Source of the DNA: a virus
Virus record (IMG/VR): IMGVR_UViG_3300001589_000003
Coordinates: 1-64,000 of that record
Length of the DNA: 64,000 bases
Reading direction: 5' to 3' (one strand)
Shown here piece by piece: positions 1 through 64,000 of the stretch (position 1 is the stretch's first letter; every line of letters begins with the position of its first letter). A program made the translations under genes and the position numbers. Under the pieces are notes generated by a model. The model saw nothing but the letters and a program-made list of their open reading frames with translations. It did not search any database and was not told the DNA's origin.

Positions 1-2259
1 ATTAGCAATTCTAAGCCGCACTGATTGACCTGTAGTTGCATTTATGACAGTTTGCCCTTGGAAACTCCCTCGCATATAGTAGTCATTGAGTCCTGTTAAA
101 TTAGAATGTGAAAAATAAGAATAATTTGAAACTCTACTATCTATTCTTGTCCTGCCTAATATTGTGATGGCATCAGTGTTAGCACCTACAGAAATAGTAT
201 TAGCTGTAACCGGGCCAAATAAATCTATGCCATTAGCACAAGTTAATGTAGTACCTGCTGGGTTTAAAATGAAGTTAGCACTAACATTAGCTGCATTTTG
301 TAACAGTACTAAAAATCTTGGTTCTGCACCGCCTGAGTGAACACTATCTTCAAATATAAATTGTTGCTGTTCGTTTCCTGCTGGATTATAAGTAAACATA
401 AAAGCCATATCAGTAGTACCACCTGATTCATACTCAATTGCTTTTGTTAATGATGGATTAGAACCTCCTCCCATTTCTATAACACCAGCATTGTTCCATA
501 GCCCATTACCATATGTAAAAGTACGTTCATCTACATACCCCTTATGGATTAAAGAGAGGGTGTTGAAGTTTGCAGAGTAATCAGCAAAGTATTGAACACC
601 TTCCGGTGTAGCCCTATTATCTTCAAAAAACATACCGCTTATGCCAAGTGCACTATCATTTTGTGGGTCAATTATAAGACGTACTGCGTTAGTGGTAGTT
701 CCACCTTGTATAGATGCCCAGGCTCTAGTTGTTCCCACATCTATTAACCCAAAGTTACCATGTGAGTTCGGTGTTTGAAGATTCACAAATCCCCCTGTAG
801 GAGCTTCTATACTACTCGAAGCTGATAGAGGGGTAGTTCCCCCATTTAAGAGATAAGCCCCATCATTATATCCCAAATCTGGAATCCATCTATTACCATG
901 AATACTGAATCCGTTGGCTGAATAATCAGCAGCATACCCTATACCTGATTGATTAAGGGCATCGGTAATTAACATACCCGAAGAACCTAGATGTATATGG
1001 CTTTCCAAAGCTGAGTCTCTATACCTCATATATGTACCAGTACCTAATTGACCTAATGATCCCGTGGCAGAGGATGTTAATACCTGACCGACTTCAGCAA
1101 ATGATGCTGTTATGGATGATATGGAAACATTACCATCAGCTATAGCTAATTGATCATGAGCATTAGTAGGTACAGCATCAGTGGTAAGTACTAGCCCCCC
1201 TGTTTTACTTACAGTACCTATCAAGGTATCACCTAAAGTAAATGCAGCATTAGTTGACCAGAAGTTTAAGTCTGGGTTACCAACACTCTGTGATCCCAAA
1301 TATAATATGTACCCTGTAGCTGTAGTAACAGCATAGAATATAGCATCAGGTGTTTCAGTAGTACCTATAGTACCGTCTGATTGAGCATAGTATTTAGTTT
1401 CTGGAGTTAACCCTGATAGTCCTAACATAAAACCATCAGTTGTGAATGTAAAATTATCCACATCTGACACTGCAGTAACTATACCTAATATTATATCCCC
1501 TGTTGTAAACTTAGCATATCCCCCACCCTTAAATGTTACTACGTCCCCTACTGTTAAAGCATGGGCTACTTGACTTATGGGTTTAATGATTGAATCCTTT
1601 ACAACATCTGGTGGTGTTGCTATCTGATCTATTAAGTGGTCAAGAGCTAATCTAATCTTATTTACACTGCCTGGCCAATTACCAGGTGCACCTGGAGTGT
1701 ATACTAAGTTATCAGCATCTATGTTCGCCTGGGGTAGGAATGAGTTAATGTCTAGTGGAGCAACTCCACTCGCTGCATTCAACTGAGTGACCAATAAGAA
1801 ATCCGCTGGATTAACTGGTAATTGAAAGTCGTTTTCTACCCAAGTTCCTCCCGATGTGTACACCCCACTGTATATGTATAGCTTGTTGACCTCCATCACA
1901 TTAGAGATGATAAAGCCATCTAATGGAGTTTGGAATTGCCAAGCACCAGTTTGCCACTCAACTACATTATCTTCTTTACCCGACCAGGCACCAGTTGCTC
2001 CAGTATCGGCAATCAAATACCTCTCACCTTCGGTGGGTGAACCAGGGGGTATAGCTAGTATATCTAGTACGGGTCTCAACCAATATTGAGTAGTGGGATC
2101 AGTTACTGGAACCCAGGCTGCTCCAACTGTATCATAGTAGTGAAGCTCCACTAAGTCTGGAAAAGATGGGTTTAGTATTTTACCCCATAACACATAGGTT
2201 TTAGATGGAGCTGTCTCACTCCTAATTATACCTACTACGTTTCCTATATTTACTGGCAT
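1..2259 (-). CDS. Tail fibre / receptor-binding protein with N-terminal DUF2793-like domain (3'-truncated by window edge)
   Basis: Not in ORF track because no stop in window; ATG at 2259 directly after stop of upstream gene; manual translation MPVNIGNVVGIIRSETAPSK...LAIPPGSPTEGERYLIADTGATGAWSGKEDNVVEW (DUF2793-like), then Gly/Thr/Asn-rich beta sequence open to position 1; position after baseplate genes. Confidence 0.8.
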   Translation of the reverse strand, partial: MPVNIGNVVGIIRSETAPSKTYVLWGKILNPSFPDLVELHYYDTVGAAWVPVTDPTTQYWLRPVLDILAIPPGSPTEGERYLIADTGATGAWSGKEDNVVEWQTGAWQFQTPLDGFIISNVMEVNKLYIYSGVYTSGGTWVENDFQLPVNPADFLLVTQLNAASGVAPLDINSFLPQANIDADNLVYTPGAPGNWPGSVNKIRLALDHLIDQIATPPDVVKDSIIKPISQVAHALTVGDVVTFKGGGYAKFTTGDIILGIVTAVSDVDNFTFTTDGFMLGLSGLTPETKYYAQSDGTIGTTETPDAIFYAVTTATGYILYLGSQSVGNPDLNFWSTNAAFTLGDTLIGTVSKTGGLVLTTDAVPTNAHDQLAIADGNVSISSITASFAEVGQVLTSSATGSLGQLGTGTYMRYRDSALESHIHLGSSGMLITDALNQSGIGYAADYSANGFSIHGNRWIPDLGYNDGAYLLNGGTTPLSASSSIEAPTGGFVNLQTPNSHGNFGLIDVGTTRAWASIQGGTTTNAVRLIIDPQNDSALGISGMFFEDNRATPEGVQYFADYSANFNTLSLIHKGYVDERTFTYGNGLWNNAGVIEMGGGSNPSLTKAIEYESGGTTDMAFMFTYNPAGNEQQQFIFEDSVHSGGAEPRFLVLLQNAANVSANFILNPAGTTLTCANGIDLFGPVTANTISVGANTDAITILGRTRIDSRVSNYSYFSHSNLTGLNDYYMRGSFQGQTVINATTGQSVRLRIAN

Positions 2260-2260
2260 C

Positions 2261-3019
2261 TTATGTTAAGTTTAAATATATTAAATCACCATTGTCATCT
2301 ATGTAGTATTGGCCTTCTTGTGGGCCTGATACTATTAAATCCCCAGCTGCATCTAGTGTTAAGACTAGGCCTGGATCATTTGCATTATCATATACTAGAT
2401 CACCATTACCATCAATTGTAACCTCTATAAATAATGGCTCTACAACTTCTAGGTTATAGGTTAGTGTTGCAAGGTCTGCATTGATTGGTTCTACTAAAGC
2501 TATTGCTCCTAGTATAGCATTGTATAGGTCAGCTGTTATAGTATTTGGACCGGTTATATCTAGGTCATAATCACTACAAGGCTCACAATCTCTATCGTAT
2601 TGTTGGCCTGAGTCATAGGTTATACCATTATCATAAAGTATACCCCCTGGTACTATCTCCGTAACTATAGTGTCCACTCCTAGTGTATATAGTATAGCTT
2701 CAAATGATCGAATAGTACCCTTTATTTTATATATGGATATTATATGGCTTAGGAATCTTCTATACGCTGCTTCACTATTGGTTAGATTTGGTATATCACC
2801 CAAAGTAAAACCTATGTATTCCAACATCTCTACCCTAGCAGTAAAAGGGTCTATCTGGTCAGTTACCTCGGTTACCTGACTATAATAAAACTCATCCAGC
2901 TCTAGTCCAAAGATTTCCATGTACCTTTGTATGAAACCTTTTTGTTGCCCATCTTTTAAGGAGTCCTCATCTATTATATAGTCAGGTAATAAATCTATTA
3001 TGTATTCTAGTAATCCCAT
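2261..3019 (-). CDS. Baseplate wedge / P2 gpI-like tail protein
   Basis: YRRFLSHIISIYKIKGTIRSFEAIL motif typical of P2 I / T4 gp7-like proteins; follows baseplate J. Confidence 0.75.
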   Translation of the reverse strand: MGLLEYIIDLLPDYIIDEDSLKDGQQKGFIQRYMEIFGLELDEFYYSQVTEVTDQIDPFTARVEMLEYIGFTLGDIPNLTNSEAAYRRFLSHIISIYKIKGTIRSFEAILYTLGVDTIVTEIVPGGILYDNGITYDSGQQYDRDCEPCSDYDLDITGPNTITADLYNAILGAIALVEPINADLATLTYNLEVVEPLFIEVTIDGNGDLVYDNANDPGLVLTLDAAGDLIVSGPQEGQYYIDDNGDLIYLNLT

Positions 3020-4710
3020 TATACTGATTGACTTGAAGTTGGTTGACTTAGTACTGTAATGAATAGATCAGCTACGTCTATGGTAAATAATGAAAAATCA
3101 GTTAAGATCAATGCTCCTAGGTAGGGCTGAGTTGTAAACTCCCAAGCATCACCATCTGCATATCCTCCAGCTTGTACAGTAAACTCAACTATACCATCTA
3201 TAGCTACATAGGTGGCTCCCACATCTACCTCACCTTTAAATGCTCCCTCTCTGAATACTCTAACCTTATCAGTAGCCAATATGTATTCTAGTTTCCAGCT
3301 TGTTTTATTTACAGAGGTGGCAAATGTTTCATTAGTCCATGTTAAAACGTTAGTTCCCTGAGTGGGTCTAGCATAAGGTTTTGTATATAAAGATGTTAAT
3401 GTTACAAAGTCCACATTAGTTTGGTTGTCAATTAAAGCTTGTAAATCCGATAGTCTTATACTACCATTGATTTTTTGATTGTCTATATTACCGAATTCTA
3501 CCAAAGCTGTTTCAACTTGTGTCTTAGTCTCAGTGATTGCCTTTCTTGCAAGAGCTGTTACAGTAGCCCCTATCACCACTTTGGTTTCACCCGATGCTAA
3601 TACAGTTGGAAAGGTTGTAACCATCTTTTTTAACTCAGCTTCAGCCTGGGCTATTGCTATTAAAGACCCTGAAGCTAACCCTCCTCCTGTTGGTGCTATA
3701 TATATGGGTATATCTTTACCACAATCAAAATTTACTTCGGACCTTTGAACACCTACTAAATCCTCCATTACCTGTATATGATCATCATAGGTTACCATCC
3801 TTGATAAGGTCTTTATACTTAAAGGCCCATTCTTTCTAATGCTTTCCGTGCTTTGATATAGAGCACCTGATGATGAGTTCTCTTGTGAATTAATTAGGCT
3901 TACTTCCAATGCTCCAGGTAGTACTGCATCAAGGCTTAAAGTATCTTCATCAAATAGCCCCGCTCCTACCTTACCACCAGGCCCGTCCGTCTCTTGATAT
4001 ATTACTGATAAGGTTAATGCTGCTGATGGTAATTCTCCATTTATACCATCCCCTAATATGATGTACATGTTGGAATCTATGTCTAGGTCAACTATAAATA
4101 CCTTATCATTAGCTCCGTAATTTGAGAATGATTTAACTTCTGTGTAAGGGTCAACATCTACAGTTAGTTGTATTGAGTCTTCAGTATATTTGGCACCTAA
4201 ACTAAACCTCTGGTTTAAAGTACCATCTGTTGTACCTAATGCTACATTGGTTACCTCCACTACTTGTTCCATCGGTATAACAGAGATTGTATCATTAATG
4301 GGTATAACAATATCAGAGGTAGTTAAAAATCTTATACCATCCTCGCTATCAATGAATGATCCGGCATTTATAGTAAATGCAGATGGTACAGGTATGGACC
4401 AGGTTAAAGATAAATCAACCTTTTCAGATGATCTAGCTTTTATTCTATAATCTAATATATTAGTGTGTTTAACTACGGATGTTCTTCTAGTAGCCGTACC
4501 CATGAAAGATTCCTCAGCTGCGTTGTCTATGTACAGACCTAGCATCTCAGCTATACCAGCAAACATACTTATAATAATCACAAACGGGTTTGACTCCGAG
4601 TGATCAGTCATCTCTGGGTTAGAGTTAGTTACTCTGGATAGTAGAGAAGCCTTGATAGTTTCAAATGACCTATCAAGAAAACCAATCCACGCATTTTTTA
4701 CGTCAGCCAT
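3019..4710 (-). CDS. Baseplate J-like wedge protein (T4 gp6-like)
   Basis: N-terminal DRSFETIKASLL...TDHSESNPFVIIISMFA, GDGINGELP, ESIRKNGP...RMVTYDD motifs. Confidence 0.9.
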   Translation of the reverse strand: MADVKNAWIGFLDRSFETIKASLLSRVTNSNPEMTDHSESNPFVIIISMFAGIAEMLGLYIDNAAEESFMGTATRRTSVVKHTNILDYRIKARSSEKVDLSLTWSIPVPSAFTINAGSFIDSEDGIRFLTTSDIVIPINDTISVIPMEQVVEVTNVALGTTDGTLNQRFSLGAKYTEDSIQLTVDVDPYTEVKSFSNYGANDKVFIVDLDIDSNMYIILGDGINGELPSAALTLSVIYQETDGPGGKVGAGLFDEDTLSLDAVLPGALEVSLINSQENSSSGALYQSTESIRKNGPLSIKTLSRMVTYDDHIQVMEDLVGVQRSEVNFDCGKDIPIYIAPTGGGLASGSLIAIAQAEAELKKMVTTFPTVLASGETKVVIGATVTALARKAITETKTQVETALVEFGNIDNQKINGSIRLSDLQALIDNQTNVDFVTLTSLYTKPYARPTQGTNVLTWTNETFATSVNKTSWKLEYILATDKVRVFREGAFKGEVDVGATYVAIDGIVEFTVQAGGYADGDAWEFTTQPYLGALILTDFSLFTIDVADLFITVLSQPTSSQSV

Positions 4711-5099
4711 TAGTATACAATTTTCTTATAAAATGGAAAAACAAATATTTCCTCTAGGTTGGAGTTTTTCAAACGATATGCTATAGATACGTCCATACTT
4801 TCACTCTGGGTGATATCTACAGATGTGTCTAGTACTTCTATTCGCGTTTCCCATTTAGAGAGATTATCGAATATGATAAATTCCACTAGTCCTTTTAATA
4901 CTTCATCATTAGGCTCTTCCAATAAATCCTCCAATAATGATACAAACTCAGTTAAGAATATTCTAGTATCACCCCATGACAGAATTAGTTTTATAGAGCT
5001 ATTGATTAGATCAAAACCTGTATCTAAGTCTACACCTCCACTTGCATTTACCTTGATTGGAAATGTTAGTCCTTTGCCTACGTAATTCTCTAATGCCAT
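4710..5099 (-). CDS. Baseplate wedge subunit gp25/GPW-like
   Basis: GKGLTFPI...INSSIKLIL...WETRIEV motif; synteny. Confidence 0.9.
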   Translation of the reverse strand: MALENYVGKGLTFPIKVNASGGVDLDTGFDLINSSIKLILSWGDTRIFLTEFVSLLEDLLEEPNDEVLKGLVEFIIFDNLSKWETRIEVLDTSVDITQSESMDVSIAYRLKNSNLEEIFVFPFYKKIVY

Positions 5100-5323
5100 T
5101 ATGCTATAGATAATATGATTGGTATTGGATTTGCAATAACACTAGGACTAACACCAGTAGATACTACCCCAGCTGGTATAGTAGCTTGTGCTCCTTCAAT
5201 CCAAGTTTGTAGTCCGTCAAGAAAGTTATCTATAGCTACATCTGATGATTGTTCATCATCAGTGTTATTAACTATTGCTAATAGAGCAGTCTTAAGTGCT
5301 GGTTTACCTGTTGCTAAACTCAT
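5099..5323 (-). CDS. Small baseplate-associated protein (position of spike-tip gene)
   Basis: Translationally coupled ORF between spike and gp25; function inferred from synteny only. Confidence 0.5.
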   Translation of the reverse strand: MSLATGKPALKTALLAIVNNTDDEQSSDVAIDNFLDGLQTWIEGAQATIPAGVVSTGVSPSVIANPIPIILSIA

Positions 5324-5958
5324 TCCCCTATATTTATGTTTGTTGATTTAATTTCAATTATTTCACTCCTTAAATTCTGCAGGTCAACCAAAATATTAAA
5401 TAAAGGTTGGGGTCCCATAGTTGTATTAGTTTTTGCCTTTAGTAGCAGGTCTATTAAATCTTCTAGTTTTGTTTGTAAAGTGTTTCCTAATACTGCTGGT
5501 TGTAAGGCTTCTCCATCTTTTAGTATATTAATACTTCCAGTGGATGTAACATTTATTATCCCATTGGTGTCGTCAAGTTCTATCAAATGTCCACTTGGAG
5601 TTTTAAACCAATAGTTATCAACATCTTTTAGTTCATCCGGTTTCTCCCCCTTACCAAAATACCCATAAGACCATAGAGGTTTTCTTGGATTACCCTTTTC
5701 AAACTCTATCCATACAAGGTCATTTCTTTTGGGTATTACTTGAGAACCATACCCATTACCAGAGTAGTTAGATGCAGGCCAAGCCCAATGATCTAATACC
5801 ATATCACCATATACTTCAGGGCATGCAATTTTAACTCTACCAAGACCAAGCGGATCATTTCTATCATATACATACCCTCTATATTTGGAATAGAATAACC
5901 CAAGTTTCTCTAACCCATAATTACTCATATCATTTAACAGCTTTACTATTGGATTCAT
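5320..5958 (-). CDS. Baseplate central spike (gp5/gpV OB-fold)
   Basis: YRGYVYDRNDPLGLGRVKIACP...IPKRNDLVWIEFEKGNPRKPLW...KTPSGHLIELDD. Confidence 0.9.
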   Translation of the reverse strand: MNPIVKLLNDMSNYGLEKLGLFYSKYRGYVYDRNDPLGLGRVKIACPEVYGDMVLDHWAWPASNYSGNGYGSQVIPKRNDLVWIEFEKGNPRKPLWSYGYFGKGEKPDELKDVDNYWFKTPSGHLIELDDTNGIINVTSTGSINILKDGEALQPAVLGNTLQTKLEDLIDLLLKAKTNTTMGPQPLFNILVDLQNLRSEIIEIKSTNINIGE

Positions 5959-7535
5959 TGGTCGTCTGTTATGGGTATGCTCTTTAGTTCTGATGTACCA
6001 TCAGCAGGTAATGTAACTACTTTGTTTTTATAATTACCTAATCTATCTACATTAACCTCATTAGGATTCTCCGCGTCCAGTAGGTTGTTACCATTCTTGT
6101 ACATCTTAACATTACAAATATAACCACCTTCTGGGGTTATAGTGTGTTCCACATGATATACATAATAGTTACCTGAATACTTATTACCAGCCCCAAGGAT
6201 TGTTATGATTTTGCCAGATACTAGTGATGGATCACCTATGATCTTAGCTGAAGAATCTTTTAGCTCAAGGTCATTTCCAGATTTTCTATTAACTCCAATC
6301 CCTGCAATGTCTTTAGGGTTTGTTTCTACTGTGGGTATAGTTTCCTTCTTTGAGTATACCCTAAACCCTTTAGTATGAATTCTACCAGTAGCATCCAGTG
6401 CTGCAGTTATATGGGGTCTTTTACCCAATACCACTTTGGATGTTTGAGTACCTTGTTTACTCCAGTATATAAACTTTCTATCATCAGTGTCTAGTTTCTC
6501 GGTTTCCATTATTTTAGATATGGGGTTACCGTCATCATCTTTAACTATCCTTTCTACTGACAACCCATCAAAAGTTACTGGTCTATCAAAGGGGTTGTCC
6601 TCACTTGCTATTACTTCTTCAACAGCTTGTTGTTCTAAGCTCATCTCCACTGTGTCACCAAGTACACCGTTACCCAGTTGTCCTGCACCTATACCACCTT
6701 GTATGTATTTTTTCTCATCCTCTATCCAACCCGATACTGAAGATGATATGGTGTTCTTCTTCATCTGGTAATTCTTACTAGCGGGTATAAACTCAAGGAG
6801 TATACCCGGCTCTCCTTTATATTGGTAGGATTTATAAGGTAATTGCTTTAGATTTCTCCTTTTGATTATAAGGTTATCATCTCTACCCTCCAATACTAAA
6901 TTATCTATGGGCTCTATAGCTACAGTGTCATCCATAAACTTAGCATCTGACTTTGCTGATTGAGGTAGAGCTTCATACTCCTTGTATTTGTATTGTACAT
7001 TTCTAGTGGAGTCCCTCTCAACATTAAATTTACTTGCCTCGAAATCCATTTCGCCCTGCCTAGCTAAACCAAACTGAGTAGCTGATTCCCCTTCTTCAAA
7101 GGTTTCACTTTCATCAACTACCCCATTAACTCCATCCTGTACAGATAGACCATATGATTCAGCTAACTCATCTATAGTACCTTTTAAGTTGGTGCCATTC
7201 CATACATCCTTCGAGGAGTTAAGCTTTGTATATGCTTTCAAGCAGTAGGCTTTTATCTCTAGCCTCACGCCAGTCTCATTAAAGGTGGGTATTATATCCC
7301 ATATATAAACTTTCCTCTTTTGGGTAACTCCCCCAGTAAAGCCCCATACTAATATGATTGCTTTATCCTCTTGAAGGTCAGGGTCATCCACTATGTTAAC
7401 TAGATCGGTTTCAATAACTATACTTGAGTTGTCATCTACTTTCTCGGAATGCACATAGGAAAACCTAGTAACTCTTTCAAACACAAGGTCTTGAGCTTCA
7501 TTAAATATTCTAACAAGAACTCCTGGTGCACTCAT
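5955..7535 (-). CDS. Baseplate hub (gpD / gp27-like)
   Basis: C-terminal IIGDPSLVSGKIITILGAGNKYSGNYYVYHVEHTITPEGGY typical of late-control-D hubs; synteny. Confidence 0.8.
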   Translation of the reverse strand: MSAPGVLVRIFNEAQDLVFERVTRFSYVHSEKVDDNSSIVIETDLVNIVDDPDLQEDKAIILVWGFTGGVTQKRKVYIWDIIPTFNETGVRLEIKAYCLKAYTKLNSSKDVWNGTNLKGTIDELAESYGLSVQDGVNGVVDESETFEEGESATQFGLARQGEMDFEASKFNVERDSTRNVQYKYKEYEALPQSAKSDAKFMDDTVAIEPIDNLVLEGRDDNLIIKRRNLKQLPYKSYQYKGEPGILLEFIPASKNYQMKKNTISSSVSGWIEDEKKYIQGGIGAGQLGNGVLGDTVEMSLEQQAVEEVIASEDNPFDRPVTFDGLSVERIVKDDDGNPISKIMETEKLDTDDRKFIYWSKQGTQTSKVVLGKRPHITAALDATGRIHTKGFRVYSKKETIPTVETNPKDIAGIGVNRKSGNDLELKDSSAKIIGDPSLVSGKIITILGAGNKYSGNYYVYHVEHTITPEGGYICNVKMYKNGNNLLDAENPNEVNVDRLGNYKNKVVTLPADGTSELKSIPITDDQ

Positions 7536-7828
7536 AGTAAAGCTTTAATAGTTTCAAGGTTGGGTATAATTAGCTCCTGACCTATAGTTAATTCAAATGG
7601 GTTAAATATTTTGTTAACATCCATTATAACCCACCATAGCTTAGAATCACCATAATATCTATAGCTTATCTCCCATAGGTAGTCCCCCTCCTTTAATACA
7701 TAAGACTCATCCCCTTGTGTAAAATTTGGATACACGATAACAGGTCTTTTTAATAAAGTCCTGTTTTCTTGTTCTATAAGAAACCCATTAGCATATGGGT
7801 TATTTTTTCTTAGTGATAGAGTTGCCAT
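7532..7828 (-). CDS. LysM-domain baseplate protein (gpX-like)
   Basis: YVLKEGDYLWEISYRYYGDSKLWWVIMDVNKIFNPFELTIGQELIIP. Confidence 0.9.
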   Translation of the reverse strand: MATLSLRKNNPYANGFLIEQENRTLLKRPVIVYPNFTQGDESYVLKEGDYLWEISYRYYGDSKLWWVIMDVNKIFNPFELTIGQELIIPNLETIKALL

Positions 7829-8385
7829 TAGTTATCAAATCTTCGTTCACCTATTCCTGTGTTATGATCAACTACCTTTCTTAAGGTTAATTCTTGATAT
7901 GCTTGTCTAGGTAGCATAGCGTTCTCTTTATCAAATAGAGATAGTTTATAGGGTGCTCCAGTGATTATCCATGTAGTGTACTTAAATAGATCACCAAATA
8001 TTAATAGTATTCTAGGTGGAGAATCTTTATAACCATTGGCTCTTGACAGAGATTCTACCCATCTACAGTTTGCTATAACATCTTGTCTCAATACATCAAC
8101 AGAGTACCAGTCTAAGGTTATTCTCAATTGATCCTCACCCCCTGTGTAATGATAGAATGGGTTATTTCTTCCTACTGATGGGATGACTGCCCAATTTGCT
8201 GTGGGTTCTACATCCAATTGTAATGGTACAGTTTGAATCCTTAATTTTTGTACTTGCCTGTCCCTGTCATCCAACCTTATCAACCACATGTTGGATGGTA
8301 TACTTTGAGGAAAGTCTACATTCTTCTTCTTAGGCCTACCAAATAATGGTGGTATATCTAGTTTTCTAAAAGTTGATGCACCCAT
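7828..8385 (-). CDS. Tail tube initiator / gpU-like protein
   Basis: IPSVGRNNPFYHYTGGEDQLRITLDW...PPRILLIFG; between tape measure and LysM gene. Confidence 0.7.
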   Translation of the reverse strand: MGASTFRKLDIPPLFGRPKKKNVDFPQSIPSNMWLIRLDDRDRQVQKLRIQTVPLQLDVEPTANWAVIPSVGRNNPFYHYTGGEDQLRITLDWYSVDVLRQDVIANCRWVESLSRANGYKDSPPRILLIFGDLFKYTTWIITGAPYKLSLFDKENAMLPRQAYQELTLRKVVDHNTGIGERRFDN

Positions 8386-8391
8386 AATTTA

Positions 8392-10434
8392 TTAATTTGT
8401 GTCCATTGATAACATATCAGATAATGACTCCTCTTGTTGGGTCATTATAATTTCTCCTACTTTCTTACCATCTAGGTTTACTGATGCAGCTGCAAATTTT
8501 TGGTCCGATTCTTTTGATGCTCTTGATGCTAAGAAGTCTGCCCACTTAGCATCGTGACCAATTGCTCCCTTACCACTAGTTTTGGGTTTCATATTAGATA
8601 GTAAACCATCACCCCCTACACTGTCCCACCCTAGGCTTTTCTTAAGTATAGCTTGTCTACGGTTATAGTTAGCATTAGCAGTTTTACCTTTAAAATCCCC
8701 CTTCATAAACCCTACAGTACGGTCATACATATAGAATATACCTTGAAGTAAAGTTCCTAAACCATACCCTACCAATTTTAACATGGTTTTAAATCCAACC
8801 AATGCTCCTATTACTGTAATGATCATTCCTACAGGGCCAGTAATAACTCCAAGAGCTCTACCAAGTATACCTAGTCGTAAACTAGCAAATGATAGACCCC
8901 TAATGAACCCCATTATTCCTTTACCTCCTCCCATCATAGATGCTCCACTGGCTGCAGTTGCAGCTGATTGAAACCCTTTAACTCCTTTTCTAGCAAACTG
9001 TCCTCCTGGTCCTATCCATGAAGCTCCTTGTGCTACTGCTGCATACCTTGTGGCTGCAGCTGCAGAGGAATTCCAAGCCCAAGTTAAAGTTTTACCCATA
9101 GAAGCAAAGCTTACTGTAGAAGCTAATGCCATTAGTTTTATGGAGGTGAATAACACTAGCAGCGGTCCACCTATTAGTAATACTGCAGCTATACCAGCAG
9201 CAAGGATTACAAATGGTTTACCCCATGGTGTTTTAATAAATGCAGTGGCTTTGTTTATAATATTGGTTAGCATTGGAACTACTGTTCTAAGCATTGGTTC
9301 CAAAGCATTACCTACTTGAATCTTGAATGCCTCCCATGCAGAAGTCATAATTAGGGTATCACCTTTTAATGAATCCAACCTTAATTTAGATATTTGCATA
9401 GCTGCCCCAGCTGATTTATCCCTAACTATGGATAGTAGGTCTGATAGGTTATACCCAAGTTCGGTAGCTCTAAGTAATGGTGTAAATGATCTTGCTCCCC
9501 TTACATTAAATAGGCCAGTTAATACAGATAATCTATCTGGTGATGCTAAGCCTCCAAGTTTGTTCTGGAATACAGATAGCATATCTACTAAGGGTATGAA
9601 TTCACCCTTGGCATCTTTTAACATATTAGGGTGCAACCCTATTGATTGAAGTATGTCAGTTTGTTTCTGTGTTCTGAATGGGCCTACTACCTTAGCTAGT
9701 TGAGTTAACATTTGAGATAACCCTCTACCAGCAATTGAACCTGGTATACCTGCTGATCCTAGTACTCCTATAGCTGCGGCAGCATCCTCAAAGGGTAATT
9801 TAACATCACTTGCAGCTGATCCTAAATATTTTAATGCCTCATGGAGACCCTGTACATTAACATTTGATCGAGTAGTAGTCTTAGTTAGTACATCTGCCAT
9901 CCGTATGGATGAGCTTGCTCCCATACCAAATGCTGTCATCATGTTTGTCATCATGTCAGCAGCACCACCCTTACCATTTATAGCAGTATCAGTAGCAGCA
10001 CCCAATGCTGTTACTGCATCAATTGTTTTGTAGATATCACCAGTCTTAAAACCAGCTCTACCCATATACTCCATTGCCCCACCAACTTGCCTAGCTGTGA
10101 AGATTGTACTTTGTGATACTCTTAGTGCTGTAGCAGATAAGTCCTTTAACTCAGCACCGGTTGCCCCTACAACAGCCTGGGTTCCTCTCATCAAATAATT
10201 AAACTCGGAGGAGGTCTTTGTTGCATTAGCTAATCCCCTAGCCATACCATAGCCTACTACAGTCATACCAACGCCTACTCTTCTGGCCATTCTAAGGTTG
10301 TCTTGTGCTACCCTCCTTGCATTGGAGTGCATAAGATTCATGTCCCTAGTTGCCTGACGGGCATTAGCACTGAACCGGTTATGAAGGCTTAGAGCAAGCC
10401 CTATACCCATGTTACTGGAGCTAAGAGAAATCAT
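8392..10434 (-). CDS. Tape measure protein (TP901-family core)
   Basis: TIFTARQVGGAMEYMGRAGF, ADVLTKTTTRSNVNVQGLHEALKY, GIPGSIAGRGL; Ala/Gly-rich with TM segments. Confidence 0.95.
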   Translation of the reverse strand: MISLSSSNMGIGLALSLHNRFSANARQATRDMNLMHSNARRVAQDNLRMARRVGVGMTVVGYGMARGLANATKTSSEFNYLMRGTQAVVGATGAELKDLSATALRVSQSTIFTARQVGGAMEYMGRAGFKTGDIYKTIDAVTALGAATDTAINGKGGAADMMTNMMTAFGMGASSSIRMADVLTKTTTRSNVNVQGLHEALKYLGSAASDVKLPFEDAAAAIGVLGSAGIPGSIAGRGLSQMLTQLAKVVGPFRTQKQTDILQSIGLHPNMLKDAKGEFIPLVDMLSVFQNKLGGLASPDRLSVLTGLFNVRGARSFTPLLRATELGYNLSDLLSIVRDKSAGAAMQISKLRLDSLKGDTLIMTSAWEAFKIQVGNALEPMLRTVVPMLTNIINKATAFIKTPWGKPFVILAAGIAAVLLIGGPLLVLFTSIKLMALASTVSFASMGKTLTWAWNSSAAAATRYAAVAQGASWIGPGGQFARKGVKGFQSAATAASGASMMGGGKGIMGFIRGLSFASLRLGILGRALGVITGPVGMIITVIGALVGFKTMLKLVGYGLGTLLQGIFYMYDRTVGFMKGDFKGKTANANYNRRQAILKKSLGWDSVGGDGLLSNMKPKTSGKGAIGHDAKWADFLASRASKESDQKFAAASVNLDGKKVGEIIMTQQEESLSDMLSMDTN

Positions 10435-10437
10435 AAG

Positions 10438-10656
10438 TTATTTTTTGGTTTCGTCCTCGATTTTGGTGTGGTGTATTGTTGCTATGGTGATGTACCTTAG
10501 CCTTCTGGAAGTAGCCATCTTCCTAAACTCAGTCTCTGTAAATCTCATGTCTGCGGTGCAGCAGTAGTAATACTGGTATTCAAGAGACTGAGTAGTGGCT
10601 TCACTAATATCAATTATTTCAGTCTCCCCCTCTATTAGGCTTGGGGGAAGAAAAAA
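10438..10656 (-). CDS. Tail assembly chaperone GT extension (reached by -1 frameshift)
   Basis: -1 frame relative to 10635..11420, entered at T_TTT_TTC (10650-10656); lies immediately before tape measure. Confidence 0.75.
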   Translation of the reverse strand, partial: FFLPPSLIEGETEIIDISEATTQSLEYQYYYCCTADMRFTETEFRKMATSRRLRYITIATIHHTKIEDETKK

Positions 10657-11420
10657 GCTGGTAGCAAGAACATTGATAGTTCTTCTGTAACACCCGATTT
10701 TGTTACCTGTGTAATGCAAGTGAATTGTTCATCATTTTTACTTAGAGCCTTTCTTATCTCGTTCATCTCCCTACTAGTAAATAGACTTAAATTCTCTATG
10801 GCTGTCCAAGTTTCCCCTGTATATAGTTCCAATGATCTAAGTTTAACCTTATCATTAATACTGAGCTGCTCAGTGTCCCCGTCTAGTGTTGATCTCTCCA
10901 TCTCACCAGTAAGATATCTCATTCTTAATTTCTTTCCACTAGCAAGTATAAATTCAAATGTTTCAGCTGCTCCGGCTGGATAAGCCTTTATAACCTCCTT
11001 ATCCATTTTATCTTCTTCTAGCTCTGTGTAAGGCTTTGATAGATCACGATCAAATTTTGATAGGTTTTCTTCAAATGGTGCCATACCAATCTTGGGTGTT
11101 TGAAATGTATAATCGAACATTATTTCATCACCCAGAGATAATAACCTAGCTTTATATAAGCCGTAGTATATGCATCTGTTTTTCATTGCTGCTACTCCCT
11201 CCCAAGTCATTCTGGGTTCTACTATTAAATTAGCTAGGTATCTATAGTAGGCAGTACCATCTTTATTGTAAGATGTGCTTGATAGTATATCTTCGTCATC
11301 CCCATTAGCCTCTCTTATGGTTATGACATTACCATCAGGTAGTGTAACATCCTCAGTGTTGTAATTTTGTTTGAAGAATGACTTGTTCATATCATCCATC
11401 ACTTTCTTGTCTCCTGACAT
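10635..11420 (-). CDS. Tail assembly chaperone (gpG-like)
   Basis: Between tube and tape measure; ITIREANGDDEDIL motif; ends AFFFPQA over slippery site. Confidence 0.8.
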   Translation of the reverse strand: MSGDKKVMDDMNKSFFKQNYNTEDVTLPDGNVITIREANGDDEDILSSTSYNKDGTAYYRYLANLIVEPRMTWEGVAAMKNRCIYYGLYKARLLSLGDEIMFDYTFQTPKIGMAPFEENLSKFDRDLSKPYTELEEDKMDKEVIKAYPAGAAETFEFILASGKKLRMRYLTGEMERSTLDGDTEQLSINDKVKLRSLELYTGETWTAIENLSLFTSREMNEIRKALSKNDEQFTCITQVTKSGVTEELSMFLLPAFFFPQA

Positions 11421-11453
11421 AGTTTTAAATTTTTAGTTTGTGTTTAGTTAAAT

Positions 11454-11490
11454 AAAAAGAGCTAAAGAAAAATACATATCCCTTTAGCTC
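11454..11490 (-). terminator. Rho-independent terminator after tail tube gene
   Basis: GAGCTAAAG/CTTTAGCTC stem with T-run on minus strand. Confidence 0.7.
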
Positions 11491-11516
11491 CTTAATAGTC
11501 CTAGTCCAATAATGGA

Positions 11517-11972
11517 TTAAATGTATAACTCTTGATCAATACAGAACTCTATGTTTTCAATAGTGTTTTCAGATGACATTCTGTCAAGCTCTACCCCATT
11601 AATTTTCTGAGGCCAAACTCCTACATAGTTCCAGGTGTTCAATACTGTTGACCCATCTGTAGCTAGCTTTTGAATTTGAACAGCCTTCTTATAAGCTTCA
11701 GGTATAACCCCTCCACCAGTAAATTCATTTTGTACCAAATTAATCCAAGCCCATATAAGCTTATCTGGTAATGATGCATTATACAATTTCTCAATCCTTA
11801 AACTACCTAGTTTAAGGATTCCCCCCGTTTTAATAACGTGGTTACCTTCTCCATGCTCCACTATGTCAATTTCTCTATCTGCTAAGAAAACCTTCTGTAC
11901 TAAGAAGGGGTTCATACCAAATAGGAATATAGAGAACTGGAATTTTTTATGTGGATTTGCTATATTAGCCAT
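11517..11972 (-). CDS. Tail tube protein (T4 gp19-like)
   Basis: NPHKKFQF...WNYVGVWPQKINGVELDRMSSENTIENIEF; follows sheath. Confidence 0.9.
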   Translation of the reverse strand: MANIANPHKKFQFSIFLFGMNPFLVQKVFLADREIDIVEHGEGNHVIKTGGILKLGSLRIEKLYNASLPDKLIWAWINLVQNEFTGGGVIPEAYKKAVQIQKLATDGSTVLNTWNYVGVWPQKINGVELDRMSSENTIENIEFCIDQELYI

Positions 11973-11978
11973 GATTTA

Positions 11979-13847
11979 TTAATTTAAGTTATCTTCAAAA
12001 CTAACTCCAGATGGAGTTGAAATAATATTGATTGTTACCTCCTGTAAAGATACTATCTCTTTTAAATATAGCTCTACTACATACTTACCTTGATCTAGGT
12101 CTGCTCTGTTGTTTACAGATAGGTCAGCATCGGTGTTGGCAAATTGATCGCCTCTCCATGCATACTCAACTAGAGCTCTCTTCTCTTTAGAAGCTAAGTC
12201 ATTTAAGAAAGGTGTTACCTCGTTATACATCTCTGCAAATGTCCTAAAATCATTTGGTTGTTCTAGGTATCTCTCAATGGACGGTTGTAATGACTTCTTG
12301 ATAAATATCAATAGCTTAACCACATTTATAAATGATTTTCTGGAAGAGTCCAATTGACCTGAAAAGTTACCCTTGATAAAGTTTCTACCGTTCTTGTTAA
12401 CTACAGCATTGATTTGTCTCTGAGCTAGTTGATCCAATTTACTACTACCCCCAGGTGCAAAGTTATTCACAATGCCCAAGGCACTATCTATAACTCCTCT
12501 TTGAGTTCCAGCAAATGAATACCACTCTCCAAACTCAACAGATGATCTCATAGCAGCTCCTATTGCATCACCTAACTCAGATATCTCATAAGGGGTATCT
12601 GTATCAAGGAATGGGTTATCAATCTTCAACCCTCCAGCTATAAAGTAAGCATATCTAGTATCTACTGCGGCAGCATCCTTTGCTGCTTGTAAAGCAGCTA
12701 CTGTGGTATTGGAGTTATCAAGGTGTAGGAATGCTACGCAATCCTCTCTGTTCTTAGTATATGTTGCATAAGCAGCCAATACCGAAGTATCAGAATTATC
12801 CAATGGTGCAATAACCTCAAAGTCATCAAAGTTATCGAATGCATATGGACCTGTTCCTCCAGCATCACCTGACCAGTCAGCAGCTATTGGGCCACCTACT
12901 GTATTGGGTGTTGTGATTACATTAGTTCCTACTAAGTCAGCTGTTGCATTAACTCCAGTTGGATTTACATGAGGTACTCCAGCAACGTTGGCTGTAAATA
13001 CTAGATCAGCTACTGCGCTTGTTAGGATTATGCCCTGTGTTAGGTATGCTGCTTGATTTGCTGTAACAAAGTTTGCAGCTGTTGTTGTTAGATCAGTGTC
13101 AAAGGTTGCCACTAGAGTTAACCCTCCAGGTCCAGCAATGGTAGCGGTACCTGATGTACCAGCTAAAGTTAAGGTGTCAACCTGAGCAACGGCTCCTACT
13201 CCTCCATCACTTCCACCGGTTGCAGAAAAGGTTCCTGTGTCTGGAAGTAGTGGTGCAGTGAACCCTGAAGCATCAAAATATGTTACATTAACAATCTTGC
13301 TTTTAGATATCACATCGTCTAAGTAATGTGAGTTTGCAACATCTGGCATTAATGGAATTTTTAAGTTCTCATATTTTTCGTTTATACCTGGGCTATTCAA
13401 ATGTTGAATCTCTAGGTTAAACGCATCGGTATCTCCGTTAGATGCAAGAGTGATTAAGGCTATAACATTGTTATAATCTACACCAGCATATTTTAGGGTA
13501 AGACCGAAATAGGCATCTCCACTCTCTTCACCTAGCGTACTTGGGAAGGTTGCTTTTGCAGCATCCAAAGTATTAGGGTCGGCTATGTCAGTGTAGTGTC
13601 CTACTTTATTTATTCTCAATTGAGCACCTCTTAGAAAAGCTCGCTTCACTAAGGTAGGCCCTTCAAGACCCTCAACTTCTCCACCATATTTCTTTTGAAA
13701 CTCAGTCCAGTTGACCATGATCTCATCATCGTGTCCAAATGGACCTCTAAGAGTTCTCACAGATACTGCGCTAGTGCCTTTCAAAAGAGAATCAATGAAG
13801 AAACTCTGGTCTATCTCATTAAATTTGATTTTTGCAGAATTTGGCAT
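11979..13847 (-). CDS. Tail sheath protein
   Basis: EIDQSF...TLRGPF N-terminus; QINAVVNKNGRNFIKGN, FINVVKLLIFIKKSL, YLEQPND C-terminal sheath motifs. Confidence 0.92.
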   Translation of the reverse strand: MPNSAKIKFNEIDQSFFIDSLLKGTSAVSVRTLRGPFGHDDEIMVNWTEFQKKYGGEVEGLEGPTLVKRAFLRGAQLRINKVGHYTDIADPNTLDAAKATFPSTLGEESGDAYFGLTLKYAGVDYNNVIALITLASNGDTDAFNLEIQHLNSPGINEKYENLKIPLMPDVANSHYLDDVISKSKIVNVTYFDASGFTAPLLPDTGTFSATGGSDGGVGAVAQVDTLTLAGTSGTATIAGPGGLTLVATFDTDLTTTAANFVTANQAAYLTQGIILTSAVADLVFTANVAGVPHVNPTGVNATADLVGTNVITTPNTVGGPIAADWSGDAGGTGPYAFDNFDDFEVIAPLDNSDTSVLAAYATYTKNREDCVAFLHLDNSNTTVAALQAAKDAAAVDTRYAYFIAGGLKIDNPFLDTDTPYEISELGDAIGAAMRSSVEFGEWYSFAGTQRGVIDSALGIVNNFAPGGSSKLDQLAQRQINAVVNKNGRNFIKGNFSGQLDSSRKSFINVVKLLIFIKKSLQPSIERYLEQPNDFRTFAEMYNEVTPFLNDLASKEKRALVEYAWRGDQFANTDADLSVNNRADLDQGKYVVELYLKEIVSLQEVTINIISTPSGVSFEDNLN

Positions 13848-13889
13848 CTTTTATTTGTTTAATTTATAATTTATAAATTTAGTATTGTT

Positions 13890-14489
13890 TTAATTGACTT
13901 TTTTGTTCAGTTGGTTTTGAACTCTAGTTGCAGTATCATTAATACTTATTCTATGAGGCCCAGATAGTATGGTGGGTTTGGAGAAGTTGTATACTAGTAA
14001 CCCAACTATATTACCTGAGTTGTTTCTAAGAGCTTCACAGAATATAGTTCCTATACCCCAAGCCTTCATGTAGTTTTTGAATTGCATCCTATCATCCCCT
14101 AAATTATCATTATTGGTTATCTGAAAATAATCCGTAACAGATAGCTCATAGGTTATGGTATGAATCATTGCATCTAAAGGTCTATTAGTAGTCTCTCTTT
14201 GCATCGAATCAAAGTTTGGGTATAGAGCTTCATAAGTCATGCTGTATTTTTGGATTGACCTACCTGATGAATAATATTCTCCATTATGAAACTCCAATAT
14301 ATATACTCTGGAAGCTTTTAACTTCATTAGGGCAGTATATAGTATTGGGGTTATTTCTAAAGCTAGTTTATTAGAGATCATTAATCCCATTCTGGTTTTA
14401 GCTTGTAACCGTCTATTTTTATAATACTTCCATAGCTCTACTGCTATGTATATAAGAACTATAGCTAAGCCCTCGTATAATTTTTCCAT
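13890..14489 (-). CDS. Single-TM protein with GAF-like domain (possible T4 T-type holin)
   Basis: N-terminal TM helix followed by ASRVYILEFHNG...QKYSMTYE...GLLVYNF. Confidence 0.45.
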   Translation of the reverse strand: MEKLYEGLAIVLIYIAVELWKYYKNRRLQAKTRMGLMISNKLALEITPILYTALMKLKASRVYILEFHNGEYYSSGRSIQKYSMTYEALYPNFDSMQRETTNRPLDAMIHTITYELSVTDYFQITNNDNLGDDRMQFKNYMKAWGIGTIFCEALRNNSGNIVGLLVYNFSKPTILSGPHRISINDTATRVQNQLNKKVN

Positions 14490-14497
14490 GATTAATA

Positions 14498-15172
14498 TTA
14501 AGGTGAAGTTACGTTTATTATACTTGTATTTGCTTGATCATCTTTATCCTCAACAATATTGATATCTGTCATCTTAGGTATATTAGATGCCACTACTTGA
14601 TTTACTATTTCAAATACATCTATTGCCTCATAATAATACTCTTTTTGAAATATACCCAATGATAGGTCTGGGTTCTGTGCAAGAAATGTATAGGTTACTA
14701 AAAATGATTCATTAGCATCATTATAGTATGGTACATATATTCTATTGGGTAATGCTAGAACTCTTATTTGTTCTAGTAACCTATCCTGTGATGTTTTGTT
14801 TGATACCAAGCTTACTTTAAATCTGTAAGTAGATGAGGTACTAGATGATGATACCTTATCAAAGGTTAATCCATTAGCAACATATGCTGGAGTAGGATCA
14901 TTACCTACAGTACCCTCATAAAAGCCCTGCCCAGTAATTACCACTCTTGGCATCTTCTGTTCACCCCTATCATTACTAGGGCCATGACCAAATAGGCCAA
15001 CTGCAAAACCATTAGGGCCCTGCTCTATAACTGACATGGCTGCATCAAAATCTGATTGACTAGCAGCATAAGTAGTACGATCAGCTATATAACCATGCTC
15101 TAGCAGTAGGTCATAGAATCTTTTCTCTACGCTTCTTTCAACAATCTCTTGTATGTTTCCTAGTGTACTCAT
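14498..15172 (-). CDS. Tail terminator / completion protein
   Basis: Synteny (neck to sheath); size and MPRVVI motif. Confidence 0.55.
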   Translation of the reverse strand: MSTLGNIQEIVERSVEKRFYDLLLEHGYIADRTTYAASQSDFDAAMSVIEQGPNGFAVGLFGHGPSNDRGEQKMPRVVITGQGFYEGTVGNDPTPAYVANGLTFDKVSSSSTSSTYRFKVSLVSNKTSQDRLLEQIRVLALPNRIYVPYYNDANESFLVTYTFLAQNPDLSLGIFQKEYYYEAIDVFEIVNQVVASNIPKMTDINIVEDKDDQANTSIINVTSP

Positions 15173-15651
15173 CTTCCTATGGTAAAACCACTTCCTCTTA
15201 AAAATTGTATTTTTCTATATATAGCCATACTTACTATCCTAGCCATACCTTTTGCTCCTCCCATCTCATCCACTGAAGGCCTCCATAAGGGTCTCTCTGG
15301 AACTCCAAATCCATACTCATGTCTTGTAGCAATTTCAGATATTGATATACCTCTATGGTTCATTGCAGAAACTGGTACTCCAGCATAATATGTAAAGTTA
15401 CTCCTCCAAGCTTTTATAGCATTATAATAAGCCTCGGTATCGACCAATATTCTTGGGTCCCCAGAATTAGTTCCAGGTGCTAATGGTAACCAAGATAGGT
15501 CCTGATTGTTGATATGACCTTTAACTATCTTCACTAACTTCTCAGCAGCTTTTCTTTGACCATATATTGATGAACTCTGTAACGCAGCAGGTAATGCCGC
15601 TAGCCCCATCTTTGCTCCAGTCCAATTACCCGTTAGTGTTATGTTTATCAT
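15169..15651 (-). CDS. Neck / tail completion protein (HK97 gp10-like)
   Basis: WLPLAP...ILVDT...IATRHEYG...PERPLWRP motif. Confidence 0.75.
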   Translation of the reverse strand: MINITLTGNWTGAKMGLAALPAALQSSSIYGQRKAAEKLVKIVKGHINNQDLSWLPLAPGTNSGDPRILVDTEAYYNAIKAWRSNFTYYAGVPVSAMNHRGISISEIATRHEYGFGVPERPLWRPSVDEMGGAKGMARIVSMAIYRKIQFLRGSGFTIGR

Positions 15652-16115
15652 TGATCTAGTTTTGATACCCCTGTTTTCACTTCCTCTCTTCTCATAATAA
15701 CTTGCATCAATAGGGGGTCTGTAGATGCTTGAGCTAGTTGAGTATCACCATCTGCTCGATATATTATACCGTTAATATTGAATATGTCTTGTTCAGGCTT
15801 AAAATCGAAATACCCATCTGGGGTTGTATAACCTAAACCGGTTAGATATTTAATATTAAACATAACTATCAAGTTCTGATCATCCAGATTACCTGTAGTC
15901 TTATGTTTAGTTATAGGCCAGGTTCTAAAATAGTTATAACCAACTAAAGCCATAAGTTCTATTTCTGTGTAGGTCTCTTCTTTCTCTTCATTATACATAG
16001 CTACACCAGCAGGAGCATGTCTCAACCATATTATGGTCTCTTGGTTATACTCCTCGTGGATATCATTAATTGCCTTCCTGTAGGCGTTCCATTTACTAAG
16101 TCCTATTTTTGGCAT
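15648..16115 (-). CDS. Head closure / head-tail adaptor
   Basis: Start more likely ATG at 16115 (TAATG coupling with upstream gene) than 16160; synteny. Confidence 0.55.
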   Translation of the reverse strand: MPKIGLSKWNAYRKAINDIHEEYNQETIIWLRHAPAGVAMYNEEKEETYTEIELMALVGYNYFRTWPITKHKTTGNLDDQNLIVMFNIKYLTGLGYTTPDGYFDFKPEQDIFNINGIIYRADGDTQLAQASTDPLLMQVIMRREEVKTGVSKLDQ

Positions 16116-16975
16116 TATCCAAAGTTTTTGTTTAATATAGTTATAGCATCTGTTGGACAAGGCTTAATTGCCTTCTGGGGTATTACTGGGTTCTTAGATA
16201 GTTGTCCACATATGGGTAGATATATTCTAAGTCTTTTAGCTAACATACATAACTCATTTGCCATGTTATCAAATGCTGATTTACCATCGGGCCCAGACTT
16301 GAATAACTTCTCAAGTGAGGCAGCTCCATCAAACCATTCTGTATCTGTAGGGCCAGTAGTTATCTTCTTTACTGGTACTCCATCGGATGTTGGGTCGTTA
16401 TTACCAAAGAGTCCTATATAAGCTTTTCTAGCAACTAGATTTAAGAAGTCATAAATCACTAGTTTAGCGATTAGAAAATTCACTAGAGGGGGCCAATTTG
16501 ATTCCACATTAGACACTGTTATTATGGGATCAACTATATCTTTTAAGTACTCCCTCCAGTAGAATATTTTCATGTTTCTATAGTCCTCGTCTATGGTTAT
16601 ACCCTCTGGAGTTTCTGTATCTATCATTTCTTGTAATGATGTAGTGTAGTTATTCTCATCCACTACCCTGAAGTCCCCAGCTGATAGGGGCTCTGCTAAT
16701 GTGGTATCAACCGGGGTATTGATAACTTTATATGCATGACTTCCAAGTACTCCTGTGTTGGCTGTTTCAAATGTGAAGGTTACTACATTATTACCTGTAC
16801 CAGATATAACTCCATTTGCTAATGTAGTTTCAGATACAAACCCGTCATTAGAAAATACCAATGTTAGAGTACTACCCGTTAAATCTAGAGCTACACCATT
16901 CTGGGTATAGGTAAAAACCTTTACCTTCTTTCTATCCTTAAAGATTGTAAAATCCGATTGCTGTAAGTTGCTCAT
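16115..16975 (-). CDS. Head-tail connector with N-terminal Ig/BppU-like domain
   Basis: NGVALDLTGSTLTL N-terminus; VKKITTGPTDTEW adaptor-like motif; synteny. Confidence 0.55.
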   Translation of the reverse strand: MSNLQQSDFTIFKDRKKVKVFTYTQNGVALDLTGSTLTLVFSNDGFVSETTLANGVISGTGNNVVTFTFETANTGVLGSHAYKVINTPVDTTLAEPLSAGDFRVVDENNYTTSLQEMIDTETPEGITIDEDYRNMKIFYWREYLKDIVDPIITVSNVESNWPPLVNFLIAKLVIYDFLNLVARKAYIGLFGNNDPTSDGVPVKKITTGPTDTEWFDGAASLEKLFKSGPDGKSAFDNMANELCMLAKRLRIYLPICGQLSKNPVIPQKAIKPCPTDAITILNKNFG

Positions 16976-17175
16976 GTTATTACGTCTATGTTTTCATTAT
17001 TATCGCTAACCTGAATATCACAGGGTTCGTCTGTACTAACTATAGTATTTATATTATCAGATATAACTAACTTAGTATCTTGAGTGACTAACCTAATATC
17101 AGCCTTGTAGACTATAAGTGTAGGTGATGAAGAGCCCCCACCAGAAAGCCCTAACCCATATGTTAATATCGTCAT
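16972..17175 (-). CDS. Small virion-associated hypothetical protein
   Basis: ORF coupled to downstream gene (ATGA overlap). Confidence 0.5.
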   Translation of the reverse strand: MTILTYGLGLSGGGSSSPTLIVYKADIRLVTQDTKLVISDNINTIVSTDEPCDIQVSDNNENIDVIT

Positions 17176-17307
17176 GATGGATGTCTTTTCATTATTCTTA
17201 GGAAACTAGGATTATCAAGCTCATCGGTAAGATCGAACCTAAGTAGTTCAGTTATACCATCATATTATAAATATATAGCATTTAGTATTGTATGAGGTAT
17301 ACACAAC

Positions 17308-17339
17308 AAAAGGAGCTAACTGTTAAATTAACTCCTTTT
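17308..17339 (-). terminator. Terminator after capsid gene cluster
   Basis: AAAAGGAG(CTAA)/(TTAA)CTCCTTTT inverted repeat. Confidence 0.7.
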
Positions 17340-17357
17340 ATAAATTAAGCTATTACC

Positions 17358-17819
17358 TTAATCCTTTTCAGGCTCTTCGTCCTCTAATAAGTACTCCTTC
17401 ATCTCTTTGAGTTTTAACTCAGAAAATTTAGCTAGAGTATCTTCATCATGTTCAAAGTTCTCTTTGTAATAATCTATAGCATCATCCTTCTTTGTAAAGC
17501 TGTTGACTAATTGCTCAGCCTTTTCTTCTTCAGTAAGTTCCAGTGGTGCTTCAGGAGCTTTCACTTCCTTCTTGTCATTAGGGTTTTCCTCTTTCTCCTT
17601 GGCAGCTTTTGCAAGTGCCTTCAATGCTTTATCTTCATCCATATCCTTGATGTGGTTATGTTTCAGAGCTACCGAAATTCTTGCAGTGATTGGTCCTAAG
17701 TACTCAACCGGAGTTTTGTTACTTACTACCTTTAACTTGGATTGAGGATCAACAAAAACCGAAGCTCCATTTTTACTACCCAATACAAAGTATCTTTTAC
17801 TCTTTGTTTTTTTTGCCAT
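17358..17819 (-). CDS. Hypothetical protein downstream of major capsid
   Basis: ORF track; charged C-terminus. Confidence 0.7.
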   Translation of the reverse strand: MAKKTKSKRYFVLGSKNGASVFVDPQSKLKVVSNKTPVEYLGPITARISVALKHNHIKDMDEDKALKALAKAAKEKEENPNDKKEVKAPEAPLELTEEEKAEQLVNSFTKKDDAIDYYKENFEHDEDTLAKFSELKLKEMKEYLLEDEEPEKD

Positions 17820-17843
17820 GATATATAAATTTTAGTTATTTAA

Positions 17844-18944
17844 TTACTCTATGATAACTTGTTCCAATGGATCAACATCCATATAAGCAGGGAACCCATT
17901 TCCAGAGAATAGTATACTATCATCTATAATCACCCTAGCATCTCTGTACAAGATGCCAAACCCAGTAGTCAATGATGCATAAGTTTCAATTTTTTGGTTT
18001 GAAACTATTTTATCAGATTCCACCAATAGAGGTTGAGCATTATACTTAATGATTGCTGATGTTCTATCAATAACCATTTGCTGATCTACAGGCATGCTAC
18101 CATGAATATAGTATGCAGAACTTTGAGGTACTGGAGTTTTCAAGTCCAATTTCTTCTCAGTTGTACCAGTATCTCTTAACTTGAATTCATCCAAGAATAA
18201 GGTTTCAATAGCAGCTTCTTCGCCACCAATGATCCCAAAAGGAGTTCTACCGATTCTAGCCATTCTAATCCAAACTCTTAACAAGTCTTTGTAAGACATT
18301 GATCCGGTTGTTTCAGTACCAACTACTGGAGCTGATTCCGAACCATCTGCCTGCTCACCATTAATAAGAGTATCAATCATAAGAGCATCAATGCCTTGAT
18401 TCAACTTAACCCCAAAGTCTTGGAGGAAGATACCAATTACGTTAATTGATACATACTGTACCACTTCGTAAGGTATTTGAATACCACGTCCCATCTTCTT
18501 AACCTTTAAGGTCTTTTGACCGAAACTTATAGTTCCAGTTGGAATGCTTTCACCTTCACCCACATATTTTGGTGTAGCATCCGACATGTTTAAATGGGGA
18601 ATAGTTACTGTAGGATTTGAGATAGTTTGTTCTGCTGCAATGAAGTCAGCCCAGATTGGAGATTTTCTCAATCCCAAACGTAATGCGTCTCTTATAATTT
18701 CAGGGATCAACCATCTAGCTGATTCATCAGGTAAAGTGAAAAGATTCTGGATGGAATCAATACTAGCATTTAGGCCTAAATCATCATATAGAGCCTCCAT
18801 ACTAATTCCCCATTTCGATCTTACAAATTCCCCAATTGATATGTCCATTGGGTTATTAGCATCCTTTCGCATGGATTCACAAGACATTACTACTTCTTGT
18901 AAACTATCCTTGTACTGCGATTTTCTGTATTGTTTAGTGTTCAT
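17844..18944 (-). CDS. Major capsid protein (HK97 fold)
   Basis: RWLIPEIIRDALRLG, YVGEGESIP, KMGRGIQIPYE; position after protease and decoration genes. Confidence 0.9.
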   Translation of the reverse strand: MNTKQYRKSQYKDSLQEVVMSCESMRKDANNPMDISIGEFVRSKWGISMEALYDDLGLNASIDSIQNLFTLPDESARWLIPEIIRDALRLGLRKSPIWADFIAAEQTISNPTVTIPHLNMSDATPKYVGEGESIPTGTISFGQKTLKVKKMGRGIQIPYEVVQYVSINVIGIFLQDFGVKLNQGIDALMIDTLINGEQADGSESAPVVGTETTGSMSYKDLLRVWIRMARIGRTPFGIIGGEEAAIETLFLDEFKLRDTGTTEKKLDLKTPVPQSSAYYIHGSMPVDQQMVIDRTSAIIKYNAQPLLVESDKIVSNQKIETYASLTTGFGILYRDARVIIDDSILFSGNGFPAYMDVDPLEQVIIE

Positions 18945-18957
18945 AATATATTTGTTT

Positions 18958-19386
18958 TTAAAGTAAGCAAACTTTTATAGCATCACCATTTGTCGCAGCT
19001 TGCGTTAAATTATGACCCACTACTAAATCAGGTTCTGCTCCCCCAGCAACATACTCTCTCAAACCTGTTGTTCCGTTGTAAGCACCTAACTTCACGATTC
19101 CTGCATCTAAGCTGTCTGCTGCAGCTTCTGCATTAACTACTGTGTAGCCTCTCATGACTACTGTAACTTCCTCATCCGCAAGTCCATCATGCATGGAGTA
19201 ACCTATTACTAGAGTTCTCTCATCATCAAGGGCTGCAGATTGTACTGTTCCTGTTGCAGTCAAAACTACTGCATCACCTTTATTCACTGTTTGACCTGTT
19301 TCAACTACAAAGCTAATACTTAGCTTATGAGCTTCTGGATCTATATGGAATTTACTGGTGGTTGGGGTTCCTAATGTATTTGGCAT
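18958..19386 (-). CDS. Capsid decoration/cement protein
   Basis: VNKGDAVVLTATGTV...VIGYSMHD...VTVVMRG beta-tulip-like pattern; directly upstream of MCP. Confidence 0.7.
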   Translation of the reverse strand: MPNTLGTPTTSKFHIDPEAHKLSISFVVETGQTVNKGDAVVLTATGTVQSAALDDERTLVIGYSMHDGLADEEVTVVMRGYTVVNAEAAADSLDAGIVKLGAYNGTTGLREYVAGGAEPDLVVGHNLTQAATNGDAIKVCLL

Positions 19387-19405
19387 CTTTCTTTATATTT
19401 AAGTT

Positions 19406-20956
19406 TTAGTTAGATTCCTCTGTAGGTTGTACACCATGTATACCAGATGCATGATTGCTTGACTTACTTAAGTTAGCCATCACTTCTTGATTACTCTTAG
19501 GGGTTGCTGGAGTAGCCTCTTTCTTAATTGGCTTACCATCTGCTCCCATCACTCCAGTATCAAGGTTTGCTGTAGAAGCACGAGTTACTATAGTTTTACA
19601 ATTTGGACATTCTGCTTCAAAACTTTCTTCGGCAGTTGTTCCGTACTGTAGAACTAGAGCTGAAGCAGTGTCTAAGTTTGCTTCCGCAATCATTGCTACT
19701 ATAGCATCTTGAGCTTTATCAGCTCCACCCACTGATACGTGGTATAACCTTAAGGCTTCATTCCTAGTGGAAGTTTTAACCTTTTCCAATGCAGCCTCAT
19801 CTAATTTACCCTTAGCAAGTGCAGCTATATCCTCTGCGGATAGTAGTACACTATCTTCTGGGTATTTTAGTTTGAGAGCTGTCAACTCTTCGTTAGCTGT
19901 TCTCAATTCACCGGTCAGTTTTAAGACCTGAGCATCTGTACTTTCTGCTGGAGTGAATGCATCTAAGCTAATAGACTCTTCATTCATGGCAGCAAATACA
20001 ACCACATCGGTGGCATCCGCAGCTAAACCGAGTTTACTGATCAATAACTTTTTAAGTTCTTTGTTCATAGCTTTCGATTTATTGTTTAATTTATTTATAT
20101 TATCTTTAAGTATTGTTGGGTCTGCTGTTAGTTGTATTTTCTCTGTTGTGTAGTTTTTCCAATCCAAGAAGTGGCCCATCTCTTTAAATTGCTGCTCTGA
20201 AAAAGACATAGCATTCGACTCAGCATACTTGGGGTTAACTATCTTCTCATCCTCAATTTTTTGAGCGTATGGGTCTGCCCCATGAGTAACTAGTGATATC
20301 TCATCATAAGCAATGATTCTTGTTACCACCCTCCTTACTAGCTTACCTTCTTCATCAAAGGTTCCCAGTCTACCGAAGAATTCACTACGATCCATTTTCT
20401 TATGAGATTGCTCCCACTCAAACCTAACTGTTACAGACACTGAATGAACCGATGGTGGGTCCATCATTATACCCCTAACTAGTTTAGGGTTAGCTTTACC
20501 ATCCAGTTTAAATCTTGCATTTATACCAGGCGGTACTTCTACTCCTTCATAGGTCTTTTTGCCTTGCCAGAAAGTTTCAAATACTGATCCCACCTCGTTA
20601 CCTACTATGGCATCGTGATTGGTCATTACCGCTTGACCAACTAACTTCGACATGGAATCCTTTAGTACATCTCCTTTTCCAAAATCTACAGGCCCAAACT
20701 TGTTAACTAATATTTTGGATAGAGCTCTAAATATGGGAAAAGCAAACTCATCATCAGCTGGGGCAAGATCACTTGCTTTCACATCTGGGTAATACTTATT
20801 AAAATCGGGTGTAGATGTATGAAATAAGCCAAAGCTTTCTATAGCCATGGGCTCATCCGATAGTATATCTTCAATATCTGAAGCCTTTGCCACCATGGGT
20901 ATCTTGTTACTCAGTAACGTATGACCCATAAAAAAACTTTCTTTTGATTCAGGCAT
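19406..20956 (-). CDS. Prohead protease / scaffold fusion
   Basis: TNHD, HSVSV, EISLVTHGADP protease motifs followed by helical scaffold region (KLGLAADAT). Confidence 0.8.
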   Translation of the reverse strand: MPESKESFFMGHTLLSNKIPMVAKASDIEDILSDEPMAIESFGLFHTSTPDFNKYYPDVKASDLAPADDEFAFPIFRALSKILVNKFGPVDFGKGDVLKDSMSKLVGQAVMTNHDAIVGNEVGSVFETFWQGKKTYEGVEVPPGINARFKLDGKANPKLVRGIMMDPPSVHSVSVTVRFEWEQSHKKMDRSEFFGRLGTFDEEGKLVRRVVTRIIAYDEISLVTHGADPYAQKIEDEKIVNPKYAESNAMSFSEQQFKEMGHFLDWKNYTTEKIQLTADPTILKDNINKLNNKSKAMNKELKKLLISKLGLAADATDVVVFAAMNEESISLDAFTPAESTDAQVLKLTGELRTANEELTALKLKYPEDSVLLSAEDIAALAKGKLDEAALEKVKTSTRNEALRLYHVSVGGADKAQDAIVAMIAEANLDTASALVLQYGTTAEESFEAECPNCKTIVTRASTANLDTGVMGADGKPIKKEATPATPKSNQEVMANLSKSSNHASGIHGVQPTEESN

Positions 20957-21374
20957 TTTTAATTTTGTTTTTGTAAGATTCTATTTTATTTTTTACCATA
21001 GACACTCCCAATTGTATTAGAGCCATCCATACCCCATTAAAGCTATAAGCTAAAGTACTAAAGGGTTGATCTTGACCAATGATTACCATTAACCAGGTCC
21101 ATAATTGAGGAGTATATGGTGTAGTTATGGGTAGTAACATTAAACTAACCAACATTCCTAACCACTCATGTTTAAAAAACATACCCACTTCACTCCAACC
21201 CAACCCATCATCGTCAAGATCATATTTTTTCTGGTCGAATAATAATTTACAGAGGTTATAGAACAACCACCCATATAATGCTAATGCCCACGGGTTACTA
21301 AGGAACACAGGTAATTGTACTGGTTCTACAGTCCCCATTCGGGTCATATATATGATTGCTAGTATAGTTTTCAT
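20949..21374 (-). CDS. Multi-pass membrane protein
   Basis: About 3 hydrophobic segments, basic C-terminus; between portal and protease. Confidence 0.6.
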   Translation of the reverse strand: MKTILAIIYMTRMGTVEPVQLPVFLSNPWALALYGWLFYNLCKLLFDQKKYDLDDDGLGWSEVGMFFKHEWLGMLVSLMLLPITTPYTPQLWTWLMVIIGQDQPFSTLAYSFNGVWMALIQLGVSMVKNKIESYKNKIKNA

Positions 21375-21392
21375 GATTTCTTTGAAGATTGA

Positions 21393-22877
21393 TTACTTGT
21401 TTGATCTTTTCTTCACTGTCCCCTGTGTATTGTTCTTATCGGTCGTCTTTCTTTCTGACGTATCCTTTCCCTCCTCCTTTTTCTTCTTAGCTGCCGCATC
21501 ACCGGAGGGGTCCTGTGTATTAATGTCTATTCTTGGTTCTTTCTTATCGGGTTTAACATATCCTAACTCATCAGCCCATTGTTCTAGCCCTATAATACCA
21601 TATTGGTATTTTACGATTTGATTCCTTACCATAATCTCTTGGGCTTGTTGGTATTTCAAATCATCCTGTATGGTTGATCTTTTGAATACAACATTTAAGT
21701 CCTTAAAACTAAACCCTGCCAGAGATAGTGCAAGTTTATACCCAAACTCTAAGTTCTGGATAATAATGTTTTGAACATTGGTTAATTGAGCTAGCATCTT
21801 AGTAAACATAACGGTTACAAGAGTTTCACTTGCTCCGGGTCTACCCATAAATATTGCATCATACTGTAAAGCTGATGCAATAGCTAATTCGTTTTGTTCA
21901 AATAAGCCCTGTACTCCTTCAGCAGATTTTACAGTAGCTTTAAAATCAAACTCATGATCATCAATAAAACCAACATTTGCTCCATCGGCAAAGCCTTCTA
22001 ATACCCTTTCCTTAGTCTCAGTTAGAAACTGTATCAACCTCGCTTCATAAGCAGGCTCAGTTTCATTCTCCATCATATCAGGCTTTGCTATCTTAGCATC
22101 TAAGTAACCAAGAATACCAAGCATGTTGATAATGTTTTTAATATTATCAACCATGGAGGTTTGAGTAGCAATTGGATCAATTACTGCCATATAAGGAGGA
22201 ATACCATAGGGGTTATCCAAATCCCCATTTAATGCTATATACTTATATTGGTTGGTATTTAATTTTTTAAGGTCTTTATCGGCACCAATTATACCTAGAC
22301 CCATATTTTTTAGTTTCTGATATGGTTTATAAGTTCTAGCCCCCTTATTAACAACAAATCTTACATTCTCGGGTTCTAAGAACCTAATTTGATCAATCTG
22401 ATTTAAAGCCATGTTTGGAATCCATTCAGTAGATAGTGCTCCTCCAATCATGATTTGCCTAAACATCTTATTAACTATTCCATCTACTCCTGCTGCACCA
22501 GCATGCCATGTAGATGAAGCATCTTTTAGATAGGCTCTCATCTTATCTACTTGATCAGCTGGAACACTAGGATCGAAGTTAATCTTATGCCCAGTATTAG
22601 CCAGCCTAACAAAATCATTCATTGCTTGACTTACATCTGGGTTTATCTTGGATAGTTTTCTTAAGATGGGTATAACATCAAACTGAAACTCAGGTGTTAC
22701 AGTTCTTAAACTTTTAGATAGGCCAGTTAACTCATTAGGAAAAGGTAGCTCTCTTTTTACAGAAGCTCTACTATTCACTATGGGTTTAGTGACGGGGCCT
22801 ATATCAATCTCCTTTCTAGCAGCTTTAATCTTATCACCACCAAAACCGATATTTATGTCTAATCCTAAAATTTGCAT
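21393..22877 (-). CDS. Portal protein
   Basis: Follows TerL; NPYGIPP motif; 494 aa. Confidence 0.85.
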   Translation of the reverse strand: MQILGLDINIGFGGDKIKAARKEIDIGPVTKPIVNSRASVKRELPFPNELTGLSKSLRTVTPEFQFDVIPILRKLSKINPDVSQAMNDFVRLANTGHKINFDPSVPADQVDKMRAYLKDASSTWHAGAAGVDGIVNKMFRQIMIGGALSTEWIPNMALNQIDQIRFLEPENVRFVVNKGARTYKPYQKLKNMGLGIIGADKDLKKLNTNQYKYIALNGDLDNPYGIPPYMAVIDPIATQTSMVDNIKNIINMLGILGYLDAKIAKPDMMENETEPAYEARLIQFLTETKERVLEGFADGANVGFIDDHEFDFKATVKSAEGVQGLFEQNELAIASALQYDAIFMGRPGASETLVTVMFTKMLAQLTNVQNIIIQNLEFGYKLALSLAGFSFKDLNVVFKRSTIQDDLKYQQAQEIMVRNQIVKYQYGIIGLEQWADELGYVKPDKKEPRIDINTQDPSGDAAAKKKKEEGKDTSERKTTDKNNTQGTVKKRSNK

Positions 22878-22880
22878 GAT

Positions 22881-25424
22881 TTATACGGGTTGAACTATTA
22901 TACCTCTTAATTTTATTTTACGAACATGATTGGTTATTGCCTTTGCTAAGATAGCATCATCTGTATAACCATCATCGCTTGAGAGAAGATCATCAGTTTG
23001 GGGTCCTGAACCTTTCCCCATTGCTACAGCTTTGTTTTTCTCATCATATATAAAGGTGTAGGCTTCTTGCACGAATGCTTCATCCTTTATTATAATGTTA
23101 TTCAGCCTGATGTCTTCCTCAAGTTCCCCTATTATTATGGGTCTATTCTTGGAAGTTGTATACCAACCTGGTATCTTCTCTTCTTTCGGCTTTCTTTTCT
23201 TTTTCTCCTTAACTAACTTAGTAGAGTAATAAAGCTTACTGTAATTCATCTCCTGTAGTTTAGAAGTTACTGCCAAACCTATATCATTAGATTCTGGAGC
23301 TAGAATTGCTCTATGATATATGTTACCTAGTCCTGCCATTAGTATTGCAAGCTCATTTGGGGGTAGTTTACCCTTATAAGAACCATACTCTTCTCCTTTT
23401 TCATCCATTATGGATAGAGCCGAGTAATCTCGTGATCTACCAGTTGAAACGTCACCCCCTATTCCAAACCTTCTACCATTCTCTGGTAACTTATAAATCT
23501 GTAAATTATCCCCCATTGAGGTTTTTACAGATTTTAGAACTTTATCAAATTGCCTATGTTTAGTTAGGTCTAATGGTATGTAATCATTTAAGCTTTCTTC
23601 TATAGCTCTTATATCCAATAGATCAAATACTGAAGACCCTGACGTTAAAAAATCGCCGTCAATTTCTTGAGCAGTACGTCTTGGTCCCAATGATGCTGAC
23701 ATCTCATTATACCAATTTGGGAACTTCTTGGTAGTGTCATTATCCTTACCACGTTCTGGGTGCATCTCCCATTTAAGTCGTAATGGAGTAAACTCTCCAC
23801 CGGAGCAAGCTTCTACCCATTTTTTGTGAAAGAAGTTCCCGATCCCATAGGGGGTGTTATGGTTAATAAAATGCGTTTTTGTTATATAAGATTCATCTTT
23901 TTCTACGCAAATGTCATAGATGGTGTCCTTAAATTTTCTCAGTACTACCAACTTACTTATTTTAACTCCTTTACATCTACTACCATTTAGCACTCTAGTT
24001 ACATAACTTGGGTGAATCCCTAAACTTTCTGCTATATCTTTTCTTCTTATCCCAGTATAGTGTTGTTCCCATATTTTACCAATGGTCATGATATCGGGAA
24101 ACCCTTTACCCGTATTGTTATTTAGAGTTAAGCCCCTAGAGTGTTTAACCGCTCTCTGGGCATTTTCTTTTCTAGTTATAATTTGAAGGTTATTAACATG
24201 ATCTATGTTCCTGGTATCATCCTTGTGATCTACTATATGACCCTTTGGTATCTCTCCTATAAAATGGGTAGCTACTAATATTGATACTTTAAATTTTCTT
24301 GATTTTTGCTTACTCCAAAGAGATACTCTATGATATCCCTCTGAACTAACCATTAATCTCTTCTCCTTTCCAGAACCTCTATAATACACCTTACCATGGT
24401 TAGAGATAAGATAATTAGGGTAGCCTTTTATTTTTTCCTTTCTCTCCTTCTTAGGGGGTTTATTTAGGGGAGCAACTTTTAAATTATCAACTCCACTATC
24501 AAATGTAATAGTGTATAAATCCTTTTTGATTACCTGTTTTAAAGTTTTCCAGCCTTTAGTGGTTAATACCCTATGAGCTGGAGTTGCTTTTAGCCTCTGC
24601 CCCATGTCACTCTCCACTTCCCAGGTTTTAAGTTTTCCTTTGTTTACAGCTCCTAATACTCTTCTCCACTTACCTGTATGTGATAATACCTCTAGTCCTA
24701 AGGCTTCCACATTATGTTTTCCAAAGTTCTTTGGGGCTATCATATCAACCCTAAAATTTCCACTTTTCCCAACTATTTCTGTATCACCTGTTATACAAGA
24801 ATTAAGTATAGCTCTACCCCCAGTTGATAGTGTTGGAAATGCTGCAGCCCATATTTGATCTGCCCACCTAATGATCGCAGCTTCATCAATAACCAATAAC
24901 GATAAAGCCTCAGATCGACCAGCTTCTTCTGTAGTTGGTATAGAGGTAATGAGAGAACCATTAGCGAACTCGATTTCGGAGGCAGTACCCAAGTCCTTAG
25001 TTCTCCCATTGATGATTTGTACTTGAAGGTGGTCAGGTAAGTTCCTATACATGAACTTAATCTTTCTCAATACCTTCTTAGCAACGGTGTCTTTTATGCT
25101 TATGATATTTATGTTCTTGTTTGAATGGAACATTGCATACCATAAGCAAAATAATGATATCAACTCTGTCAGCCCTGCCTGGCGGAATTTGAGTATAATA
25201 TTAAACCTTTCTCTAATAAAGGAATAAAGTACAGCCCTTTGATATGGATATAATCCGAATTGGACTTTACCATAGACTGGGTTAATAACGTGTATAAAGT
25301 TGGAGAAAAAGAATGGGTCGGCAGCAGCTCTGGTTAAATCCTCGAATTCATCCGAAGACAAAGGTTTGTTTACAACCTTAGAAGCTCTACCCTTGGAGCC
25401 TATGTTTTCATCTGTATTATTCAT
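22881..25424 (-). CDS. terL: Terminase large subunit containing an intein
   Basis: LYPYQ, KFRQAGLT (Walker A), LLVIDEAA (Walker B), nuclease GGDVSTG...ESNDIG...DDAILA. Confidence 0.95.
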   Translation of the reverse strand: MNNTDENIGSKGRASKVVNKPLSSDEFEDLTRAAADPFFFSNFIHVINPVYGKVQFGLYPYQRAVLYSFIRERFNIILKFRQAGLTELISLFCLWYAMFHSNKNINIISIKDTVAKKVLRKIKFMYRNLPDHLQVQIINGRTKDLGTASEIEFANGSLITSIPTTEEAGRSEALSLLVIDEAAIIRWADQIWAAAFPTLSTGGRAILNSCITGDTEIVGKSGNFRVDMIAPKNFGKHNVEALGLEVLSHTGKWRRVLGAVNKGKLKTWEVESDMGQRLKATPAHRVLTTKGWKTLKQVIKKDLYTITFDSGVDNLKVAPLNKPPKKERKEKIKGYPNYLISNHGKVYYRGSGKEKRLMVSSEGYHRVSLWSKQKSRKFKVSILVATHFIGEIPKGHIVDHKDDTRNIDHVNNLQIITRKENAQRAVKHSRGLTLNNNTGKGFPDIMTIGKIWEQHYTGIRRKDIAESLGIHPSYVTRVLNGSRCKGVKISKLVVLRKFKDTIYDICVEKDESYITKTHFINHNTPYGIGNFFHKKWVEACSGGEFTPLRLKWEMHPERGKDNDTTKKFPNWYNEMSASLGPRRTAQEIDGDFLTSGSSVFDLLDIRAIEESLNDYIPLDLTKHRQFDKVLKSVKTSMGDNLQIYKLPENGRRFGIGGDVSTGRSRDYSALSIMDEKGEEYGSYKGKLPPNELAILMAGLGNIYHRAILAPESNDIGLAVTSKLQEMNYSKLYYSTKLVKEKKKRKPKEEKIPGWYTTSKNRPIIIGELEEDIRLNNIIIKDEAFVQEAYTFIYDEKNKAVAMGKGSGPQTDDLLSSDDGYTDDAILAKAITNHVRKIKLRGIIVQPV
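23856..24797 (-). mobile_element. Intein (314 aa) with NUMOD4-HNH homing endonuclease
   Basis: S|CITGDTEI ... ATPAHRV (block B) ... IYDICVEKDESYI...NHN|T; internal IKGYPNYLISNHGKV and VDHKDDTRNIDHVNNL; removal restores GGRAILNSTPYG. Confidence 0.92.
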
Positions 25425-26122
25425 TTAAGTTTATAACCTATATCAGTTTTTAAAATGAATTGAGTATCGTTAGATAAAGTAAACGATGCGTCCCCTCTTA
25501 ATCTAAATCTACCCTTAGAGATAGAATAATCCAAACCTAGGATGGGGGAACTCAATTGAAAGTTGTACCCAGTGTGTCCATATAGATTTGATACATAACT
25601 TGCATGTCCAACTTTTTTAGGCAATTCGTCGGCTCTAAAATTGCCTTCTCGAAATTGATATCTAAAACGGTCATAATTAACGCCAAAGGAGTTTTGCCTG
25701 ATGGACCCGTCAATTCCCAACAGATCAAGTCTGAGGCTGTCCCCACTGAATTCTCCATAGATAAGTTTACTTGCATCTGGGTGTTGTTGTAGAAATGCTA
25801 ATGAGATTTTGGTTATCTCTCCATTCAAAGAGTCTATTACGGATAACAGTGAGTCATCCATGACTACCTCTCTACTTTGGTAGCTTTTTGTAGAATCAAT
25901 GTAATTTATAACATATCTAGGTGGAACATAATTTTCATACTCTGGTGTTGGTAATTTACTATAATCTACAAATACTGTTGTAGAGTCAGTTTTAAAATTT
26001 GGGTTTTCCCAATACTCTTTAGCCTTAGCATCTTGATCTTTCCTGTCAAGGTAAAAAAAGATTATTAAACCTATTATGGCTATCTGTACTATAAGGGAAC
26101 CCCATTTTCTTAGGTTTTCCAT
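25421..26122 (-). CDS. N-terminally anchored membrane protein, candidate spanin
   Basis: N-terminal TM helix, C-terminal amphipathic beta-strands ending IGYKLK; adjacent to holin and endolysin. Confidence 0.45.
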   Translation of the reverse strand: MENLRKWGSLIVQIAIIGLIIFFYLDRKDQDAKAKEYWENPNFKTDSTTVFVDYSKLPTPEYENYVPPRYVINYIDSTKSYQSREVVMDDSLLSVIDSLNGEITKISLAFLQQHPDASKLIYGEFSGDSLRLDLLGIDGSIRQNSFGVNYDRFRYQFREGNFRADELPKKVGHASYVSNLYGHTGYNFQLSSPILGLDYSISKGRFRLRGDASFTLSNDTQFILKTDIGYKLK

Positions 26123-26198
26123 AACTTTAAATTTTTAATTAAACATAACCCCTGAAACTAAGTTCAGAGATTCAACATACAATTGCATATATATACCC

Positions 26199-26226
26199 CC
26201 CTATTTTCCCCTTAAGGGGGAATAGG
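26199..26226. terminator. Hairpin between holin and candidate spanin
   Basis: CCTATT(TT)CCCC/GGGG(G)AATAGG inverted repeat; no clear U-tract. Confidence 0.35.
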
Positions 26227-26251
26227 ATGGGGTAATATTCATGCATTGTTG

Positions 26252-26443
26252 TTAGAATTCTTTTATTGCTGCTTTTATAGAAGGCCAATTGAGTCCAACG
26301 AATATACCTACAAGAAGCCAAGCTATCTCATAGAACACTACCCCATTTTTGAATATGAATAGTAGTACAGCTATGGTTAGCAGTGTTGCCGATTTTAAAG
26401 CATACTTAGCTAACCAATTCTTAAGCATTACAAGATATTTCAT
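26252..26443 (-). CDS. Putative holin (2 TM)
   Basis: 63 aa, two hydrophobic helices, immediately downstream of endolysin. Confidence 0.55.
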   Translation of the reverse strand: MKYLVMLKNWLAKYALKSATLLTIAVLLFIFKNGVVFYEIAWLLVGIFVGLNWPSIKAAIKEF

Positions 26444-26450
26444 AAATTTA

Positions 26451-27011
26451 CTATTTAGTTAAACATTCGATAAATCCTTTCACACATAAGCCTCTGTCTC
26501 CATCGAAGTTGTATGATCTTTTCTTTCTGGCTACTTCTATACCTTCTCTACCTCCACTATCATTGGTATTCCCTTCTACAGCCATGAAATGGGTTTTCTT
26601 CACATCTTCCACAATTCCAGCATGTCCATAAGTCCATACCCCATTTTTAGTCTTAGAAGGCTCACCATCTCTTCGTTTCTCAAATATAACCATTGATCCA
26701 GGTTTTGCTATCTTAGAAACTTTAAATAGTCCGGTATCATCCTTCTCAAAGTTCTCAAGTGTTCTAACAGCATTAGCACTACAATTGTCTGTTATACTTG
26801 CCAATACTTTACTTTTACCCGAGTATGTAGGATGTGCCCAAGCAGCTTCTGCAAATAGTGCACACCATGCCCATCCGTTTTCAAAGCCCACTCTTCTCAT
26901 AACACCATCAAGTATAGGGTTTACAAAACCCCCGTTATTGGGTATCTCTCTTTCACCTATCATCTCTCTTACCCATTGTAAAACTGCGTCATTCATTTTT
27001 AGTACTTCCAT
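26451..27011 (-). CDS. Endolysin, CHAP domain
   Basis: AWCALF (catalytic Cys), GHAGIVE (His), VEGNT. Confidence 0.9.
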   Translation of the reverse strand: MEVLKMNDAVLQWVREMIGEREIPNNGGFVNPILDGVMRRVGFENGWAWCALFAEAAWAHPTYSGKSKVLASITDNCSANAVRTLENFEKDDTGLFKVSKIAKPGSMVIFEKRRDGEPSKTKNGVWTYGHAGIVEDVKKTHFMAVEGNTNDSGGREGIEVARKKRSYNFDGDRGLCVKGFIECLTK

Positions 27012-27015
27012 TGTT

Positions 27016-28011
27016 TTAAAAGTTTAGTTTATCTATTATTGATTTGAACCATACCCCTATTTCGTAAGGGGGTGATTTTGTTACTGTTGTTCTAGCTTTG
27101 TTAATACAGTACTCTGACCAATCCTCATCATACCATAGTTTAAAAGAGTCTGGAACTCCTTGTATTCTAGCCATCTCTCTAGGTGATAACATGTGACCCC
27201 AATGATTAAACTGTCTGTTAGCTTTCCTTACTGTAAATGGGTATGCGTTGGCAAAATTACGATATACCCCTGGTTGGTTCTTCATACGCTCCCTATTTAC
27301 AGGCCAACGATTTTCCGCCTTGAATTCCGTTAACCAGAGCTTTCTAGCTTTCTTAACAGATACCCTAGAATCATCGCCATAATATAGGTTAATCATTTTC
27401 TTGTCATCTTCAGTAACATGACATATACTAGGATTATATTCCTCTAATCCTTTTATCAATTCACCTGACGTTTTGTAGATGAAGTCGGTCTTTGGTAGTT
27501 TAAATTTTTTTATTGTATTCTTGGGTAAATCCTTATGAACCCCCACTATTACTAATCTAACCCTAGTTTTTTGAGAGTTACCCCAAGCTGATACTGACTC
27601 CTTAAAAGTAACTGTTCTGTAGTTTAAGAACTCATCCAGTAGGGTTGGGTAGTGCTCAAGCATCTTGGGTAAATTCTCCATCATAAAGAACTGAGGTTGG
27701 TAGTAGTTGATAGAATCCACAAATGCTCTTAGACTAGCGTTCTCGCTCGGATCACTCATCTTCTTAGCCCTAGAGTAGGCTAGTACTGATGAATGCCCAC
27801 AGTCTGGAGCTCCAATAATGATATCTACCCCATCCTTCCTATACCTGACATCTGTTGTTTCATCATAGGATACGTTAAAATTTAGGTTCCATTGTTTTTG
27901 GTGGGTGGTGTGAAACACAGTTCTTGGTTCTATATTACCAACAAGTTGGTTTCTAAATGGGTGAAGTATTACACCGTTACCTCCACATACTCCTAATGTT
28001 TTCAAGCTCAT
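27016..28011 (-). CDS. C5 cytosine DNA methyltransferase (divergent)
   Basis: Motif IV GAPDCG, VI MENL, VIII QKTRVRLVIVG, IX LSPREMARIQGVPDSF; motif I degenerate (LGVCGGNG). Confidence 0.85.
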   Translation of the reverse strand: MSLKTLGVCGGNGVILHPFRNQLVGNIEPRTVFHTTHQKQWNLNFNVSYDETTDVRYRKDGVDIIIGAPDCGHSSVLAYSRAKKMSDPSENASLRAFVDSINYYQPQFFMMENLPKMLEHYPTLLDEFLNYRTVTFKESVSAWGNSQKTRVRLVIVGVHKDLPKNTIKKFKLPKTDFIYKTSGELIKGLEEYNPSICHVTEDDKKMINLYYGDDSRVSVKKARKLWLTEFKAENRWPVNRERMKNQPGVYRNFANAYPFTVRKANRQFNHWGHMLSPREMARIQGVPDSFKLWYDEDWSEYCINKARTTVTKSPPYEIGVWFKSIIDKLNF

Positions 28012-28086
28012 ACAATTTATAAGATAAGTATTGTTTGACTATTATTTCACCTAGAGTTTTAATTTTTTTATTCAATTATTTAATCA

Positions 28087-28094
28087 TATCTTTA
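28087..28094 (+). promoter_or_regulatory. Bacteroidota-type -7 promoter variant (TATCTTTA)
   Basis: Divergent intergenic region, 4 nt before ATG at 28099. Confidence 0.5.
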
Positions 28095-28098
28095 TCAC

Positions 28099-28407
28099 AT
28101 GGAAATCAAAGAATATATAAAAAAGGCAAAAAAATATCAGAAGACCCCCAAACGGAAAAAGCTTGATAGACTAACTTATTTAACTTTAGGATATGCGGGT
28201 GAAGGAGGAGAGGTAGCAGATGAGATTAAGAAGGCATGGAGAAATAAGTCGGGTAGGATAACTAAAGCACGTAGAAACAAAATATTAATAGAAATGGGTG
28301 ATGTCTTGAATATTACTTTTAGAATGATGAAGGAACTCGACTGTACCATGGAAGAACTTCTGGATATACACTTAGAAAAACTTAAAAATAAAGCTAAACC
28401 ATTTTAA
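28099..28407 (+). CDS. MazG-like nucleotide pyrophosphohydrolase
   Basis: LGYAGEGGEVADEIKK...EMGDVL. Confidence 0.85.
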   Translation: MEIKEYIKKAKKYQKTPKRKKLDRLTYLTLGYAGEGGEVADEIKKAWRNKSGRITKARRNKILIEMGDVLNITFRMMKELDCTMEELLDIHLEKLKNKAKPF

Positions 28408-28408
28408 C

Positions 28409-28591
28409 ATGAATGCAAAGAATATTATGTCAATCGCAGGGTACTGGGTTACGTTCTACATTATACACATAGATATAGTAGAACTAGTAGGAAAGGACAC
28501 CAAATACTATTGGATAATGATTTTAAAATTAGTAATATTATCACTTATGGCCTTCCTTAGAGGGTTCAACAATAAAACTTTACAAATATGA
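28409..28591 (+). CDS. Small membrane protein
   Basis: Two hydrophobic segments; coupled to next ORF. Confidence 0.55.
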   Translation: MNAKNIMSIAGYWVTFYIIHIDIVELVGKDTKYYWIMILKLVILSLMAFLRGFNNKTLQI

Positions 28592-29175
28592 AAAAACTAT
28601 GGTGCCAATTTATACTTTGGCTTTTTAACAAGAACCTAATGCTCATCAATGGAGAAGTTGATGAACGGGGTAAGGTTACAGTACATGTGGGTATTGATTC
28701 CAAATACGAACACCCACTAGGTAAGATTCAGGTGGATAGACTCTTTCACATACCAGATTGGAGATACAAAGCAGATTGGATCAATACGGAGGGCGAATAT
28801 ATGGTCAGGCTACAAGATAACAATAAACCCAATTTGTTTATGGAGCATATAGCAACTCGAGATGATCTAACCTCTCATTTTGGAAAAAACTTTAACCCAT
28901 CTTCTGCAAAGTTGATTGCTGGCTGGTTATTTAAACATGTTCAACTATCTACAGGAGTAGCAGTGGATGTTATCGTTCGACCTAAGGGTATGGAGAAACA
29001 ATTGTTCTTAGAAAATGTGAAGAGTGGAAAAATGAAAGCTGTTGAGTTTACTAGACCCATAGATTACATGAGAGTGGTGGATGTTAATATAGAAGCTTAC
29101 TCTGATGTTGCTGCTCTTAATGATGCAGAAAAGTCAGAACTGAAAGCCTTTTTACATAAAGCAGATTTATCATGA
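28588..29175 (+). CDS. Hypothetical protein
   Basis: ORF track; coupled overlaps. Confidence 0.7.
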   Translation: MKKLWCQFILWLFNKNLMLINGEVDERGKVTVHVGIDSKYEHPLGKIQVDRLFHIPDWRYKADWINTEGEYMVRLQDNNKPNLFMEHIATRDDLTSHFGKNFNPSSAKLIAGWLFKHVQLSTGVAVDVIVRPKGMEKQLFLENVKSGKMKAVEFTRPIDYMRVVDVNIEAYSDVAALNDAEKSELKAFLHKADLS

Positions 29176-29330
29176 GCCATATGAACAGACCCTTATCTAA
29201 ATTGGATGATACCAAAGTACCCAAGAAAGTATATCACTCATGGGCATCTGGGGTTGATAATGATAAGGGTAGGAAAGTAAGACATCCTTATACTGAAGTG
29301 GGGTTCAAATTTGACAAAGACAAGACATGA
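29172..29330 (+). CDS. Hypothetical protein (52 aa)
   Basis: Manual translation MSHMNRPLSKLDDTK...; ATGA overlaps at both ends. Confidence 0.55.
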   Translation: MSHMNRPLSKLDDTKVPKKVYHSWASGVDNDKGRKVRHPYTEVGFKFDKDKT

Positions 29331-29647
29331 AAGATTCAGAGAAATTAAAACTCTTAGCTAACTGGTTTGATTTAAGAGATAAGGAACAACCTATATTTAA
29401 AGGTAGTGGTACAGAAGTTCAAACAGACCTTAGAAGAATAGCTAGAAGCTTAGAAATAGATGAAAGCATAACCCAAGTTCCTGTAAATACTAGGCAAGTG
29501 GTAGATGTGGATGTTATCACTGGGTTTAATGCAAAAACCCTACGTGAAAATCTACTGAGAGCTTATGATGATGGTTTTGAGATAGTATCTAACTTAGCTG
29601 GTGATGCTAGACTAGGTTATTCAATTATTGTACATAAATATAAATAA
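29327..29647 (+). CDS. Hypothetical protein
   Basis: ORF track. Confidence 0.65.
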   Translation: MKDSEKLKLLANWFDLRDKEQPIFKGSGTEVQTDLRRIARSLEIDESITQVPVNTRQVVDVDVITGFNAKTLRENLLRAYDDGFEIVSNLAGDARLGYSIIVHKYK

Positions 29648-29648
29648 C

Positions 29649-30176
29649 ATGCAAAAAGAAAGAATACCCAAAGAATTAAAAGGAGCACTGATCTGGTTAA
29701 GTATGTCAATAATACTTGGGTTCGCAGTCATATCCTTCAGTGAGAAGATAAATGGGCCGAATGCCTTTTTTAATAATTGGTGGCCTGTATTAGTAGGACT
29801 ATCAATTATGGTACTAGGTATAACTAATGTACATGCTTGGCGAGAGTCCAAGAGAATTCGTAAAGGAGCCCATATAAAGGTTCAGTTCCTTAGGGCTATA
29901 GTGATATCATTAATTTCATTAGGGCTAACTATGTATGCACCTGCTCCAATTATCAAATGGCAATTCTTTATAAGTATCTGTTCTTTTCAGATCGGTATAT
30001 TTATGTTAGCCTTTGATTACTTATTCAACTATTACAAAGGCAATGAATGGAGCTATTTTGGAACAGAATCAGTTCTGGATGTTTTCAATGCTAAAATACC
30101 CATATGGTTAAACATCTTTTTGGAGGTATCATTTCTAATTGGAACTATATGGGCTTTTGATAAGTATATTGTATAA
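29649..30176 (+). CDS. Multi-pass membrane protein
   Basis: About 5 TM segments; start probably MQKERI at 29649 rather than 29628. Confidence 0.65.
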   Translation: MQKERIPKELKGALIWLSMSIILGFAVISFSEKINGPNAFFNNWWPVLVGLSIMVLGITNVHAWRESKRIRKGAHIKVQFLRAIVISLISLGLTMYAPAPIIKWQFFISICSFQIGIFMLAFDYLFNYYKGNEWSYFGTESVLDVFNAKIPIWLNIFLEVSFLIGTIWAFDKYIV

Positions 30177-30179
30177 TAA

Positions 30180-30255
30180 GGCAGAGGATAGCATAGCTGA
30201 CAAATGCGCTACCCATACAGGGTAGAGATCGTGGGGTAAGAGCTCACCTTCTGCC
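30180..30255 (+). tRNA. Degenerate tRNA-like element (Val-TAC-like, probably pseudo or repurposed)
   Basis: Cloverleaf: GGCAGAGG/CTTCTGCC, D-stem GCAT/ATGC, anticodon stem CTACC/GGTAG with loop CATACAG, variable AGATC, T-stem GTGGG/CTCAC; lacks U33, TTC and CCA. Confidence 0.55.
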
Positions 30256-30416
30256 TAGAAATTTTAGAACACTCGATGGATATGTAAACCGGTGGTCGGG
30301 TCTGAACGAACGGTATAGGGGTTAATCAGAGTGAGGCATCTGTCGGGTATATGATTAAATGTATTCGTCTCAATGATTAATCATCAGGCCATTTTTTAAC
30401 TTTAAATCTAATAAAC

Positions 30417-30587
30417 ATGAGAATTTTAAATGCATTCTTTTATATATTCTGCATCCTGTGGGTAGTTGCTACTCTATCTGTAGTGATTTGGATGATCACT
30501 AATTATAATCATTACGGATGGATTCTTTTAATATCACTAGCAGTTGCTGGGTATATGGTGCATAGAGTACATAACCCCAGGCATTGA
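30417..30587 (+). CDS. Small 2-TM membrane protein (56 aa)
   Basis: Manual translation MRILNAFFYIFCILWVVATL...; stop overlaps next start. Confidence 0.55.
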   Translation: MRILNAFFYIFCILWVVATLSVVIWMITNYNHYGWILLISLAVAGYMVHRVHNPRH

Positions 30588-30901
30588 TGGTAGAATTTAA
30601 GAACGGTACTAGAATAGAATCACCCAACCTAAGTGGACAAATAGCCATAACCGAAGAGATGGTAAAATATAATGCTATGGGTTGGAAGGCTGAAGACTTG
30701 TTTAAAGCTGACCTTATCGAGAACACCAATATCGACCGTGACAATCCGCAAGGTTGGTATGGTTGGAAAGTGAGCTTGGGAGTATACTACTTCATCTGGA
30801 ACTCACAGCCTGCAAATCCCACTAAAAAAGAAATTGCCATGATCCGAACTATGCTTCAAAGAGATGGCTATGAAGTTGAACCTTTATCACTTTTATTTTA
30901 A
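30584..30901 (+). CDS. Hypothetical protein
   Basis: ORF track. Confidence 0.6.
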   Translation: MMVEFKNGTRIESPNLSGQIAITEEMVKYNAMGWKAEDLFKADLIENTNIDRDNPQGWYGWKVSLGVYYFIWNSQPANPTKKEIAMIRTMLQRDGYEVEPLSLLF

Positions 30902-30960
30902 AAACCATAAGAACACTTAAATCATTTAACACAGACACAATAGATAAGTTAGTCAATGCG

Positions 30961-31278
30961 ATGAACACTATATTAAGTCAACCAGGTAAATTTAATATTC
31001 ACTTACTAATGAAGGGCTTAGAAGCACATGTATACCTATCCACCTCTTTACAGAGTATGGGTCTAGTGATACAAGTGAGACCAACTAGGTATGAAGTCAA
31101 TAGGGATGCTATAAAATACTACACCCCCAACCCAAGTACCCTTCGGATGACCAAGGGACATCCCTTAGCTATCTTAATACTTAAGCAGTATAACCTTCAC
31201 AAGGATAGGTCTAATCTTAACTTTGCCTTAACTAAACTCAAAAAGAAATATGGACGATTTAACGAAAAAAGTACATAA
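30961..31278 (+). CDS. Hypothetical protein
   Basis: ORF track. Confidence 0.55.
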   Translation: MNTILSQPGKFNIHLLMKGLEAHVYLSTSLQSMGLVIQVRPTRYEVNRDAIKYYTPNPSTLRMTKGHPLAILILKQYNLHKDRSNLNFALTKLKKKYGRFNEKST

Positions 31279-31477
31279 GATTCTTGTGAAAAAATACGGT
31301 CAAGAATTTGATAAAGGGTGGTTTGAAAACGGAACTTTATTTAAAAACATAATTAAAGCAACCGAAGAAGCATTAACTATACCCGATGTTAACAAATCTG
31401 TTTGTGTACAGACTGGATTAGAATGTGGTTTTCCTTGCCATAGTGAATGCCCTTTATATGATAAGCTGAAACCTTAA
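31250..31477 (+). CDS. Hypothetical protein with Cys-rich C-terminus
   Basis: CVQTGLECGFPCHSECP. Confidence 0.55.
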   Translation: MDDLTKKVHKILVKKYGQEFDKGWFENGTLFKNIIKATEEALTIPDVNKSVCVQTGLECGFPCHSECPLYDKLKP

Positions 31478-31644
31478 TGAATATGAAAAATACATTTGAT
31501 TACACAGCCAAGAGCAAAGAAGGAAATGACATCAATGGACAAGTGTTAGCTGAATCACACGCTGATGCTTATGACTACTTATGTGAACAAGAGTACACAG
31601 AAATTAATGTTAAACGACATTTTGAAGTGGACGAGCTTCGTTAG
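31477..31644 (+). CDS. Hypothetical protein (55 aa)
   Basis: Manual translation MNMKNTFDYTAKSKEGNDINGQVLAES...; TAATG coupling. Confidence 0.55.
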   Translation: MNMKNTFDYTAKSKEGNDINGQVLAESHADAYDYLCEQEYTEINVKRHFEVDELR

Positions 31645-31656
31645 TAGGCTTATTAC

Positions 31657-31728
31657 CTACAACGCTCATGAATATAAGGCGTGTGGGCTGGTTTTGCGTT
31701 GTAAATGCCTTTATATTTAATGTTATCA
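31657..31728 (+). other. attC-like imperfect palindrome
   Basis: CTACAAC...AATATAAGGC...GCCTTTATATT...GTTATCA, with one extra unpaired base in the inner stem. Confidence 0.4.
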
Positions 31729-31765
31729 CACGTTTATTATGGTAGGAAACTTTTAAGAAATAAAT

Positions 31766-32161
31766 ATGAATAAAGTAGAGAAAGCCCTAAAGGTTGTAGA
31801 TTACTCATCTTACAACCTAATTGCCCATTACCATGATAAGGAGTTTAGTCATACTATACACATCATGTTTAAGAATGGTTCAGGCTATTGTAGAGTTTAT
31901 TGGTTCGATGATGACCCAGTCAATATCTACCTAGAATACCTAACCGTTAGTAAGGCTTTTCAGAAGCAGGGTAAGGGAGCACATCTCCAGGTTTTAAGGG
32001 AATCCATAGGTAGAGCAATTGGAGCAACCAAATCTAATCTGTGGGTAATGGAAGGTACGTGGATGCAAGAATGGTACAGAAGGAGAGGCTACGTTGATAC
32101 TGTACCACATGAGAAAGAGCCTGGTAGTATTTGGATGGAAAAGAACATTAGAACTAGATAG
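31766..32161 (+). CDS. GNAT-family acetyltransferase
   Basis: LTVSKAFQKQGKGAHL (motif A), WYRRRGY. Confidence 0.8.
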   Translation: MNKVEKALKVVDYSSYNLIAHYHDKEFSHTIHIMFKNGSGYCRVYWFDDDPVNIYLEYLTVSKAFQKQGKGAHLQVLRESIGRAIGATKSNLWVMEGTWMQEWYRRRGYVDTVPHEKEPGSIWMEKNIRTR

Positions 32162-32166
32162 AGTTA

Positions 32167-32609
32167 TGAGAAACTATATGAAGCCCCAGAAGAAGAGAAA
32201 CCGGTGGGACCCTTATAACCCCAAAGTATCACTTAGAGTCAAGAACGCTTATAGGAAGGTAGGGTTCACTATGACGAGGCTGGAAGATACATGCCCTACT
32301 TGCATGGGTGATAGGGAACTATGTAGAGCCAAGAAAGTCAAGGTTGAGGTTAATAACTTTATGGTTATATATTGTTCTAAAAGCTACTACATACTAGTAT
32401 ACAAAAAGATGTCAACCCTTGGCAAGTACCTAGAACGAATTGTTCTGGATTATCCGAAACCCTTAGGAGTTTGCCTGAAAATTCCCGTACTAAAAAAGGC
32501 ACACGGTGTGAATAGAGGATATAAAAATGAGGAAAGGAATAGGGGATCAATCCCTATCCAATCCCTCATGCATCAATCAATAATCTATCCTATAATTGAT
32601 TTAAGATAA
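32167..32609 (+). CDS. Hypothetical protein (CxxC)
   Basis: ORF track 32094..32609; ATG start at 32167 more plausible; 3' end overlaps convergent gene so extent is uncertain. Confidence 0.4.
32538..32559 (-). terminator. Terminator hairpin at convergence point
   Basis: ATAGGG(G)A-TCAA-TCCCTAT with pyrimidine tail on minus strand. Confidence 0.5.
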
Positions 32610-32995
32610 TCCAAAAGATTCTTGCAATCTTTGAGATCAATCTCATTCCTTGAAGATGAGAAATTCTCTATCTTAAAATCTTGGATTTTCCAATTCTCTT
32701 TATAGAATTCCATAAATGATTCAATTGAGATCAATCTCTCTTCATCTGATCTATCTTTTCCAAGGATATCATTGATATATCCTCTTAATCCTCTTCTGAT
32801 CTTCGATCTCTTTTTCTTCTTATCCTCTGATCCTAATGCATCTAATCCCTTATATATGGATTTAGATGATCCCTTGGCATCTTCCTTATCCAATAGAGAT
32901 TTCTTTCCTTTGGATAGATCAATCTTGATATTAGATGCATTCAATGCATCATTAGATTGAGATTCTTTCTTTGCATCCTTTAATTGATTTTTCAT
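32585..32995 (-). CDS. Early hypothetical protein lacking Thr and Val
   Basis: 136 aa; behind duplicated promoter-like block; basic KKKKRSKIRR helix. Confidence 0.8.
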   Translation of the reverse strand: MKNQLKDAKKESQSNDALNASNIKIDLSKGKKSLLDKEDAKGSSKSIYKGLDALGSEDKKKKRSKIRRGLRGYINDILGKDRSDEERLISIESFMEFYKENWKIQDFKIENFSSSRNEIDLKDCKNLLDYLKSIIG

Positions 32996-33273
32996 GATAT
33001 TAGATTTAATTGATTAATAAATTATTGATTTTCAAATATTATAAATGATTTTGGATTATCCTATATAAATGATTAAAAAGATTAATCCCTCTATAAAGAT
33101 AGATATTCCCATGATGAATTTAAATTTCATGATCTTAATTTCTTTTCTTGATAATCCGATAGATTCCTGAATGATGATTTGATTTTTCATGATCTTGATT
33201 TATTTAATTGATTATTGATTTTCAAATATCTAAATAAATTCTGGATTATCCTATATAAATGATTAAAAAGATT
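32985..33273. repeat. Tandem duplicated promoter/leader block (period about 190 nt)
   Basis: TGGATTATCCTATATAAATGATTAAAAAGATT at 33052-33083 and 33242-33273; ATTATTGATTTTCAAATAT at 33021 and 33211; TGATTTTTCATGAT at 32985 and 33180. Confidence 0.9.
33056..33190 (-). CDS. 44-aa membrane peptide (unlisted)
   Basis: Manual translation MKNQIIIQESIGLSRKEIKIMKFKFIMGISIFIEGLIFLIIYIG; same upstream block and MKNQ start as 32585..32995. Confidence 0.55.
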   Translation of the reverse strand: MKNQIIIQESIGLSRKEIKIMKFKFIMGISIFIEGLIFLIIYIG

Positions 33274-33472
33274 CTCGGTAATTTCTCTCCTAACTCATGG
33301 ACAATTCCGGTCGGCTGGTCTCATACACAAAGAAGGCCTGTAGCGCAGTACTTGGCCTCAGACCCTTTTATTCTTTGTAGTATTGGAATTATATGGAAGT
33401 GAATAAGATATTCGTATTTCGTGATCTAATCCACTAGAGATATGAGTGGGTATGCCTATTTCTAACCGAAGA

Positions 33473-34297
33473 TTAATCTATAATCTCTCCGTCATCCTCT
33501 CTTCTACCTTCATGGGTACCAGGCCCCTTACCCTTCTTTCTTTTCTTGGGTTCAAGGCTTATGGCCTCAGACTTAAGGTTCCAGCCCCTTTGCTTAGTTG
33601 CCACAATCTCCGGTACATCACCCTCTAGGTATTGAGCCCCCAGAGCCTCCTGTTGGGTACCGCTCTCTAGTAATGGTTGCTCTCTCTGGGCATCTATCAT
33701 TTTCACAGCCTCATTGGTACCTATGTAGTTCTGGTTGTTGGCCTGTTGGTTATTATTGTTAATAACAGTAGTAGGGTCTGATGGTGTAAGAGTCTTGACT
33801 AAGTCCGCAATTGGCTTAAGACTATCCATTTGGTTCTTGATGGCTCCATTCAACGCTGATGTAAGGAATGGTACGTAGCGATCTCCTTGCTCACGCTTGA
33901 GCACCTGAACTTGGTTCAAAGCCGTGCCCCGGTCAGCCAGAGCCCCTTGAACTGTCATAGCCAACAAAGCCCGATATGTATCTTGTAACCCATCCTCTCC
34001 GTCACCTATTGCTGTCATACTCCTTACGACCTTGGTTGTGGCTTTTATGACTCTACCAACAGGCATATCAACGAAGTCTGCTAACTCTGTAATAGATATC
34101 ACCTTGCCATTCACTTGATATCCATCCTCTATATATCTATGCAGTATTCTCTCTTGTATTCTCTTGTAGAGTTTTTCTCTTTGTTTTTGGTCATCTTCAA
34201 CATGATAGGCTTTCATTGCCATGGTTAGTCCTGCGGTTCTTGGTACCCTAACCTTTCCGTCATCTACAGGCTTCTTTCTTTGTTTAGTCTTTTTCAT
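33473..34297 (-). CDS. Probable terminase small subunit
   Basis: HTH-like ISITELADFVDMPVGRV, helical middle, TVINNNNQQANNQNYIGTNEAVKMI resembling T4-gp16-type C-terminal strand; no TerS next to terL. Confidence 0.5.
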   Translation of the reverse strand: MKKTKQRKKPVDDGKVRVPRTAGLTMAMKAYHVEDDQKQREKLYKRIQERILHRYIEDGYQVNGKVISITELADFVDMPVGRVIKATTKVVRSMTAIGDGEDGLQDTYRALLAMTVQGALADRGTALNQVQVLKREQGDRYVPFLTSALNGAIKNQMDSLKPIADLVKTLTPSDPTTVINNNNQQANNQNYIGTNEAVKMIDAQREQPLLESGTQQEALGAQYLEGDVPEIVATKQRGWNLKSEAISLEPKKRKKGKGPGTHEGRREDDGEIID

Positions 34298-34514
34298 TGT
34301 CTTGTGGTATTATGGTCATGTTAGTAAACTCTGGTGCTTTGTTATGTAGTGCTACAATGTCCACCCTCATAATGTAGTCTTGATATAGTGTTCCATCCTC
34401 GTCTACACTCATCCCATCTGGTACTGGTGTTATAGTTATATCGATGTCCTTATCTTTCTTCATTTCTTTAGTGTTTATGGTCTGGAGCAGTCCTGGTGTC
34501 TGAATACTCCACAT
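34284..34514 (-). CDS. Hypothetical protein
   Basis: ORF track; start probably MKKDKD. Confidence 0.5.
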   Translation of the reverse strand: MWSIQTPGLLQTINTKEMKKDKDIDITITPVPDGMSVDEDGTLYQDYIMRVDIVALHNKAPEFTNMTIIPQDNEKD

Positions 34515-34812
34515 TTGCTAGGTAATCATAGTACCAGGCCTTCCAATATTCTTCCTCTGATGCATCGAATGACCAAGCTTCCCAACCTTTACCTTGTATG
34601 ATTGCCTCCTTGATCTCTTCATCATGACTACCTCTCATATCTACATGATCACCATTGAAGGTAACTTGGTGCTCATTCATTTCTTTGAACCAATTTTCTT
34701 CATCCAAATAATTATCTATAAATGAATAATCTTTGATCTGCAACCCTTCTTCAATTAATGCATCCTCTCTTAAATTTTCCATGATCTTATATATTTGATT
34801 TTCAATAATCAA
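34468..34812 (-). CDS. Acidic hypothetical protein
   Basis: ORF track; start probably MENLRED at 34782. Confidence 0.65.
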   Translation of the reverse strand: MIIENQIYKIMENLREDALIEEGLQIKDYSFIDNYLDEENWFKEMNEHQVTFNGDHVDMRGSHDEEIKEAIIQGKGWEAWSFDASEEEYWKAWYYDYLANVEYSDTRTAPDHKH

Positions 34813-34841
34813 TATAGAGATAATAAATGATTGATCCTATT

Positions 34842-35234
34842 TTAATTGATCCCACCTTGTCTAGGTTCGGGTCTATTTGGTGTATCTGGCATTTTATCAG
34901 TGTACCATATATGTTTGTCAGCCCAATCTATTTCTAGGCCTTCTTCAAGAAATACCTCTTCGTGTACCATCACGTTGGTTATCATCTCTTTGATCTCTTC
35001 ATCAGAGGGTCTTGGGTCTACCCCTTCAAAGTCCTTGAGTGCTTTAGCAAATATAGCAGCCTCCATTACAGTTTGGTTTTCATCCTCTAAGGGTTTACCT
35101 TCCTTAAATAACTCATCTATCTCATCCAGTATGGTATTGCATTTACCTTGAATGTTATTTGCTTCTTGACGTAAAGCTTTAAGCTCATTCATTTTAGATG
35201 TTATGTTCTCGTGTATTTCTTCTAATCTGCTCAT
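34842..35234 (-). CDS. Hypothetical coiled-coil protein
   Basis: ORF track. Confidence 0.65.
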   Translation of the reverse strand: MSRLEEIHENITSKMNELKALRQEANNIQGKCNTILDEIDELFKEGKPLEDENQTVMEAAIFAKALKDFEGVDPRPSDEEIKEMITNVMVHEEVFLEEGLEIDWADKHIWYTDKMPDTPNRPEPRQGGIN

Positions 35235-35236
35235 GG

Positions 35237-35452
35237 TTAATATTCTTTTATTACTGGTTTATAATATCTCTCTAGTTCTTTCTGTGTAATAGTCTCCTTT
35301 TCATCAACTGGTCTATAGGTACTAGTGTATAGATTCCAGCCATTGGGTAGTTTTATATCCTTCACATCCCTCTCTACTTCTTGTATAGTTCCCTTAGCTA
35401 TGTTTAGTCTAAAGATTTGATCTTTGTTTTTGATGTGGTGGATTATAACCAT
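35237..35452 (-). CDS. Hypothetical protein
   Basis: ORF track. Confidence 0.55.
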   Translation of the reverse strand: MVIIHHIKNKDQIFRLNIAKGTIQEVERDVKDIKLPNGWNLYTSTYRPVDEKETITQKELERYYKPVIKEY

Positions 35453-35641
35453 CTAGGGTTTTCTTAGATTAAGTAAGCTTGGTTTCCTCTTCAACCAATC
35501 AGCCTTTGATTGCTGGTGATCATGGGTCTCCTTCTGCTCATCATCACAAGGTATTCTATCGCCTTTGGTTTTAGCTTGTTTTCTTGGATTAGTTAAGTCC
35601 ATAAGAAACTTGTCTTGTTTTTGTTGCTTAGTCTTTTTCAT
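35453..35641 (-). CDS. Hypothetical basic protein
   Basis: ORF track. Confidence 0.5.
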   Translation of the reverse strand: MKKTKQQKQDKFLMDLTNPRKQAKTKGDRIPCDDEQKETHDHQQSKADWLKRKPSLLNLRKP

Positions 35642-35975
35642 AATGTCTTCTTTAATTCTTTAATAAGAGTAGTTTTCATGATGTTATCTTCTATGTAGTG
35701 TAGATTGGCCCTATGTTGCAGATGGGCTATCCCACTAGGGGCATGGTTGTTTCCTATAAACTTAATTATAGTCTTTTTTAGCTTTAGTAAGCAAATGATC
35801 TTTTTCAATCTCTTTTCTAATTCCCATAATTTTTCTATTCTTGGTTATCCAGCATCATATCATAGTTCTCAATATCATCATGATAAAATTTGGCTTCCTC
35901 CAATTCCTTAATAGATTTATATATAATTTTTTTCATAATTAAAGATATGCATAAATATTGGATAATCAAAATTAT

Positions 35976-36185
35976 TTAATCGGGGTTCTCAGAGTTTAAG
36001 TCTACGGCCTCCAATATTAGAGCACCTAATGTTGCAATTGATTCCGGTGACAGTTGATTTGCAGGATTAAGTAATATTAATCTAAGTCTTAATGGTAATG
36101 ATCTCACTAGACTTCTATTAGTGTCATGGGAATTACGCCTTTGTTTCACTTTTCCCATACTGAAGTGGTATTTTGTTTTAGGCAT
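35976..36185 (-). CDS. Hypothetical protein
   Basis: ORF track. Confidence 0.5.
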   Translation of the reverse strand: MPKTKYHFSMGKVKQRRNSHDTNRSLVRSLPLRLRLILLNPANQLSPESIATLGALILEAVDLNSENPD

Positions 36186-36469
36186 ATTAATATATAGTTT
36201 TTCTGATTTTGTTCCTTTCTTTAGCCAAGAGAGTTTGCTCTCTTCTTACTTCTTCGGTTTCTTCTTCCTGTTTCTTGGGTCTTTGTCTCTTCAAGAATGC
36301 GGGTAGTTGGGTAAAGTTCTTCTTCAACCTAACTATCATCTGTCTTCGGGTTCTATTTTGTTTCATGGTTTTTTAATTTAAAGTAGATAAGCCCGAAAGC
36401 TAATCAATCCACCGGTGGAGTTTTATTTTCAGATTAAAGCACATTCTCAAAAGAAACTAAGCTCTTTTT

Positions 36470-36949
36470 TTATTCAAATTGTTTGTTATAATTTTCTATA
36501 TGAGCAGTAGCGTTGAAGTCCTTGACTAACCAATCAATATTTCTTGGTACTGCCTTATTATCGTAAAGTACGTCTTTTGGTGATTTATAACCCATCAATT
36601 GTAGAGTTACCTTAATGTCCTTATGGGTTCTAAATGATATAGGGTGTATAGGTTCTTTTTCTAATCTAGGGTCTTTACTACCATCTTGTCTTTTTTTGTG
36701 CCAGACTCTTTCTCTACCTGCTAATTGCCAATGCTCTAAGTATAATATGCAAGCAAATTCATCTAGTCTTAGTAGTCTGGCTATAGGTGGGCATTTATCT
36801 GCTTGCAGCGCCATTCTCCGTATCTCCTTTTCAGCACTGGTTGCGGCTGGAGTGTTAGCTCTTATAGAGTTTAAATAAGTGGGTGTAGCTGATACCCAAG
36901 TAGGGGTAAATGTTTCAGCATGACAGTTTTCGTTGATTTCTTTTTTCAT
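36470..36949 (-). CDS. Hypothetical protein
   Basis: ORF track. Confidence 0.65.
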   Translation of the reverse strand: MKKEINENCHAETFTPTWVSATPTYLNSIRANTPAATSAEKEIRRMALQADKCPPIARLLRLDEFACILYLEHWQLAGRERVWHKKRQDGSKDPRLEKEPIHPISFRTHKDIKVTLQLMGYKSPKDVLYDNKAVPRNIDWLVKDFNATAHIENYNKQFE

Positions 36950-36954
36950 GGTTA

Positions 36955-37467
36955 TTAAGTTGGTGTCTCTAAGTATTCTTCGCTTATTGGCTTACCCAGT
37001 ATAGTTTTTAGAAATGGTAGCCATATATCTGGGTTATTCCTTGGGTACATATCATCTATATCGTTATCATTCATAATGTTTAATATAGAGGGAAAGTCCC
37101 AGGCTTCATTAAATAGCATAATGTAGAAGTCTTTCTTGGTCTTTATTGCTTTTACTTCTTTGAGCGTGACACTATCCTCAAATATTTCATCAAGGTCTTC
37201 CATAGTAGCGATGAAGTCTTTCTTCATTTGGTCGAGTGATTTCATGTTTTCTTTCTTCGATTCTCTAGCCTCTTGTCTTTCCCGTCTACCCTCACAAATG
37301 TGGAACCAATCTATAGCTGTAGGTAAATTCTCATCTGGTATCTTACCTTGTATAGCTTTGGTGAAATCTTTAATCTCCATATCTTTATTGTAATATGGTT
37401 TAATTGCATTAACAATTTGGTTGTAGGTTTTAAAGCTTTTCATAATATTATTATTTAGATTTTCCAT
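36955..37467 (-). CDS. Hypothetical protein
   Basis: ORF track (to 37500); start likely 37467 or 37443, downstream of promoter at 37471-37478. Confidence 0.65.
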   Translation of the reverse strand: MENLNNNIMKSFKTYNQIVNAIKPYYNKDMEIKDFTKAIQGKIPDENLPTAIDWFHICEGRRERQEARESKKENMKSLDQMKKDFIATMEDLDEIFEDSVTLKEVKAIKTKKDFYIMLFNEAWDFPSILNIMNDNDIDDMYPRNNPDIWLPFLKTILGKPISEEYLETPT

Positions 37468-37506
37468 AATTAAATATAAGAATATATTATCTAATATCAA
37501 TAGACC

Positions 37507-37665
37507 TTATCTCTTTTTTAATTGGTCAGCTTTAAAGTCTACTCTTTGTTTCGATCTCTTTAACTTGACCATAAATGGGAACCATGCCCACCCTTTCTTT
37601 TTGATCTTAACTACAACCCCTTTACCGTTTGGAGTCTTAACCTTGTTACCCTTCTTTAGTTTCAT
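37507..37665 (-). CDS. Small basic SH3/KOW-like protein (52 aa)
   Basis: Manual translation MKLKRGNKVKTPNGKGVVVKI...; coupled to upstream stop. Confidence 0.5.
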   Translation of the reverse strand: MKLKKGNKVKTPNGKGVVVKIKKKGWAWFPFMVKLKRSKQRVDFKADQLKKR

Positions 37666-38147
37666 CATCCTATTGTTATAGTTCTACCAAATAGTTTGTT
37701 TAGCATCTCAGTTCTTAAGGTTTTATAGTTTACAATTACGCATCCTAGGTCTGACCTCATAATACTTTCACAATCTTCATCTGGGCTGTGGTGTAATCCA
37801 AGTGCTGCATGTCCTAACTCGTGCATCATTATTACCTCTCTACTTATTAGATCTTTCTTGGCCCATCTCTTCTCATCAATTACTATGTTCACCTCCAGCC
37901 TACTCCAAGAGCAATCAAAGGCTATACCTTGTATACCCGGATAAATTTTATAGTATGAACTTAAGTCCCCAAATAATATGCTTACATCACGATGTGAGTT
38001 GTTCTGTCCTCTGATCATACCTTCACTTAGGAATAGCATGTAGTATTGATCTAGCTCAGGGTCTACAGCATAGATGGGCTCTTTTCTGAATAGGTAGCAG
38101 CTATTCATCATCATTAATACTAGGATTGATATTAGTGTTCTTTTCAT
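37665..38147 (-). CDS. Lipoprotein zinc metallopeptidase (metzincin-like)
   Basis: Signal peptide with lipobox MNSC; HELGHAALGLHH and SIM Met-turn. Confidence 0.8.
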   Translation of the reverse strand: MKRTLISILVLMMMNSCYLFRKEPIYAVDPELDQYYMLFLSEGMIRGQNNSHRDVSILFGDLSSYYKIYPGIQGIAFDCSWSRLEVNIVIDEKRWAKKDLISREVIMMHELGHAALGLHHSPDEDCESIMRSDLGCVIVNYKTLRTEMLNKLFGRTITIG

Positions 38148-38231
38148 GATTTCTAGTGATTTAATTTATATATTTTAATATGATTCATCTAATATATGGA
38201 AGATTAAACTAGATTCAAAATCTTTATAACC

Positions 38232-38258
38232 AAAAAGCCCAGAGTATTAGTCTGGGCT
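38232..38258 (-). terminator. Terminator
   Basis: AGCCCAGA/TCTGGGCT with T-run on minus. Confidence 0.7.
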
Positions 38259-38263
38259 ATTGT

Positions 38264-38533
38264 TCAATCTCTGAAAATCTCATTATGTAATATTCTCTCA
38301 TTTATCTCCATTGACCCAGAGTATACTAGTACCCAGATGATAATTCCTAAGGCTATCATAACTGGTGATGATAAATCAAGTACCCTTATACTATAGACTG
38401 TTGGAATTATAGAGAGAGTTGTTGCAATTAACATCGCAACCTTAACGAATTGAGATACCTTCTTTTTCAAGAGGGCTCTTGCTAAACGTAAATCCATAAC
38501 CTTTTCATTTGTTTGACAATAAACAATGCCCAA
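38264..38533 (-). CDS. 2-TM membrane protein
   Basis: ORF track; start probably MDLRLA. Confidence 0.55.
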   Translation of the reverse strand: MGIVYCQTNEKVMDLRLARALLKKKVSQFVKVAMLIATTLSIIPTVYSIRVLDLSSPVMIALGIIIWVLVYSGSMEINERILHNEIFRD

Positions 38534-38557
38534 GACTTAGGATCAAGGGCATTGTTT
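38521..38557. terminator. Terminator (possibly bidirectional)
   Basis: Perfect 11-bp AAACAATGCCC/GGGCATTGTTT. Confidence 0.65.
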
Positions 38558-38598
38558 TCAGATATTAAATCTTCGTCAGATTGCCTTCAAGCGGGTTG

Positions 38599-39027
38599 CT
38601 ATACCCTAAGGTTCTCCGATCTTAAGTAACCAAAGGCTGTCTGTCGATACCTCTTGTTACTGTGCTGTGGGTTTAGTTCCCATCTGTAGCCTTTCCTCGT
38701 TAGAGCAGTTATAGTAATAGATTCGTCTTGCGGTATACTTAAATCATACCAGGCAAAATATAGGACGTCAATCTGTTTACCATAGCTTTCCTTAAAGAGT
38801 AGTCTGTTATACTTGGCTCTATGTTCAAGTTTGACCTCAAATGTAACATATCCAACCTCTACGGTATTTAGGATAGTTATTTCAAGAACTTGGGTTGGAG
38901 CTTTCATAACAACATCAAAGCTATTATCAAGTGCAACAGTGACTTCTTTTTCGATAGAGGTCAGACCGTTTGCCAATACACTTCCTAGAAGGGTAAAGCA
39001 AAATACTAGGCTCAGTAACCTTTTCAT
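38599..39027 (-). CDS. Secreted hypothetical protein
   Basis: Sec signal MKRLLSLVFCFTLLGSVLA. Confidence 0.65.
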   Translation of the reverse strand: MKRLLSLVFCFTLLGSVLANGLTSIEKEVTVALDNSFDVVMKAPTQVLEITILNTVEVGYVTFEVKLEHRAKYNRLLFKESYGKQIDVLYFAWYDLSIPQDESITITALTRKGYRWELNPQHSNKRYRQTAFGYLRSENLRV

Positions 39028-39076
39028 CTCATCTGTTTTAGTTTAACATTCATTTAATAAAGTCTTTAATAGTCTT

Positions 39077-39283
39077 TTAGTATTGTTTTATTTTAATTGT
39101 TGTCCATTTTTTAAATCCTATGAGTACCCAGTCATCTGTTTTCTTGAGTGCTCTGAATGCTTGATCATAAGTAAATTGCCACATCCAATCTATCTTCTCA
39201 AGCTTGAGTATGATGGCTCTCAAAGATTTAGCTTTGTATTTCTTTTTGCCTTCTGGCGTCTCTATTTTTACCCTGTAACTCAT
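39077..39283 (-). CDS. Hypothetical protein
   Basis: ORF track; coupled. Confidence 0.55.
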   Translation of the reverse strand: MSYRVKIETPEGKKKYKAKSLRAIILKLEKIDWMWQFTYDQAFRALKKTDDWVLIGFKKWTTIKIKQY

Positions 39284-40098
39284 GCCTTATAATTAGGTTC
39301 TGTGGCTTTTATAAAATCAATCATATCTACCAATAGGTATATGTCTTCTATTATGTCTTTCTCCTTATCGTTAAACCTCCCGTCATACTTTAGGTTTCTA
39401 TCATACTCTAGTTGTAGGTAACTCTTTGCCTGTCTTTCCTCTTGTGAAAACTGTAAAGTTAAAATATGATCGTGGTACTCCATTTGATGTTCTCTCATGA
39501 ATACCATACCTACTTCTGTCTTGAAGGATTCATAGCTATCATCACCTTGGTATATATCCTCTCTTTCTAGGTCATTTCTAGTAGCGTGATTGAATGAGTC
39601 TATGTGTTCTACTATGTATTGACGTACCCTAGGTATGATCCACTCTCTATCATCATTGGCTGTGGTTATTCTGAGAGGTTCTGGTGTTAATTCTACCATG
39701 GAGTGATTTGGGTACTCTATCTTTATATTCATACCTGGCCTTCTGTAACTTGTGGTTCTACCATGTACATCTGTATTTACATCTTCTATTGGAGGCTTTA
39801 TTCCTCTTCTTCTGGCTACTTCTTCTAATGTAGGAACGTCCATTCCTGCATCTAATAATGCCTCTAATGTTTGTTTTAGCTGCTTATAGGTCATTTCTGA
39901 TCTACCCATATTTCTACCTCTACCATCAAATAGTTCTTTTAATTCTCCTACATTAAACCCTCCTTGGGTTGGTACATTCCTCATGGCCTCTCTCCATTCA
40001 TCCTCAGTAGGTCTGCCATGCATTTTGTTTGCCTTTCGTCCGAATTGCTCCATCCAAGAGGGTCTACCGTATCGGTTCTTATCGAAATTCTTACTCAT
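39280..40098 (-). CDS. Hypothetical protein
   Basis: ORF track. Confidence 0.7.
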   Translation of the reverse strand: MSKNFDKNRYGRPSWMEQFGRKANKMHGRPTEDEWREAMRNVPTQGGFNVGELKELFDGRGRNMGRSEMTYKQLKQTLEALLDAGMDVPTLEEVARRRGIKPPIEDVNTDVHGRTTSYRRPGMNIKIEYPNHSMVELTPEPLRITTANDDREWIIPRVRQYIVEHIDSFNHATRNDLEREDIYQGDDSYESFKTEVGMVFMREHQMEYHDHILTLQFSQEERQAKSYLQLEYDRNLKYDGRFNDKEKDIIEDIYLLVDMIDFIKATEPNYKA

Positions 40099-40102
40099 TG
40101 TG

Positions 40103-40375
40103 TTATTGTTTAGAATACCACCTTTGTTTGGTCATGACTATTATGTTGAGGTCATCTAGTAATACTCCTAGGCCTATCATTGCAGCCTTGTTTTCTTCGT
40201 CCTCCATTTTACTTAAGTTTATATCTTTCTCCTTAAATAATATAGCCCTGTCCAGTGCTTGAATGTATAGTTGTGGTATAGGTATACCTTCTTCTACCAA
40301 AGCCCCTAGTTTAGATTTTATCCGGTTAAGTTCATGTAAGGAGAACCATTCCATTATGTAAGTTACTTGCCTCAT
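40103..40375 (-). CDS. Hypothetical protein
   Basis: ORF track; coupled. Confidence 0.6.
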   Translation of the reverse strand: MRQVTYIMEWFSLHELNRIKSKLGALVEEGIPIPQLYIQALDRAILFKEKDINLSKMEDEENKAAMIGLGVLLDDLNIIVMTKQRWYSKQ

Positions 40376-40563
40376 TAGTTCAGTCTTATTTTGTATTCTT
40401 GTGTTAATTCTCTTTTAAGAGATTCTACATCCTCATTCCAAACCCACTCTATTAGAGTGTCAGGTACTACCATGATCTCCAGTTCTACCCATTTTTCAAT
40501 GGTCTTTTGAGCTGCCTCCAATTGAGGTATATCATATATCGGTTCTGGTAGTAGCTCTCTCAT
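40375..40563 (-). CDS. Hypothetical protein
   Basis: ORF track; coupled. Confidence 0.6.
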   Translation of the reverse strand: MRELLPEPIYDIPQLEAAQKTIEKWVELEIMVVPDTLIEWVWNEDVESLKRELTQEYKIRLN

Positions 40564-40796
40564 GATATCATTACGTAAAGAGGTGAGCTTGCACTTAATG
40601 TAGATTCTATTCCATTGGTGTCCTTTACCAATAGTCCGTTCTCATTAACATCTACCAAATGGTACACGGTATATTCCCAGAATACCTTAGTCTGGTCATT
40701 CTTGTAGAATAGTTTAGTACCCTGTGGTACCTCATTATAATCCCATAAGGATTTGAATTTGTTTTTGGTAAGTTGTGGTTCAAATGATTTTCTCAT
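40560..40796 (-). CDS. Hypothetical protein
   Basis: ORF track; first gene after promoters. Confidence 0.6.
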   Translation of the reverse strand: MRKSFEPQLTKNKFKSLWDYNEVPQGTKLFYKNDQTKVFWEYTVYHLVDVNENGLLVKDTNGIESTLSASSPLYVMIS

Positions 40797-40822
40797 GATT
40801 TTCTTATTTGATTTTCAATAAT

Positions 40823-40887
40823 TAAATATAATCATATTATAACTCCTAAAAAACGGAATTTCCAAAATTATTGGATAGTCAAATATA
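40823..40887 (-). promoter_or_regulatory. Tandem host-type -7 promoter boxes
   Basis: TATATTTA (40823-40830) and TATATTTG (40880-40887) on minus strand. Confidence 0.55.
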
Positions 40888-40989
40888 TAGTATAGAATAG
40901 TCTTTTGATTATCCCAAATATCCCCCACTACTGATTGTATAAGGCATTTTACATTCAATTCAAATACCTTGCACGGAGTACATAACAGA

Positions 40990-41027
40990 AGGAAGCCCCG
41001 AGAACCTATCAACTCGGGGTACTTCCT
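40990..41027 (-). terminator. Terminator
   Basis: AGGAAG-CCCCGAG/CTCGGGG-(TA)CTTCCT. Confidence 0.6.
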
Positions 41028-41048
41028 TACTAGATATACCTAGGAAAA

Positions 41049-41357
41049 TCAAAAACTAGGTATATGATCTGCTGTGTAGACTGTTCCAGCCCAAGTGATA
41101 GCTTCTTCTCTTATCACCCTACCTGCTTTCTTGGTTTCGGCTTTAGCAATCTGCTTAATCAAAGATGCAGTCTTTCTTCTGATACCTGAGCGAAATTTCT
41201 TTCTTGAAGGTATATCAGTTGCATCCGAAGGGTACTGATACATTAGGTCTTTTTGTTCTGTGATGACCTTTGTCACATTTGCCTTGTTCTTGGCATCTTT
41301 CTTTTCCGTCTTATTAGCCTTGCTAATATCAACGTTTTTGTTTTTTGTTGTACTCAT
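41049..41357 (-). CDS. Basic hypothetical protein with YxYP...RKKFR motif
   Basis: Monocistronic unit with own promoter and terminator. Confidence 0.75.
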   Translation of the reverse strand: MSTTKNKNVDISKANKTEKKDAKNKANVTKVITEQKDLMYQYPSDATDIPSRKKFRSGIRRKTASLIKQIAKAETKKAGRVIREEAITWAGTVYTADHIPSF

Positions 41358-41398
41358 GTCTCTTTTTTTTAATAAATGATTAATTATTTTTTGTTATC

Positions 41399-41429
41399 CA
41401 AATATAAAAGAATTATTTGATTATCCAAT
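41399..41429 (-). promoter_or_regulatory. Bacteroidota housekeeping-sigma promoter
   Basis: ATTG-N19-TATATTTG on minus strand. Confidence 0.7.
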
Positions 41430-41440
41430 AACCTTTTTAA

Positions 41441-41470
41441 TTAAAAACCCTGGTGTATTAGGGTTTTTAA
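41441..41470. terminator. Terminator
   Basis: TTAAAAACCCT/AGGGTTTTTAA perfect inverted repeat. Confidence 0.7.
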
Positions 41471-42102
41471 TTCTTGGGTAATTCAGCTTCTTTGATAATT
41501 AGGTAATTTCTAATTTGACTTATTACGTCAATTGTTAAGTGCTTTTCATTAATAATTACTATTGGCTGATTTTTGACAACTCCGAACTTTCTATACTCTA
41601 TTGGCAATATTGCCATTTCATTGTCATCATAGTTACCACGAGAATACTGAATTGCTTCTGCTAGATGCTCTATTCTTATTTTGTCTGAATTTGCAAGTTG
41701 TGCAATTACTGAGGCCGTTTTAATCACTTTGTTCTGTTGACCTAAAGATAGCTCCATTCTATCAATGGCTGTTTTAAATAGTGATTCACAGGATGCTGGC
41801 TTATCATATTCGGTCGGGACCATATTATTTTTTGCCTGTTTTACTCTATGTTTAATATCTTTTAATGTTTCAAAACTTGTTTTATTTGTATAGTCAGGTT
41901 TCCATATTTCAATACTCAAAAACCCATCTTCCGAAAATTTAACCCTAGAAAAGAATTTTTTAATTATGTTAAAGTCTTCTTTTGCTTTGGGGTAATTTAA
42001 GATGTTATATTCTAGTTTTATGGAGAAATCCCCTAAACAAGCTATCTCATAAGCTCTTGAAAGATTAACCCAATGGCCGACATAATTTTTATCTTTACCC
42101 AT
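41467..42102 (-). CDS. Internally deleted ComM/YifB (Mg-chelatase-like) derivative
   Basis: GHWVNLSRAYEIACLG resembles YifB pre-Walker-A segment; C-terminus CESLFKTAIDRMELS...VIAQLANSDKIRIEHLAEAIQY is Mg_chelatase_C-like; no Walker A/B. Confidence 0.7.
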   Translation of the reverse strand: MGKDKNYVGHWVNLSRAYEIACLGDFSIKLEYNILNYPKAKEDFNIIKKFFSRVKFSEDGFLSIEIWKPDYTNKTSFETLKDIKHRVKQAKNNMVPTEYDKPASCESLFKTAIDRMELSLGQQNKVIKTASVIAQLANSDKIRIEHLAEAIQYSRGNYDDNEMAILPIEYRKFGVVKNQPIVIINEKHLTIDVISQIRNYLIIKEAELPKN

Positions 42103-42143
42103 GATTTCTAGTGATTTAATTCTATTAATGATTAAATGATATT

Positions 42144-42151
42144 CAAATATA
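42144..42151 (-). promoter_or_regulatory. Host-type -7 promoter box
   Basis: TATATTTG; AATGATATTCAAATATATAA identical to 50575-50594. Confidence 0.65.
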
Positions 42152-42176
42152 TAAATAATATAACTAGAATATCTAA

Positions 42177-42401
42177 TTAACCCCTAGATAAGATCAATTT
42201 CTTTACAGGAGTGATCTTATAGAAAGTTCCCTTTGGTTTGCTCTTAATTCTGTAGCCTTGTTCAAGGGTATCTTTCTCGAATTTGCATATAGCATAAGGT
42301 AGATTGGTCAATATTGTACCAACATGCCTTGATTTTCCTTTCTCCTTGTTCCAATGCCATTCCTCAAGGTTGTGCATCTTTGGTTTTGATGGTGCTCTCA
42401 T
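42177..42401 (-). CDS. Hypothetical protein
   Basis: ORF track; coupled. Confidence 0.55.
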   Translation of the reverse strand: MRAPSKPKMHNLEEWHWNKEKGKSRHVGTILTNLPYAICKFEKDTLEQGYRIKSKPKGTFYKITPVKKLILSRG

Positions 42402-43150
42402 TAGTTCAACATTTTTTGTCCTCCGTATCCTCGGTCTGCTCCTACCCCTTTGGCTACATTCATATTTCTTCCGGCCTCTACTCCACTCTTATACCCTGCT
42501 TGAGAGTATGGAGTTTTCTGTTTAGCATGTCCAGCATTAGGGTAATTCTCCGACATCCATTTAGATAGCTTACCTCCTTTATCTAAGACTATAGCATCTA
42601 CCTTAATGTTGGTGTGCCTCTCATTCTGTTGCTCTTCTCTGAGCTTCTTCCCTATACCCTCAGCTGCTCCCCTAAGCCATGATCTTATGTAGGTATTTCT
42701 CTTATCTCCTCCATCATAGCTCTTGAATGAATCTCTAGCTAATATTCTTAGTCTAGGTACTAACTGGTGAACCATATAGTGAGTGAACTCTCTATGCATT
42801 GGTTGTCCGATCAAATGAACCTTTAAACCTGATATAGACCCATCTGTTAGTATAGTGCAGAAATTAGGTCCAGCACATGCATTATATAGATATACTACCC
42901 ATGAAGATTCGTGTCTATTGGTAAGTTCTGAGCAATCTACATTTTCTTCATTAATGTTTTCGGTAGCGTTATCGCTCATGTCTATCTCTGACATCTCCAA
43001 CTCATACTGTATTAGCATTTGTTGTATCTTAGATGCAAAGGCTTCAGCCTCTTGAAGGTTCCCCAGTTGCCTAGCTGACTCCTCCTTTTTCATCATCTTT
43101 CTAAGCTTGATCTTTATCTTGCCAAGCTGATCATTTTGTGTCTCATTCAT
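42401..43150 (-). CDS. DUF2786-family protein
   Basis: KIKIKLRKMM...QEAEAFASKIQQMLIQYEL; SWLRGAAEGIGKKL; AGYKSGVEAGRNM. Confidence 0.8.
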   Translation of the reverse strand: MNETQNDQLGKIKIKLRKMMKKEESARQLGNLQEAEAFASKIQQMLIQYELEMSEIDMSDNATENINEENVDCSELTNRHESSWVVYLYNACAGPNFCTILTDGSISGLKVHLIGQPMHREFTHYMVHQLVPRLRILARDSFKSYDGGDKRNTYIRSWLRGAAEGIGKKLREEQQNERHTNIKVDAIVLDKGGKLSKWMSENYPNAGHAKQKTPYSQAGYKSGVEAGRNMNVAKGVGADRGYGGQKMLN

Positions 43151-43662
43151 AGGTCTAATAGTTGATTACATAAATCTAGTTGTTCATTTACTTTGGCCAT
43201 TACCTCCATATCATCTGGGCACCTGAACCAATCCTCTTCTTCATTAAAGTCTATCTCACCCTTGGTTTTTAATAGCATTATGTGATGGTAGAAGCTGGGT
43301 TCATGATCTTTTAGAAAGGGTACAAATGCTTTGGCTAAGTAGGGGTTTATTTTATCTTTTAAGCTAAGCATTAAATCCCTTAGTGAATTAAAGTTAGTGG
43401 CATCCTTCATTATTTCAAGCATATGATCCTTCGGCATTATACTCATTAGGTACTCATTGAAAGCATCTCTAAATTTTGGGCCATTATCCTCCGTGTAGTC
43501 TGTTATTATATGCATTACATTTTCTGACCACTTATGGTCATGCATCTGGCATTGGTATGCCTTTAGAATACTAAACTCATCGCATACATCTCTCCACTTA
43601 GGGTGTTCTTCATTTTTGTCCAGCCAGAATACTAGCTCCTCCACTGTTTTGAATGGTTCCAT
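43147..43662 (-). CDS. Hypothetical protein
   Basis: ORF track. Confidence 0.65.
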   Translation of the reverse strand: MEPFKTVEELVFWLDKNEEHPKWRDVCDEFSILKAYQCQMHDHKWSENVMHIITDYTEDNGPKFRDAFNEYLMSIMPKDHMLEIMKDATNFNSLRDLMLSLKDKINPYLAKAFVPFLKDHEPSFYHHIMLLKTKGEIDFNEEEDWFRCPDDMEVMAKVNEQLDLCNQLLDL

Positions 43663-43666
43663 GATT

Positions 43667-43945
43667 TTAGGGTTTATGTTTTAGTTTGATTTCCTTTTTC
43701 ATCTTATTATGTACCTTTAGTATAGCATCTTGTAGTTTCCTCTTTTTAGTTACCCTCATATATACACCCTTGGAATCTGTCCTAAAGGCAATGTATTTTC
43801 TTTTTCTATTTATACCTATACAGTTGTGAATTTTATTATTGTCCTTGTCTCTGTAGTCCAGTGCATAAACTATTACGCAACCTCCTACTTCGTCTCCAAC
43901 ATTTGCAAAGCTCCTAGGCCTTTGTGCCTTTCTTTCCTTTGGCAT
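43667..43945 (-). CDS. Hypothetical protein
   Basis: ORF track. Confidence 0.55.
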   Translation of the reverse strand: MPKERKAQRPRSFANVGDEVGGCVIVYALDYRDKDNNKIHNCIGINRKRKYIAFRTDSKGVYMRVTKKRKLQDAILKVHNKMKKEIKLKHKP

Positions 43946-44102
43946 AATCTTTGTATTGTCTCTTTAAACCACTTGTCCAGTCGTCCATCATCCTAGTAAA
44001 TGCATTAGGTGAGAACAGAAATACTAATGACATGAACATCATTATTAATAATACCCCCATAAATAAGAAGGGTCTACCTAGTACTCTTTTTATCTTTTTC
44101 AT
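43914..44102 (-). CDS. Small membrane protein
   Basis: One TM helix. Confidence 0.55.
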   Translation of the reverse strand: MKKIKRVLGRPFLFMGVLLIMMFMSLVFLFSPNAFTRMMDDWTSGLKRQYKDYAKGKKGTKA

Positions 44103-44446
44103 CTTGTTGGTGTTAATATTGCATTGTTATTTCTTATCCTAACAACATACCTCTGAGTACCTATGATTATATTGTCAGGGTGATACATTGTACCTTGACT
44201 TTGTATGAATAGGTCAGGGTATGAAGTTAATGGACCTAAATCTATATCACCTCTATATGGCATCTCATCCTTGTAAAGGTACTTCCAGGTTTTCCAATCA
44301 AACCTTATCACCTTTCTATTTGGGTCTGAGTCATATGATAGTACAGCCTCTGATTCAGGTATAGCTGGTTCTGGTTCTTCTGTAGCTTTATAGTAAACCC
44401 ATAACATTCCATAAAGCAATATAATAATTAGGCCAAAATATCTCAT
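44099..44446 (-). CDS. Membrane-anchored hypothetical protein
   Basis: N-terminal TM helix. Confidence 0.6.
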   Translation of the reverse strand: MRYFGLIIILLYGMLWVYYKATEEPEPAIPESEAVLSYDSDPNRKVIRFDWKTWKYLYKDEMPYRGDIDLGPLTSYPDLFIQSQGTMYHPDNIIIGTQRYVVRIRNNNAILTPTR

Positions 44447-44628
44447 ATTCCGTGGTAATAGTCTTTAAACTTAACTTTGTTTCCTACTACCCAGCTGATT
44501 ATCAATGCTCTACATTGTACATCAGTTATACCTGCATGTTCAGCAATTGCAGCTGAACTGTCACCTTGATGAGATTGGATGTAATCCCAGAGCTCATTTG
44601 ATGATAATTTTTTATTTAGATTTTCCAT
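44443..44628 (-). CDS. Small HTH-like protein
   Basis: SSAAIAEHAGITDVQCRALI; start probably 44628 (downstream of promoter). Confidence 0.5.
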   Translation of the reverse strand: MENLNKKLSSNELWDYIQSHQGDSSAAIAEHAGITDVQCRALIISWVVGNKVKFKDYYHGI

Positions 44629-44631
44629 ATT

Positions 44632-44662
44632 CAAATATATATAATCTTTAACTCTTTTCAAA
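44632..44662 (-). promoter_or_regulatory. Consensus Bacteroidota promoter
   Basis: TTTG (44659-44662)-N19-TATATTTG (44632-44639). Confidence 0.8.
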
Positions 44663-44663
44663 C

Positions 44664-44695
44664 AAAAAAATAGAGGAGCTATCTCAAGCTCCTCT
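44664..44695 (-). terminator. Terminator
   Basis: AGAGGAGCT/AGCTCCTCT with T7 tail on minus. Confidence 0.8.
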
Positions 44696-44776
44696 TAGTT
44701 TGCAGTTGGTGATCTTTAGTCTTTTAAGTCCGAAATCAAAAGAATACCCTCAATTGCATTCAGATGCCTCGTTTGG

Positions 44777-44956
44777 CTATCTGATCTCATCCATTACGTC
44801 AACTCTTAATTCTTGACATAAGGCTTTGATTTCTTGGCAAGCTTTTCTAGCTCTTTTACCTGCTGCTTTGTTCTGGTTGTCTTCAACCTTAGCAACATCC
44901 TCTTTCATACCTTTAACCAACTCTTTGATCTCTTGGTGGGTGTCTTTTAAACTCAT
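44777..44956 (-). CDS. Histone H1-like (Hc1-family) nucleoid protein, 59 aa (unlisted)
   Basis: Manual translation MSLKDTHQEIKELVKGMKEDVAKVEDNQNKAAGKRARKACQEIKALCQELRVDVMDEIR; NKAAGxRARK signature. Confidence 0.8.
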   Translation of the reverse strand: MSLKDTHQEIKELVKGMKEDVAKVEDNQNKAAGKRARKACQEIKALCQELRVDVMDEIR

Positions 44957-45023
44957 AATTTATAATGTTTTAGTTTTAAAAAATATAATCTTAAATAGTA
45001 TAATCAATCATCTGGTAGTGATA

Positions 45024-45260
45024 CTAGTATAACTTCTCACACTCTACCAAATCATTGTTCTTTATGTGGGCATTCAAGTGTTTACCCACAGATTCCGATT
45101 GCATCAACCCTATATGCCCCGTTGGGGTTATTGGGCAGTAACTGTATATGTCGGATGAATGAAACTCTACCACTAGTGTGTGACTCTCTTTATCATACCC
45201 CACTGATTTAACATTGGAAGATTTAACTTCTGTTCTTGGTACCTCTAATAGTTTGCTCAT
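45024..45260 (-). CDS. KTSC-domain protein
   Basis: VKSSNVKSVGYD...LVVEFHS...SVGKHLNAHIK. Confidence 0.9.
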   Translation of the reverse strand: MSKLLEVPRTEVKSSNVKSVGYDKESHTLVVEFHSSDIYSYCPITPTGHIGLMQSESVGKHLNAHIKNNDLVECEKLY

Positions 45261-45266
45261 GATTTT

Positions 45267-45644
45267 CTAATTTAGATATTGGTTAAGTTCTTCATGTAAA
45301 TTTAATAACCTATGAATCGGTCTAAATTTCTCTAGGTCTCCTCCATCAAAATCCTGTATCAGAGAGTGTCTAACCATCGCCATATTTATGCTATCCAATA
45401 TATTAGGAAAGTCTTCGGGTTTGTCTTCCACCCTCTCCCACATGCTTATAAATTTGGTAACAGTTTCTAATATCTCTATCGAACTACAGTCATAGCCTTC
45501 CTCATTAAACTCCCTCCTCCAGTCCTGTATCACCTTGTTTTTGGATAATCTCAGTAAGGATTTTTGTTGTTCTTTGGCTATGGTTCTTATGACTGCCCTC
45601 TGTTGAGAGGAGAGCTTTATTTTTTTTATCTTCTTTAAGTTCAT
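45267..45644 (-). CDS. Hypothetical protein
   Basis: ORF track. Confidence 0.65.
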   Translation of the reverse strand: MNLKKIKKIKLSSQQRAVIRTIAKEQQKSLLRLSKNKVIQDWRREFNEEGYDCSSIEILETVTKFISMWERVEDKPEDFPNILDSINMAMVRHSLIQDFDGGDLEKFRPIHRLLNLHEELNQYLN

Positions 45645-45669
45645 ATATCTTTATCCTTTTAGATTTTAT

Positions 45670-45701
45670 CAAATATAATCAATTGATAACTAGAAATCAA
45701 C
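45670..45701 (-). promoter_or_regulatory. Host-type promoter
   Basis: TTG-N20-TATATTTG on minus strand. Confidence 0.65.
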
Positions 45702-46248
45702 TTAAATGTAACTCTTCTTTATCAAGATTCCCAATGTGTGGTTTCATCATAAAGTAGTAGTTAAGTTCGGCATTGGTTTGAAGTAAACCTTTCTTCCACC
45801 TACCATGGTACTTCCTCCAATCTGTGCGATCCTGTATTGTCATGATCTCTGGAAAAGTAAGAGGTACTTTCTTCTTTCTATGGTTCTGAGTATCATTAAC
45901 TAACCATGGCATTTTTATTACCGAGTGAAATTTACCCTCTAGGTAGATTATTATAAATGGGGCTCTACGATCAAAAAACCTTATCCCTATGAGGATATCA
46001 GTGTTATATTTGTCCTTCGTAGGGTCATTGTCTATGTGATCTAGTCTCACTAACCATTGACTCTTATGATGATGTCTCTTTTTCCATACTACATCCTTAT
46101 TTTTCAAGTCTACAAAACCAGAGGATACAAACCTATACTGTAGTGTATAGAACATCTTTATTACCTTCTCCATGTCAGGCTTTTTAATGATCTCCTTTCT
46201 AAGTAGCTCAAATATCTCTGGTATAGTTCTTTTATCTTTCTTTTCCAT
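45697..46248 (-). CDS. Hypothetical protein
   Basis: ORF track. Confidence 0.65.
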   Translation of the reverse strand: MEKKDKRTIPEIFELLRKEIIKKPDMEKVIKMFYTLQYRFVSSGFVDLKNKDVVWKKRHHHKSQWLVRLDHIDNDPTKDKYNTDILIGIRFFDRRAPFIIIYLEGKFHSVIKMPWLVNDTQNHRKKKVPLTFPEIMTIQDRTDWRKYHGRWKKGLLQTNAELNYYFMMKPHIGNLDKEELHLS

Positions 46249-46267
46249 GTTCTTTGGGTTAAAACAA

Positions 46268-46302
46268 AAAAGAGCTCAAATCTAGTTAGACCGAGCTCTT
46301 TT
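46268..46302. terminator. Terminator
   Basis: AAAAGAGCTC/GAGCTCTTTT. Confidence 0.75.
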
Positions 46303-46343
46303 CAAAGTACTTAAATTCAGATACCTACAACCTCGGGGTCCCC

Positions 46344-46907
46344 TTAATCGTCTGTGTCCTTTTTCTTCTTTTTCTTTTTGTCCTTCTTGTCCTTTTTTGG
46401 CTTCTCATCTTTAGTCTCAGCTTTATCCGCCTTGTCTTTCTTACCTTCTTTTTTCTTAGCAGGCTTTTTCTCAGCTGCCTTTTTCTCCTTGGCTTCTTTA
46501 TCAGCTGCATCATATTTTGCAGGATCAACCAAATAATCTTCAAGGCTTACCTTGGCTCTCTTTGCAGCAGCTCTACAGTTTGCTCTGAATTTCTTACGTT
46601 GTTCTGCATCAAACCCATCTGGGTAAGCATACTTAGTAACTCTCTCCCCTTTTTCAGGTTTGTTAGCTTTCATGAAATCCATCAACTCCTTTTTAGTTGC
46701 CTCCAAGGCATCAATTGAAGTAGTCTGATCTTTGTAAGCCTTGGCAATCTTCTTGTCCTTGTGCTTAGAATGATCCTCAGTTTTCTTGAGCTTGTTATCT
46801 TTCAATAGAGCTCTTCTTTCATTCAAAACTGTTTTCAAGTCAGTCTTGACTGTTACCAATTGTTCCTTTGCTGAATCATAAGTCAGCTCTTGTTTCTTTT
46901 TCGCCAT
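46344..46907 (-). CDS. Lys-rich protein with YxYP...RKKFR motif
   Basis: TKYAYPDGFDAEQRKKFRANCR; KD-rich tail. Confidence 0.8.
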   Translation of the reverse strand: MAKKKQELTYDSAKEQLVTVKTDLKTVLNERRALLKDNKLKKTEDHSKHKDKKIAKAYKDQTTSIDALEATKKELMDFMKANKPEKGERVTKYAYPDGFDAEQRKKFRANCRAAAKRAKVSLEDYLVDPAKYDAADKEAKEKKAAEKKPAKKKEGKKDKADKAETKDEKPKKDKKDKKKKKKKDTDD

Positions 46908-46924
46908 TGTTTTAAAAGTTTTAG

Positions 46925-47326
46925 TTATAACTGTTTTTCATTAGAAATTCCGGCTAGAATCTCTTTGAATTCTAAAGAGTCAAATATAATTGAATCTTTT
47001 CTATTTTCCATACAAAAATCAAAATAAACTTTAGAGTCTTCTATGTTGGTATTGATCAATAGTAGTTCTTTTTTTACTCTGTATTTTAAACCCTGTTTCT
47101 GACTAGTCCACTCCAGCCAGGTTATTATTATCAAGCTACCTTCACCATGGTTCTTTATCCTATCTCTTAGGTAATCTACCTTTCTTTGTAATTGAGATAC
47201 TCTAGTTTTCCTTTTTATCTTCTCTGCCCTAGTATTATAAATCTCCTTATTGGCTATTTCTCCACATAGTAGGTCATTGGTTTCTTTCCACCTTATGATT
47301 AGTTGTTTGAGAGTTTCTCTTTCCAT
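46925..47326 (-). CDS. Hypothetical protein
   Basis: ORF track. Confidence 0.6.
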   Translation of the reverse strand: MERETLKQLIIRWKETNDLLCGEIANKEIYNTRAEKIKRKTRVSQLQRKVDYLRDRIKNHGEGSLIIITWLEWTSQKQGLKYRVKKELLLINTNIEDSKVYFDFCMENRKDSIIFDSLEFKEILAGISNEKQL

Positions 47327-47955
47327 GCCTTACTGTATTTTTGTACTAGGTAATTAGTTAATTTCTCCTGTTTTGCTACTGATCTGGTATATGCCTCATT
47401 CTCATCGTTTTTTAATGAATCTAGTAGATGATTTAGAGTTTCCATTATAGAATCTAGTAGAGTGTCTCTAAACTCACTAGAAACTTCCCTAGCATCCTTA
47501 TGGCTGATTTTTATATTGATTCTCTTAAGTGATCTTCTACTTTTACGGTTTTTGTTACTAACCTTCCATCTTTTTACCTCGGTTAGTAATAGTACTGCAG
47601 TGTATAGGTAATCTATATATTTATTAGCAATAAGTACATCCTCATCATGGCCTATTATTGAGTAGGTTGAACATACTGTATCATCTAGTATAGCTGAGGT
47701 CTTAATTATTTTAACATCTAGGTATAGTTGTAGAATGGAGGACAGTGGGTCCAACCATTGTGGTATGTTACCACATACTTGGAGTAGATTTACATTAACC
47801 TTTACTGGGTTGAATTCTTTTCGATGGGTTTCCTTGATAGCTACTATGTACCTATGAGCATCAGTTAGTTTCTCGGGTATCTTGAGTCTGTAGGATAGTT
47901 TGGGGCTACTTACAGTTCTAAGAGTGGTCTTGATTTTTCCAGTTAGGTGACTCAT
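47299..47955 (-). CDS. Hypothetical protein
   Basis: ORF track. Confidence 0.65.
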   Translation of the reverse strand: MSHLTGKIKTTLRTVSSPKLSYRLKIPEKLTDAHRYIVAIKETHRKEFNPVKVNVNLLQVCGNIPQWLDPLSSILQLYLDVKIIKTSAILDDTVCSTYSIIGHDEDVLIANKYIDYLYTAVLLLTEVKRWKVSNKNRKSRRSLKRINIKISHKDAREVSSEFRDTLLDSIMETLNHLLDSLKNDENEAYTRSVAKQEKLTNYLVQKYSKAWKEKLSNN

Positions 47956-48268
47956 TTTGGTTTGGTAAGATTATACTAGATTTTGTTTTAGTTGGTTCAG
48001 GGTCTAGCTCCTGTAGTATCTGTTTTAGCTCCTCCTTGAAAGCTTTAGCATCTTGTTTTATCAATTGGTGCATCTCATCATTAAGCTCCCCGAACTTAAA
48101 TACACTAGCATCCATTGCCATCTCACCGGCAGTCATCATTATCCAAAGAGAATTAGCCATACCAAATGTTATTGGTAAGTCTACCGCTTCTTCTTCGAGC
48201 TCTCTTGTTGATCTTTTGTGAATCTGTCTATCATTGACTTCACTGGGGCTCTGTCTTTTTCCATCCAT
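47918..48268 (-). CDS. Hypothetical protein
   Basis: ORF track. Confidence 0.55.
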   Translation of the reverse strand: MDGKRQSPSEVNDRQIHKRSTRELEEEAVDLPITFGMANSLWIMMTAGEMAMDASVFKFGELNDEMHQLIKQDAKAFKEELKQILQELDPEPTKTKSSIILPNQNESPNWKNQDHS

Positions 48269-48582
48269 GTTAGTAATTCTTTTCTAGTTGTACATATTAC
48301 TAGGGGTGGTACCATTGGTAGTGTTACCATACTGGCTCCTACTGGTAATAGAGCTTTCATCGTAGTATTAGCTGTACCTTTTTCTCTAGCATTATCCATA
48401 TCATCTGCCTTGGCTACATTGTGCTTCATTATCCTATTGAACTCAATGTACCATGTTTTCTTGTTCCTACTCTTTGGATGAATAAGAGATTTTACTACCT
48501 GAGTAGTCATTATACTCTGTGTTTGTGGGTCTATGAAGAATATTTCATCTCCTACCTCTGATTCTGAAAATGGTTTTTTCAT
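48181..48582 (-). CDS. Hypothetical protein
   Basis: ORF track. Confidence 0.6.
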   Translation of the reverse strand: MKKPFSESEVGDEIFFIDPQTQSIMTTQVVKSLIHPKSRNKKTWYIEFNRIMKHNVAKADDMDNAREKGTANTTMKALLPVGASMVTLPMVPPLVICTTRKELLTWMEKDRAPVKSMIDRFTKDQQESSKKKR

Positions 48583-48746
48583 AGCTCTAGGGTTGAAATG
48601 TTAGAATCACCCTTGCTTTCATTTATCTCCTTTTGTACCAATTTACTAACCCTGTGGGCTATCGTGGTATCATATGGATGAGTTAGATGTTCTTTTGTAA
48701 AACTATCTAGCATTGATTTGAATGATATAAGCTCGGGTCTATTCAT
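48579..48746 (-). CDS. Hypothetical protein (55 aa)
   Basis: Manual translation MNRPELISFKSMLDSF...; ATGA overlap. Confidence 0.5.
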   Translation of the reverse strand: MNRPELISFKSMLDSFTKEHLTHPYDTTIAHRVSKLVQKEINESKGDSNISTLEL

Positions 48747-48759
48747 AATAAGTGGGTTT

Positions 48760-48784
48760 AAAAAAAGGAGCCATCTCTGGCTCC
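48760..48784 (-). terminator. Terminator
   Basis: GGAGCCA/TGGCTCC with T7 tail on minus. Confidence 0.8.
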
Positions 48785-48791
48785 CTAGGGT

Positions 48792-49268
48792 TTATTTTTT
48801 CTTTTTCTTCTTTTTCTTTTTGTCTTTTTTGTCATCGTCCTCCTCAGTGTCCTCCCAGTTAACATCACCCCCTCCATCAAGGTTTAGTTCTTCTTTAACC
48901 ATGTCTCTAAGATCATCAAGGTCATCAGCATTATCTGGGTCCAAGTCTAGCTTATCAGCCTTGATAAGTTTTTTGAGCTCTTTCTTGTTCATACCATCAA
49001 TCTCATCAGCTGTGTGAGTAGCTGCTTCTTCTTTAGGCTCTTCTTTCTTAGCCTTCTTTTCTTTTTTAGGCTTTTCCTCCTTCTCTACTACCTCAGCCTC
49101 TGGGTCTGGAACTAGAGTGCTCAATGATTCAAGATCATCAAACCCAACTATCACCTGAACTATCAGAGCAGTATTATCATTGAATTGAATAGATAAGGCA
49201 CCCGAGGATAGCACCTCTGAGCTCTCAATCTGTTTACCTGCGTAAATGTCTCCTTTTGCTTTTGCCAT
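48792..49268 (-). CDS. Charged protein with helix-extension-helix-like motif and poly-Lys tail
   Basis: EIDGMNKKELKKLIKADKLDLD. Confidence 0.7.
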   Translation of the reverse strand: MAKAKGDIYAGKQIESSEVLSSGALSIQFNDNTALIVQVIVGFDDLESLSTLVPDPEAEVVEKEEKPKKEKKAKKEEPKEEAATHTADEIDGMNKKELKKLIKADKLDLDPDNADDLDDLRDMVKEELNLDGGGDVNWEDTEEDDDKKDKKKKKKKKK

Positions 49269-49371
49269 TTTTTATTTATTGTTTAATTGTTAAAATACTT
49301 GGTAATATAAAGGGTAGCTTTCGTTTGCCACTAGTCACTACCCTTTACTAATCAACCATTCATTACTAGTC

Positions 49372-49626
49372 CTACACTAGTTTCTTAAACCTCAAGGTTG
49401 CTATACCTTCTTGGTCGGCATCTGCCAATGTTTGCTTAGCCATCTGTCTCTGTAAGTTGTTAAAGTTAGAAACTTCCTTGGATTTCATAACAATTTCGGT
49501 AGACATTATATTTAACTCTGATTCTGCTGCTAGCTCATTGGCTTCACTCTCATCAAATTTCATTTCTACATCAGTGCCATTTCTAGTTAGTTTGGCTTTT
49601 ACTTCAAATGTTTTTATTGTGTGCAT
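49372..49626 (-). CDS. Hypothetical protein
   Basis: ORF track. Confidence 0.6.
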   Translation of the reverse strand: MHTIKTFEVKAKLTRNGTDVEMKFDESEANELAAESELNIMSTEIVMKSKEVSNFNNLQRQMAKQTLADADQEGIATLRFKKLV

Positions 49627-49972
49627 TTTCCTGGTCTTTTAGTTTTCTCTCTCTTCTTCTTAAAATAGTTCTAAAGTTCTTTTTTGATTGAACCGTTATA
49701 CGTTTTGCTGGATAATCATATTTTTCTACTGGTATGGATGTCATTTCATGTTTCCATAATAGTACTTTAAATTTAAGCCCATGTATTAATGCCTTCTCAC
49801 CTTTTATTACTATATACCTTCTAAAGTTATGTCCAAGGTAATCTTCGATAGCTTTAATAGCATGTCCTTTCTTTTTAAATGTATTCCTAAACAATACAGG
49901 GCTATGAAGTATTGTGCAGTCCACAACATAGTACCTCTTAGGTTTTATTTTCTTTTTTCTCCAACTCATCAA
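49604..49972 (-). CDS. Basic protein with YxYP...KKNFR motif
   Basis: EKYDYPAKRITVQSKKNFRTILRR. Confidence 0.65.
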   Translation of the reverse strand: MMSWRKKKIKPKRYYVVDCTILHSPVLFRNTFKKKGHAIKAIEDYLGHNFRRYIVIKGEKALIHGLKFKVLLWKHEMTSIPVEKYDYPAKRITVQSKKNFRTILRRRERKLKDQENAHNKNI

Positions 49973-50558
49973 TAGCTCGTTTCATCCACATCTTAACCGA
50001 TTTCTCTAGGGCATCTGGAAATACCTTCTTTACCTCCAAGTACATCTTAGGAGCAAAGTTCTTGTATAGCTCTTTTACCTCGTATTTGTGTCTCAGCTTA
50101 TCATATAGATCACTAGTTAAATCATAGGTTAAACTTTTCTTGGTACCTTCGTATATACCAAACTTATTCTTACTCTTCTTTTCTCGTTTTTTCTTTGGTA
50201 TTCTAGTCTTTCTTAAGGACTTAGTTTTAACGGTGATGTTATTATCCTCATCCGTATTTGAAAATCTTTTAAATTGCCTTACTGGGTCTTTCTTTTTATA
50301 ACCCCTCTTTTTCAATTGTTTGTCCATCCATAGGTCGAAGTCTTCCAACAACTCCCTGTCCATAGGTTGGTCGTAGTTTCTTATAAACCAAGATGATAGT
50401 GAACCCTGATCCCCTTCGACTAGCTCATCGAAGTCCATACCCCTCATAATACAGGCAGCTTGTAAATCTCTGTATACAAATGAGGCTAATTCCTTATAAG
50501 CAGAATATTTAGGGTGGTCCCTGCTTATGTTTAGATTGAATTTGTTTTTTCTTGACAT
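49938..50558 (-). CDS. Hypothetical protein
   Basis: ORF track; first gene after promoter. Confidence 0.7.
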   Translation of the reverse strand: MSRKNKFNLNISRDHPKYSAYKELASFVYRDLQAACIMRGMDFDELVEGDQGSLSSWFIRNYDQPMDRELLEDFDLWMDKQLKKRGYKKKDPVRQFKRFSNTDEDNNITVKTKSLRKTRIPKKKREKKSKNKFGIYEGTKKSLTYDLTSDLYDKLRHKYEVKELYKNFAPKMYLEVKKVFPDALEKSVKMWMKRAIDELEKKENKT

Positions 50559-50583
50559 GATTTTTTATTGAATGAATGATATT

Positions 50584-50614
50584 CAAATATATAATAAATC
50601 ATAGATAGATCAAA
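50584..50614 (-). promoter_or_regulatory. Consensus Bacteroidota promoter
   Basis: TTTG (50611-50614)-N19-TATATTTG (50584-50591). Confidence 0.8.
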
Positions 50615-51599
50615 TACCTAATTTTTTATTCTTCTTTAGTCTTTTCCTGGCTTTGTTTGGGTCTTTGTTCTTGGGGTTTAGCAATTGTAAGTCCAAGTCC
50701 TTAAGTGCTGATTCCAAGAACTTCCTAGAGGCTATTCTCTTACGTATGTTGTTATAATTCAAAGCATAACCAGTCATTTGTCTGAACTTGGGCCAGAATA
50801 ATTGACCCTCTACTGGGTTCTTTGGCTCGTCAAAGTTGTAGTTGTATAACAAGTCCAGAAACTGCTCAGCTCTTTCTGGTCTAGTGAATAGGTATAGGCC
50901 CACCCTTGATAATTCCCTAGCTGTATCGTCACTGTGCTCCACCTCAATGATTGAGTCGGCATAGTCAACGAATTTAGAGAATATGGGTACATATAATAGG
51001 TTATTTGGTTTTCTAGTCTTTGATGTATAAGAGTATCTTTTTATTATTTGCTCAACAGTGAACGTATTCATGGTTAATAGGTTCTTTATGTTGTTCTTAT
51101 CATTGTTCTTGTTTCTCCTTTTGAATGCTGATGGCTCTTGTATCTCTTTGGGTAATATTCTAAAGTTATTCCATCGGTCGAATTCAAATACCATTAGGGC
51201 AAAGTTCTTATCTACAACAGATTTGGAGTTAACTAGCCTTTCCATCTCATCTATGATAATTTTATCCCTAACTGATGTTATGGTGAATTTTATCTTATCC
51301 ACCTTTGCTACAGCTTCATTGGTTTTCATCCTTTGCTTTATAGCATAGTTTAGGTATTTTCTAAATCTCTTGTCTATTTTTACATAGCTGGGTATAACAG
51401 TATCATACATAGTTAAATGCTCTGAAAACATCTTTAAAAAATGTTGGGCTCTTGCCTCTATCTCTAGGAATTTATAATGAGCTCTTTCCATGATCTCACC
51501 TGCTTCCCAAGTGGATTTACCATGACCATACCTTAGAGATAAAGCTAGTTGCTCATCCTCAAGTAATAATTTCCAAGCCTTTTTATTATAACCTGTCAT
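50610..51599 (-). CDS. Putative transcription factor with N-terminal sigma70 region-4-like HTH
   Basis: LLEDEQLALSLRYGHGKSTWEAGEIMERAHYKFLEIEARA. Confidence 0.6.
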   Translation of the reverse strand: MTGYNKKAWKLLLEDEQLALSLRYGHGKSTWEAGEIMERAHYKFLEIEARAQHFLKMFSEHLTMYDTVIPSYVKIDKRFRKYLNYAIKQRMKTNEAVAKVDKIKFTITSVRDKIIIDEMERLVNSKSVVDKNFALMVFEFDRWNNFRILPKEIQEPSAFKRRNKNNDKNNIKNLLTMNTFTVEQIIKRYSYTSKTRKPNNLLYVPIFSKFVDYADSIIEVEHSDDTARELSRVGLYLFTRPERAEQFLDLLYNYNFDEPKNPVEGQLFWPKFRQMTGYALNYNNIRKRIASRKFLESALKDLDLQLLNPKNKDPNKARKRLKKNKKLGI

Positions 51600-52276
51600 T
51601 TTTTCTTAAGTTTATATTCCATCTCATCAGTTGATAGCTCCTTCATTTCTGTGTTCATGAAGGACTCCTTGTATATAGTGTAGAAGATGTTCTCAAAGGA
51701 TACTGTAACCCTTGACATGTGAGTTTGCAATAGTAATTTTACCTCTACTTCTTTTTTCTTTTTCTTTACCTTTATTATTTCTGCATCCAGACCATCGAAT
51801 GGATACCCCTTCAATACAACTATCTTACCTTCATATAGGTTTTCTACATCCGCTGCACTATATATTGATTTAGAATTCTGGCTTTTTCTTATCCTTATTA
51901 TCTCCTTGGTAGTTACTATACCTATGCCCATTGGGTTGTGTAAGAAGTAGCTAGGGTTCTTAGTGTAGTCAAGATCAGTGTATGCGCATCTATCAGTTAC
52001 CCAAGCATAAATGGCTGTTATATCCTTTTGCATTTGTTTTAGCAAATGGCTATTAGGTAGGAAGTATTTAGGAACACTAAAGAACCCGTAGTTAAATAAG
52101 AATGGTATATCTTCAAAATGTTCTTTGCCTTTGTGTCTCTTATTTAAAACACTTACCATGGGTACAAATGAAGTGACACCCTTATAAACATTAGACTTCT
52201 TTAAGTCATCCTGTATAGTGCTTATATGTTTAGATGATATATAAGCACCGATCCAAATTACTGGTCTTTTTGCCAT
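51596..52276 (-). CDS. NusG/RfaH/UpxY-like transcription elongation factor
   Basis: NGN-like IPFLFNYGFF and KOW GKIVVLKGYPFDGLDAEIIKV. Confidence 0.8.
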   Translation of the reverse strand: MAKRPVIWIGAYISSKHISTIQDDLKKSNVYKGVTSFVPMVSVLNKRHKGKEHFEDIPFLFNYGFFSVPKYFLPNSHLLKQMQKDITAIYAWVTDRCAYTDLDYTKNPSYFLHNPMGIGIVTTKEIIRIRKSQNSKSIYSAADVENLYEGKIVVLKGYPFDGLDAEIIKVKKKKKEVEVKLLLQTHMSRVTVSFENIFYTIYKESFMNTEMKELSTDEMEYKLKKK

Positions 52277-52806
52277 CTCTTAGTTTGAATTTTTCTAGCT
52301 ACCTTTTCAAATTTCTTCCACTTAATATCAAGTAGGGCGTTTGTAGATGTCATAAACAATCTTTGCCCTTGATTTGTTATAATTATAGATTTGGGTTTTT
52401 GTAATTTTATGGACTTACTTAGTATCTTGTAATCCAAATAGGACATGATAACAAAGAATAACCCCTTAGGTAATCCATTGTATCTCATGAATAACATAGG
52501 CATCTTCTCACCCCTTACTCCATCTTCTAGTGCTTGATTCCAGAACTTAAGAACCTCCGACTCTACATTGTAGAACATCTTCTCGAAGTTTATGTCTCTA
52601 TAGTTTTTTACCTCTATGGTTAGTGGAAATACGTAGTTCTTCTTTACACATATTATATCACCCACTGTATAGTCCAGAACATGTCCTCTTAGTCCTCCTG
52701 ATGCTGGGCTTCTTTTAAAACTCATACCACTCCACTCTTCCCACCACTCTATAGCCTGTTTTTCTCCTCGTGCGCCTTTTGCCCTAGAATCTACTTTTTT
52801 AGCCAT
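52258..52806 (-). CDS. Holliday junction resolvase (PD-(D/E)xK, Hjc-like)
   Basis: SRAKGARGE...RSPASGG...GDI...IEVKN. Confidence 0.85.
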   Translation of the reverse strand: MAKKVDSRAKGARGEKQAIEWWEEWSGMSFKRSPASGGLRGHVLDYTVGDIICVKKNYVFPLTIEVKNYRDINFEKMFYNVESEVLKFWNQALEDGVRGEKMPMLFMRYNGLPKGLFFVIMSYLDYKILSKSIKLQKPKSIIITNQGQRLFMTSTNALLDIKWKKFEKVARKIQTKRWQKDQ

Positions 52807-52849
52807 GTTATTGTTTATTAGATATATTGATCAATAGTACAATGCGATA

Positions 52850-53212
52850 CTACTGGGTTTGGCACCCTTTACTGTAGCCTGCATGTCTACCATTTTTATG
52901 AGCATCCTCAAAATTTTCACTCTGAGTAAGCCATCTAAGATTAGTGTATAAGTTATTATGTTTATTAAAATCTATGTGATCTACATGTAATCCTGGTTTA
53001 TACCCATCTACAAAAGCCATTGCTACTAGCCTATGTAGGTACATAGTTTTTCTACTTTTATAATTTTCATCAGTTATTAGGGTTACTAATATGTATCTCT
53101 GTTTTCTATTAGATGTTTTTCTAACTTTGCCAGTTCTAATATTTCTAACTTTACCGTGGTTAGAGACTTGGTACTTACTAAACCCTTGTATATCTTTCCA
53201 AATTTCCTTCAT
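52850..53212 (-). CDS. Free-standing NUMOD4-HNH homing endonuclease
   Basis: MKEIWKDIQGFSKYQVSNHGKVR; HRLVAMAF; VDHIDFNKHNNLYTNLRW. Confidence 0.9.
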   Translation of the reverse strand: MKEIWKDIQGFSKYQVSNHGKVRNIRTGKVRKTSNRKQRYILVTLITDENYKSRKTMYLHRLVAMAFVDGYKPGLHVDHIDFNKHNNLYTNLRWLTQSENFEDAHKNGRHAGYSKGCQTQ

Positions 53213-53232
53213 ATAGTACAATAGCATATTGT

Positions 53233-55095
53233 CTATAATATCACTGTAGCACCGCTGCTGGCCCGTCTGAGTGATATTTGATTGTCTATATTGCTGGATA
53301 GGAACTCCTTCCTGTGGGTTACTAGGTGAAGTGGTAAATTCCTAGATTTTAGTAGAATTAACTCGGCTACCATGTCTATATTGGATTCGTCTAGTGACTC
53401 AAATATCTCATCCATTATGAGTAGGTTAACACTTCTTGATTTGTGTATAACATCATGGATGGATAGAGCTAAGCATACATCTACCAATTGTTGTTCTCCC
53501 CCTGACAAACTTGGGTAATCCCTTATATTATCCCCTTCGTAAATGAAGGCATTGAAATCTTTGTTACCTGACTCTAAGTCTATGAATAAATCAACTCTAA
53601 ACCCTAGGCTCTTTGAGTATTCTAGCATGGCATTATTCACCAAGGCTAATTGAGATTGGAATATGTAATTCTTTAAGCCCTTGTTGGATAGAGCATCAGT
53701 TATTACCCACTCAAGTAATTTTACCTCCTCTATTAAACTGTCCCTATCAGGCTTTAGTATCTTTAGAGTTTTCTTATATTCCTTTACCTCAGTTTTGTAT
53801 TTATTTAGCTCTTCTTTGTTTATGGGTTTTGATTTAAGGTCATCATATTTTTTTCTGAGTTCCTTTAGTTTTTTGTTCTCGCTCTTAAATATGTCTGGAT
53901 TATACTCTATGGTATCATATCCCACATTTATCACTTCCTCTAGTGAGTTTCTATTACTTAAATGATCATCTTTCAATGATTCTAATATCTTGATACTAGA
54001 GTCTAGTTTTTTTAACTCCTTTTTCATGGTTTTTATACCCTTCTTCTTTACCTTATATTCTTCTTGACATCTCTCAAGGTTTTTACTCACAGTAGCCATT
54101 TGTTTTTCAAATAACTCCTTATCCAGAGGTTGACCACACTCATTACATTTTTTGATCTTGGACATTAGTGATATCTTTAAATCACCTATCTCTTTTTTCT
54201 TAGCCTTTACCATGGATATTTCACCAGATAGGTTTAGGTCTATTCTAAATTGTTGTTTTTCTACAGTCTCATATTTACTCATTTGTTTCTCCAATGAGTC
54301 TAAGTTTTTACGTATAGATTTCTCTTTATCTCTTAGCTCTTGGTACTCTGTTTTAGATTTATTTAACCTGTCGATTGTATTCTCTTTTAAGGCTATATCA
54401 TCAGCTACATTCTGTAAATCATCCATTAGCCTAGTTTCCATTGAGGCTATGAATTCTTTCTTTGTAGCTATTTTATCTTTTGTTACCTCTATCTCTTGTT
54501 TCTTATCCTCCAGTAAGCTTTTAGTATTAATTAGGTCTTTAGATGCTTTCTCTTTACCCTGTGCTATATAAGGAACATCAAAAGCCTCCTCAAACATCTG
54601 TTTCTGATTAGGGCCTCTCTCTGATAGTAGTCTGGTTAACTTTTGACCGAATAAAATTGAGCTTTTAAATAACAAAAGAGACATACCTAAAAGCTCCTCT
54701 ATTTTTTTCTGCTGATCCTTCTTGTCCCTAAGCTTTTCTAGCCATATTCCAGACACATATACAAAAATACCATTTCCACCTCTCACATCTCCCACCTTAT
54801 CTTTGTAGTTTTTGCATCTTATAATTTTTACCTTCTTACCATCTACTAATAACTTCACCGTAACTTTGGTACCCTTGAAGGTAGTTAGTCCTTTTATAAC
54901 ATCCTCCCAAGGCTCTACTGATTTCCCGCCTATTGTTTTACCATACAATACCCAAGTTAACGCCGAAAAAATAGTGGTCTTTCCAGAACCATTTTTCCCG
55001 AATATTAAGTTAGTTCCTGACTGATCTAACCTATATGGAAATGGCTCCAGTATTGAGCCAAATCCTTCTATTAGTATGTTTTTAAATATTATCAT
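53233..55095 (-). CDS. sbcC: SbcC/Rad50 (gp46-like) ATPase
   Basis: GKNGSGKT, coiled coil with CNECG zinc hook, LSGGE, LIMDE. Confidence 0.93.
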   Translation of the reverse strand: MIIFKNILIEGFGSILEPFPYRLDQSGTNLIFGKNGSGKTTIFSALTWVLYGKTIGGKSVEPWEDVIKGLTTFKGTKVTVKLLVDGKKVKIIRCKNYKDKVGDVRGGNGIFVYVSGIWLEKLRDKKDQQKKIEELLGMSLLLFKSSILFGQKLTRLLSERGPNQKQMFEEAFDVPYIAQGKEKASKDLINTKSLLEDKKQEIEVTKDKIATKKEFIASMETRLMDDLQNVADDIALKENTIDRLNKSKTEYQELRDKEKSIRKNLDSLEKQMSKYETVEKQQFRIDLNLSGEISMVKAKKKEIGDLKISLMSKIKKCNECGQPLDKELFEKQMATVSKNLERCQEEYKVKKKGIKTMKKELKKLDSSIKILESLKDDHLSNRNSLEEVINVGYDTIEYNPDIFKSENKKLKELRKKYDDLKSKPINKEELNKYKTEVKEYKKTLKILKPDRDSLIEEVKLLEWVITDALSNKGLKNYIFQSQLALVNNAMLEYSKSLGFRVDLFIDLESGNKDFNAFIYEGDNIRDYPSLSGGEQQLVDVCLALSIHDVIHKSRSVNLLIMDEIFESLDESNIDMVAELILLKSRNLPLHLVTHRKEFLSSNIDNQISLRRASSGATVIL

Positions 55096-55454
55096 TGCTG
55101 AACAAATCTTTTAACAGTTTTAGTTTTAGATAACTCAATTGTACCCATAAACCTAGTTAAGGGTTGAATGAAAGTTTGAATCCTAGGTTTTTTAATTGTT
55201 TTAACTTTACCTGCTCTCTTGTGACCCTCTGGATGTAACACTTGAGTTCTCTCCCCATTCACCCACTCCCATACTGGAACGAACCTATATTGAACTTCCA
55301 ATCTTCTATACATCACATAGGGAACCCTAAGCTTTCTCCACTTCTCTTTGTCATTCATAGTATGGGTTACAACCCCCTGTACTATGTATAGTTCTCCCTT
55401 ATAGTGTTGGTATACTCCAGGTTGTACATCATACTCATTTATCCAGTCCATCAT
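55092..55454 (-). CDS. DUF1653-like protein
   Basis: PGVYQHYKGELYIV. Confidence 0.7.
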   Translation of the reverse strand: MMDWINEYDVQPGVYQHYKGELYIVQGVVTHTMNDKEKWRKLRVPYVMYRRLEVQYRFVPVWEWVNGERTQVLHPEGHKRAGKVKTIKKPRIQTFIQPLTRFMGTIELSKTKTVKRFVQQ

Positions 55455-56421
55455 TTTCTAGGTATTTAATTAAAGTGTTCCTTTTTTCCTTGGATTTAAT
55501 ACCCTTTACTTTTAGGTATTTTTTAGCTAGTTTTTTAGCTTTATCCTTGGGTTTAAATAATAAGTCATCTGCCTCGGTGGTTTTAATTATATCCTTTGGT
55601 ATTTGAATCCAGAAATCAGTTTCATTTCCAGGCTCTTCACCCTCATTGTAGTATTTGAACTCTGGTAAGTTTAAGGGTTTAAATTTTAAAGTTCCATTTG
55701 ACATCAATAGATTTAATCCCATTGTTGTACCACTGTCAGAGGTTCTCTGCTGATGGGTTGCTCCCAGTAGGTAGGTATTACTGAAAATCTTTTGTGGTTT
55801 GTGTATGTGTCCAGATATAGCTAAATCGAATTTCTTTAAAAGCTTATATAAGTTCTTGGGCATATCTGTTTCTACCTCATACCCATTAGGCTCTACAGCC
55901 CCCGGTAGGTGAGTATGTAATAGTATTATATTCTTCTTCTTTGGCTCTATCTGTTTCGATAGTGTTTCCACAGCCTGTATAACATCTGAATTGTTAGACA
56001 TATAAGGCACACCATGTAGAGCATAAAGATCATTGTTTTTAGGTATTATAGTTTGGAGGTCTAAGTTTATTATATTTGGATATATTGTCGATAACATATT
56101 AATATAACTCGGGCTTGTATAGGCAACTGAATTTTTATCACATTGGTCATGGTTTCCAGATATGCAATATATATTTACTTTAGCCTCCTTAAATTTGTTT
56201 AGCCACTTGAAAACATGGTTGAGTACGGTGTTTTTTAGGTATTTTGGGTTATCGAAGAAATCCCCTCCAAACAATGCGTCTACCCCATGCTTAATGCATA
56301 GTTTTAATACCTTATTAAGTATTATCTCATTATGTAGTAATCTGGAGCTATCAGTGGAGAACCTCGCCCAATCCTCCACATGGGTATCTGAAAATATGAT
56401 GAACTCAACCTTATTTTTCAT
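55435..56421 (-). CDS. sbcD: SbcD/Mre11 (gp47-like) nuclease
   Basis: SDTH, GGDFFD, GNHD, SGHIH metallophosphoesterase motifs. Confidence 0.93.
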   Translation of the reverse strand: MKNKVEFIIFSDTHVEDWARFSTDSSRLLHNEIILNKVLKLCIKHGVDALFGGDFFDNPKYLKNTVLNHVFKWLNKFKEAKVNIYCISGNHDQCDKNSVAYTSPSYINMLSTIYPNIINLDLQTIIPKNNDLYALHGVPYMSNNSDVIQAVETLSKQIEPKKKNIILLHTHLPGAVEPNGYEVETDMPKNLYKLLKKFDLAISGHIHKPQKIFSNTYLLGATHQQRTSDSGTTMGLNLLMSNGTLKFKPLNLPEFKYYNEGEEPGNETDFWIQIPKDIIKTTEADDLLFKPKDKAKKLAKKYLKVKGIKSKEKRNTLIKYLENDGLDK

Positions 56422-56422
56422 A

Positions 56423-56917
56423 TTAGTTACTTTCTGAGTTTCTTAGAATAATTGTTTTTAAATCAGCAGGGCTATAATTTACGCATTTAAGTGTTTTCTT
56501 ATTATTGTCAAGGTCTATTACAAAGAATACTTCATCAACCGACACTATATCTGTATTTGGTATACCTTTTTGATTCGCGTACCACATTTGAGTTTCTTCA
56601 GCTTCTTCTATTGTTTTACAAGCTTTACTCATATTCGATCTGTGTACTTCATTGAATAACTCCCTAAATATGCTCCCTAATCCAAACTCTAATACCGAAC
56701 CCGATAGTACATACTGTAAATCACATAATGCGTCCGCTACCTCAACCAAGTCTTTTTCCACAGTTGCATCCACTAACTCTTTCAGCTCCTCTGTTATTAA
56801 GCTTATTCTTAAGGCTACCCGATCTTCTGATGGTATCGTCGGATAAGTCTCTATGGAGTTGTTGGTAATTTTATGAAACTCTCTAACTAAATTTAAGCTT
56901 TTCGGGTCTCTCATCAT
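56423..56917 (-). CDS. NTP pyrophosphohydrolase (PRA-PH/MazG-like)
   Basis: LITEELKEL...EVADALCDLQYV...EVHRSNMSK. Confidence 0.88.
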   Translation of the reverse strand: MMRDPKSLNLVREFHKITNNSIETYPTIPSEDRVALRISLITEELKELVDATVEKDLVEVADALCDLQYVLSGSVLEFGLGSIFRELFNEVHRSNMSKACKTIEEAEETQMWYANQKGIPNTDIVSVDEVFFVIDLDNNKKTLKCVNYSPADLKTIILRNSESN

Positions 56918-57804
56918 TTTAAAGTTTTAAATGGTCTAATAAATGAATTGCCCATTAGTTTTGTCATATTATACTTTCTGGCAAGTCTGTTGAATTTTTC
57001 AACATTAAGTTTCGGGTTTTTACCCCCTATGTATTCAGTTTTGAGTTGATCTTTAAATTTGGAGTAGAAGTATCTCAAGTCAATCAACACTCGGCATATA
57101 TCTATCAACTCTAGTAACTTATCTCTCTTTATTATAGTATGATCATCATTTGATTTCAAGAAGTTCGCTAAACTCCCATATTTCTCAAGTAATTGTGCTG
57201 CCTTAGTAGGACCTATACCTGGGTAACCTGGTATGTTATCAGAGTTGTCTCCTATGAGGGTTAACCAATCAACTGTGTTATGAGCATGGTAACCTTTCTC
57301 TTCAAAACAATTTTCTTCGGTTATGATGGTTTTCTTTTTCCTCTTGTCATTGAAGATACTAACGTTAGCATCTATGAGTTGGTCAAAGTCTTTATCATTA
57401 CTGATTATGATGACATTGGTAAAACCGTTCTTACCTGCTAGTTTGGTTAACTTGTAAATCATATCATCAGCTTCACCTTTGCTGTTGAATATCTGCTTTA
57501 CCCCTAGATGCTTAAACATCTTCTGTACAATGCTCTTTTGTTTTAAGAAGTTCTTGTAGTCAGTTAAAGATTTATGGGCTCTCTCCTTATAATTGGGTAA
57601 TACCTTTACCCTCTCCTTAGAGTGTCCCCCATCCCATACCAGTATCATCTCGTCTGGGTTGAATCTACTGATGTAACTTCTGACCATGGTTACTAACCCA
57701 TATATTATTGACACTACAAAATTCTTATAGGATAGCCTCGAGTAAGCATGATAAGCTTTCCAAGCTGAATTGTTACTGTCTACTATTACTAATGTCTTAC
57801 CCAT
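56914..57804 (-). CDS. 5'-3' exonuclease / flap endonuclease
   Basis: EADD, SNDKDFDQL, GDNSDNIPGYPGIGPTKA. Confidence 0.93.
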   Translation of the reverse strand: MGKTLVIVDSNNSAWKAYHAYSRLSYKNFVVSIIYGLVTMVRSYISRFNPDEMILVWDGGHSKERVKVLPNYKERAHKSLTDYKNFLKQKSIVQKMFKHLGVKQIFNSKGEADDMIYKLTKLAGKNGFTNVIIISNDKDFDQLIDANVSIFNDKRKKKTIITEENCFEEKGYHAHNTVDWLTLIGDNSDNIPGYPGIGPTKAAQLLEKYGSLANFLKSNDDHTIIKRDKLLELIDICRVLIDLRYFYSKFKDQLKTEYIGGKNPKLNVEKFNRLARKYNMTKLMGNSFIRPFKTLK

Positions 57805-58361
57805 CTATAACCTCCTGTCTTTTTTCTACGTCCTGCTATACAACTACCTATATTTTGTCTTGAACAATTGTTATCTTCAGCTCCTTCTCTTGCTGTTGGG
57901 TAGTATTTTCTATTACCTTCCCCATCTACCCTGTAAAGTCCTTTAGCATTGGGTGAGTTCTCCCCTCTCAACAATTTGTGAGCTTCTGATAACTTCTTCC
58001 TGTGTGATAAAGAGAAATTAGCACCCTTCATGGTCAATGACATGTTCTTTGACCTGTCTCTGTAAGTAGTGTTCACTAAGTCAAACCCAAGTTCTACCAT
58101 CCAATCAATCCAAGTATTTTCAGCTTTAAGCTTTTTGGACTCAGGTACAATATCCAATAGTTCAATCGTTGGCTCCTCACCCAAGGAGTTCAACCATACT
58201 ACTCTCTTATTAGTTTTTCTACCTTTACCACCCTTAAATGACTTAGCTTCTTTCATATGCCTACTTAACCTATGTTTTAAAGATTCCCCAGTTTGCCCAA
58301 CATACCTAGGTAAAAAGGTTATTGGGTCTTTCAATACATATATTCTAACAATATCTTCCAT
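57789..58361 (-). CDS. Free-standing GIY-YIG homing endonuclease with NUMOD3/NUMOD1-like C-terminus
   Basis: RIYVLKDP...RYVGQT...RLSRH; HRKKLSEAH; IGSCIAGRRKKTGGYRW. Confidence 0.9.
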   Translation of the reverse strand: MEDIVRIYVLKDPITFLPRYVGQTGESLKHRLSRHMKEAKSFKGGKGRKTNKRVVWLNSLGEEPTIELLDIVPESKKLKAENTWIDWMVELGFDLVNTTYRDRSKNMSLTMKGANFSLSHRKKLSEAHKLLRGENSPNAKGLYRVDGEGNRKYYPTAREGAEDNNCSRQNIGSCIAGRRKKTGGYRWVRH

Positions 58362-58396
58362 GACTAGTATAACAGATTAATTTATTATACTAGTCA
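58361..58396 (-). promoter_or_regulatory. Hairpin covering the GIY-YIG translation start
   Basis: Perfect 12-bp TGACTAGTATAA/TTATACTAGTCA. Confidence 0.7.
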
Positions 58397-58408
58397 ATTA
58401 GTATTGTC

Positions 58409-58561
58409 TTATTTTTCATGAGTACTGGTTATTATTACTTTACCCAAACCTTTTATTGTGGGCATGGTTGATTTCCAAATATTTCTTACCCGCTTTATTT
58501 CTCCTACACTAGGTTCTTCGTGATCCCCATTGATATTTACCGTACCTTTATAGCTATTCAT
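58409..58561 (-). CDS. 50-aa ORF with TerL-like motif (unlisted)
   Basis: Manual translation MNSYKGTVNINGDHEEPSVGEIKRVRNIWKSTMPTIKGLGKVIITSTHEK; start overlaps recA stop. Confidence 0.45.
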   Translation of the reverse strand: MNSYKGTVNINGDHEEPSVGEIKRVRNIWKSTMPTIKGLGKVIITSTHEK

Positions 58562-59681
58562 CATCTGATTGAGTTTTACCTACATTCACTGGATATAAAT
58601 TTCTAGTCAGTGCGTCTATCTTTTCCTGAGTTTTAGAGATGGTATTAATACCAGACTTTTTAATCAAAGCTTTTCTCATCTTCTTGTTCTCTATTAGCTT
58701 TCTTAAAAAATCATCCTCTCCATTAGCTATACTTTTACCCTTGTATTTGTAGTGTGACCCACCTTTAGTAACAACCCCTAGTTCCTGTAGTATCTCTGGT
58801 AACCCATGATACCTGGAGAATCCTACGTAGCCATATATATCATCTCTAAAGTATACCTGAGTTTTGATGTTCTCCTTTGGAGGAGCAACCTTGTTCTTAG
58901 GTATAGTTAAGTAGATGTTCTGGCCCATCTTCTTTCCCTTCTTATCATCTTTGAACTTACCATCTACCATTTTACCTTTGATTTGCTTTGATCTAATAAG
59001 ACCAACCCTCTGTGATGCATAAAATCTAGTAGCCTTACCACCTGGTGTGATATCAGATGCTTCATATATTGAGGCACCTACCTTATCTCTTACCTGATTC
59101 ACCATTATTACTACCACCCCATACTCTTTATAAAAGAAGGACCTCTCTCTATACATACGGTAGATAGCTTTAGCCCTGTTGCCCATTTGAGATTTACTAC
59201 CCATGGCATCCGCACCTATATTCTCTTCACAATCAAGTGCTGCAATAGAATCACAGACTACTACTATAGGTTCATTGTTAGTGAGCTTTGATCTCCAGTA
59301 TATTATTTGATCCCTGTGCCAATCGGAATACTCTTCTACTGTATTGGAGGTTAGTACTTCAGCTAAAGATGGGTCAACCCCATTCTGTCTTATCCAATGG
59401 GGTGTCCACGCAAATTCTGCATCACCCCATAACACTCTACCTCCTAATGCTTGAGCTGCATAACAAAAGTCTAAGGCTAATAAAGATTTACCTGTCGACT
59501 CGAATCCAAATAACTCCATCATCTTACCGTAGGGTATACCTCCTCCTAACTGCCAGTTTAAGGCTAAGCTCCTAGATGGAAGCCATAAATCCTCTTCATC
59601 AGGTAGGGTAATCTCACCTGATGAAGAGTTTACGTATTTTTTATCCAGAGCAGAAGGTGATAGTAATTTTAGTTTTGCCAT
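58554..59681 (-). CDS. recA: RecA/UvsX recombinase
   Basis: LGGGIPYG, GFESTGKS, VCDSIAAL, NQVRDKVG, TPGGKATRFYASQR, KNKVAPP. Confidence 0.95.
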   Translation of the reverse strand: MAKLKLLSPSALDKKYVNSSSGEITLPDEEDLWLPSRSLALNWQLGGGIPYGKMMELFGFESTGKSLLALDFCYAAQALGGRVLWGDAEFAWTPHWIRQNGVDPSLAEVLTSNTVEEYSDWHRDQIIYWRSKLTNNEPIVVVCDSIAALDCEENIGADAMGSKSQMGNRAKAIYRMYRERSFFYKEYGVVVIMVNQVRDKVGASIYEASDITPGGKATRFYASQRVGLIRSKQIKGKMVDGKFKDDKKGKKMGQNIYLTIPKNKVAPPKENIKTQVYFRDDIYGYVGFSRYHGLPEILQELGVVTKGGSHYKYKGKSIANGEDDFLRKLIENKKMRKALIKKSGINTISKTQEKIDALTRNLYPVNVGKTQSDDE

Positions 59682-59690
59682 GTTTGTTTT

Positions 59691-60481
59691 TTAAAATGGT
59701 AAATCGTCTGAATCATTATCAGGCTTTACTTTTTTTTACCTTTCTTGTCCTTTTTCTTTTCAGGCTTCTCTTCTTTCTCCTTTTTGTTCTTGTCTTTCTT
59801 ACCTTTCTTTTTCTTAGGCTTATCCTCTGGACTGATGTTCAAAAAGTTATTAAGTATAGTCTCTGCCTCTTCCTCTGTCTTAACATCCTTTCTTACCATT
59901 GCCTCAACATCCCAAATTTTATTGTACTCCTTATCTAATTTAGTAGGTTTACATGGAACTACTGAATACTCTGTGTCCATCATTGTTGAACCAGTCCTAG
60001 TTATCTTTAGGTCATACCCATTTTTAGGGTGAGTGAAGTCTCCCTGTTCCTCATCCAAGAAATAATCAATTAAGTTCTGAGCTGTACCTGATGTTAGAAG
60101 TAATAGCTTACCAGATTTTTGTTTGTTGATCTTCTTACCTTTTAGATCATCGAATAACACTACTGGAATAACATACTTCTTCTTCGGCTTTAATTTCTTA
60201 GCAAGGTCTTGGTCATCATCATCACCCTTCTTTAGTTTCTCGTACATATCTATAATGGGGCATGGTTCTCCAAAAGTTGCTGCCGATATAACTCCCTTAA
60301 CATCACCTCCAAAATAGAACTGAGTTACCTCCAACCCAAATTCTTCTGACTCATCTACAGGTAGAGGTCTAACTCTAATTGTTTCGTCTGCCTTAATAAA
60401 GATCATGTTACCTCCCTCTGATCTGTCTTTCATCGCCTTCTTACGGGCTTTCATTTTTTCTTTTCTGTTCAAATCTGACAT
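59691..60481 (-). CDS. Single-stranded DNA-binding protein (gp32-like); in-frame stop at 59726, DDLPF tail in -1 frame ending 59691
   Basis: IRVRPLP...GEPCPI...GYDLKITRTG...TEYSV; located between recA and uvsY-like genes. Confidence 0.8.
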
Positions 60482-60499
60482 CTAGTTTTAATTTATGGT

Positions 60500-60946
60500 T
60501 TAACGTTCATTTCTAATGTTTGCTGATATGGTTTGTAGTAAGTCCTTTCGTATTTCAAATGATCTTACACAAACCTCAAGTAAATCTTTAAGTTCTTCAA
60601 GCTCTAGGACACTGCGTTCCATTGACTTCACCTTTTTATCCTTTGTCACCAAGTAAGCCTCTGCCTCCTTTAATGATGTATACCCTTTGTTCTTCTTAAC
60701 AATGGGTATCATTCTAGTTTTCTTAGCTGATAGTTTTTTGTGGAGTTCCTTATGTTTTATAAGTATCTTCTTATGAAGCATAGCTACAAATGCATAACTT
60801 GTAGCATGGTTCTTCAATTGCTTTATCATGTTTTCTTTGTCTATCTTTAACTCTTTATAGACATTGAATTCAAAGACCTCACCATTATAAGAGACCTTAA
60901 TCTCCATAACTTTTGAGGTCTCTGCATACTTATATAAATTACCCAT
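60500..60946 (-). CDS. UvsY-like recombination mediator
   Basis: Helical; ELKIDK...SFEIRKDLLQTISANIR; synteny with SSB and RecA. Confidence 0.6.
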   Translation of the reverse strand: MGNLYKYAETSKVMEIKVSYNGEVFEFNVYKELKIDKENMIKQLKNHATSYAFVAMLHKKILIKHKELHKKLSAKKTRMIPIVKKNKGYTSLKEAEAYLVTKDKKVKSMERSVLELEELKDLLEVCVRSFEIRKDLLQTISANIRNER

Positions 60947-61563
60947 TAACCTAATATGTTTATTATTTTATTCTTTCTATCATCCAATAGTAATGGGGTA
61001 ATTAAATGTATTTTAGTATTACTATTCACCCTACTCATTTCTGCTTGAAACTGGTAATGATATAGGGAAAAAATATGGGTCACCATGTGTTGATAAACTT
61101 GAGAAGTTAACCTTGAACCATTATCTTCCACAAAATCAAACATAAAGGGTACTACAAATATGTGATCCAGTGGTATCATAGCTTGAATACAAGCTTCATA
61201 AAAATCATGGTTTATTCCATCATTTTGATACAACCCAGCTTGTAACATATAATATACAAAGTTATCTATTGGGCTTCTATCAGTAACAAACACTTGGTTG
61301 TCCTTTATAAGCTCTGACCTTCTGGTTAGTATCATTCTTTGCAACTCATATCCAAATTCTGGGTTATTGTGAGACTCCTTTATTACTTTAGCATGACCTT
61401 CCCGCCCTTCAACCCCAAACCTACTAGCTAGGTATTCTCTGTCGTCATCAGTTTTTAAATCCCCAGATGAACCAGACAAATGGGGTAAATTATAATGTTC
61501 TGCAACCCATTTTACTAGGGTTGTCTTGCCTGAGCCGCTGGCTCCAGAAAATGCAACTTTCAT
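60946..61563 (-). CDS. P-loop nucleotide kinase-like ATPase (AAA_28/NadR-like)
   Basis: GASGSGKTT, FVTDRSPID, EDNGSR. Confidence 0.8.
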   Translation of the reverse strand: MKVAFSGASGSGKTTLVKWVAEHYNLPHLSGSSGDLKTDDDREYLASRFGVEGREGHAKVIKESHNNPEFGYELQRMILTRRSELIKDNQVFVTDRSPIDNFVYYMLQAGLYQNDGINHDFYEACIQAMIPLDHIFVVPFMFDFVEDNGSRLTSQVYQHMVTHIFSLYHYQFQAEMSRVNSNTKIHLITPLLLDDRKNKIINILG

Positions 61564-61578
61564 ATTATTATTATTATT

Positions 61579-63822
61579 TTAGTTTAACCATTTATTATAA
61601 TCCTCCTTTATACTATAACCTTCTAACCCTGCCCAGTGTTTACCAACCTCAGCACCCATCTTTAAAAATACCTTTTCCATCTTACAACCAAAGTACTTCT
61701 CTGATTCAGGGCTGGAGCATACCTCAACTATTTTAGGTACTGCTAAATGTATAAACTCTGGCTTAACATAGAAACCTATTGAATCATGCACTGTATATGC
61801 TTGAGGTTTATATTTTTCTATGTCAGTGAGTTTTAACTCACCCTTATTAACTAAATCTCTTAATGCTATGGATGATAGTTGAGTAAAGTCTGAGGCTGCA
61901 CTCTGAATAGGGGCATTGATTGAGTCCCTCATAGCCTTCCTTCTCACACCGTCATCATTGGAATATATGCTACCCAGCCTTCTCTTCCTACCAAAGATGT
62001 TCATAACATACCCATGTTTCATAACATATTTTTCTTGGTGTTTGAACCATGCTCTAACGCCTGGGTACATCTCCAACCATTCGTTCTTAAAAATTTGAGC
62101 CTCTTCTTTAGTTACTATGTCTCCTGGTTCTGATAGGGTTCCAGCAAGCATCTTCGCTGATTGTTGATAGAGTATACCAAAGTTTATAACTTTAGCTCTC
62201 TTCTTTAGTTTGGTCCAGTATAGCCAGTCTGGATGGTCTTTGTTATCCAGTATAACTTTAACCTCATTATACATATCAAGTTTGCCAACTGATTTGCAGG
62301 CAGTAGCAACATGGATGTTATATTTTCTAGCAAAGATGTCTATCATTGCTTGATCATTTGCTATCTCTGCTACTACCCTTAACTCAGCCTGACCATAATC
62401 TACCTCTAATATTAGATGGTCTTTGGGTGGTACAAATGCAGTCTTTATCAATGGGGTTGTGGTAGCTCTAGGAATGTTCTGCATATTTGGGTCCCTAGAT
62501 GATAACCTCCCAGTAACGGTGCCATGTATAAAGTAATTACCATGAAGTGTGTTGTGTTTTGTTAATTTATCTAAGATACCTACCATGTAAGTCGAGTGCA
62601 TCTTAGTTAACTCCCTATAGTCTAGTAGGTTCTGAATGAAACCAGTTTTATCTATAAGTCTTAGCTCTAATAAAACCTCTTCATCCGTGGAAGGTCTGTC
62701 CGTTTCTTGTTTAGTTTCCTTATCCTTGGTGTACTTTATAATCTTAAACCCTAACCCCTTCGGTGAGGTGAATAGGAGTTCTATCATTTGATTGGGTGAT
62801 GCAAAGTTTACATCATCTACTACTTCATTCTTTGAAACTAACTCCCCTGCTATATACCTACTTATCTTCTCATATCTATTCCTAACAGCCATATCCACAT
62901 TTTTCATGGGCTCTTTTCCAGGCTTCAAAGGTTTGCCTTTCTTTATTAGTTTTATCTCTTCTTTTGTTTTAGTTATTAGCTTCTCTATGTGAGACTGTAC
63001 TCTCCATTTCTGGAATTTCTTTATAACTTTTTCTTTCTTTAATAGGTCATGAGTTATAGCAATCTTTTTACCCTGTTCCTTTTCCACCTCGGCTAGATAG
63101 GGTTTATCTATCACCATCCCTACAAATTCTGATTCTGCTAGTACTCTAGTTTGCATCATGCACATGTTTCTAAATAGATCATAAAACTTGTGCTTCCAGA
63201 GTAGTCTCTCCAATACTAACATCAACCTTAAAGTTAAATCGCAATCCAGTACGCAATATTTTGATAAGGATTTTATAGGTATATTCCCCCACCCCTTATA
63301 CTTGGCTATCATACCATGTACTTCATCCTCATAGTCTGCAAACTCTGGTAGTAAAGATTTAACTAAGGATTTAAGATCACTAGGTGGTGTCTCTTCTAAA
63401 AGGTATTTAGCAAGCATTGCATCGAAGAGTCTACCTCTCATCCTAATACCATACCTTAAGAACCATTTGTATTCAAACTTTAAATTGAATGCCACCTTTA
63501 TAACATTTGCATTCTCACATATATGTTTTCCGAAATATTTTAGTATTTTCTTAGCCTCTTTTCTAGTAAAGCATGAGTCCTTATGAAATAGAGGTATAGC
63601 ATATCCAGCACCTGGTTGAAATGAAACTCCTAATATGGTAGGTTCATCTTTCTTGTATTGAAACCCCACTGGTTTCTTATCCCCTTTAGATGTCAAGGGT
63701 CCTTCTGGTCCTGTAGCTTTAGTTTCAAAGTCAATGGATGCATACCCAGTCTCTTTACACCAAGCTACTATCTGTCTTACCTCTTCAAAGGTAGATATTA
63801 TTTTATACCTCTTTTTACCCAT
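61579..63822 (-). CDS. polA: DNA polymerase family A with 3'-5' exonuclease
   Basis: IDFET, TGRLSSRDPNMQNIP, DYGQAELR, AKVINFGILY, TVHDS. Confidence 0.97.
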   Translation of the reverse strand: MGKKRYKIISTFEEVRQIVAWCKETGYASIDFETKATGPEGPLTSKGDKKPVGFQYKKDEPTILGVSFQPGAGYAIPLFHKDSCFTRKEAKKILKYFGKHICENANVIKVAFNLKFEYKWFLRYGIRMRGRLFDAMLAKYLLEETPPSDLKSLVKSLLPEFADYEDEVHGMIAKYKGWGNIPIKSLSKYCVLDCDLTLRLMLVLERLLWKHKFYDLFRNMCMMQTRVLAESEFVGMVIDKPYLAEVEKEQGKKIAITHDLLKKEKVIKKFQKWRVQSHIEKLITKTKEEIKLIKKGKPLKPGKEPMKNVDMAVRNRYEKISRYIAGELVSKNEVVDDVNFASPNQMIELLFTSPKGLGFKIIKYTKDKETKQETDRPSTDEEVLLELRLIDKTGFIQNLLDYRELTKMHSTYMVGILDKLTKHNTLHGNYFIHGTVTGRLSSRDPNMQNIPRATTTPLIKTAFVPPKDHLILEVDYGQAELRVVAEIANDQAMIDIFARKYNIHVATACKSVGKLDMYNEVKVILDNKDHPDWLYWTKLKKRAKVINFGILYQQSAKMLAGTLSEPGDIVTKEEAQIFKNEWLEMYPGVRAWFKHQEKYVMKHGYVMNIFGRKRRLGSIYSNDDGVRRKAMRDSINAPIQSAASDFTQLSSIALRDLVNKGELKLTDIEKYKPQAYTVHDSIGFYVKPEFIHLAVPKIVEVCSSPESEKYFGCKMEKVFLKMGAEVGKHWAGLEGYSIKEDYNKWLN

Positions 63823-64000
63823 ATTTTTTTACATCTACTCCTGCTCTAAGTAACACTTTTAAAGGCTCTGTATCTCTGAACTCTTCTGAGTATTCTACAA
63901 CCTTTATCCCAGATTGAATTATTGCCTCTGCACATTTTATACATGGGCTGTGTGTACAGTATATTGTTGCCCCTTGTAGTTTTATACCATTCTTTGCAGC
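63815..64000 (-). CDS. dCMP deaminase (5'-truncated by window edge)
   Basis: Manual translation AAKNGIKLQGATIYCTHSPCIKCAEAIIQSGIK (PCxxC zinc motif). Confidence 0.9.
   Translation of the reverse strand, partial: AAKNGIKLQGATIYCTHSPCIKCAEAIIQSGIKVVEYSEEFRDTEPLKVLLRAGVDVKKYG

Follow-up and report, generated by a model that had tools for sequence, protein, structure and literature searches.

The window, by which we mean the whole stretch of viral DNA analysed (64,000 nucleotides, from a genome of 76,278 bp), carries a homologue of C5 cytosine methyltransferases at the head of a minus-strand lysis and packaging block, a divergent block of small plus-strand genes and, where that block ends, a short island from which the dinucleotides AC and GT are missing altogether. 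Genes of a putative cytosine-replacement pathway lie further along, two of them past the end of the window. The features are the following:

22881–27011, minus strand: context downstream of the methyltransferase (Pfam), made up of the next three entries
22881–25424, minus strand: large terminase with an HNH-bearing intein (Pfam; T4 gp17-like)
25421–26122, minus strand: ORF of 233 aa
26451–27011, minus strand: CHAP lysin (Pfam)
27016–28011, minus strand: C5 cytosine methyltransferase homologue, 331 aa (PF00145 match and family motifs)
28012–28098: divergent intergenic region separating methyltransferase and plus-strand block (by position)
28099–32161, plus strand: small genes converging on the island (ORFs, Pfam)
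32509–33278: purged island, 770 bp, free of AC and GT on both strands (dinucleotide counts)
32543–32565, minus strand: intrinsic terminator hairpin without AC or GT (hairpin prediction)
32585–32995, minus strand: island gene B, 136 aa, no Thr, Val, Pro or His (ORF)
33005–33083, minus strand: promoter-bearing direct repeat, copy 2, ahead of the 136-aa gene (repeat search)
33056–33190, minus strand: island gene A, hydrophobic peptide of 44 aa, no Thr or Val (ORF)
33195–33273, minus strand: promoter-bearing direct repeat, copy 1, ahead of the 44-aa gene (repeat search)
33279–33472: GC-rich flank, dense in AC and GT, between the island and the 274-aa gene (sequence)
33473–34297, minus strand: conserved 274-aa protein adjoining the island clade-wide (homology)
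34743–34854: secondary target-free patch, 111 bp, with a copy of an island promoter-like element (repeat D15)
35893–35985: secondary target-free patch, 92 bp (simulation comparison)
56423–56917, minus strand: MazG/PRA-PH-type NTP pyrophosphohydrolase, possibly a dCTPase like T4 gp56
60946–61563, minus strand: P-loop kinase resembling dNMP and deoxynucleoside kinases (homology)
63815–64000, minus strand: dCMP deaminase, running beyond the window to genome position 64234
genome 64252–65010: TS1, an enzyme of the thymidylate-synthase fold with Asp at the ThyA N177 position
genome 65007–65885: TS2, following TS1 just past the window

The purge of the island is absolute for AC and GT, with none observed against about 75 expected from the local composition (AC is absent from 32504 to 33292, and GT from 32509 to 33277), and the second-longest run of this kind in the genome measures 120 bp. 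When both island proteins were back-translated with the codon usage of the genome, about 25 and 6 AC/GT were obtained, with minima of 11 and 1 in 2000 trials, against the observed 0. Gly is always encoded by GGA, Asn by AAT and Asp by GAT, the codon junctions are purged as well, and the loss of AC and GT steps leaves the island proteins without any Thr or Val (P 7e-11). Strong selection on the island at the DNA level is thus supported. Outside the island, only the patches at 34743–34854 and 35893–35985 beat most of 20 simulations, and the claim of RC-poor host promoters made in the preliminary description, which comes down to these two, proves weak or marginal.

Since the purged stretch spans from the promoter repeats (79 nt each, 84% identical, with copy 1 extending into the shared MKNQ start) to the intrinsic terminator, about 35 nt past which lies the island edge, it corresponds to one transcription unit. 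The product of gene A is a predicted membrane peptide, and that of gene B is modelled with a disordered, Lys-rich N-terminus and, with confidence, a helical bundle at the C-terminus, for which a structure search returned no match to any solved fold. As for the neighbours, the 274-aa protein has no Pfam or PHROG match and only weak leads in a protein atlas, and the plus-strand block, which includes a GNAT acetyltransferase at 31766–32161, has a normal AC/GT content.

What exactly has been purged? The island had been called RC-free, which holds for AC and GT but not for GC, seven copies of which remain (TGCA six times, TGCC once). Over six related islands TGCA makes up 51 of the 58 GC, compared with 10% in the background, and in the pooled set AGC/GCT is found 0 times against 45 expected, and GGC/GCC 7 times against 30. 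With GC surviving almost only as TGCA and AGC/GCT gone, the purged set is RC except GCA: the target is centred on a cytosine preceded by a purine, comprising any AC and GC before C, G or T, and never GCA. The GCA exception had been overlooked before. To our knowledge, an ApC target has not been reported for any C5 methyltransferase. The pattern looks like the specificity of such an enzyme, as phage C5 methyltransferases that mark GpC[C/T/G] but not GpCA have been documented experimentally (PMC8256090), and the earlier proposal of a very short RC-type target is supported both by this precedent and by the short, cytosine-centred purge pattern.

The cassette is conserved in relatives, where the AC/GT-free stretch measures 784 bp (L054), 743 bp (L005), 1427 bp (L079), 688 bp (L081) and at least 482 bp (L074), with island proteins 35–62% identical to those of this phage. 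Homologues of gene B are 44–62% identical in L005, L054, L079 and L074, and in L079 the gene A homologue is fused to gene B. These islands are likewise single promoter-to-terminator units with sharp edges, bracketed by similar GC-rich flanks and, in L054, L005 and L079, ended by hairpins equivalent to that at 32543–32565. In many distant relatives the corresponding position is taken by a CC/GG-poor cassette, with a complete purge in L083 (680 bp) and L027 (501 bp), where the protein lacks Pro and Gly; these cassettes constitute weaker evidence because they are AT-rich and mostly leaky.

The methyltransferase homologue is the sole PF00145 match of the genome (E 1.7e-17, 64.3 bits against a cut-off of 22 bits, residues 37–295), and M.HaeIII could be aligned end to end with its family profile (E 5e-12, residues 23–322). 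It is the first gene of its block, followed by the CHAP lysin and the intein-bearing large terminase, so that the earlier assignment of a divergent C5 methyltransferase heading lysis and packaging is confirmed by profile, alignment and gene order. The family alignment identifies the motifs LGVCGGNG, APDCGHSS, MENLP, GNSQxTRxR and SPRExARIQGxPDxF; C71 of motif IV, E112-N113-L114 of motif VI and Q147/R150/R152 of motif VIII are invariant across 32 homologues, as is the Glu of motif II (E28), and the Asp of motif III is mostly retained. However, the catalytic Cys sits in PDC, with Asp for the usual Pro of the PC dipeptide, and motifs I (xCGGNG instead of FxGxGG) and X (TK[ST]PP instead of GN[AS]V) are both deviant, so the activity and the cofactor of the enzyme stay predicted. 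The motif ACAATACT is located in the divergent intergenic region, 16 nt ahead of the methyltransferase ATG; it occurs 7 times in the window, which is no excess over the number due to chance (4.3).

The island follows this enzyme closely. Four loci combine a methyltransferase of 55% identity or more with an upstream flank of 3.5 kb or more, and each of them has an absolute island 4.7–5.7 kb upstream, and among about 30 loci with a methyltransferase less than 50% identical there is no AC/GT-free island, which bears out the suggested co-occurrence with the methyltransferase clade. An island kept without the enzyme, which had been named as telling against the link, was found in none of the three informative relatives (L005, L054/L080 and L079). 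Furthermore, the loop NQPGVYRN of the target-recognition domain, with Q246, is fixed in the AC-type methyltransferases and tracks the island, and position 246 is A or L in all the others, except for one that has no flank. The link is better supported than before, although it does not go beyond a correlation inside a single clade, that of the AC-type phages, and phylogeny confounds the association.

The reading that we favour, with a probability of roughly 0.5, is that selection keeps the island free of the phage's own short modification target, the C5 methyltransferase being the likeliest writer. It would be the only candidate for that role, because no other PF00145 gene is present, and searches of the genome for TET/JBP (PF12851, at E <= 0.1) and for TGT/DpdA found neither. 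The clade-specific enzyme would mark purine-C sites except GCA and, from its position at the head of the lysis and packaging block, would do so late, on progeny DNA; virion DNA would then be marked about every 7 bp everywhere but in the island cassette. On incoming marked DNA, the cassette would work while escaping binding, cutting or silencing by a reader of the mark, most plausibly a McrBC-type host nuclease that depends on modification and reads R-5mC or, alternatively, a mark-sensitive step of host transcription. Against this reading, we know of no hindrance of RNA polymerase by plain 5mC, other early genes are full of RC though they need expression too, and AC/GT bears no deamination footprint over the genome (observed/expected ratio 0.90). 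Nor do we know of any published precedent for a gene cassette purged of RC dinucleotides.

Could the purge be driven by the reader alone, without the methyltransferase? The genome encodes a T4-like set of dCMP-modifying functions, clade-wide in occurrence, which had been overlooked before. In TS1, RSCDVIRHFRDD matches RSxDxFLGxPFN without gaps, with Asp replacing the uracil-specifying Asn (E. coli ThyA N177); chains of the L. casei N229D mutant outscore the wild type, and the Asp is conserved in the seven clade genomes examined (7/7). Together with the dCMP deaminase, the MazG-like enzyme and the dNMP kinase, such a set would replace all cytosine (by 5hmC, 5mC or a derivative) before replication, which could leave no plain cytosine for the methyltransferase; this homologue would then be irrelevant or otherwise employed, and the cassette would avoid the R-modified-C half-site of a modification-dependent host nuclease, thereby remaining uncut and open to expression. 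The McrBC half-site is R-mC, which the purged RC matches, and the genome as a whole does not shun 4-bp palindromes, a common trait of phages whose DNA is modified. A scan of about 60 ORFs brought up no glycosyltransferase. Nevertheless, the strict GCA/TGCA exception is a feature of phage C5 methyltransferases and is not known for McrBC, the tie of the island type to one methyltransferase subclade and its loop variant would go unexplained, and shielding 1% of the genome gains little unless entry is ordered, which the terminase type argues against. We consider this explanation rather unlikely.

Ordered entry is central to the full model of the preliminary description, in which the island is injected first, free of R-5mC, and encodes inhibitors that would block a type IV nuclease before the remaining, methylated DNA comes in. 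The cassette does have promoters and a terminator of its own, its products are small and of an early type (one of them membrane-bound, and both fused in L079), and the breakpoints in the assemblies of relatives concentrate inside the island or close to it. However, terminases of the T4 gp17 type are linked to headful packaging, in which genomes are permuted and have no fixed end that leads, as would thus be implied for this phage. The 24–127-bp ‘terminal repeats’ of the relatives' contigs are k-mer overlaps of circular assemblies, and the breakpoints are dispersed, between 2.7 kb upstream of the island and 2 kb beyond it on the downstream side; the low G+C of the islands may be their cause. 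With AC/GT-rich genes on both sides of the island in addition, the ‘entry’ part of the name is not supported, and despite the precedents for site-free leading regions (PMC12455610; T5 and T7) the model as a whole is improbable.

Similarly doubtful is that the cassette avoids an agent acting on unmodified RC/GY, such as a phage nuclease for host shut-off, an Alc-like terminator to which marked phage DNA is immune, or a primase starting at GT/GC, in which case it would work marked or unmarked, for example on freshly replicated, still unmarked DNA. The genome does hold T4-like replication and recombination genes, as well as PDDEXK, I-HmuI-like and HNH nucleases, and specificities of this sort exist: T4 EndoIV and Alc discriminate cytosine DNA, and the T4 and T7 primases start at GTT, GCT or GTC. 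Nevertheless, every other phage gene would be equally exposed while unmarked, there would be no reason for sparing this cassette alone, and no candidate enzyme of such specificity was found. Finally, a by-product of low G+C or of local hypermutation (a deaminase turning AC/GT into AT) would suit the AT frequency of the island (0.185 versus 0.098, a rise roughly equal to the missing AC+GT), but deserves hardly any credence, as the ORFs are intact and conserved with Ile not inflated, CC/GG and TC/GA are normal at a G+C of 25–28%, the TGCA-only rule would be left over, and six sharp-edged islands are all purged at a divergence that excludes recent copies of a single one.

Small early segments lacking a target that otherwise abounds in the genome have parallels. 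The first-step-transfer DNA of T5 and the early, leading region of T7 (which includes Ocr) are site-free, and so is the leading region of Murciavirus (PMC12455610). As in these phages, the purge presumably allows early genes to function ahead of a host nuclease or in spite of it. Unlike in them, where host restriction sites of 4–7 bp are avoided at a fixed first-injected end, a motif of 2–3 nt is purged here at the expense of two amino acids, in a transcription unit that lies internally in the genome of a phage whose terminase is of the T4 type, and what is avoided is probably a mark made by the phage itself.

Heavy cytosine modification is the substrate attacked by enzymes of the McrBC type, and phages counter them by means such as T4 Arn and glucosylation. 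The purged RC is equivalent to the R-5mC half-site of McrBC, for which no GCA exception is known, and the island proteins show no similarity to Arn or to solved folds. Very short contexts that cover a large share of one base are also typical of motif-limited hypermodification, such as preQ0 at GA and GGC in CAjan (PMC7544227) and the thymidine hypermodifications (PMC5889632), although base and enzymes differ, with no TGT/DpdA here.

The nearest likeness is to the GpC C5 methyltransferases of phages (Burke et al. 2021, PMC8256090), a phage-encoded orphan family with, as inferred here, a target of 2–3 nt, alongside which the short-target enzymes M.CviPI (GpC) and M.SssI (CpG) can be grouped. Unlike those phage enzymes, the one described here has deviant motifs I and X, a catalytic DC dipeptide and no TET or glycosyltransferase partner in sight, and a target-free cassette has not been described for their phages. 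The inferred rule of GC followed by C, G or T and not by A is nonetheless that published for clade I (GpC[C/T/G] and not GpCA; PMC8256090), here read from a purged cassette, and the inferred target extends it to every ApC.

Not a single AC or GT begins anywhere between positions 32509 and 33277 of the window, where 75 would be expected from the local base composition, and the island of the preliminary description is therefore both real and extreme. The second-longest run of this kind in the genome measures 120 bp, and for other dinucleotide classes of like frequency the longest free run is at most 87 bp. The elements that matter for what follows are these:

32509-33278, genes on the minus strand: AC/GT-free island, or cassette
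within the island: two 79-nt direct repeats, each leading into an MKNQ start
within the island, minus strand: 44-aa hydrophobic ORF
within the island, minus strand: 136-aa ORF
within the island: terminator hairpin
27016-28011, minus strand: 331-aa homologue of C5 cytosine methyltransferases
33473-34297, minus strand: 274-aa neighbour
64252-65010 of the whole record: thymidylate-synthase-fold enzyme, here TS1
65007-65885 of the whole record (2007-2885 of L003, the locus covering this genome past the window end): 292-aa ORF

As the purged span runs from the promoters to the terminator, the island constitutes one transcription unit. In its codons, all Gly are GGA, all Asn are AAT and all Asp are GAT, while Thr and Val are missing; when the two proteins are recoded with the codon usage of the genome, about 25 and about 6 AC/GT appear, with minima of 11 and 1 in 2000 trials. 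Codon choice is thus purged beyond the loss of Thr and Val, which places the constraint on the DNA and not on the proteins or their translation. A cause at the RNA level, such as an ACA-cutting toxin, is unlikely, since the purge extends to both strands and to the promoter DNA, and a translation-level cause (loss of tRNA-Thr or tRNA-Val) is excluded by the purging of synonymous codons, codon junctions and non-coding parts. Neither an enrichment of GATC in the island (11 seen, about 10 expected from an estimate on island dinucleotide frequencies) nor a clustering of GGCC beside it in this genome was supported. A σ70 promoter scan gave no excess over shuffles; the Bacteroidota TAnnTTTG motif showed no genome-wide enrichment, good copies of it being present in the island promoters of the relatives L079 and L005; and an Rfam search returned no match. 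GC-rich segments of 100-400 bp flank the islands (window 33279-33472; L054 3980-4160; L027 2300-2413 and 3609-3900; the joined ends of the complete relatives G003-G008), carrying repeated GGCC-containing words, e.g., GGCCTTAATGGCC in L005 and L027, also with no Rfam match.

Relatives were sought with the methyltransferase family first and then with the island protein as probes, and orthologous AC/GT-free cassettes were found in L054 (784 bp), L005 (743 bp), L079 (1427 bp), L081 (688 bp) and L074 (at least 482 bp), with strongly depleted ones in L076-78 (5-11 AC/GT, roughly 75 being expected at the AC/GT density of this genome). Each of the relatives' islands stops just past an intrinsic terminator built without AC/GT, with GC-rich DNA on both sides. 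Since the island proteins have diverged to 35-62% identity with ours, the purge appears to be kept by selection and not by recent common descent, and two amino acids have been removed from a protein family by DNA-level selection across a long divergence. In L079, the island has coding capacity for four ORFs, Thr and Val being absent throughout, and takes in two additional small genes that are situated beyond the island in L054. No published description of such a purged cassette was found in the literature.

The residual GC dinucleotides of six AC-type islands (those free of AC/GT) refine the motif: 51 of the 58 lie in TGCA, against 10% in the background, and AGC/GCT (0 vs. 45 expected), GGC/GCC (7 vs. 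30) and CGC/GCG (1 vs. 9) are depleted, so that a GC is tolerated only if GCA is read on both strands. What has been purged is AC(N) plus GC(C/G/T), i.e., RC (purine then cytosine) except GCA. Of the short RC-type target proposed earlier, a short, cytosine-centred and plausible motif stands, but plain RC does not, GCA being exempt. Chance, composition or hypermutation are excluded by the composition expectation, the codon back-translation, the purged relatives and the TGCA rule. In L075, a single short contig, the cassette at 400-1188 encodes a homologue of the island protein (55% identity) and has few ACC/ACT but many ACA/ACG (10 vs. 28; background 32 vs. 16), a hint that the target may be narrower, of RCY type, in this lineage. 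As a separate observation, in L032, L033, L035 and L039, of a gut-phage subclade, GC is missing from runs of about 800-900 bp (0 vs. 15 expected) at about 900-2300, some 8 kb upstream of the methyltransferase; these runs are almost without CG, and CC/GG is doubled in them.

The genome in which the cassette resides is a contig of 76,278 bp, of which the window covers the first 64 kb; it has a G+C content of 36% and is strongly depleted in CG (observed/expected 0.30). Over the whole genome and all related loci, CG ranges between 0.25 and 0.75, CC/GG is over-represented (1.3-1.8) and 4-bp palindromes show no avoidance. The minus strand carries nearly all genes, the exception being a plus-strand block at 28.1-32.2 kb that converges on the island. 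DNA metabolism genes are T4-like (PolA, RecA, SSB, SbcCD-like, UvsW with an intein, DnaB), accompanied by those for a dCMP deaminase, a thymidylate-synthase-fold enzyme, a MazG-like enzyme and a dNMP kinase. The large terminase is closest to T4 gp17-type terminases, its best cultured match being that of a Flavobacterium phage at 32% identity. No cultured relative was found: the related public records, all from uncultured phages, are MT121964 and two 'Bacteriophage sp.' from human faeces and a terminase-only fragment from Rattus norvegicus, and a DNA search against phage records gave no match. Close relatives do occur in freshwater or soil viromes. Side features include inteins in the large terminase (22881-25424, HNH-bearing) and in the UvsW-like helicase (genome 67060-69789, L003 4060-6789, LAGLIDADG), an I-HmuI-like endonuclease (57789-58361) and two paralogous DUF7168 proteins in the early/middle region (window 42401-43150 and 47299-47955).

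The ORF at 27016-28011 matches PF00145 at 64 bits, the only gene of the genome to do so, and the family profile aligns with M.HaeIII along its whole length; by its sequence, it genuinely belongs to the C5 cytosine methyltransferase fold. Its homologues form a large family on contigs of about 75-85 kb; 32 of these homologues show no variation at the catalytic Cys, at the ENL Glu or at the QxRxR arginines. The deviations comprise an Asp instead of Pro before the catalytic Cys, CGGNG as motif I and TK[ST]PP as motif X. The gene is the first of a block continuing with lysin and terminase, an order conserved in relatives, and late expression is inferred from this position. A divergent C5 methyltransferase at the head of the lysis/packaging block, as originally described, is accordingly borne out by the profile match, the M.HaeIII alignment and the gene order.

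Regarding the relationship between enzyme and island, an island absolutely free of AC/GT lies 4.7-5.7 kb upstream in all four loci whose enzyme is at least 55% identical to ours and whose upstream DNA is long enough, whereas none of the approximately 30 loci with enzymes below 50% identity has one. The target-recognition region diverges between groups more than the catalytic core does (identity 0.31 vs. 0.53; 0.48 vs. 0.63 within the AC type), and Q246, in the loop NQPGVYRN, is fixed in the AC type and replaced by Ala or Leu in all others except L050, whose contig is too short to judge; a longer contig for this independent Q246 lineage was sought and none was found. Many distant relatives have, at the same place, an AT-rich, CC/GG-poor cassette. 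Those of L083 (680 bp) and L027 (501 bp) contain no CC/GG at all, and the homologous protein there lacks Pro and Gly but retains Thr and Val. As the pooled depletion of the CC/GG-poor type is only 2-3 times, these cassettes are no more than suggestive. All comparative data would fit a writer whose context shifted between subclades. The proposed link is plausible and better supported than before by the four loci and Q246, but correlative within one clade: the AC type being a single clade, the correlation is inseparable from shared ancestry.

Two further proposals were not supported. T4 gp17-type terminases perform headful packaging of permuted DNA, and, together with the 24-127-bp assembly overlaps and the scattered breakpoints, this speaks against an 'entry island'. 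The relatives' 'direct terminal repeats' are overlaps of that size typical of circular assemblies, for which reason real terminal repeats near the island are rejected, and assembly breakpoints scatter around the AT-rich cassette. In six complete relatives (G001, G003, G004, G006, G007 and G008), all circular-assembly breakpoints lie within a few kb of the cassette, three of them inside, a clustering that may be due to its low G+C. As for RC-poor promoters, comparison of the full motif set with 20 simulations gave only two further target-free patches longer than those in most simulations; at 111 and 92 bp, they lie no more than 2.7 kb from the island.

Concerning the chemistry, the cytosine, or the guanine paired with it, is all that the purged motifs share; a target base of T or A is disfavoured, given that the co-purged GCB (GC followed by C, G or T) and the relatives' CC/GG type have only C/G in common. 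A 7-deazaguanine or TET chemistry is ruled out, as neither TGT/DpdA nor TET/JBP genes were found in the genome. TS1 has, conserved in the whole clade, an Asp at the position whose residue in ThyA confers uracil specificity. The 292-aa ORF shares 4 nt with TS1 and is duplicated in MT121964; neither Pfam nor the PDB gave a match for it. Should the TS1 pathway exchange cytosine before the DNA is replicated, nothing would be left for a plain C5 methylase to modify; the homologue, whose covalent machinery is intact and whose cofactor motifs are altered, may then use the substituted base as its substrate. Taken together, the homologue would be a writer of RC-not-GCA on 5-substituted-cytosine DNA, a joint reading to which we give a probability of only about 15%. 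According to it, the DNA would already have been 5-substituted by a T4-like dCMP pathway, and the enzyme, no plain methylase, would use its intact Cys, Glu and Arg residues and altered cofactor motifs to convert, e.g., 5hmC to a bulkier adduct. The adduct would stop host proteins from reading the incoming DNA, the purged cassette, as the one unit of the virion genome readable at once, would start the infection, and subclades would have switched context (AC/GCB, perhaps RCY, perhaps CC), recoding the same cassette each time. Explanations for the benefit of one unmarked cassette are candidates. Plain 5mC is not known to halt RNA polymerase, and RC abounds in other early genes; RC is also the half-site of McrBC-type nucleases. 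Escape of the cassette from a reader of the mark is favoured, in that a cassette that is neither cut nor bound could remain expressed during an attack on the rest of the genome.

The island proteins themselves have no match in Pfam, PHROG families or the protein atlas. The 136-aa protein is predicted to consist of a disordered, Lys-rich N-terminus and a helical bundle (pLDDT >90 over about 90 residues), with no fold match in the PDB, and the 274-aa neighbour gave weak leads only, to HTH or small-terminase-like proteins. A single 201-aa ORF of L079 (9734-10339) encodes the membrane peptide fused to the helical protein, which links the two functionally and suggests a membrane-associated early role. 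If the island is indeed purged of the phage's own modification target, this small, conserved, membrane-linked pair must act on marked incoming DNA, and its members are therefore candidate anti-defence or take-over factors.

The genome would then carry a negative print of the phage's own DNA-modification specificity, its motif (AC + GC[C/G/T]) readable from sequence alone, and short-motif modifications would become predictable in uncultured phages. An ApC-containing specificity would be added to the C5 methyltransferases, and it would be new, since, according to PMC8256090, no dinucleotide specificities other than CpG and GpC were known for the prokaryotic enzymes. The 3'-base rule of the island, with GCB purged and GCA kept, is the same as that measured for the phage clade I C5 methyltransferases, which methylate GpC[C/T/G] and not GpCA (PMC8256090).

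Follow-up and report, generated by a model that had tools for sequence, protein, structure and literature searches.

An AC/GT-free early-type transcription unit in a phage genome, maintained by selection on double-stranded DNA

The window analysed here, 64,000 nucleotides of the virus record IMGVR_UViG_3300001589_000003 (positions 1 to 64,000), contains one complete minus-strand transcription unit in which neither the dinucleotide AC nor its complement GT occurs. This AC/GT-free island spans 770 bp (32509-33278) between two bounding GT steps, at 32508-32509 and 33278-33279, and reaches from promoter-upstream DNA to just beyond a terminator, with edges that match the promoter and terminator positions. 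At the upstream end lies a promoter module (P1, 33195-33273, minus strand), one copy of a 79-nt direct repeat that is 84% identical to the reference copy (P2, 33005-33083, minus strand). As read from the sequence, P1 holds the inverted repeat GGATAATCC (33243-33251) and a -7 box, xATATTTG (33223-33230), followed by an A-rich leader to ATG AAA AAT CAA, and it also retains the relic 3' terminus of an ORF of the 44-aa type. The 44-aa ORF itself (MKNQ..., 33056-33190, minus strand) has a hydrophobic C-terminal helix, and its end is overlapped by P2, which has the same inverted repeat (33053-33061) and a -7 box at 33033-33040. These are followed by the 136-aa ORF (32585-32995, minus strand), which encodes a basic protein (pI 9.4) with a helical C-terminal half, and by a terminator-like hairpin with a T-rich tail (32543-32565, minus strand), about 30 nt beyond which the island ends. 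P1 and P2 are predicted to be duplicated host-type promoter modules; both have the ATATTTGA -7 box of other early promoters, and the motif ATATTTGAW recurs at further minus-strand early promoters (42142, 44630, 45668, and 50582). The whole island is a unit with early-type promoters and host-type predicted modules, free of AC/GT throughout, which supports an earlier sequence-only reading of the segment as early; an early function of its products is a prediction.

The absence of AC/GT, to which that reading had drawn attention, is borne out by every count. Shuffles of the island contain 75.2 ± 6.7 AC/GT (minimum, 52; n = 5000) where none is observed, and the island is the longest AC/GT gap of the entire 76,278-bp genome, the runners-up measuring 120, 111, 85, and 77 bp. 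Across the whole genome, no further dinucleotide pair leaves a gap of >353 bp except CG, which is strongly depleted genome-wide (observed/expected, 0.30). The island stands alone in a sliding-window comparison: a depletion gradient around it was rejected, as AC/GT is flat at 0.7-1.1 of expectation in every 1-kb window outside, and about 7,900 AC/GT sites remain elsewhere in the genome. AC/GT-free runs of 50-120 bp at other early promoters were likewise rejected as part of the system, being A+T-rich promoters that are equally long in relatives without an island (119 bp in G002 and 120 bp in MT121964). Generic avoidance of palindromic restriction sites was not observed, as the sequence-only reading had held, with 4-bp palindromes at 0.7-1.07 of expectation genome-wide and GTAC and ACGT unexceptional; its accompanying statement that GATC is abundant needs qualifying, since the 11 GATC of the island are close to the ~10 predicted from neighbour frequencies and GATC as such is not enriched. 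The spacer upstream of the island, which is rich in G+C, folded no better than shuffles (z = -1.46, -0.4, and -0.4), and an Rfam search of 31.5-35 kb gave no match.

The constraint extends through coding and non-coding DNA alike. In the 224 non-coding bases, shuffles predict 20.1 AC/GT and none is seen (P(0) = 0 in 5000). When synonymous codons were resampled at the frequencies of the phage genome's own usage, with the protein sequence unchanged, the 136-aa gene was predicted to carry 25.5 ± 3.8 AC/GT (minimum, 12) and the 44-aa gene 6.0 ± 1.7, against none in either. All Asn, Asp, Tyr, Gly, Ser, and Arg codons in the island genes are of the AC/GT-free type. The proteins themselves are affected, as had been claimed: both lack threonine and valine because the island DNA is without AC/GT. 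As synonymous choice is constrained and non-coding and untranscribed DNA (see below) is purged as well, it is the DNA and not the protein that is under constraint, in support of the DNA-level selection proposed earlier.

The 136-aa protein belongs to a family of phage proteins with at least 238 profile matches. It has no match in Pfam or PHROGs, and Foldseek had no match in the PDB or among viral structures at E ≤ 0.001; the best VIA-align score, a Z of 5.6, was to generic helical repeats or bundles, and the sole resemblance in the Atlas was to sigma-70 region 2 (TM, 0.43). The protein is basic, unlike a DNA mimic. Neither the DNA of the region nor the 136-aa protein had a match in a phage collection, viral contigs scanned with single proteins (274-aa, 136-aa, and portal) gave no match, a scan of genome contigs yielded no homologue, and a subgroup scan was likewise negative.

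Within the family, the absence of threonine and valine is a bimodal, all-or-none trait. Among 166 members, 25 have neither residue, four have 1-2 of them per protein, 10 have 3-6, and 127 have at least seven. A check of homologues for the missing residues had been proposed as potentially refuting; its outcome is mixed, in that most members are normal, but because a discrete and diverged set is purged equally completely, the case for selection is strengthened. The dipeptides [MW][FYCW], whose codon junction forces a GT, are absent from the 25 purged proteins (9.9 expected) and near expectation in normal members (26 vs 31.7 expected). On a tree of 109 members the trait changes state at least nine times, compared to 19-24 times with shuffled labels; the tree is poorly resolved and shared composition might group purged members, so that this count of repeated switches is only rough.

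Purged relatives reproduce the build of the unit. G001, whose core proteins are ~50% identical to those of this phage, has a 784-bp island with 0 AC/GT at the syntenic place, composed of promoters, a small ORF, a 138-aa homologue, and a terminator; a separate 218-bp AC/GT-free run in G001 proved to be a poly-Glu GAA/GAG repeat. The island of L007 has three ORFs and 3 AC/GT in its 1147 bp, and that of L008 measures at least 629 bp, with 1 AC/GT. The 44-aa ORF has a counterpart of 47 aa at the same place in L007, clearly alike by eye, and one of 59 aa in L005, the same in position and build, while an equivalent hairpin and T run in L005 (4895-4932) lies just before the end of its island (4943). 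The gene content of the cassette varies among family members; the additional ORF of L007, 110 aa long, had no relatives in searches, and searches with a 238-aa protein common only to this phage and a purged relative gave nothing usable.

The purge is upheld by ongoing purifying selection on double-stranded DNA. Purged homologues have diverged from one another at 31-48% of their aligned positions and retain it, where an equal number of random substitutions from an AC/GT-free start produces 37.8 ± 5 AC/GT (minimum, 22). Recurrent hypermutation, in which a deaminase acting on both strands of a strongly transcribed unit would convert AC to AT with no selection for the outcome, would account for AT being the commonest replacement and for its over-representation in islands (142 vs 100 expected here). 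However, only 24-33% of the AC/GT positions of normal homologues are AT in purged copies, the others being AA, GA, TC, CT, AG, and so on; threonine is replaced mainly by serine and lysine, and valine by isoleucine and leucine about equally. The ORFs of purged members are intact and the family motif is conserved, and purged and normal genes have the same G+C (0.26-0.31 in both), which argues against deamination decay and leaves hypermutation very unlikely.

Both strands of the DNA are purged to the same degree, with AC and GT each at 0-2 in the gene of every purged copy against 15-25 expected. The DNA upstream of the first -7 box, which is untranscribed, is purged also (62 bp in L005, P(0) = 1e-4; 77 bp in L007, P(0) = 8e-4). 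These observations bear on a possible RNA-level cause, by which cassette messages would survive while others are destroyed by an endoribonuclease of the MazF/ChpBK type (ACA/ACY/UAC) or by a collateral RNase of the Cas13 type that prefers a dinucleotide. The island does coincide with a transcription unit, and most MazF-family cleavage motifs contain AC. Messages lacking ACA escape MazF, and the likeness is a close one, a whole coding unit without a very short motif that stays functional as other molecules are destroyed. Yet the equal purge of AC and GU would require two specificities on one strand of RNA, and only one on duplex DNA. The absence of both steps, together with the purge of untranscribed promoter DNA, identifies duplex DNA as the target and makes evasion of an RNase quite unlikely.

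Several genes of the phage could have a role in modifying its DNA. A divergent C5-methylase homologue (27016-28011, minus strand) at the head of the late operon matches PF00145 (E = 1.7e-17, profile positions 38-298) and falls below the cut-off of TIGR00675 (42.6 bits; cut-off, 100.65). Judged by motifs I (GxGG-type loop), IV (P-C catalytic Cys), VI (ENV), VIII (QxRxR), and IX, it has VCGGNG, PDC instead of PPC, ENL, QKTRVR, and SPREMARIQGVPDSF. One of two thymidylate synthase (TS)-like proteins (genome positions 64252-65010) has PC(T) at the catalytic Cys when aligned to the T4 and L. casei TS, and an Asp at the uracil-specifying Asn177 (RSCDVIRHFRDD vs RSVDVFLGLPFN). In TS and dCMP-hydroxymethylase biochemistry, an Asp at this position goes with a dCMP substrate, which indicates a dCMP-specific enzyme of the TS fold with a 5-methyl or 5-hydroxymethyl product; from this one residue of one enzyme, we infer that the cytosines of the phage may be modified. 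Further nucleotide genes encode dNMP-kinase-like and MazG-like pyrophosphatase proteins and a dCMP deaminase. The deaminase, found in the two purged genomes only, was rejected as a DNA editor, being of the bona fide type (E = 7e-30 to 2hvv and 1.9e-24 to the cyanophage 4p9c). Neither a DpdA/TGT nor a TET/JBP gene was found in the phage genome.

With such genes, the phage might itself modify AC/GT steps after replication and keep this one unit free of its own mark. The mark would hinder the host's unmodified RNA polymerase, or a regulator recognising the GGAT..ATCC repeats, and the cassette would be the only unit readable immediately on the infecting genome; this would suit an island made up of promoter and transcribed DNA, and the fate of the rest of the genome would pose no problem. 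Against it, relatives whose cassette is normal likewise carry the methylase and TS-like genes (G002/L002, with the C5-methylase homologue and two TS-like genes, and MT121964), and the other early genes, which are likewise read from the infecting genome, carry normal AC/GT in their bodies. The CpG depletion suggests that the target of the methylase, if active, may be CG instead of AC, and to our knowledge there is no ApC-specific modification enzyme. Phage enzymes that write DNA chemistry at two-letter contexts, the resolution seen here, are established, including DpdA of phage iggy at GA (PMC10484667; DpdA at GA also PMC7544227), C5-methyltransferases at GpC, with TET (PMC8256090), and thymidine dioxygenases at NTC or NTG (PMC13229309). 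None of these contexts is AC/GT, this phage lacks the DpdA and TET genes, and no modification-free gene island is described for those phages (PMC10484667, PMC7544227, PMC8256090, PMC13229309). Escape from a mark of the phage's own is possible, though on the doubtful side.

The sequence-only reading had taken the avoided element to be RC, the half-site (R-mC) read by the type IV restriction enzyme McrBC, on a first-entering segment. Its counts of GC hold on recount (seven where 14 are expected, six of them within Ala or Cys codons, and none in 32975-33278), and AC is missing from both strands. A TS-like enzyme with a cytosine-type Asp makes modified cytosine plausible, so that the two-nucleotide element of McrBC, a purine and a modified cytosine, has its likeness here, and T5 pre-early DNA is a classical precedent for a site-free first-entering segment. 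Across four purged islands, however, AC+GT pooled is 4 where 308 are expected, while GC is 27 where 53 are expected, and two of the islands come close to the expected GC number (11/16 and 9/11, observed/expected). Alanine (GCN) makes up 3.8% of purged and 5.1% of normal homologues and occurs up to 21 times in a purged protein. The tolerance of GC in purged cassettes identifies AC/GT and not RC as the avoided element; the half-site reading fails, a reader of this kind would need A before C, and the scarcity of GC in this window is a local feature outside the rule. Cleavage at the many flanking sites would not be averted by a purged cassette. The large terminase has T4 gp17 as its nearest solved relative (E = 2.6e-16), the model case of headful packaging, in which ends are permuted; this suggests headful packaging and no fixed end; the island is internal in every contig containing it, and its transcription leads away from the adjacent early genes. 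McrBC avoidance on first-entering DNA is accordingly quite improbable.

The phage also encodes a DnaG-type primase and a DnaB-type helicase, and the primase sites of T7 and T4 begin with GT or GY, such that the island might be a replication zone, either a stretch without T7/T4-type primase sites (GTC, GTT/GCT) or an R-loop origin. Against this, the island falls short of the length of an Okazaki fragment at 770 bp, with no evident benefit, origin-like features or iterons were not seen in the island other than the duplicated promoter, and the all-or-none trait tracks, family-wide, a protein-coding cassette of varying gene content. A role in replication is highly improbable.

The explanation that we favour, with a probability of roughly 0.45, is that AC/GT steps of infecting DNA are acted on by a factor, probably of the host, and that the early cassette is purged as it is needed first. 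We infer a site-specific, host-encoded factor, and a cassette that is the first to be expressed and that works against it. The cassette would be a self-contained, host-promoter-driven early unit that provides a small, putatively membrane-anchored protein and the basic 136-aa protein. The factor would cut, block, or bind infecting phage DNA at AC/GT steps, a single site would be sufficient to stop the reading of the cassette, and purifying selection keeps such sites out of the functional unit as a whole, its promoter and terminator included. As the products would be required before the factor has been dealt with, the purge would be confined to this unit. The factor is most likely encoded by the host, a member of the Bacteroidota, and different between hosts; the lability of the trait and the same modification-type genes in normal-cassette relatives fit a factor outside the phage. 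A candidate is a nuclease or silencer reading modified cytosine preceded by A, akin to the half-site reading of McrBC but distinct from it, and conceivable because the phage has a dCMP-type TS homologue. A nuclease acting at the AC/GT sites outside the island would nevertheless cut up the remainder of the genome, so that the model requires blocking that is reversible, a race decided by kinetics, or DNA that enters in stages, and we know of no factor with plain AC/GT specificity. A more specific proposal, speculative at present, is either a bulky mark on virion DNA at every AC/GT step or a two-letter host silencer or nuclease for A-modified C that awaits discovery. With a bulky mark, unmodified host RNA polymerase in the purged lineages could neither bind nor read marked DNA, and the mark-free cassette would be the sole readable unit on the infecting genome, its products opening the remainder for transcription.

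The proposed action of a host factor on AC/GT has a close parallel in T5 and T7. The pre-early first-step-transfer region of T5 has no EcoRI sites, and the leading end of T7 encodes Ocr; as here, a short segment that acts early is devoid of the sites at which DNA is attacked, though the genome has them elsewhere, and this segment presumably encodes the counter-measure. In contrast, a two-letter step is avoided here instead of a 6-bp site, and its purge runs without exception through an entire transcription unit and has reshaped the encoded proteins.

The complete purge of one dinucleotide step from a whole unit is a very strong footprint of selection, one that bars two amino acids, persists through ~40% sequence divergence, and has repeatedly been switched on and off in one family of phage genes. 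This implies an activity that reads DNA at AC/GT resolution, either a host defence or a phage-made mark, that lies outside the catalogue of restriction, type IV, and modification systems. The lack of threonine, valine, and M/W-F/Y/C/W junctions provides a search signature for such phages and for first-needed counter-measure genes, and the bimodal family offers natural matched pairs for finding the responsible gene by association. If the bulky-mark reading is true, the island would represent a modification-gated immediate-early switch encoded in sequence.

Between the GT at window positions 32508-32509 and the GT at 33278-33279 there is neither an AC nor a GT, making the island (32509-33278) the longest AC/GT-free run of the 76,278-bp phage genome by sixfold, with the runners-up at 120, 111, 85, and 77 bp; a genome-wide gap scan of the other complementary dinucleotide pairs found nothing comparable. 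Shuffled versions of the island contain 75.2±6.7 AC/GT (minimum, 52), and its 224 non-coding bases, for which ~20 are expected, have none. When synonymous codons were redrawn from the genome's own usage with both protein sequences fixed, 25.5±3.8 AC/GT were predicted for the 136-aa gene (minimum, 12 in 5000 redraws) and 6.0±1.7 for the 44-aa gene, and since neither gene has any, the constraint acts on the DNA itself rather than following from odd proteins. The AC/GT-free stretch and the DNA-level constraint proposed in the sequence-only reading are thus both upheld, AC/GT having been present in every shuffle of the island and every redraw of the 136-aa gene, and its account of GC in the window was also correct (seven remain, six of them within Ala or Cys codons). 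Outside the island the observed/expected ratio of AC/GT is 0.7-1.1 per 1-kb window, no gradient of depletion approaching the island was found in 1-kb windows over the rest of the genome, and GATC within the island (n = 11) occurs about as often as neighbour frequencies predict. AC/GT-free promoter patches elsewhere in the genome are no longer than those of island-less relatives and are therefore not special.

The island begins ~50 bp before the first -7 box, stops ~30 nt past a hairpin, and corresponds exactly to one predicted transcription unit. On the minus strand, promoter module P1 (-7 box, 33223-33230) is followed by the 44-aa ORF, promoter module P2 (a 79-nt direct repeat of the P1 module, 84% identical), the 136-aa ORF, and a terminator-like hairpin with a T-rich tail as the last element. 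Both ORFs start with MKNQ. The C-terminal helix of the 44-aa product is hydrophobic, and the protein looks to be tail-anchored in a membrane. The 136-aa product is basic (pI 9.4), its C-terminal half is helical, and searches turned up no recognisable fold. About 15-25 bp upstream of its -7 box, every island promoter has an inverted repeat that resembles the operator of a dimeric regulator: GGATAATCC in this phage (33243-33251 and 33053-33061, with an extra copy just beyond the island edge at 32447-32455) and likewise in the metagenome contig L007 (176-188 and 703-715), and CGGAT..ATCCG in the related locus L005 (4209-4224 and 4433-4448).

The island is bordered by the end of a minus-strand early array on one side and by a convergent, highly variable plus-strand cassette (28099-32609) on the other. 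The latter, which includes genes for a small MazG-like protein (28099-28407, plus strand) and a GNAT acetyltransferase (31766-32161, plus strand), is almost unmatched across the three relatives compared, a single weak match being to the related phage G001, and could serve as an accessory or anti-defence hot spot. Ahead of the A+T-rich cassette in three phages lies a G+C-rich, AC/GT-dense spacer (window 33279-33472; L005, 3982-4160; L002, 3800-3930), which folds no better than shuffles and may be an insulating terminator or a packaging signal.

The same organization recurs in relatives. The closest full-length relative among those compared, G001 (IMG/VR 3300022407_004352; core proteins ~50% and head protein 71% identical), has at the syntenic site 784 bp without AC/GT, arranged as in this phage: a pair of promoter modules, an ORF of 59 aa whose tail is hydrophobic, a 138-aa homologue, and finally a hairpin with a T run. 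The 1147-bp island of L007 has just three AC/GT and three ORFs that each start with MENQK (a 110-aa orphan, a 47-aa ORF that by eye is clearly like the 44-aa ORF, and a 138-aa homologue), and a purged stretch of at least 629 bp in a further relative, L008, has one. AC/GT and Thr/Val content are ordinary in the homologues of three other loci (L009-L011) and in the distant syntenic homologue of G002/L002, and in the gut phage MT121964 neither an AC/GT-free island nor a clear 136-aa homologue was found, the matches being marginal. A separate AC/GT-free 218 bp in G001 is trivial low complexity, arising from a protein (18904-19329) with a run of ~70 Glu (GAA/GAG repeat), and bears no relation to the island.

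A word-index search and a profile search of 1.84 billion representatives yielded 166 family members with sequence for analysis, and at least 238 have E<=0.001. The number of Thr plus Val per protein is bimodal, with none in 25, one or two in 4, three to six in 10, and at least seven in 127, such that the lack of both residues noted from the sequence is shared by 25 of the 166 members and does not extend to the majority. Because Met and Trp codons end in G, either residue followed by Phe, Tyr, Cys, or Trp forces a GT, and the protein sequence by itself is enough to verify the purged state; these dipeptides are absent from the 25 purged proteins (9.9 expected) and number 26 in normal members (31.7 expected). 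On a tree of 109 members (FastTree), the trait changed state at least nine times compared to 19-24 times with shuffled labels, a rough count given a weakly resolved tree on which shared composition could group purged members, and therefore appears inherited yet repeatedly switched.

The purine-C half-site (RmC) read by McrBC-type (type IV) nucleases, with which the island had been equated, is unsupported as the avoided element. Pooled over four islands, AC plus GT occur 4 times vs. 308 expected and GC 27 times vs. 53 expected, with GC near expectation in L005 (11/16) and L008 (9/11). Ala makes up 3.8% of purged proteins and 5.1% of normal proteins, reaching 21 residues in one purged protein. 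As relatives' islands tolerate GC and Ala is kept, the scarcity of GC in the window falls outside the conserved rule, and the avoided step is AC/GT, not RC. We know of no described system that reads AC/GT.

The purge is highly non-random, conserved, and actively selected; neither mutation nor descent explains it. The purged genes have diverged among themselves at 31-48% of aligned nucleotides, and the same load of random substitutions on an AC/GT-free start creates 37.8±5 AC/GT (minimum, 22 in 3000 trials). Deaminase-type erosion, converting AC to AT on both strands, does not fit, as it predicts mostly AT at the lost sites and lower G+C; at AC/GT positions of normal homologues, the purged copies have AT in just 24-33%, and otherwise AA, GA, TC, CT, or AG, and G+C is 0.26-0.31 in purged and normal genes alike. 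Purged proteins mostly carry Ser or Lys in place of Thr, and Ile or Leu in place of Val. An RNA-level cause is likewise disfavoured, as AC and GT are equally purged on the coding strand, for which one specificity on duplex DNA suffices and RNA would need two, and as in relatives the purge also covers DNA that precedes the first -7 box and is not transcribed (L005, 62 bp, 0 AC/GT, shuffle mean 7.5, P(0)=1e-4; L007, 77 bp, 0 AC/GT, shuffle mean 5.4, P(0)=8e-4). The corresponding stretch in the window, a relic copy of already-purged sequence, is less informative by itself.

The genome belongs to an uncultured contractile-tailed phage with genes for a tail sheath, tape measure, portal, and major head protein, and its replication and recombination set resembles that of T4 (DnaB-type helicase, primase, UvsW-like helicase, PolA-type polymerase, RecA, SbcCD-like nuclease, and 5'-3' exonuclease). 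Shine-Dalgarno-like motifs precede just 7 of 108 ORFs, leaders are A-rich, and early promoters have a TAnnTTTG-type -7 box, from which we infer a Bacteroidota host. The large terminase, for which T4 gp17 is the nearest solved relative, suggests headful packaging with permuted ends, which argues weakly against the fixed first-entering end considered in the sequence-only reading. Selfish elements are numerous, including an HNH endonuclease insert that splits the terminase (22881-25424), a LAGLIDADG intein in the UvsW-like helicase (genome 67060-69789; L001, which carries the rest of the genome, 7060-9789), and free-standing HNH/NUMOD4 and I-HmuI-like genes (window 52850-53227 and 57789-58361), all on the minus strand.

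Several genes make modified cytosine in the phage DNA plausible. A divergent C5-methylase homologue (window 27016-28011, minus strand) heads the late operon; its sequence has PDC, which holds the catalytic Cys, together with ENL, QKTRVR, and a good match to motif IX. A TS-fold protein, encoded with an overlapping second gene (genome 64252-65885; L001:4252-5885; minus strand) that has no match in Pfam, NCBIfam, or PDB sequence searches, has the catalytic Cys and an Asp at the position of thymidylate synthase Asn177. The same change makes T4 dCMP hydroxymethylase, as well as TS mutants, specific for cytosine, and the protein is predicted to be cytosine-type. There are also one dNMP-kinase-like gene and MazG-type pyrophosphatases, and searches of the genome for DpdA/TGT and TET/JBP genes found none. 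CpG is strongly depleted (observed/expected, 0.30; 0.42-0.6 in relatives), which would be more in line with a methylase acting on CG than with one acting on AC, with loss by deamination of CG-methylated sites as one possible reading. The C5-methylase and TS-like genes occur also in relatives with normal cassettes and so do not predict the purge. A genuine dCMP deaminase (genome 63815-64234; L001:3815-4234; minus strand), an ordinary nucleotide-pool enzyme, and a 238-aa ORF without known fold (genome 65857-66573; L001:5857-6573; minus strand) are shared by the purged genomes (this phage and G001) and undetected in G002 and MT121964, though with two genomes against two this may reflect phylogeny.

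Such genes bear on the main rival explanation, in which a context-specific mark made by the phage itself hinders the host polymerase, the cassette staying free of that mark to serve as an immediate-early switch. Phage modification enzymes that work in two-letter contexts are documented, and survival of the rest of the genome would require no explanation; nevertheless, the trait has switched repeatedly and does not track the phage modification genes, both points favouring a host factor, and a self-imposed mark is considered less likely. A factor differing from one host to another is tentatively preferred (probability roughly 0.45); it might be a type IV-like nuclease or a silencing binder, either of them recognizing modified C after A. 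The agent would act on duplex DNA at single AC/GT steps, with an effect per site large enough to be all-or-none, and would matter for the cassette only, whose product would have to be made before the agent is neutralised, making it worth purging the cassette alone. The nuclease version of this host factor has a weak point in the ~7,900 other AC/GT sites that remain in the genome, and would need a reversible block, a race, or staged entry. The footprint implies an agent that would read duplex DNA at AC/GT resolution, outside the systems described so far.
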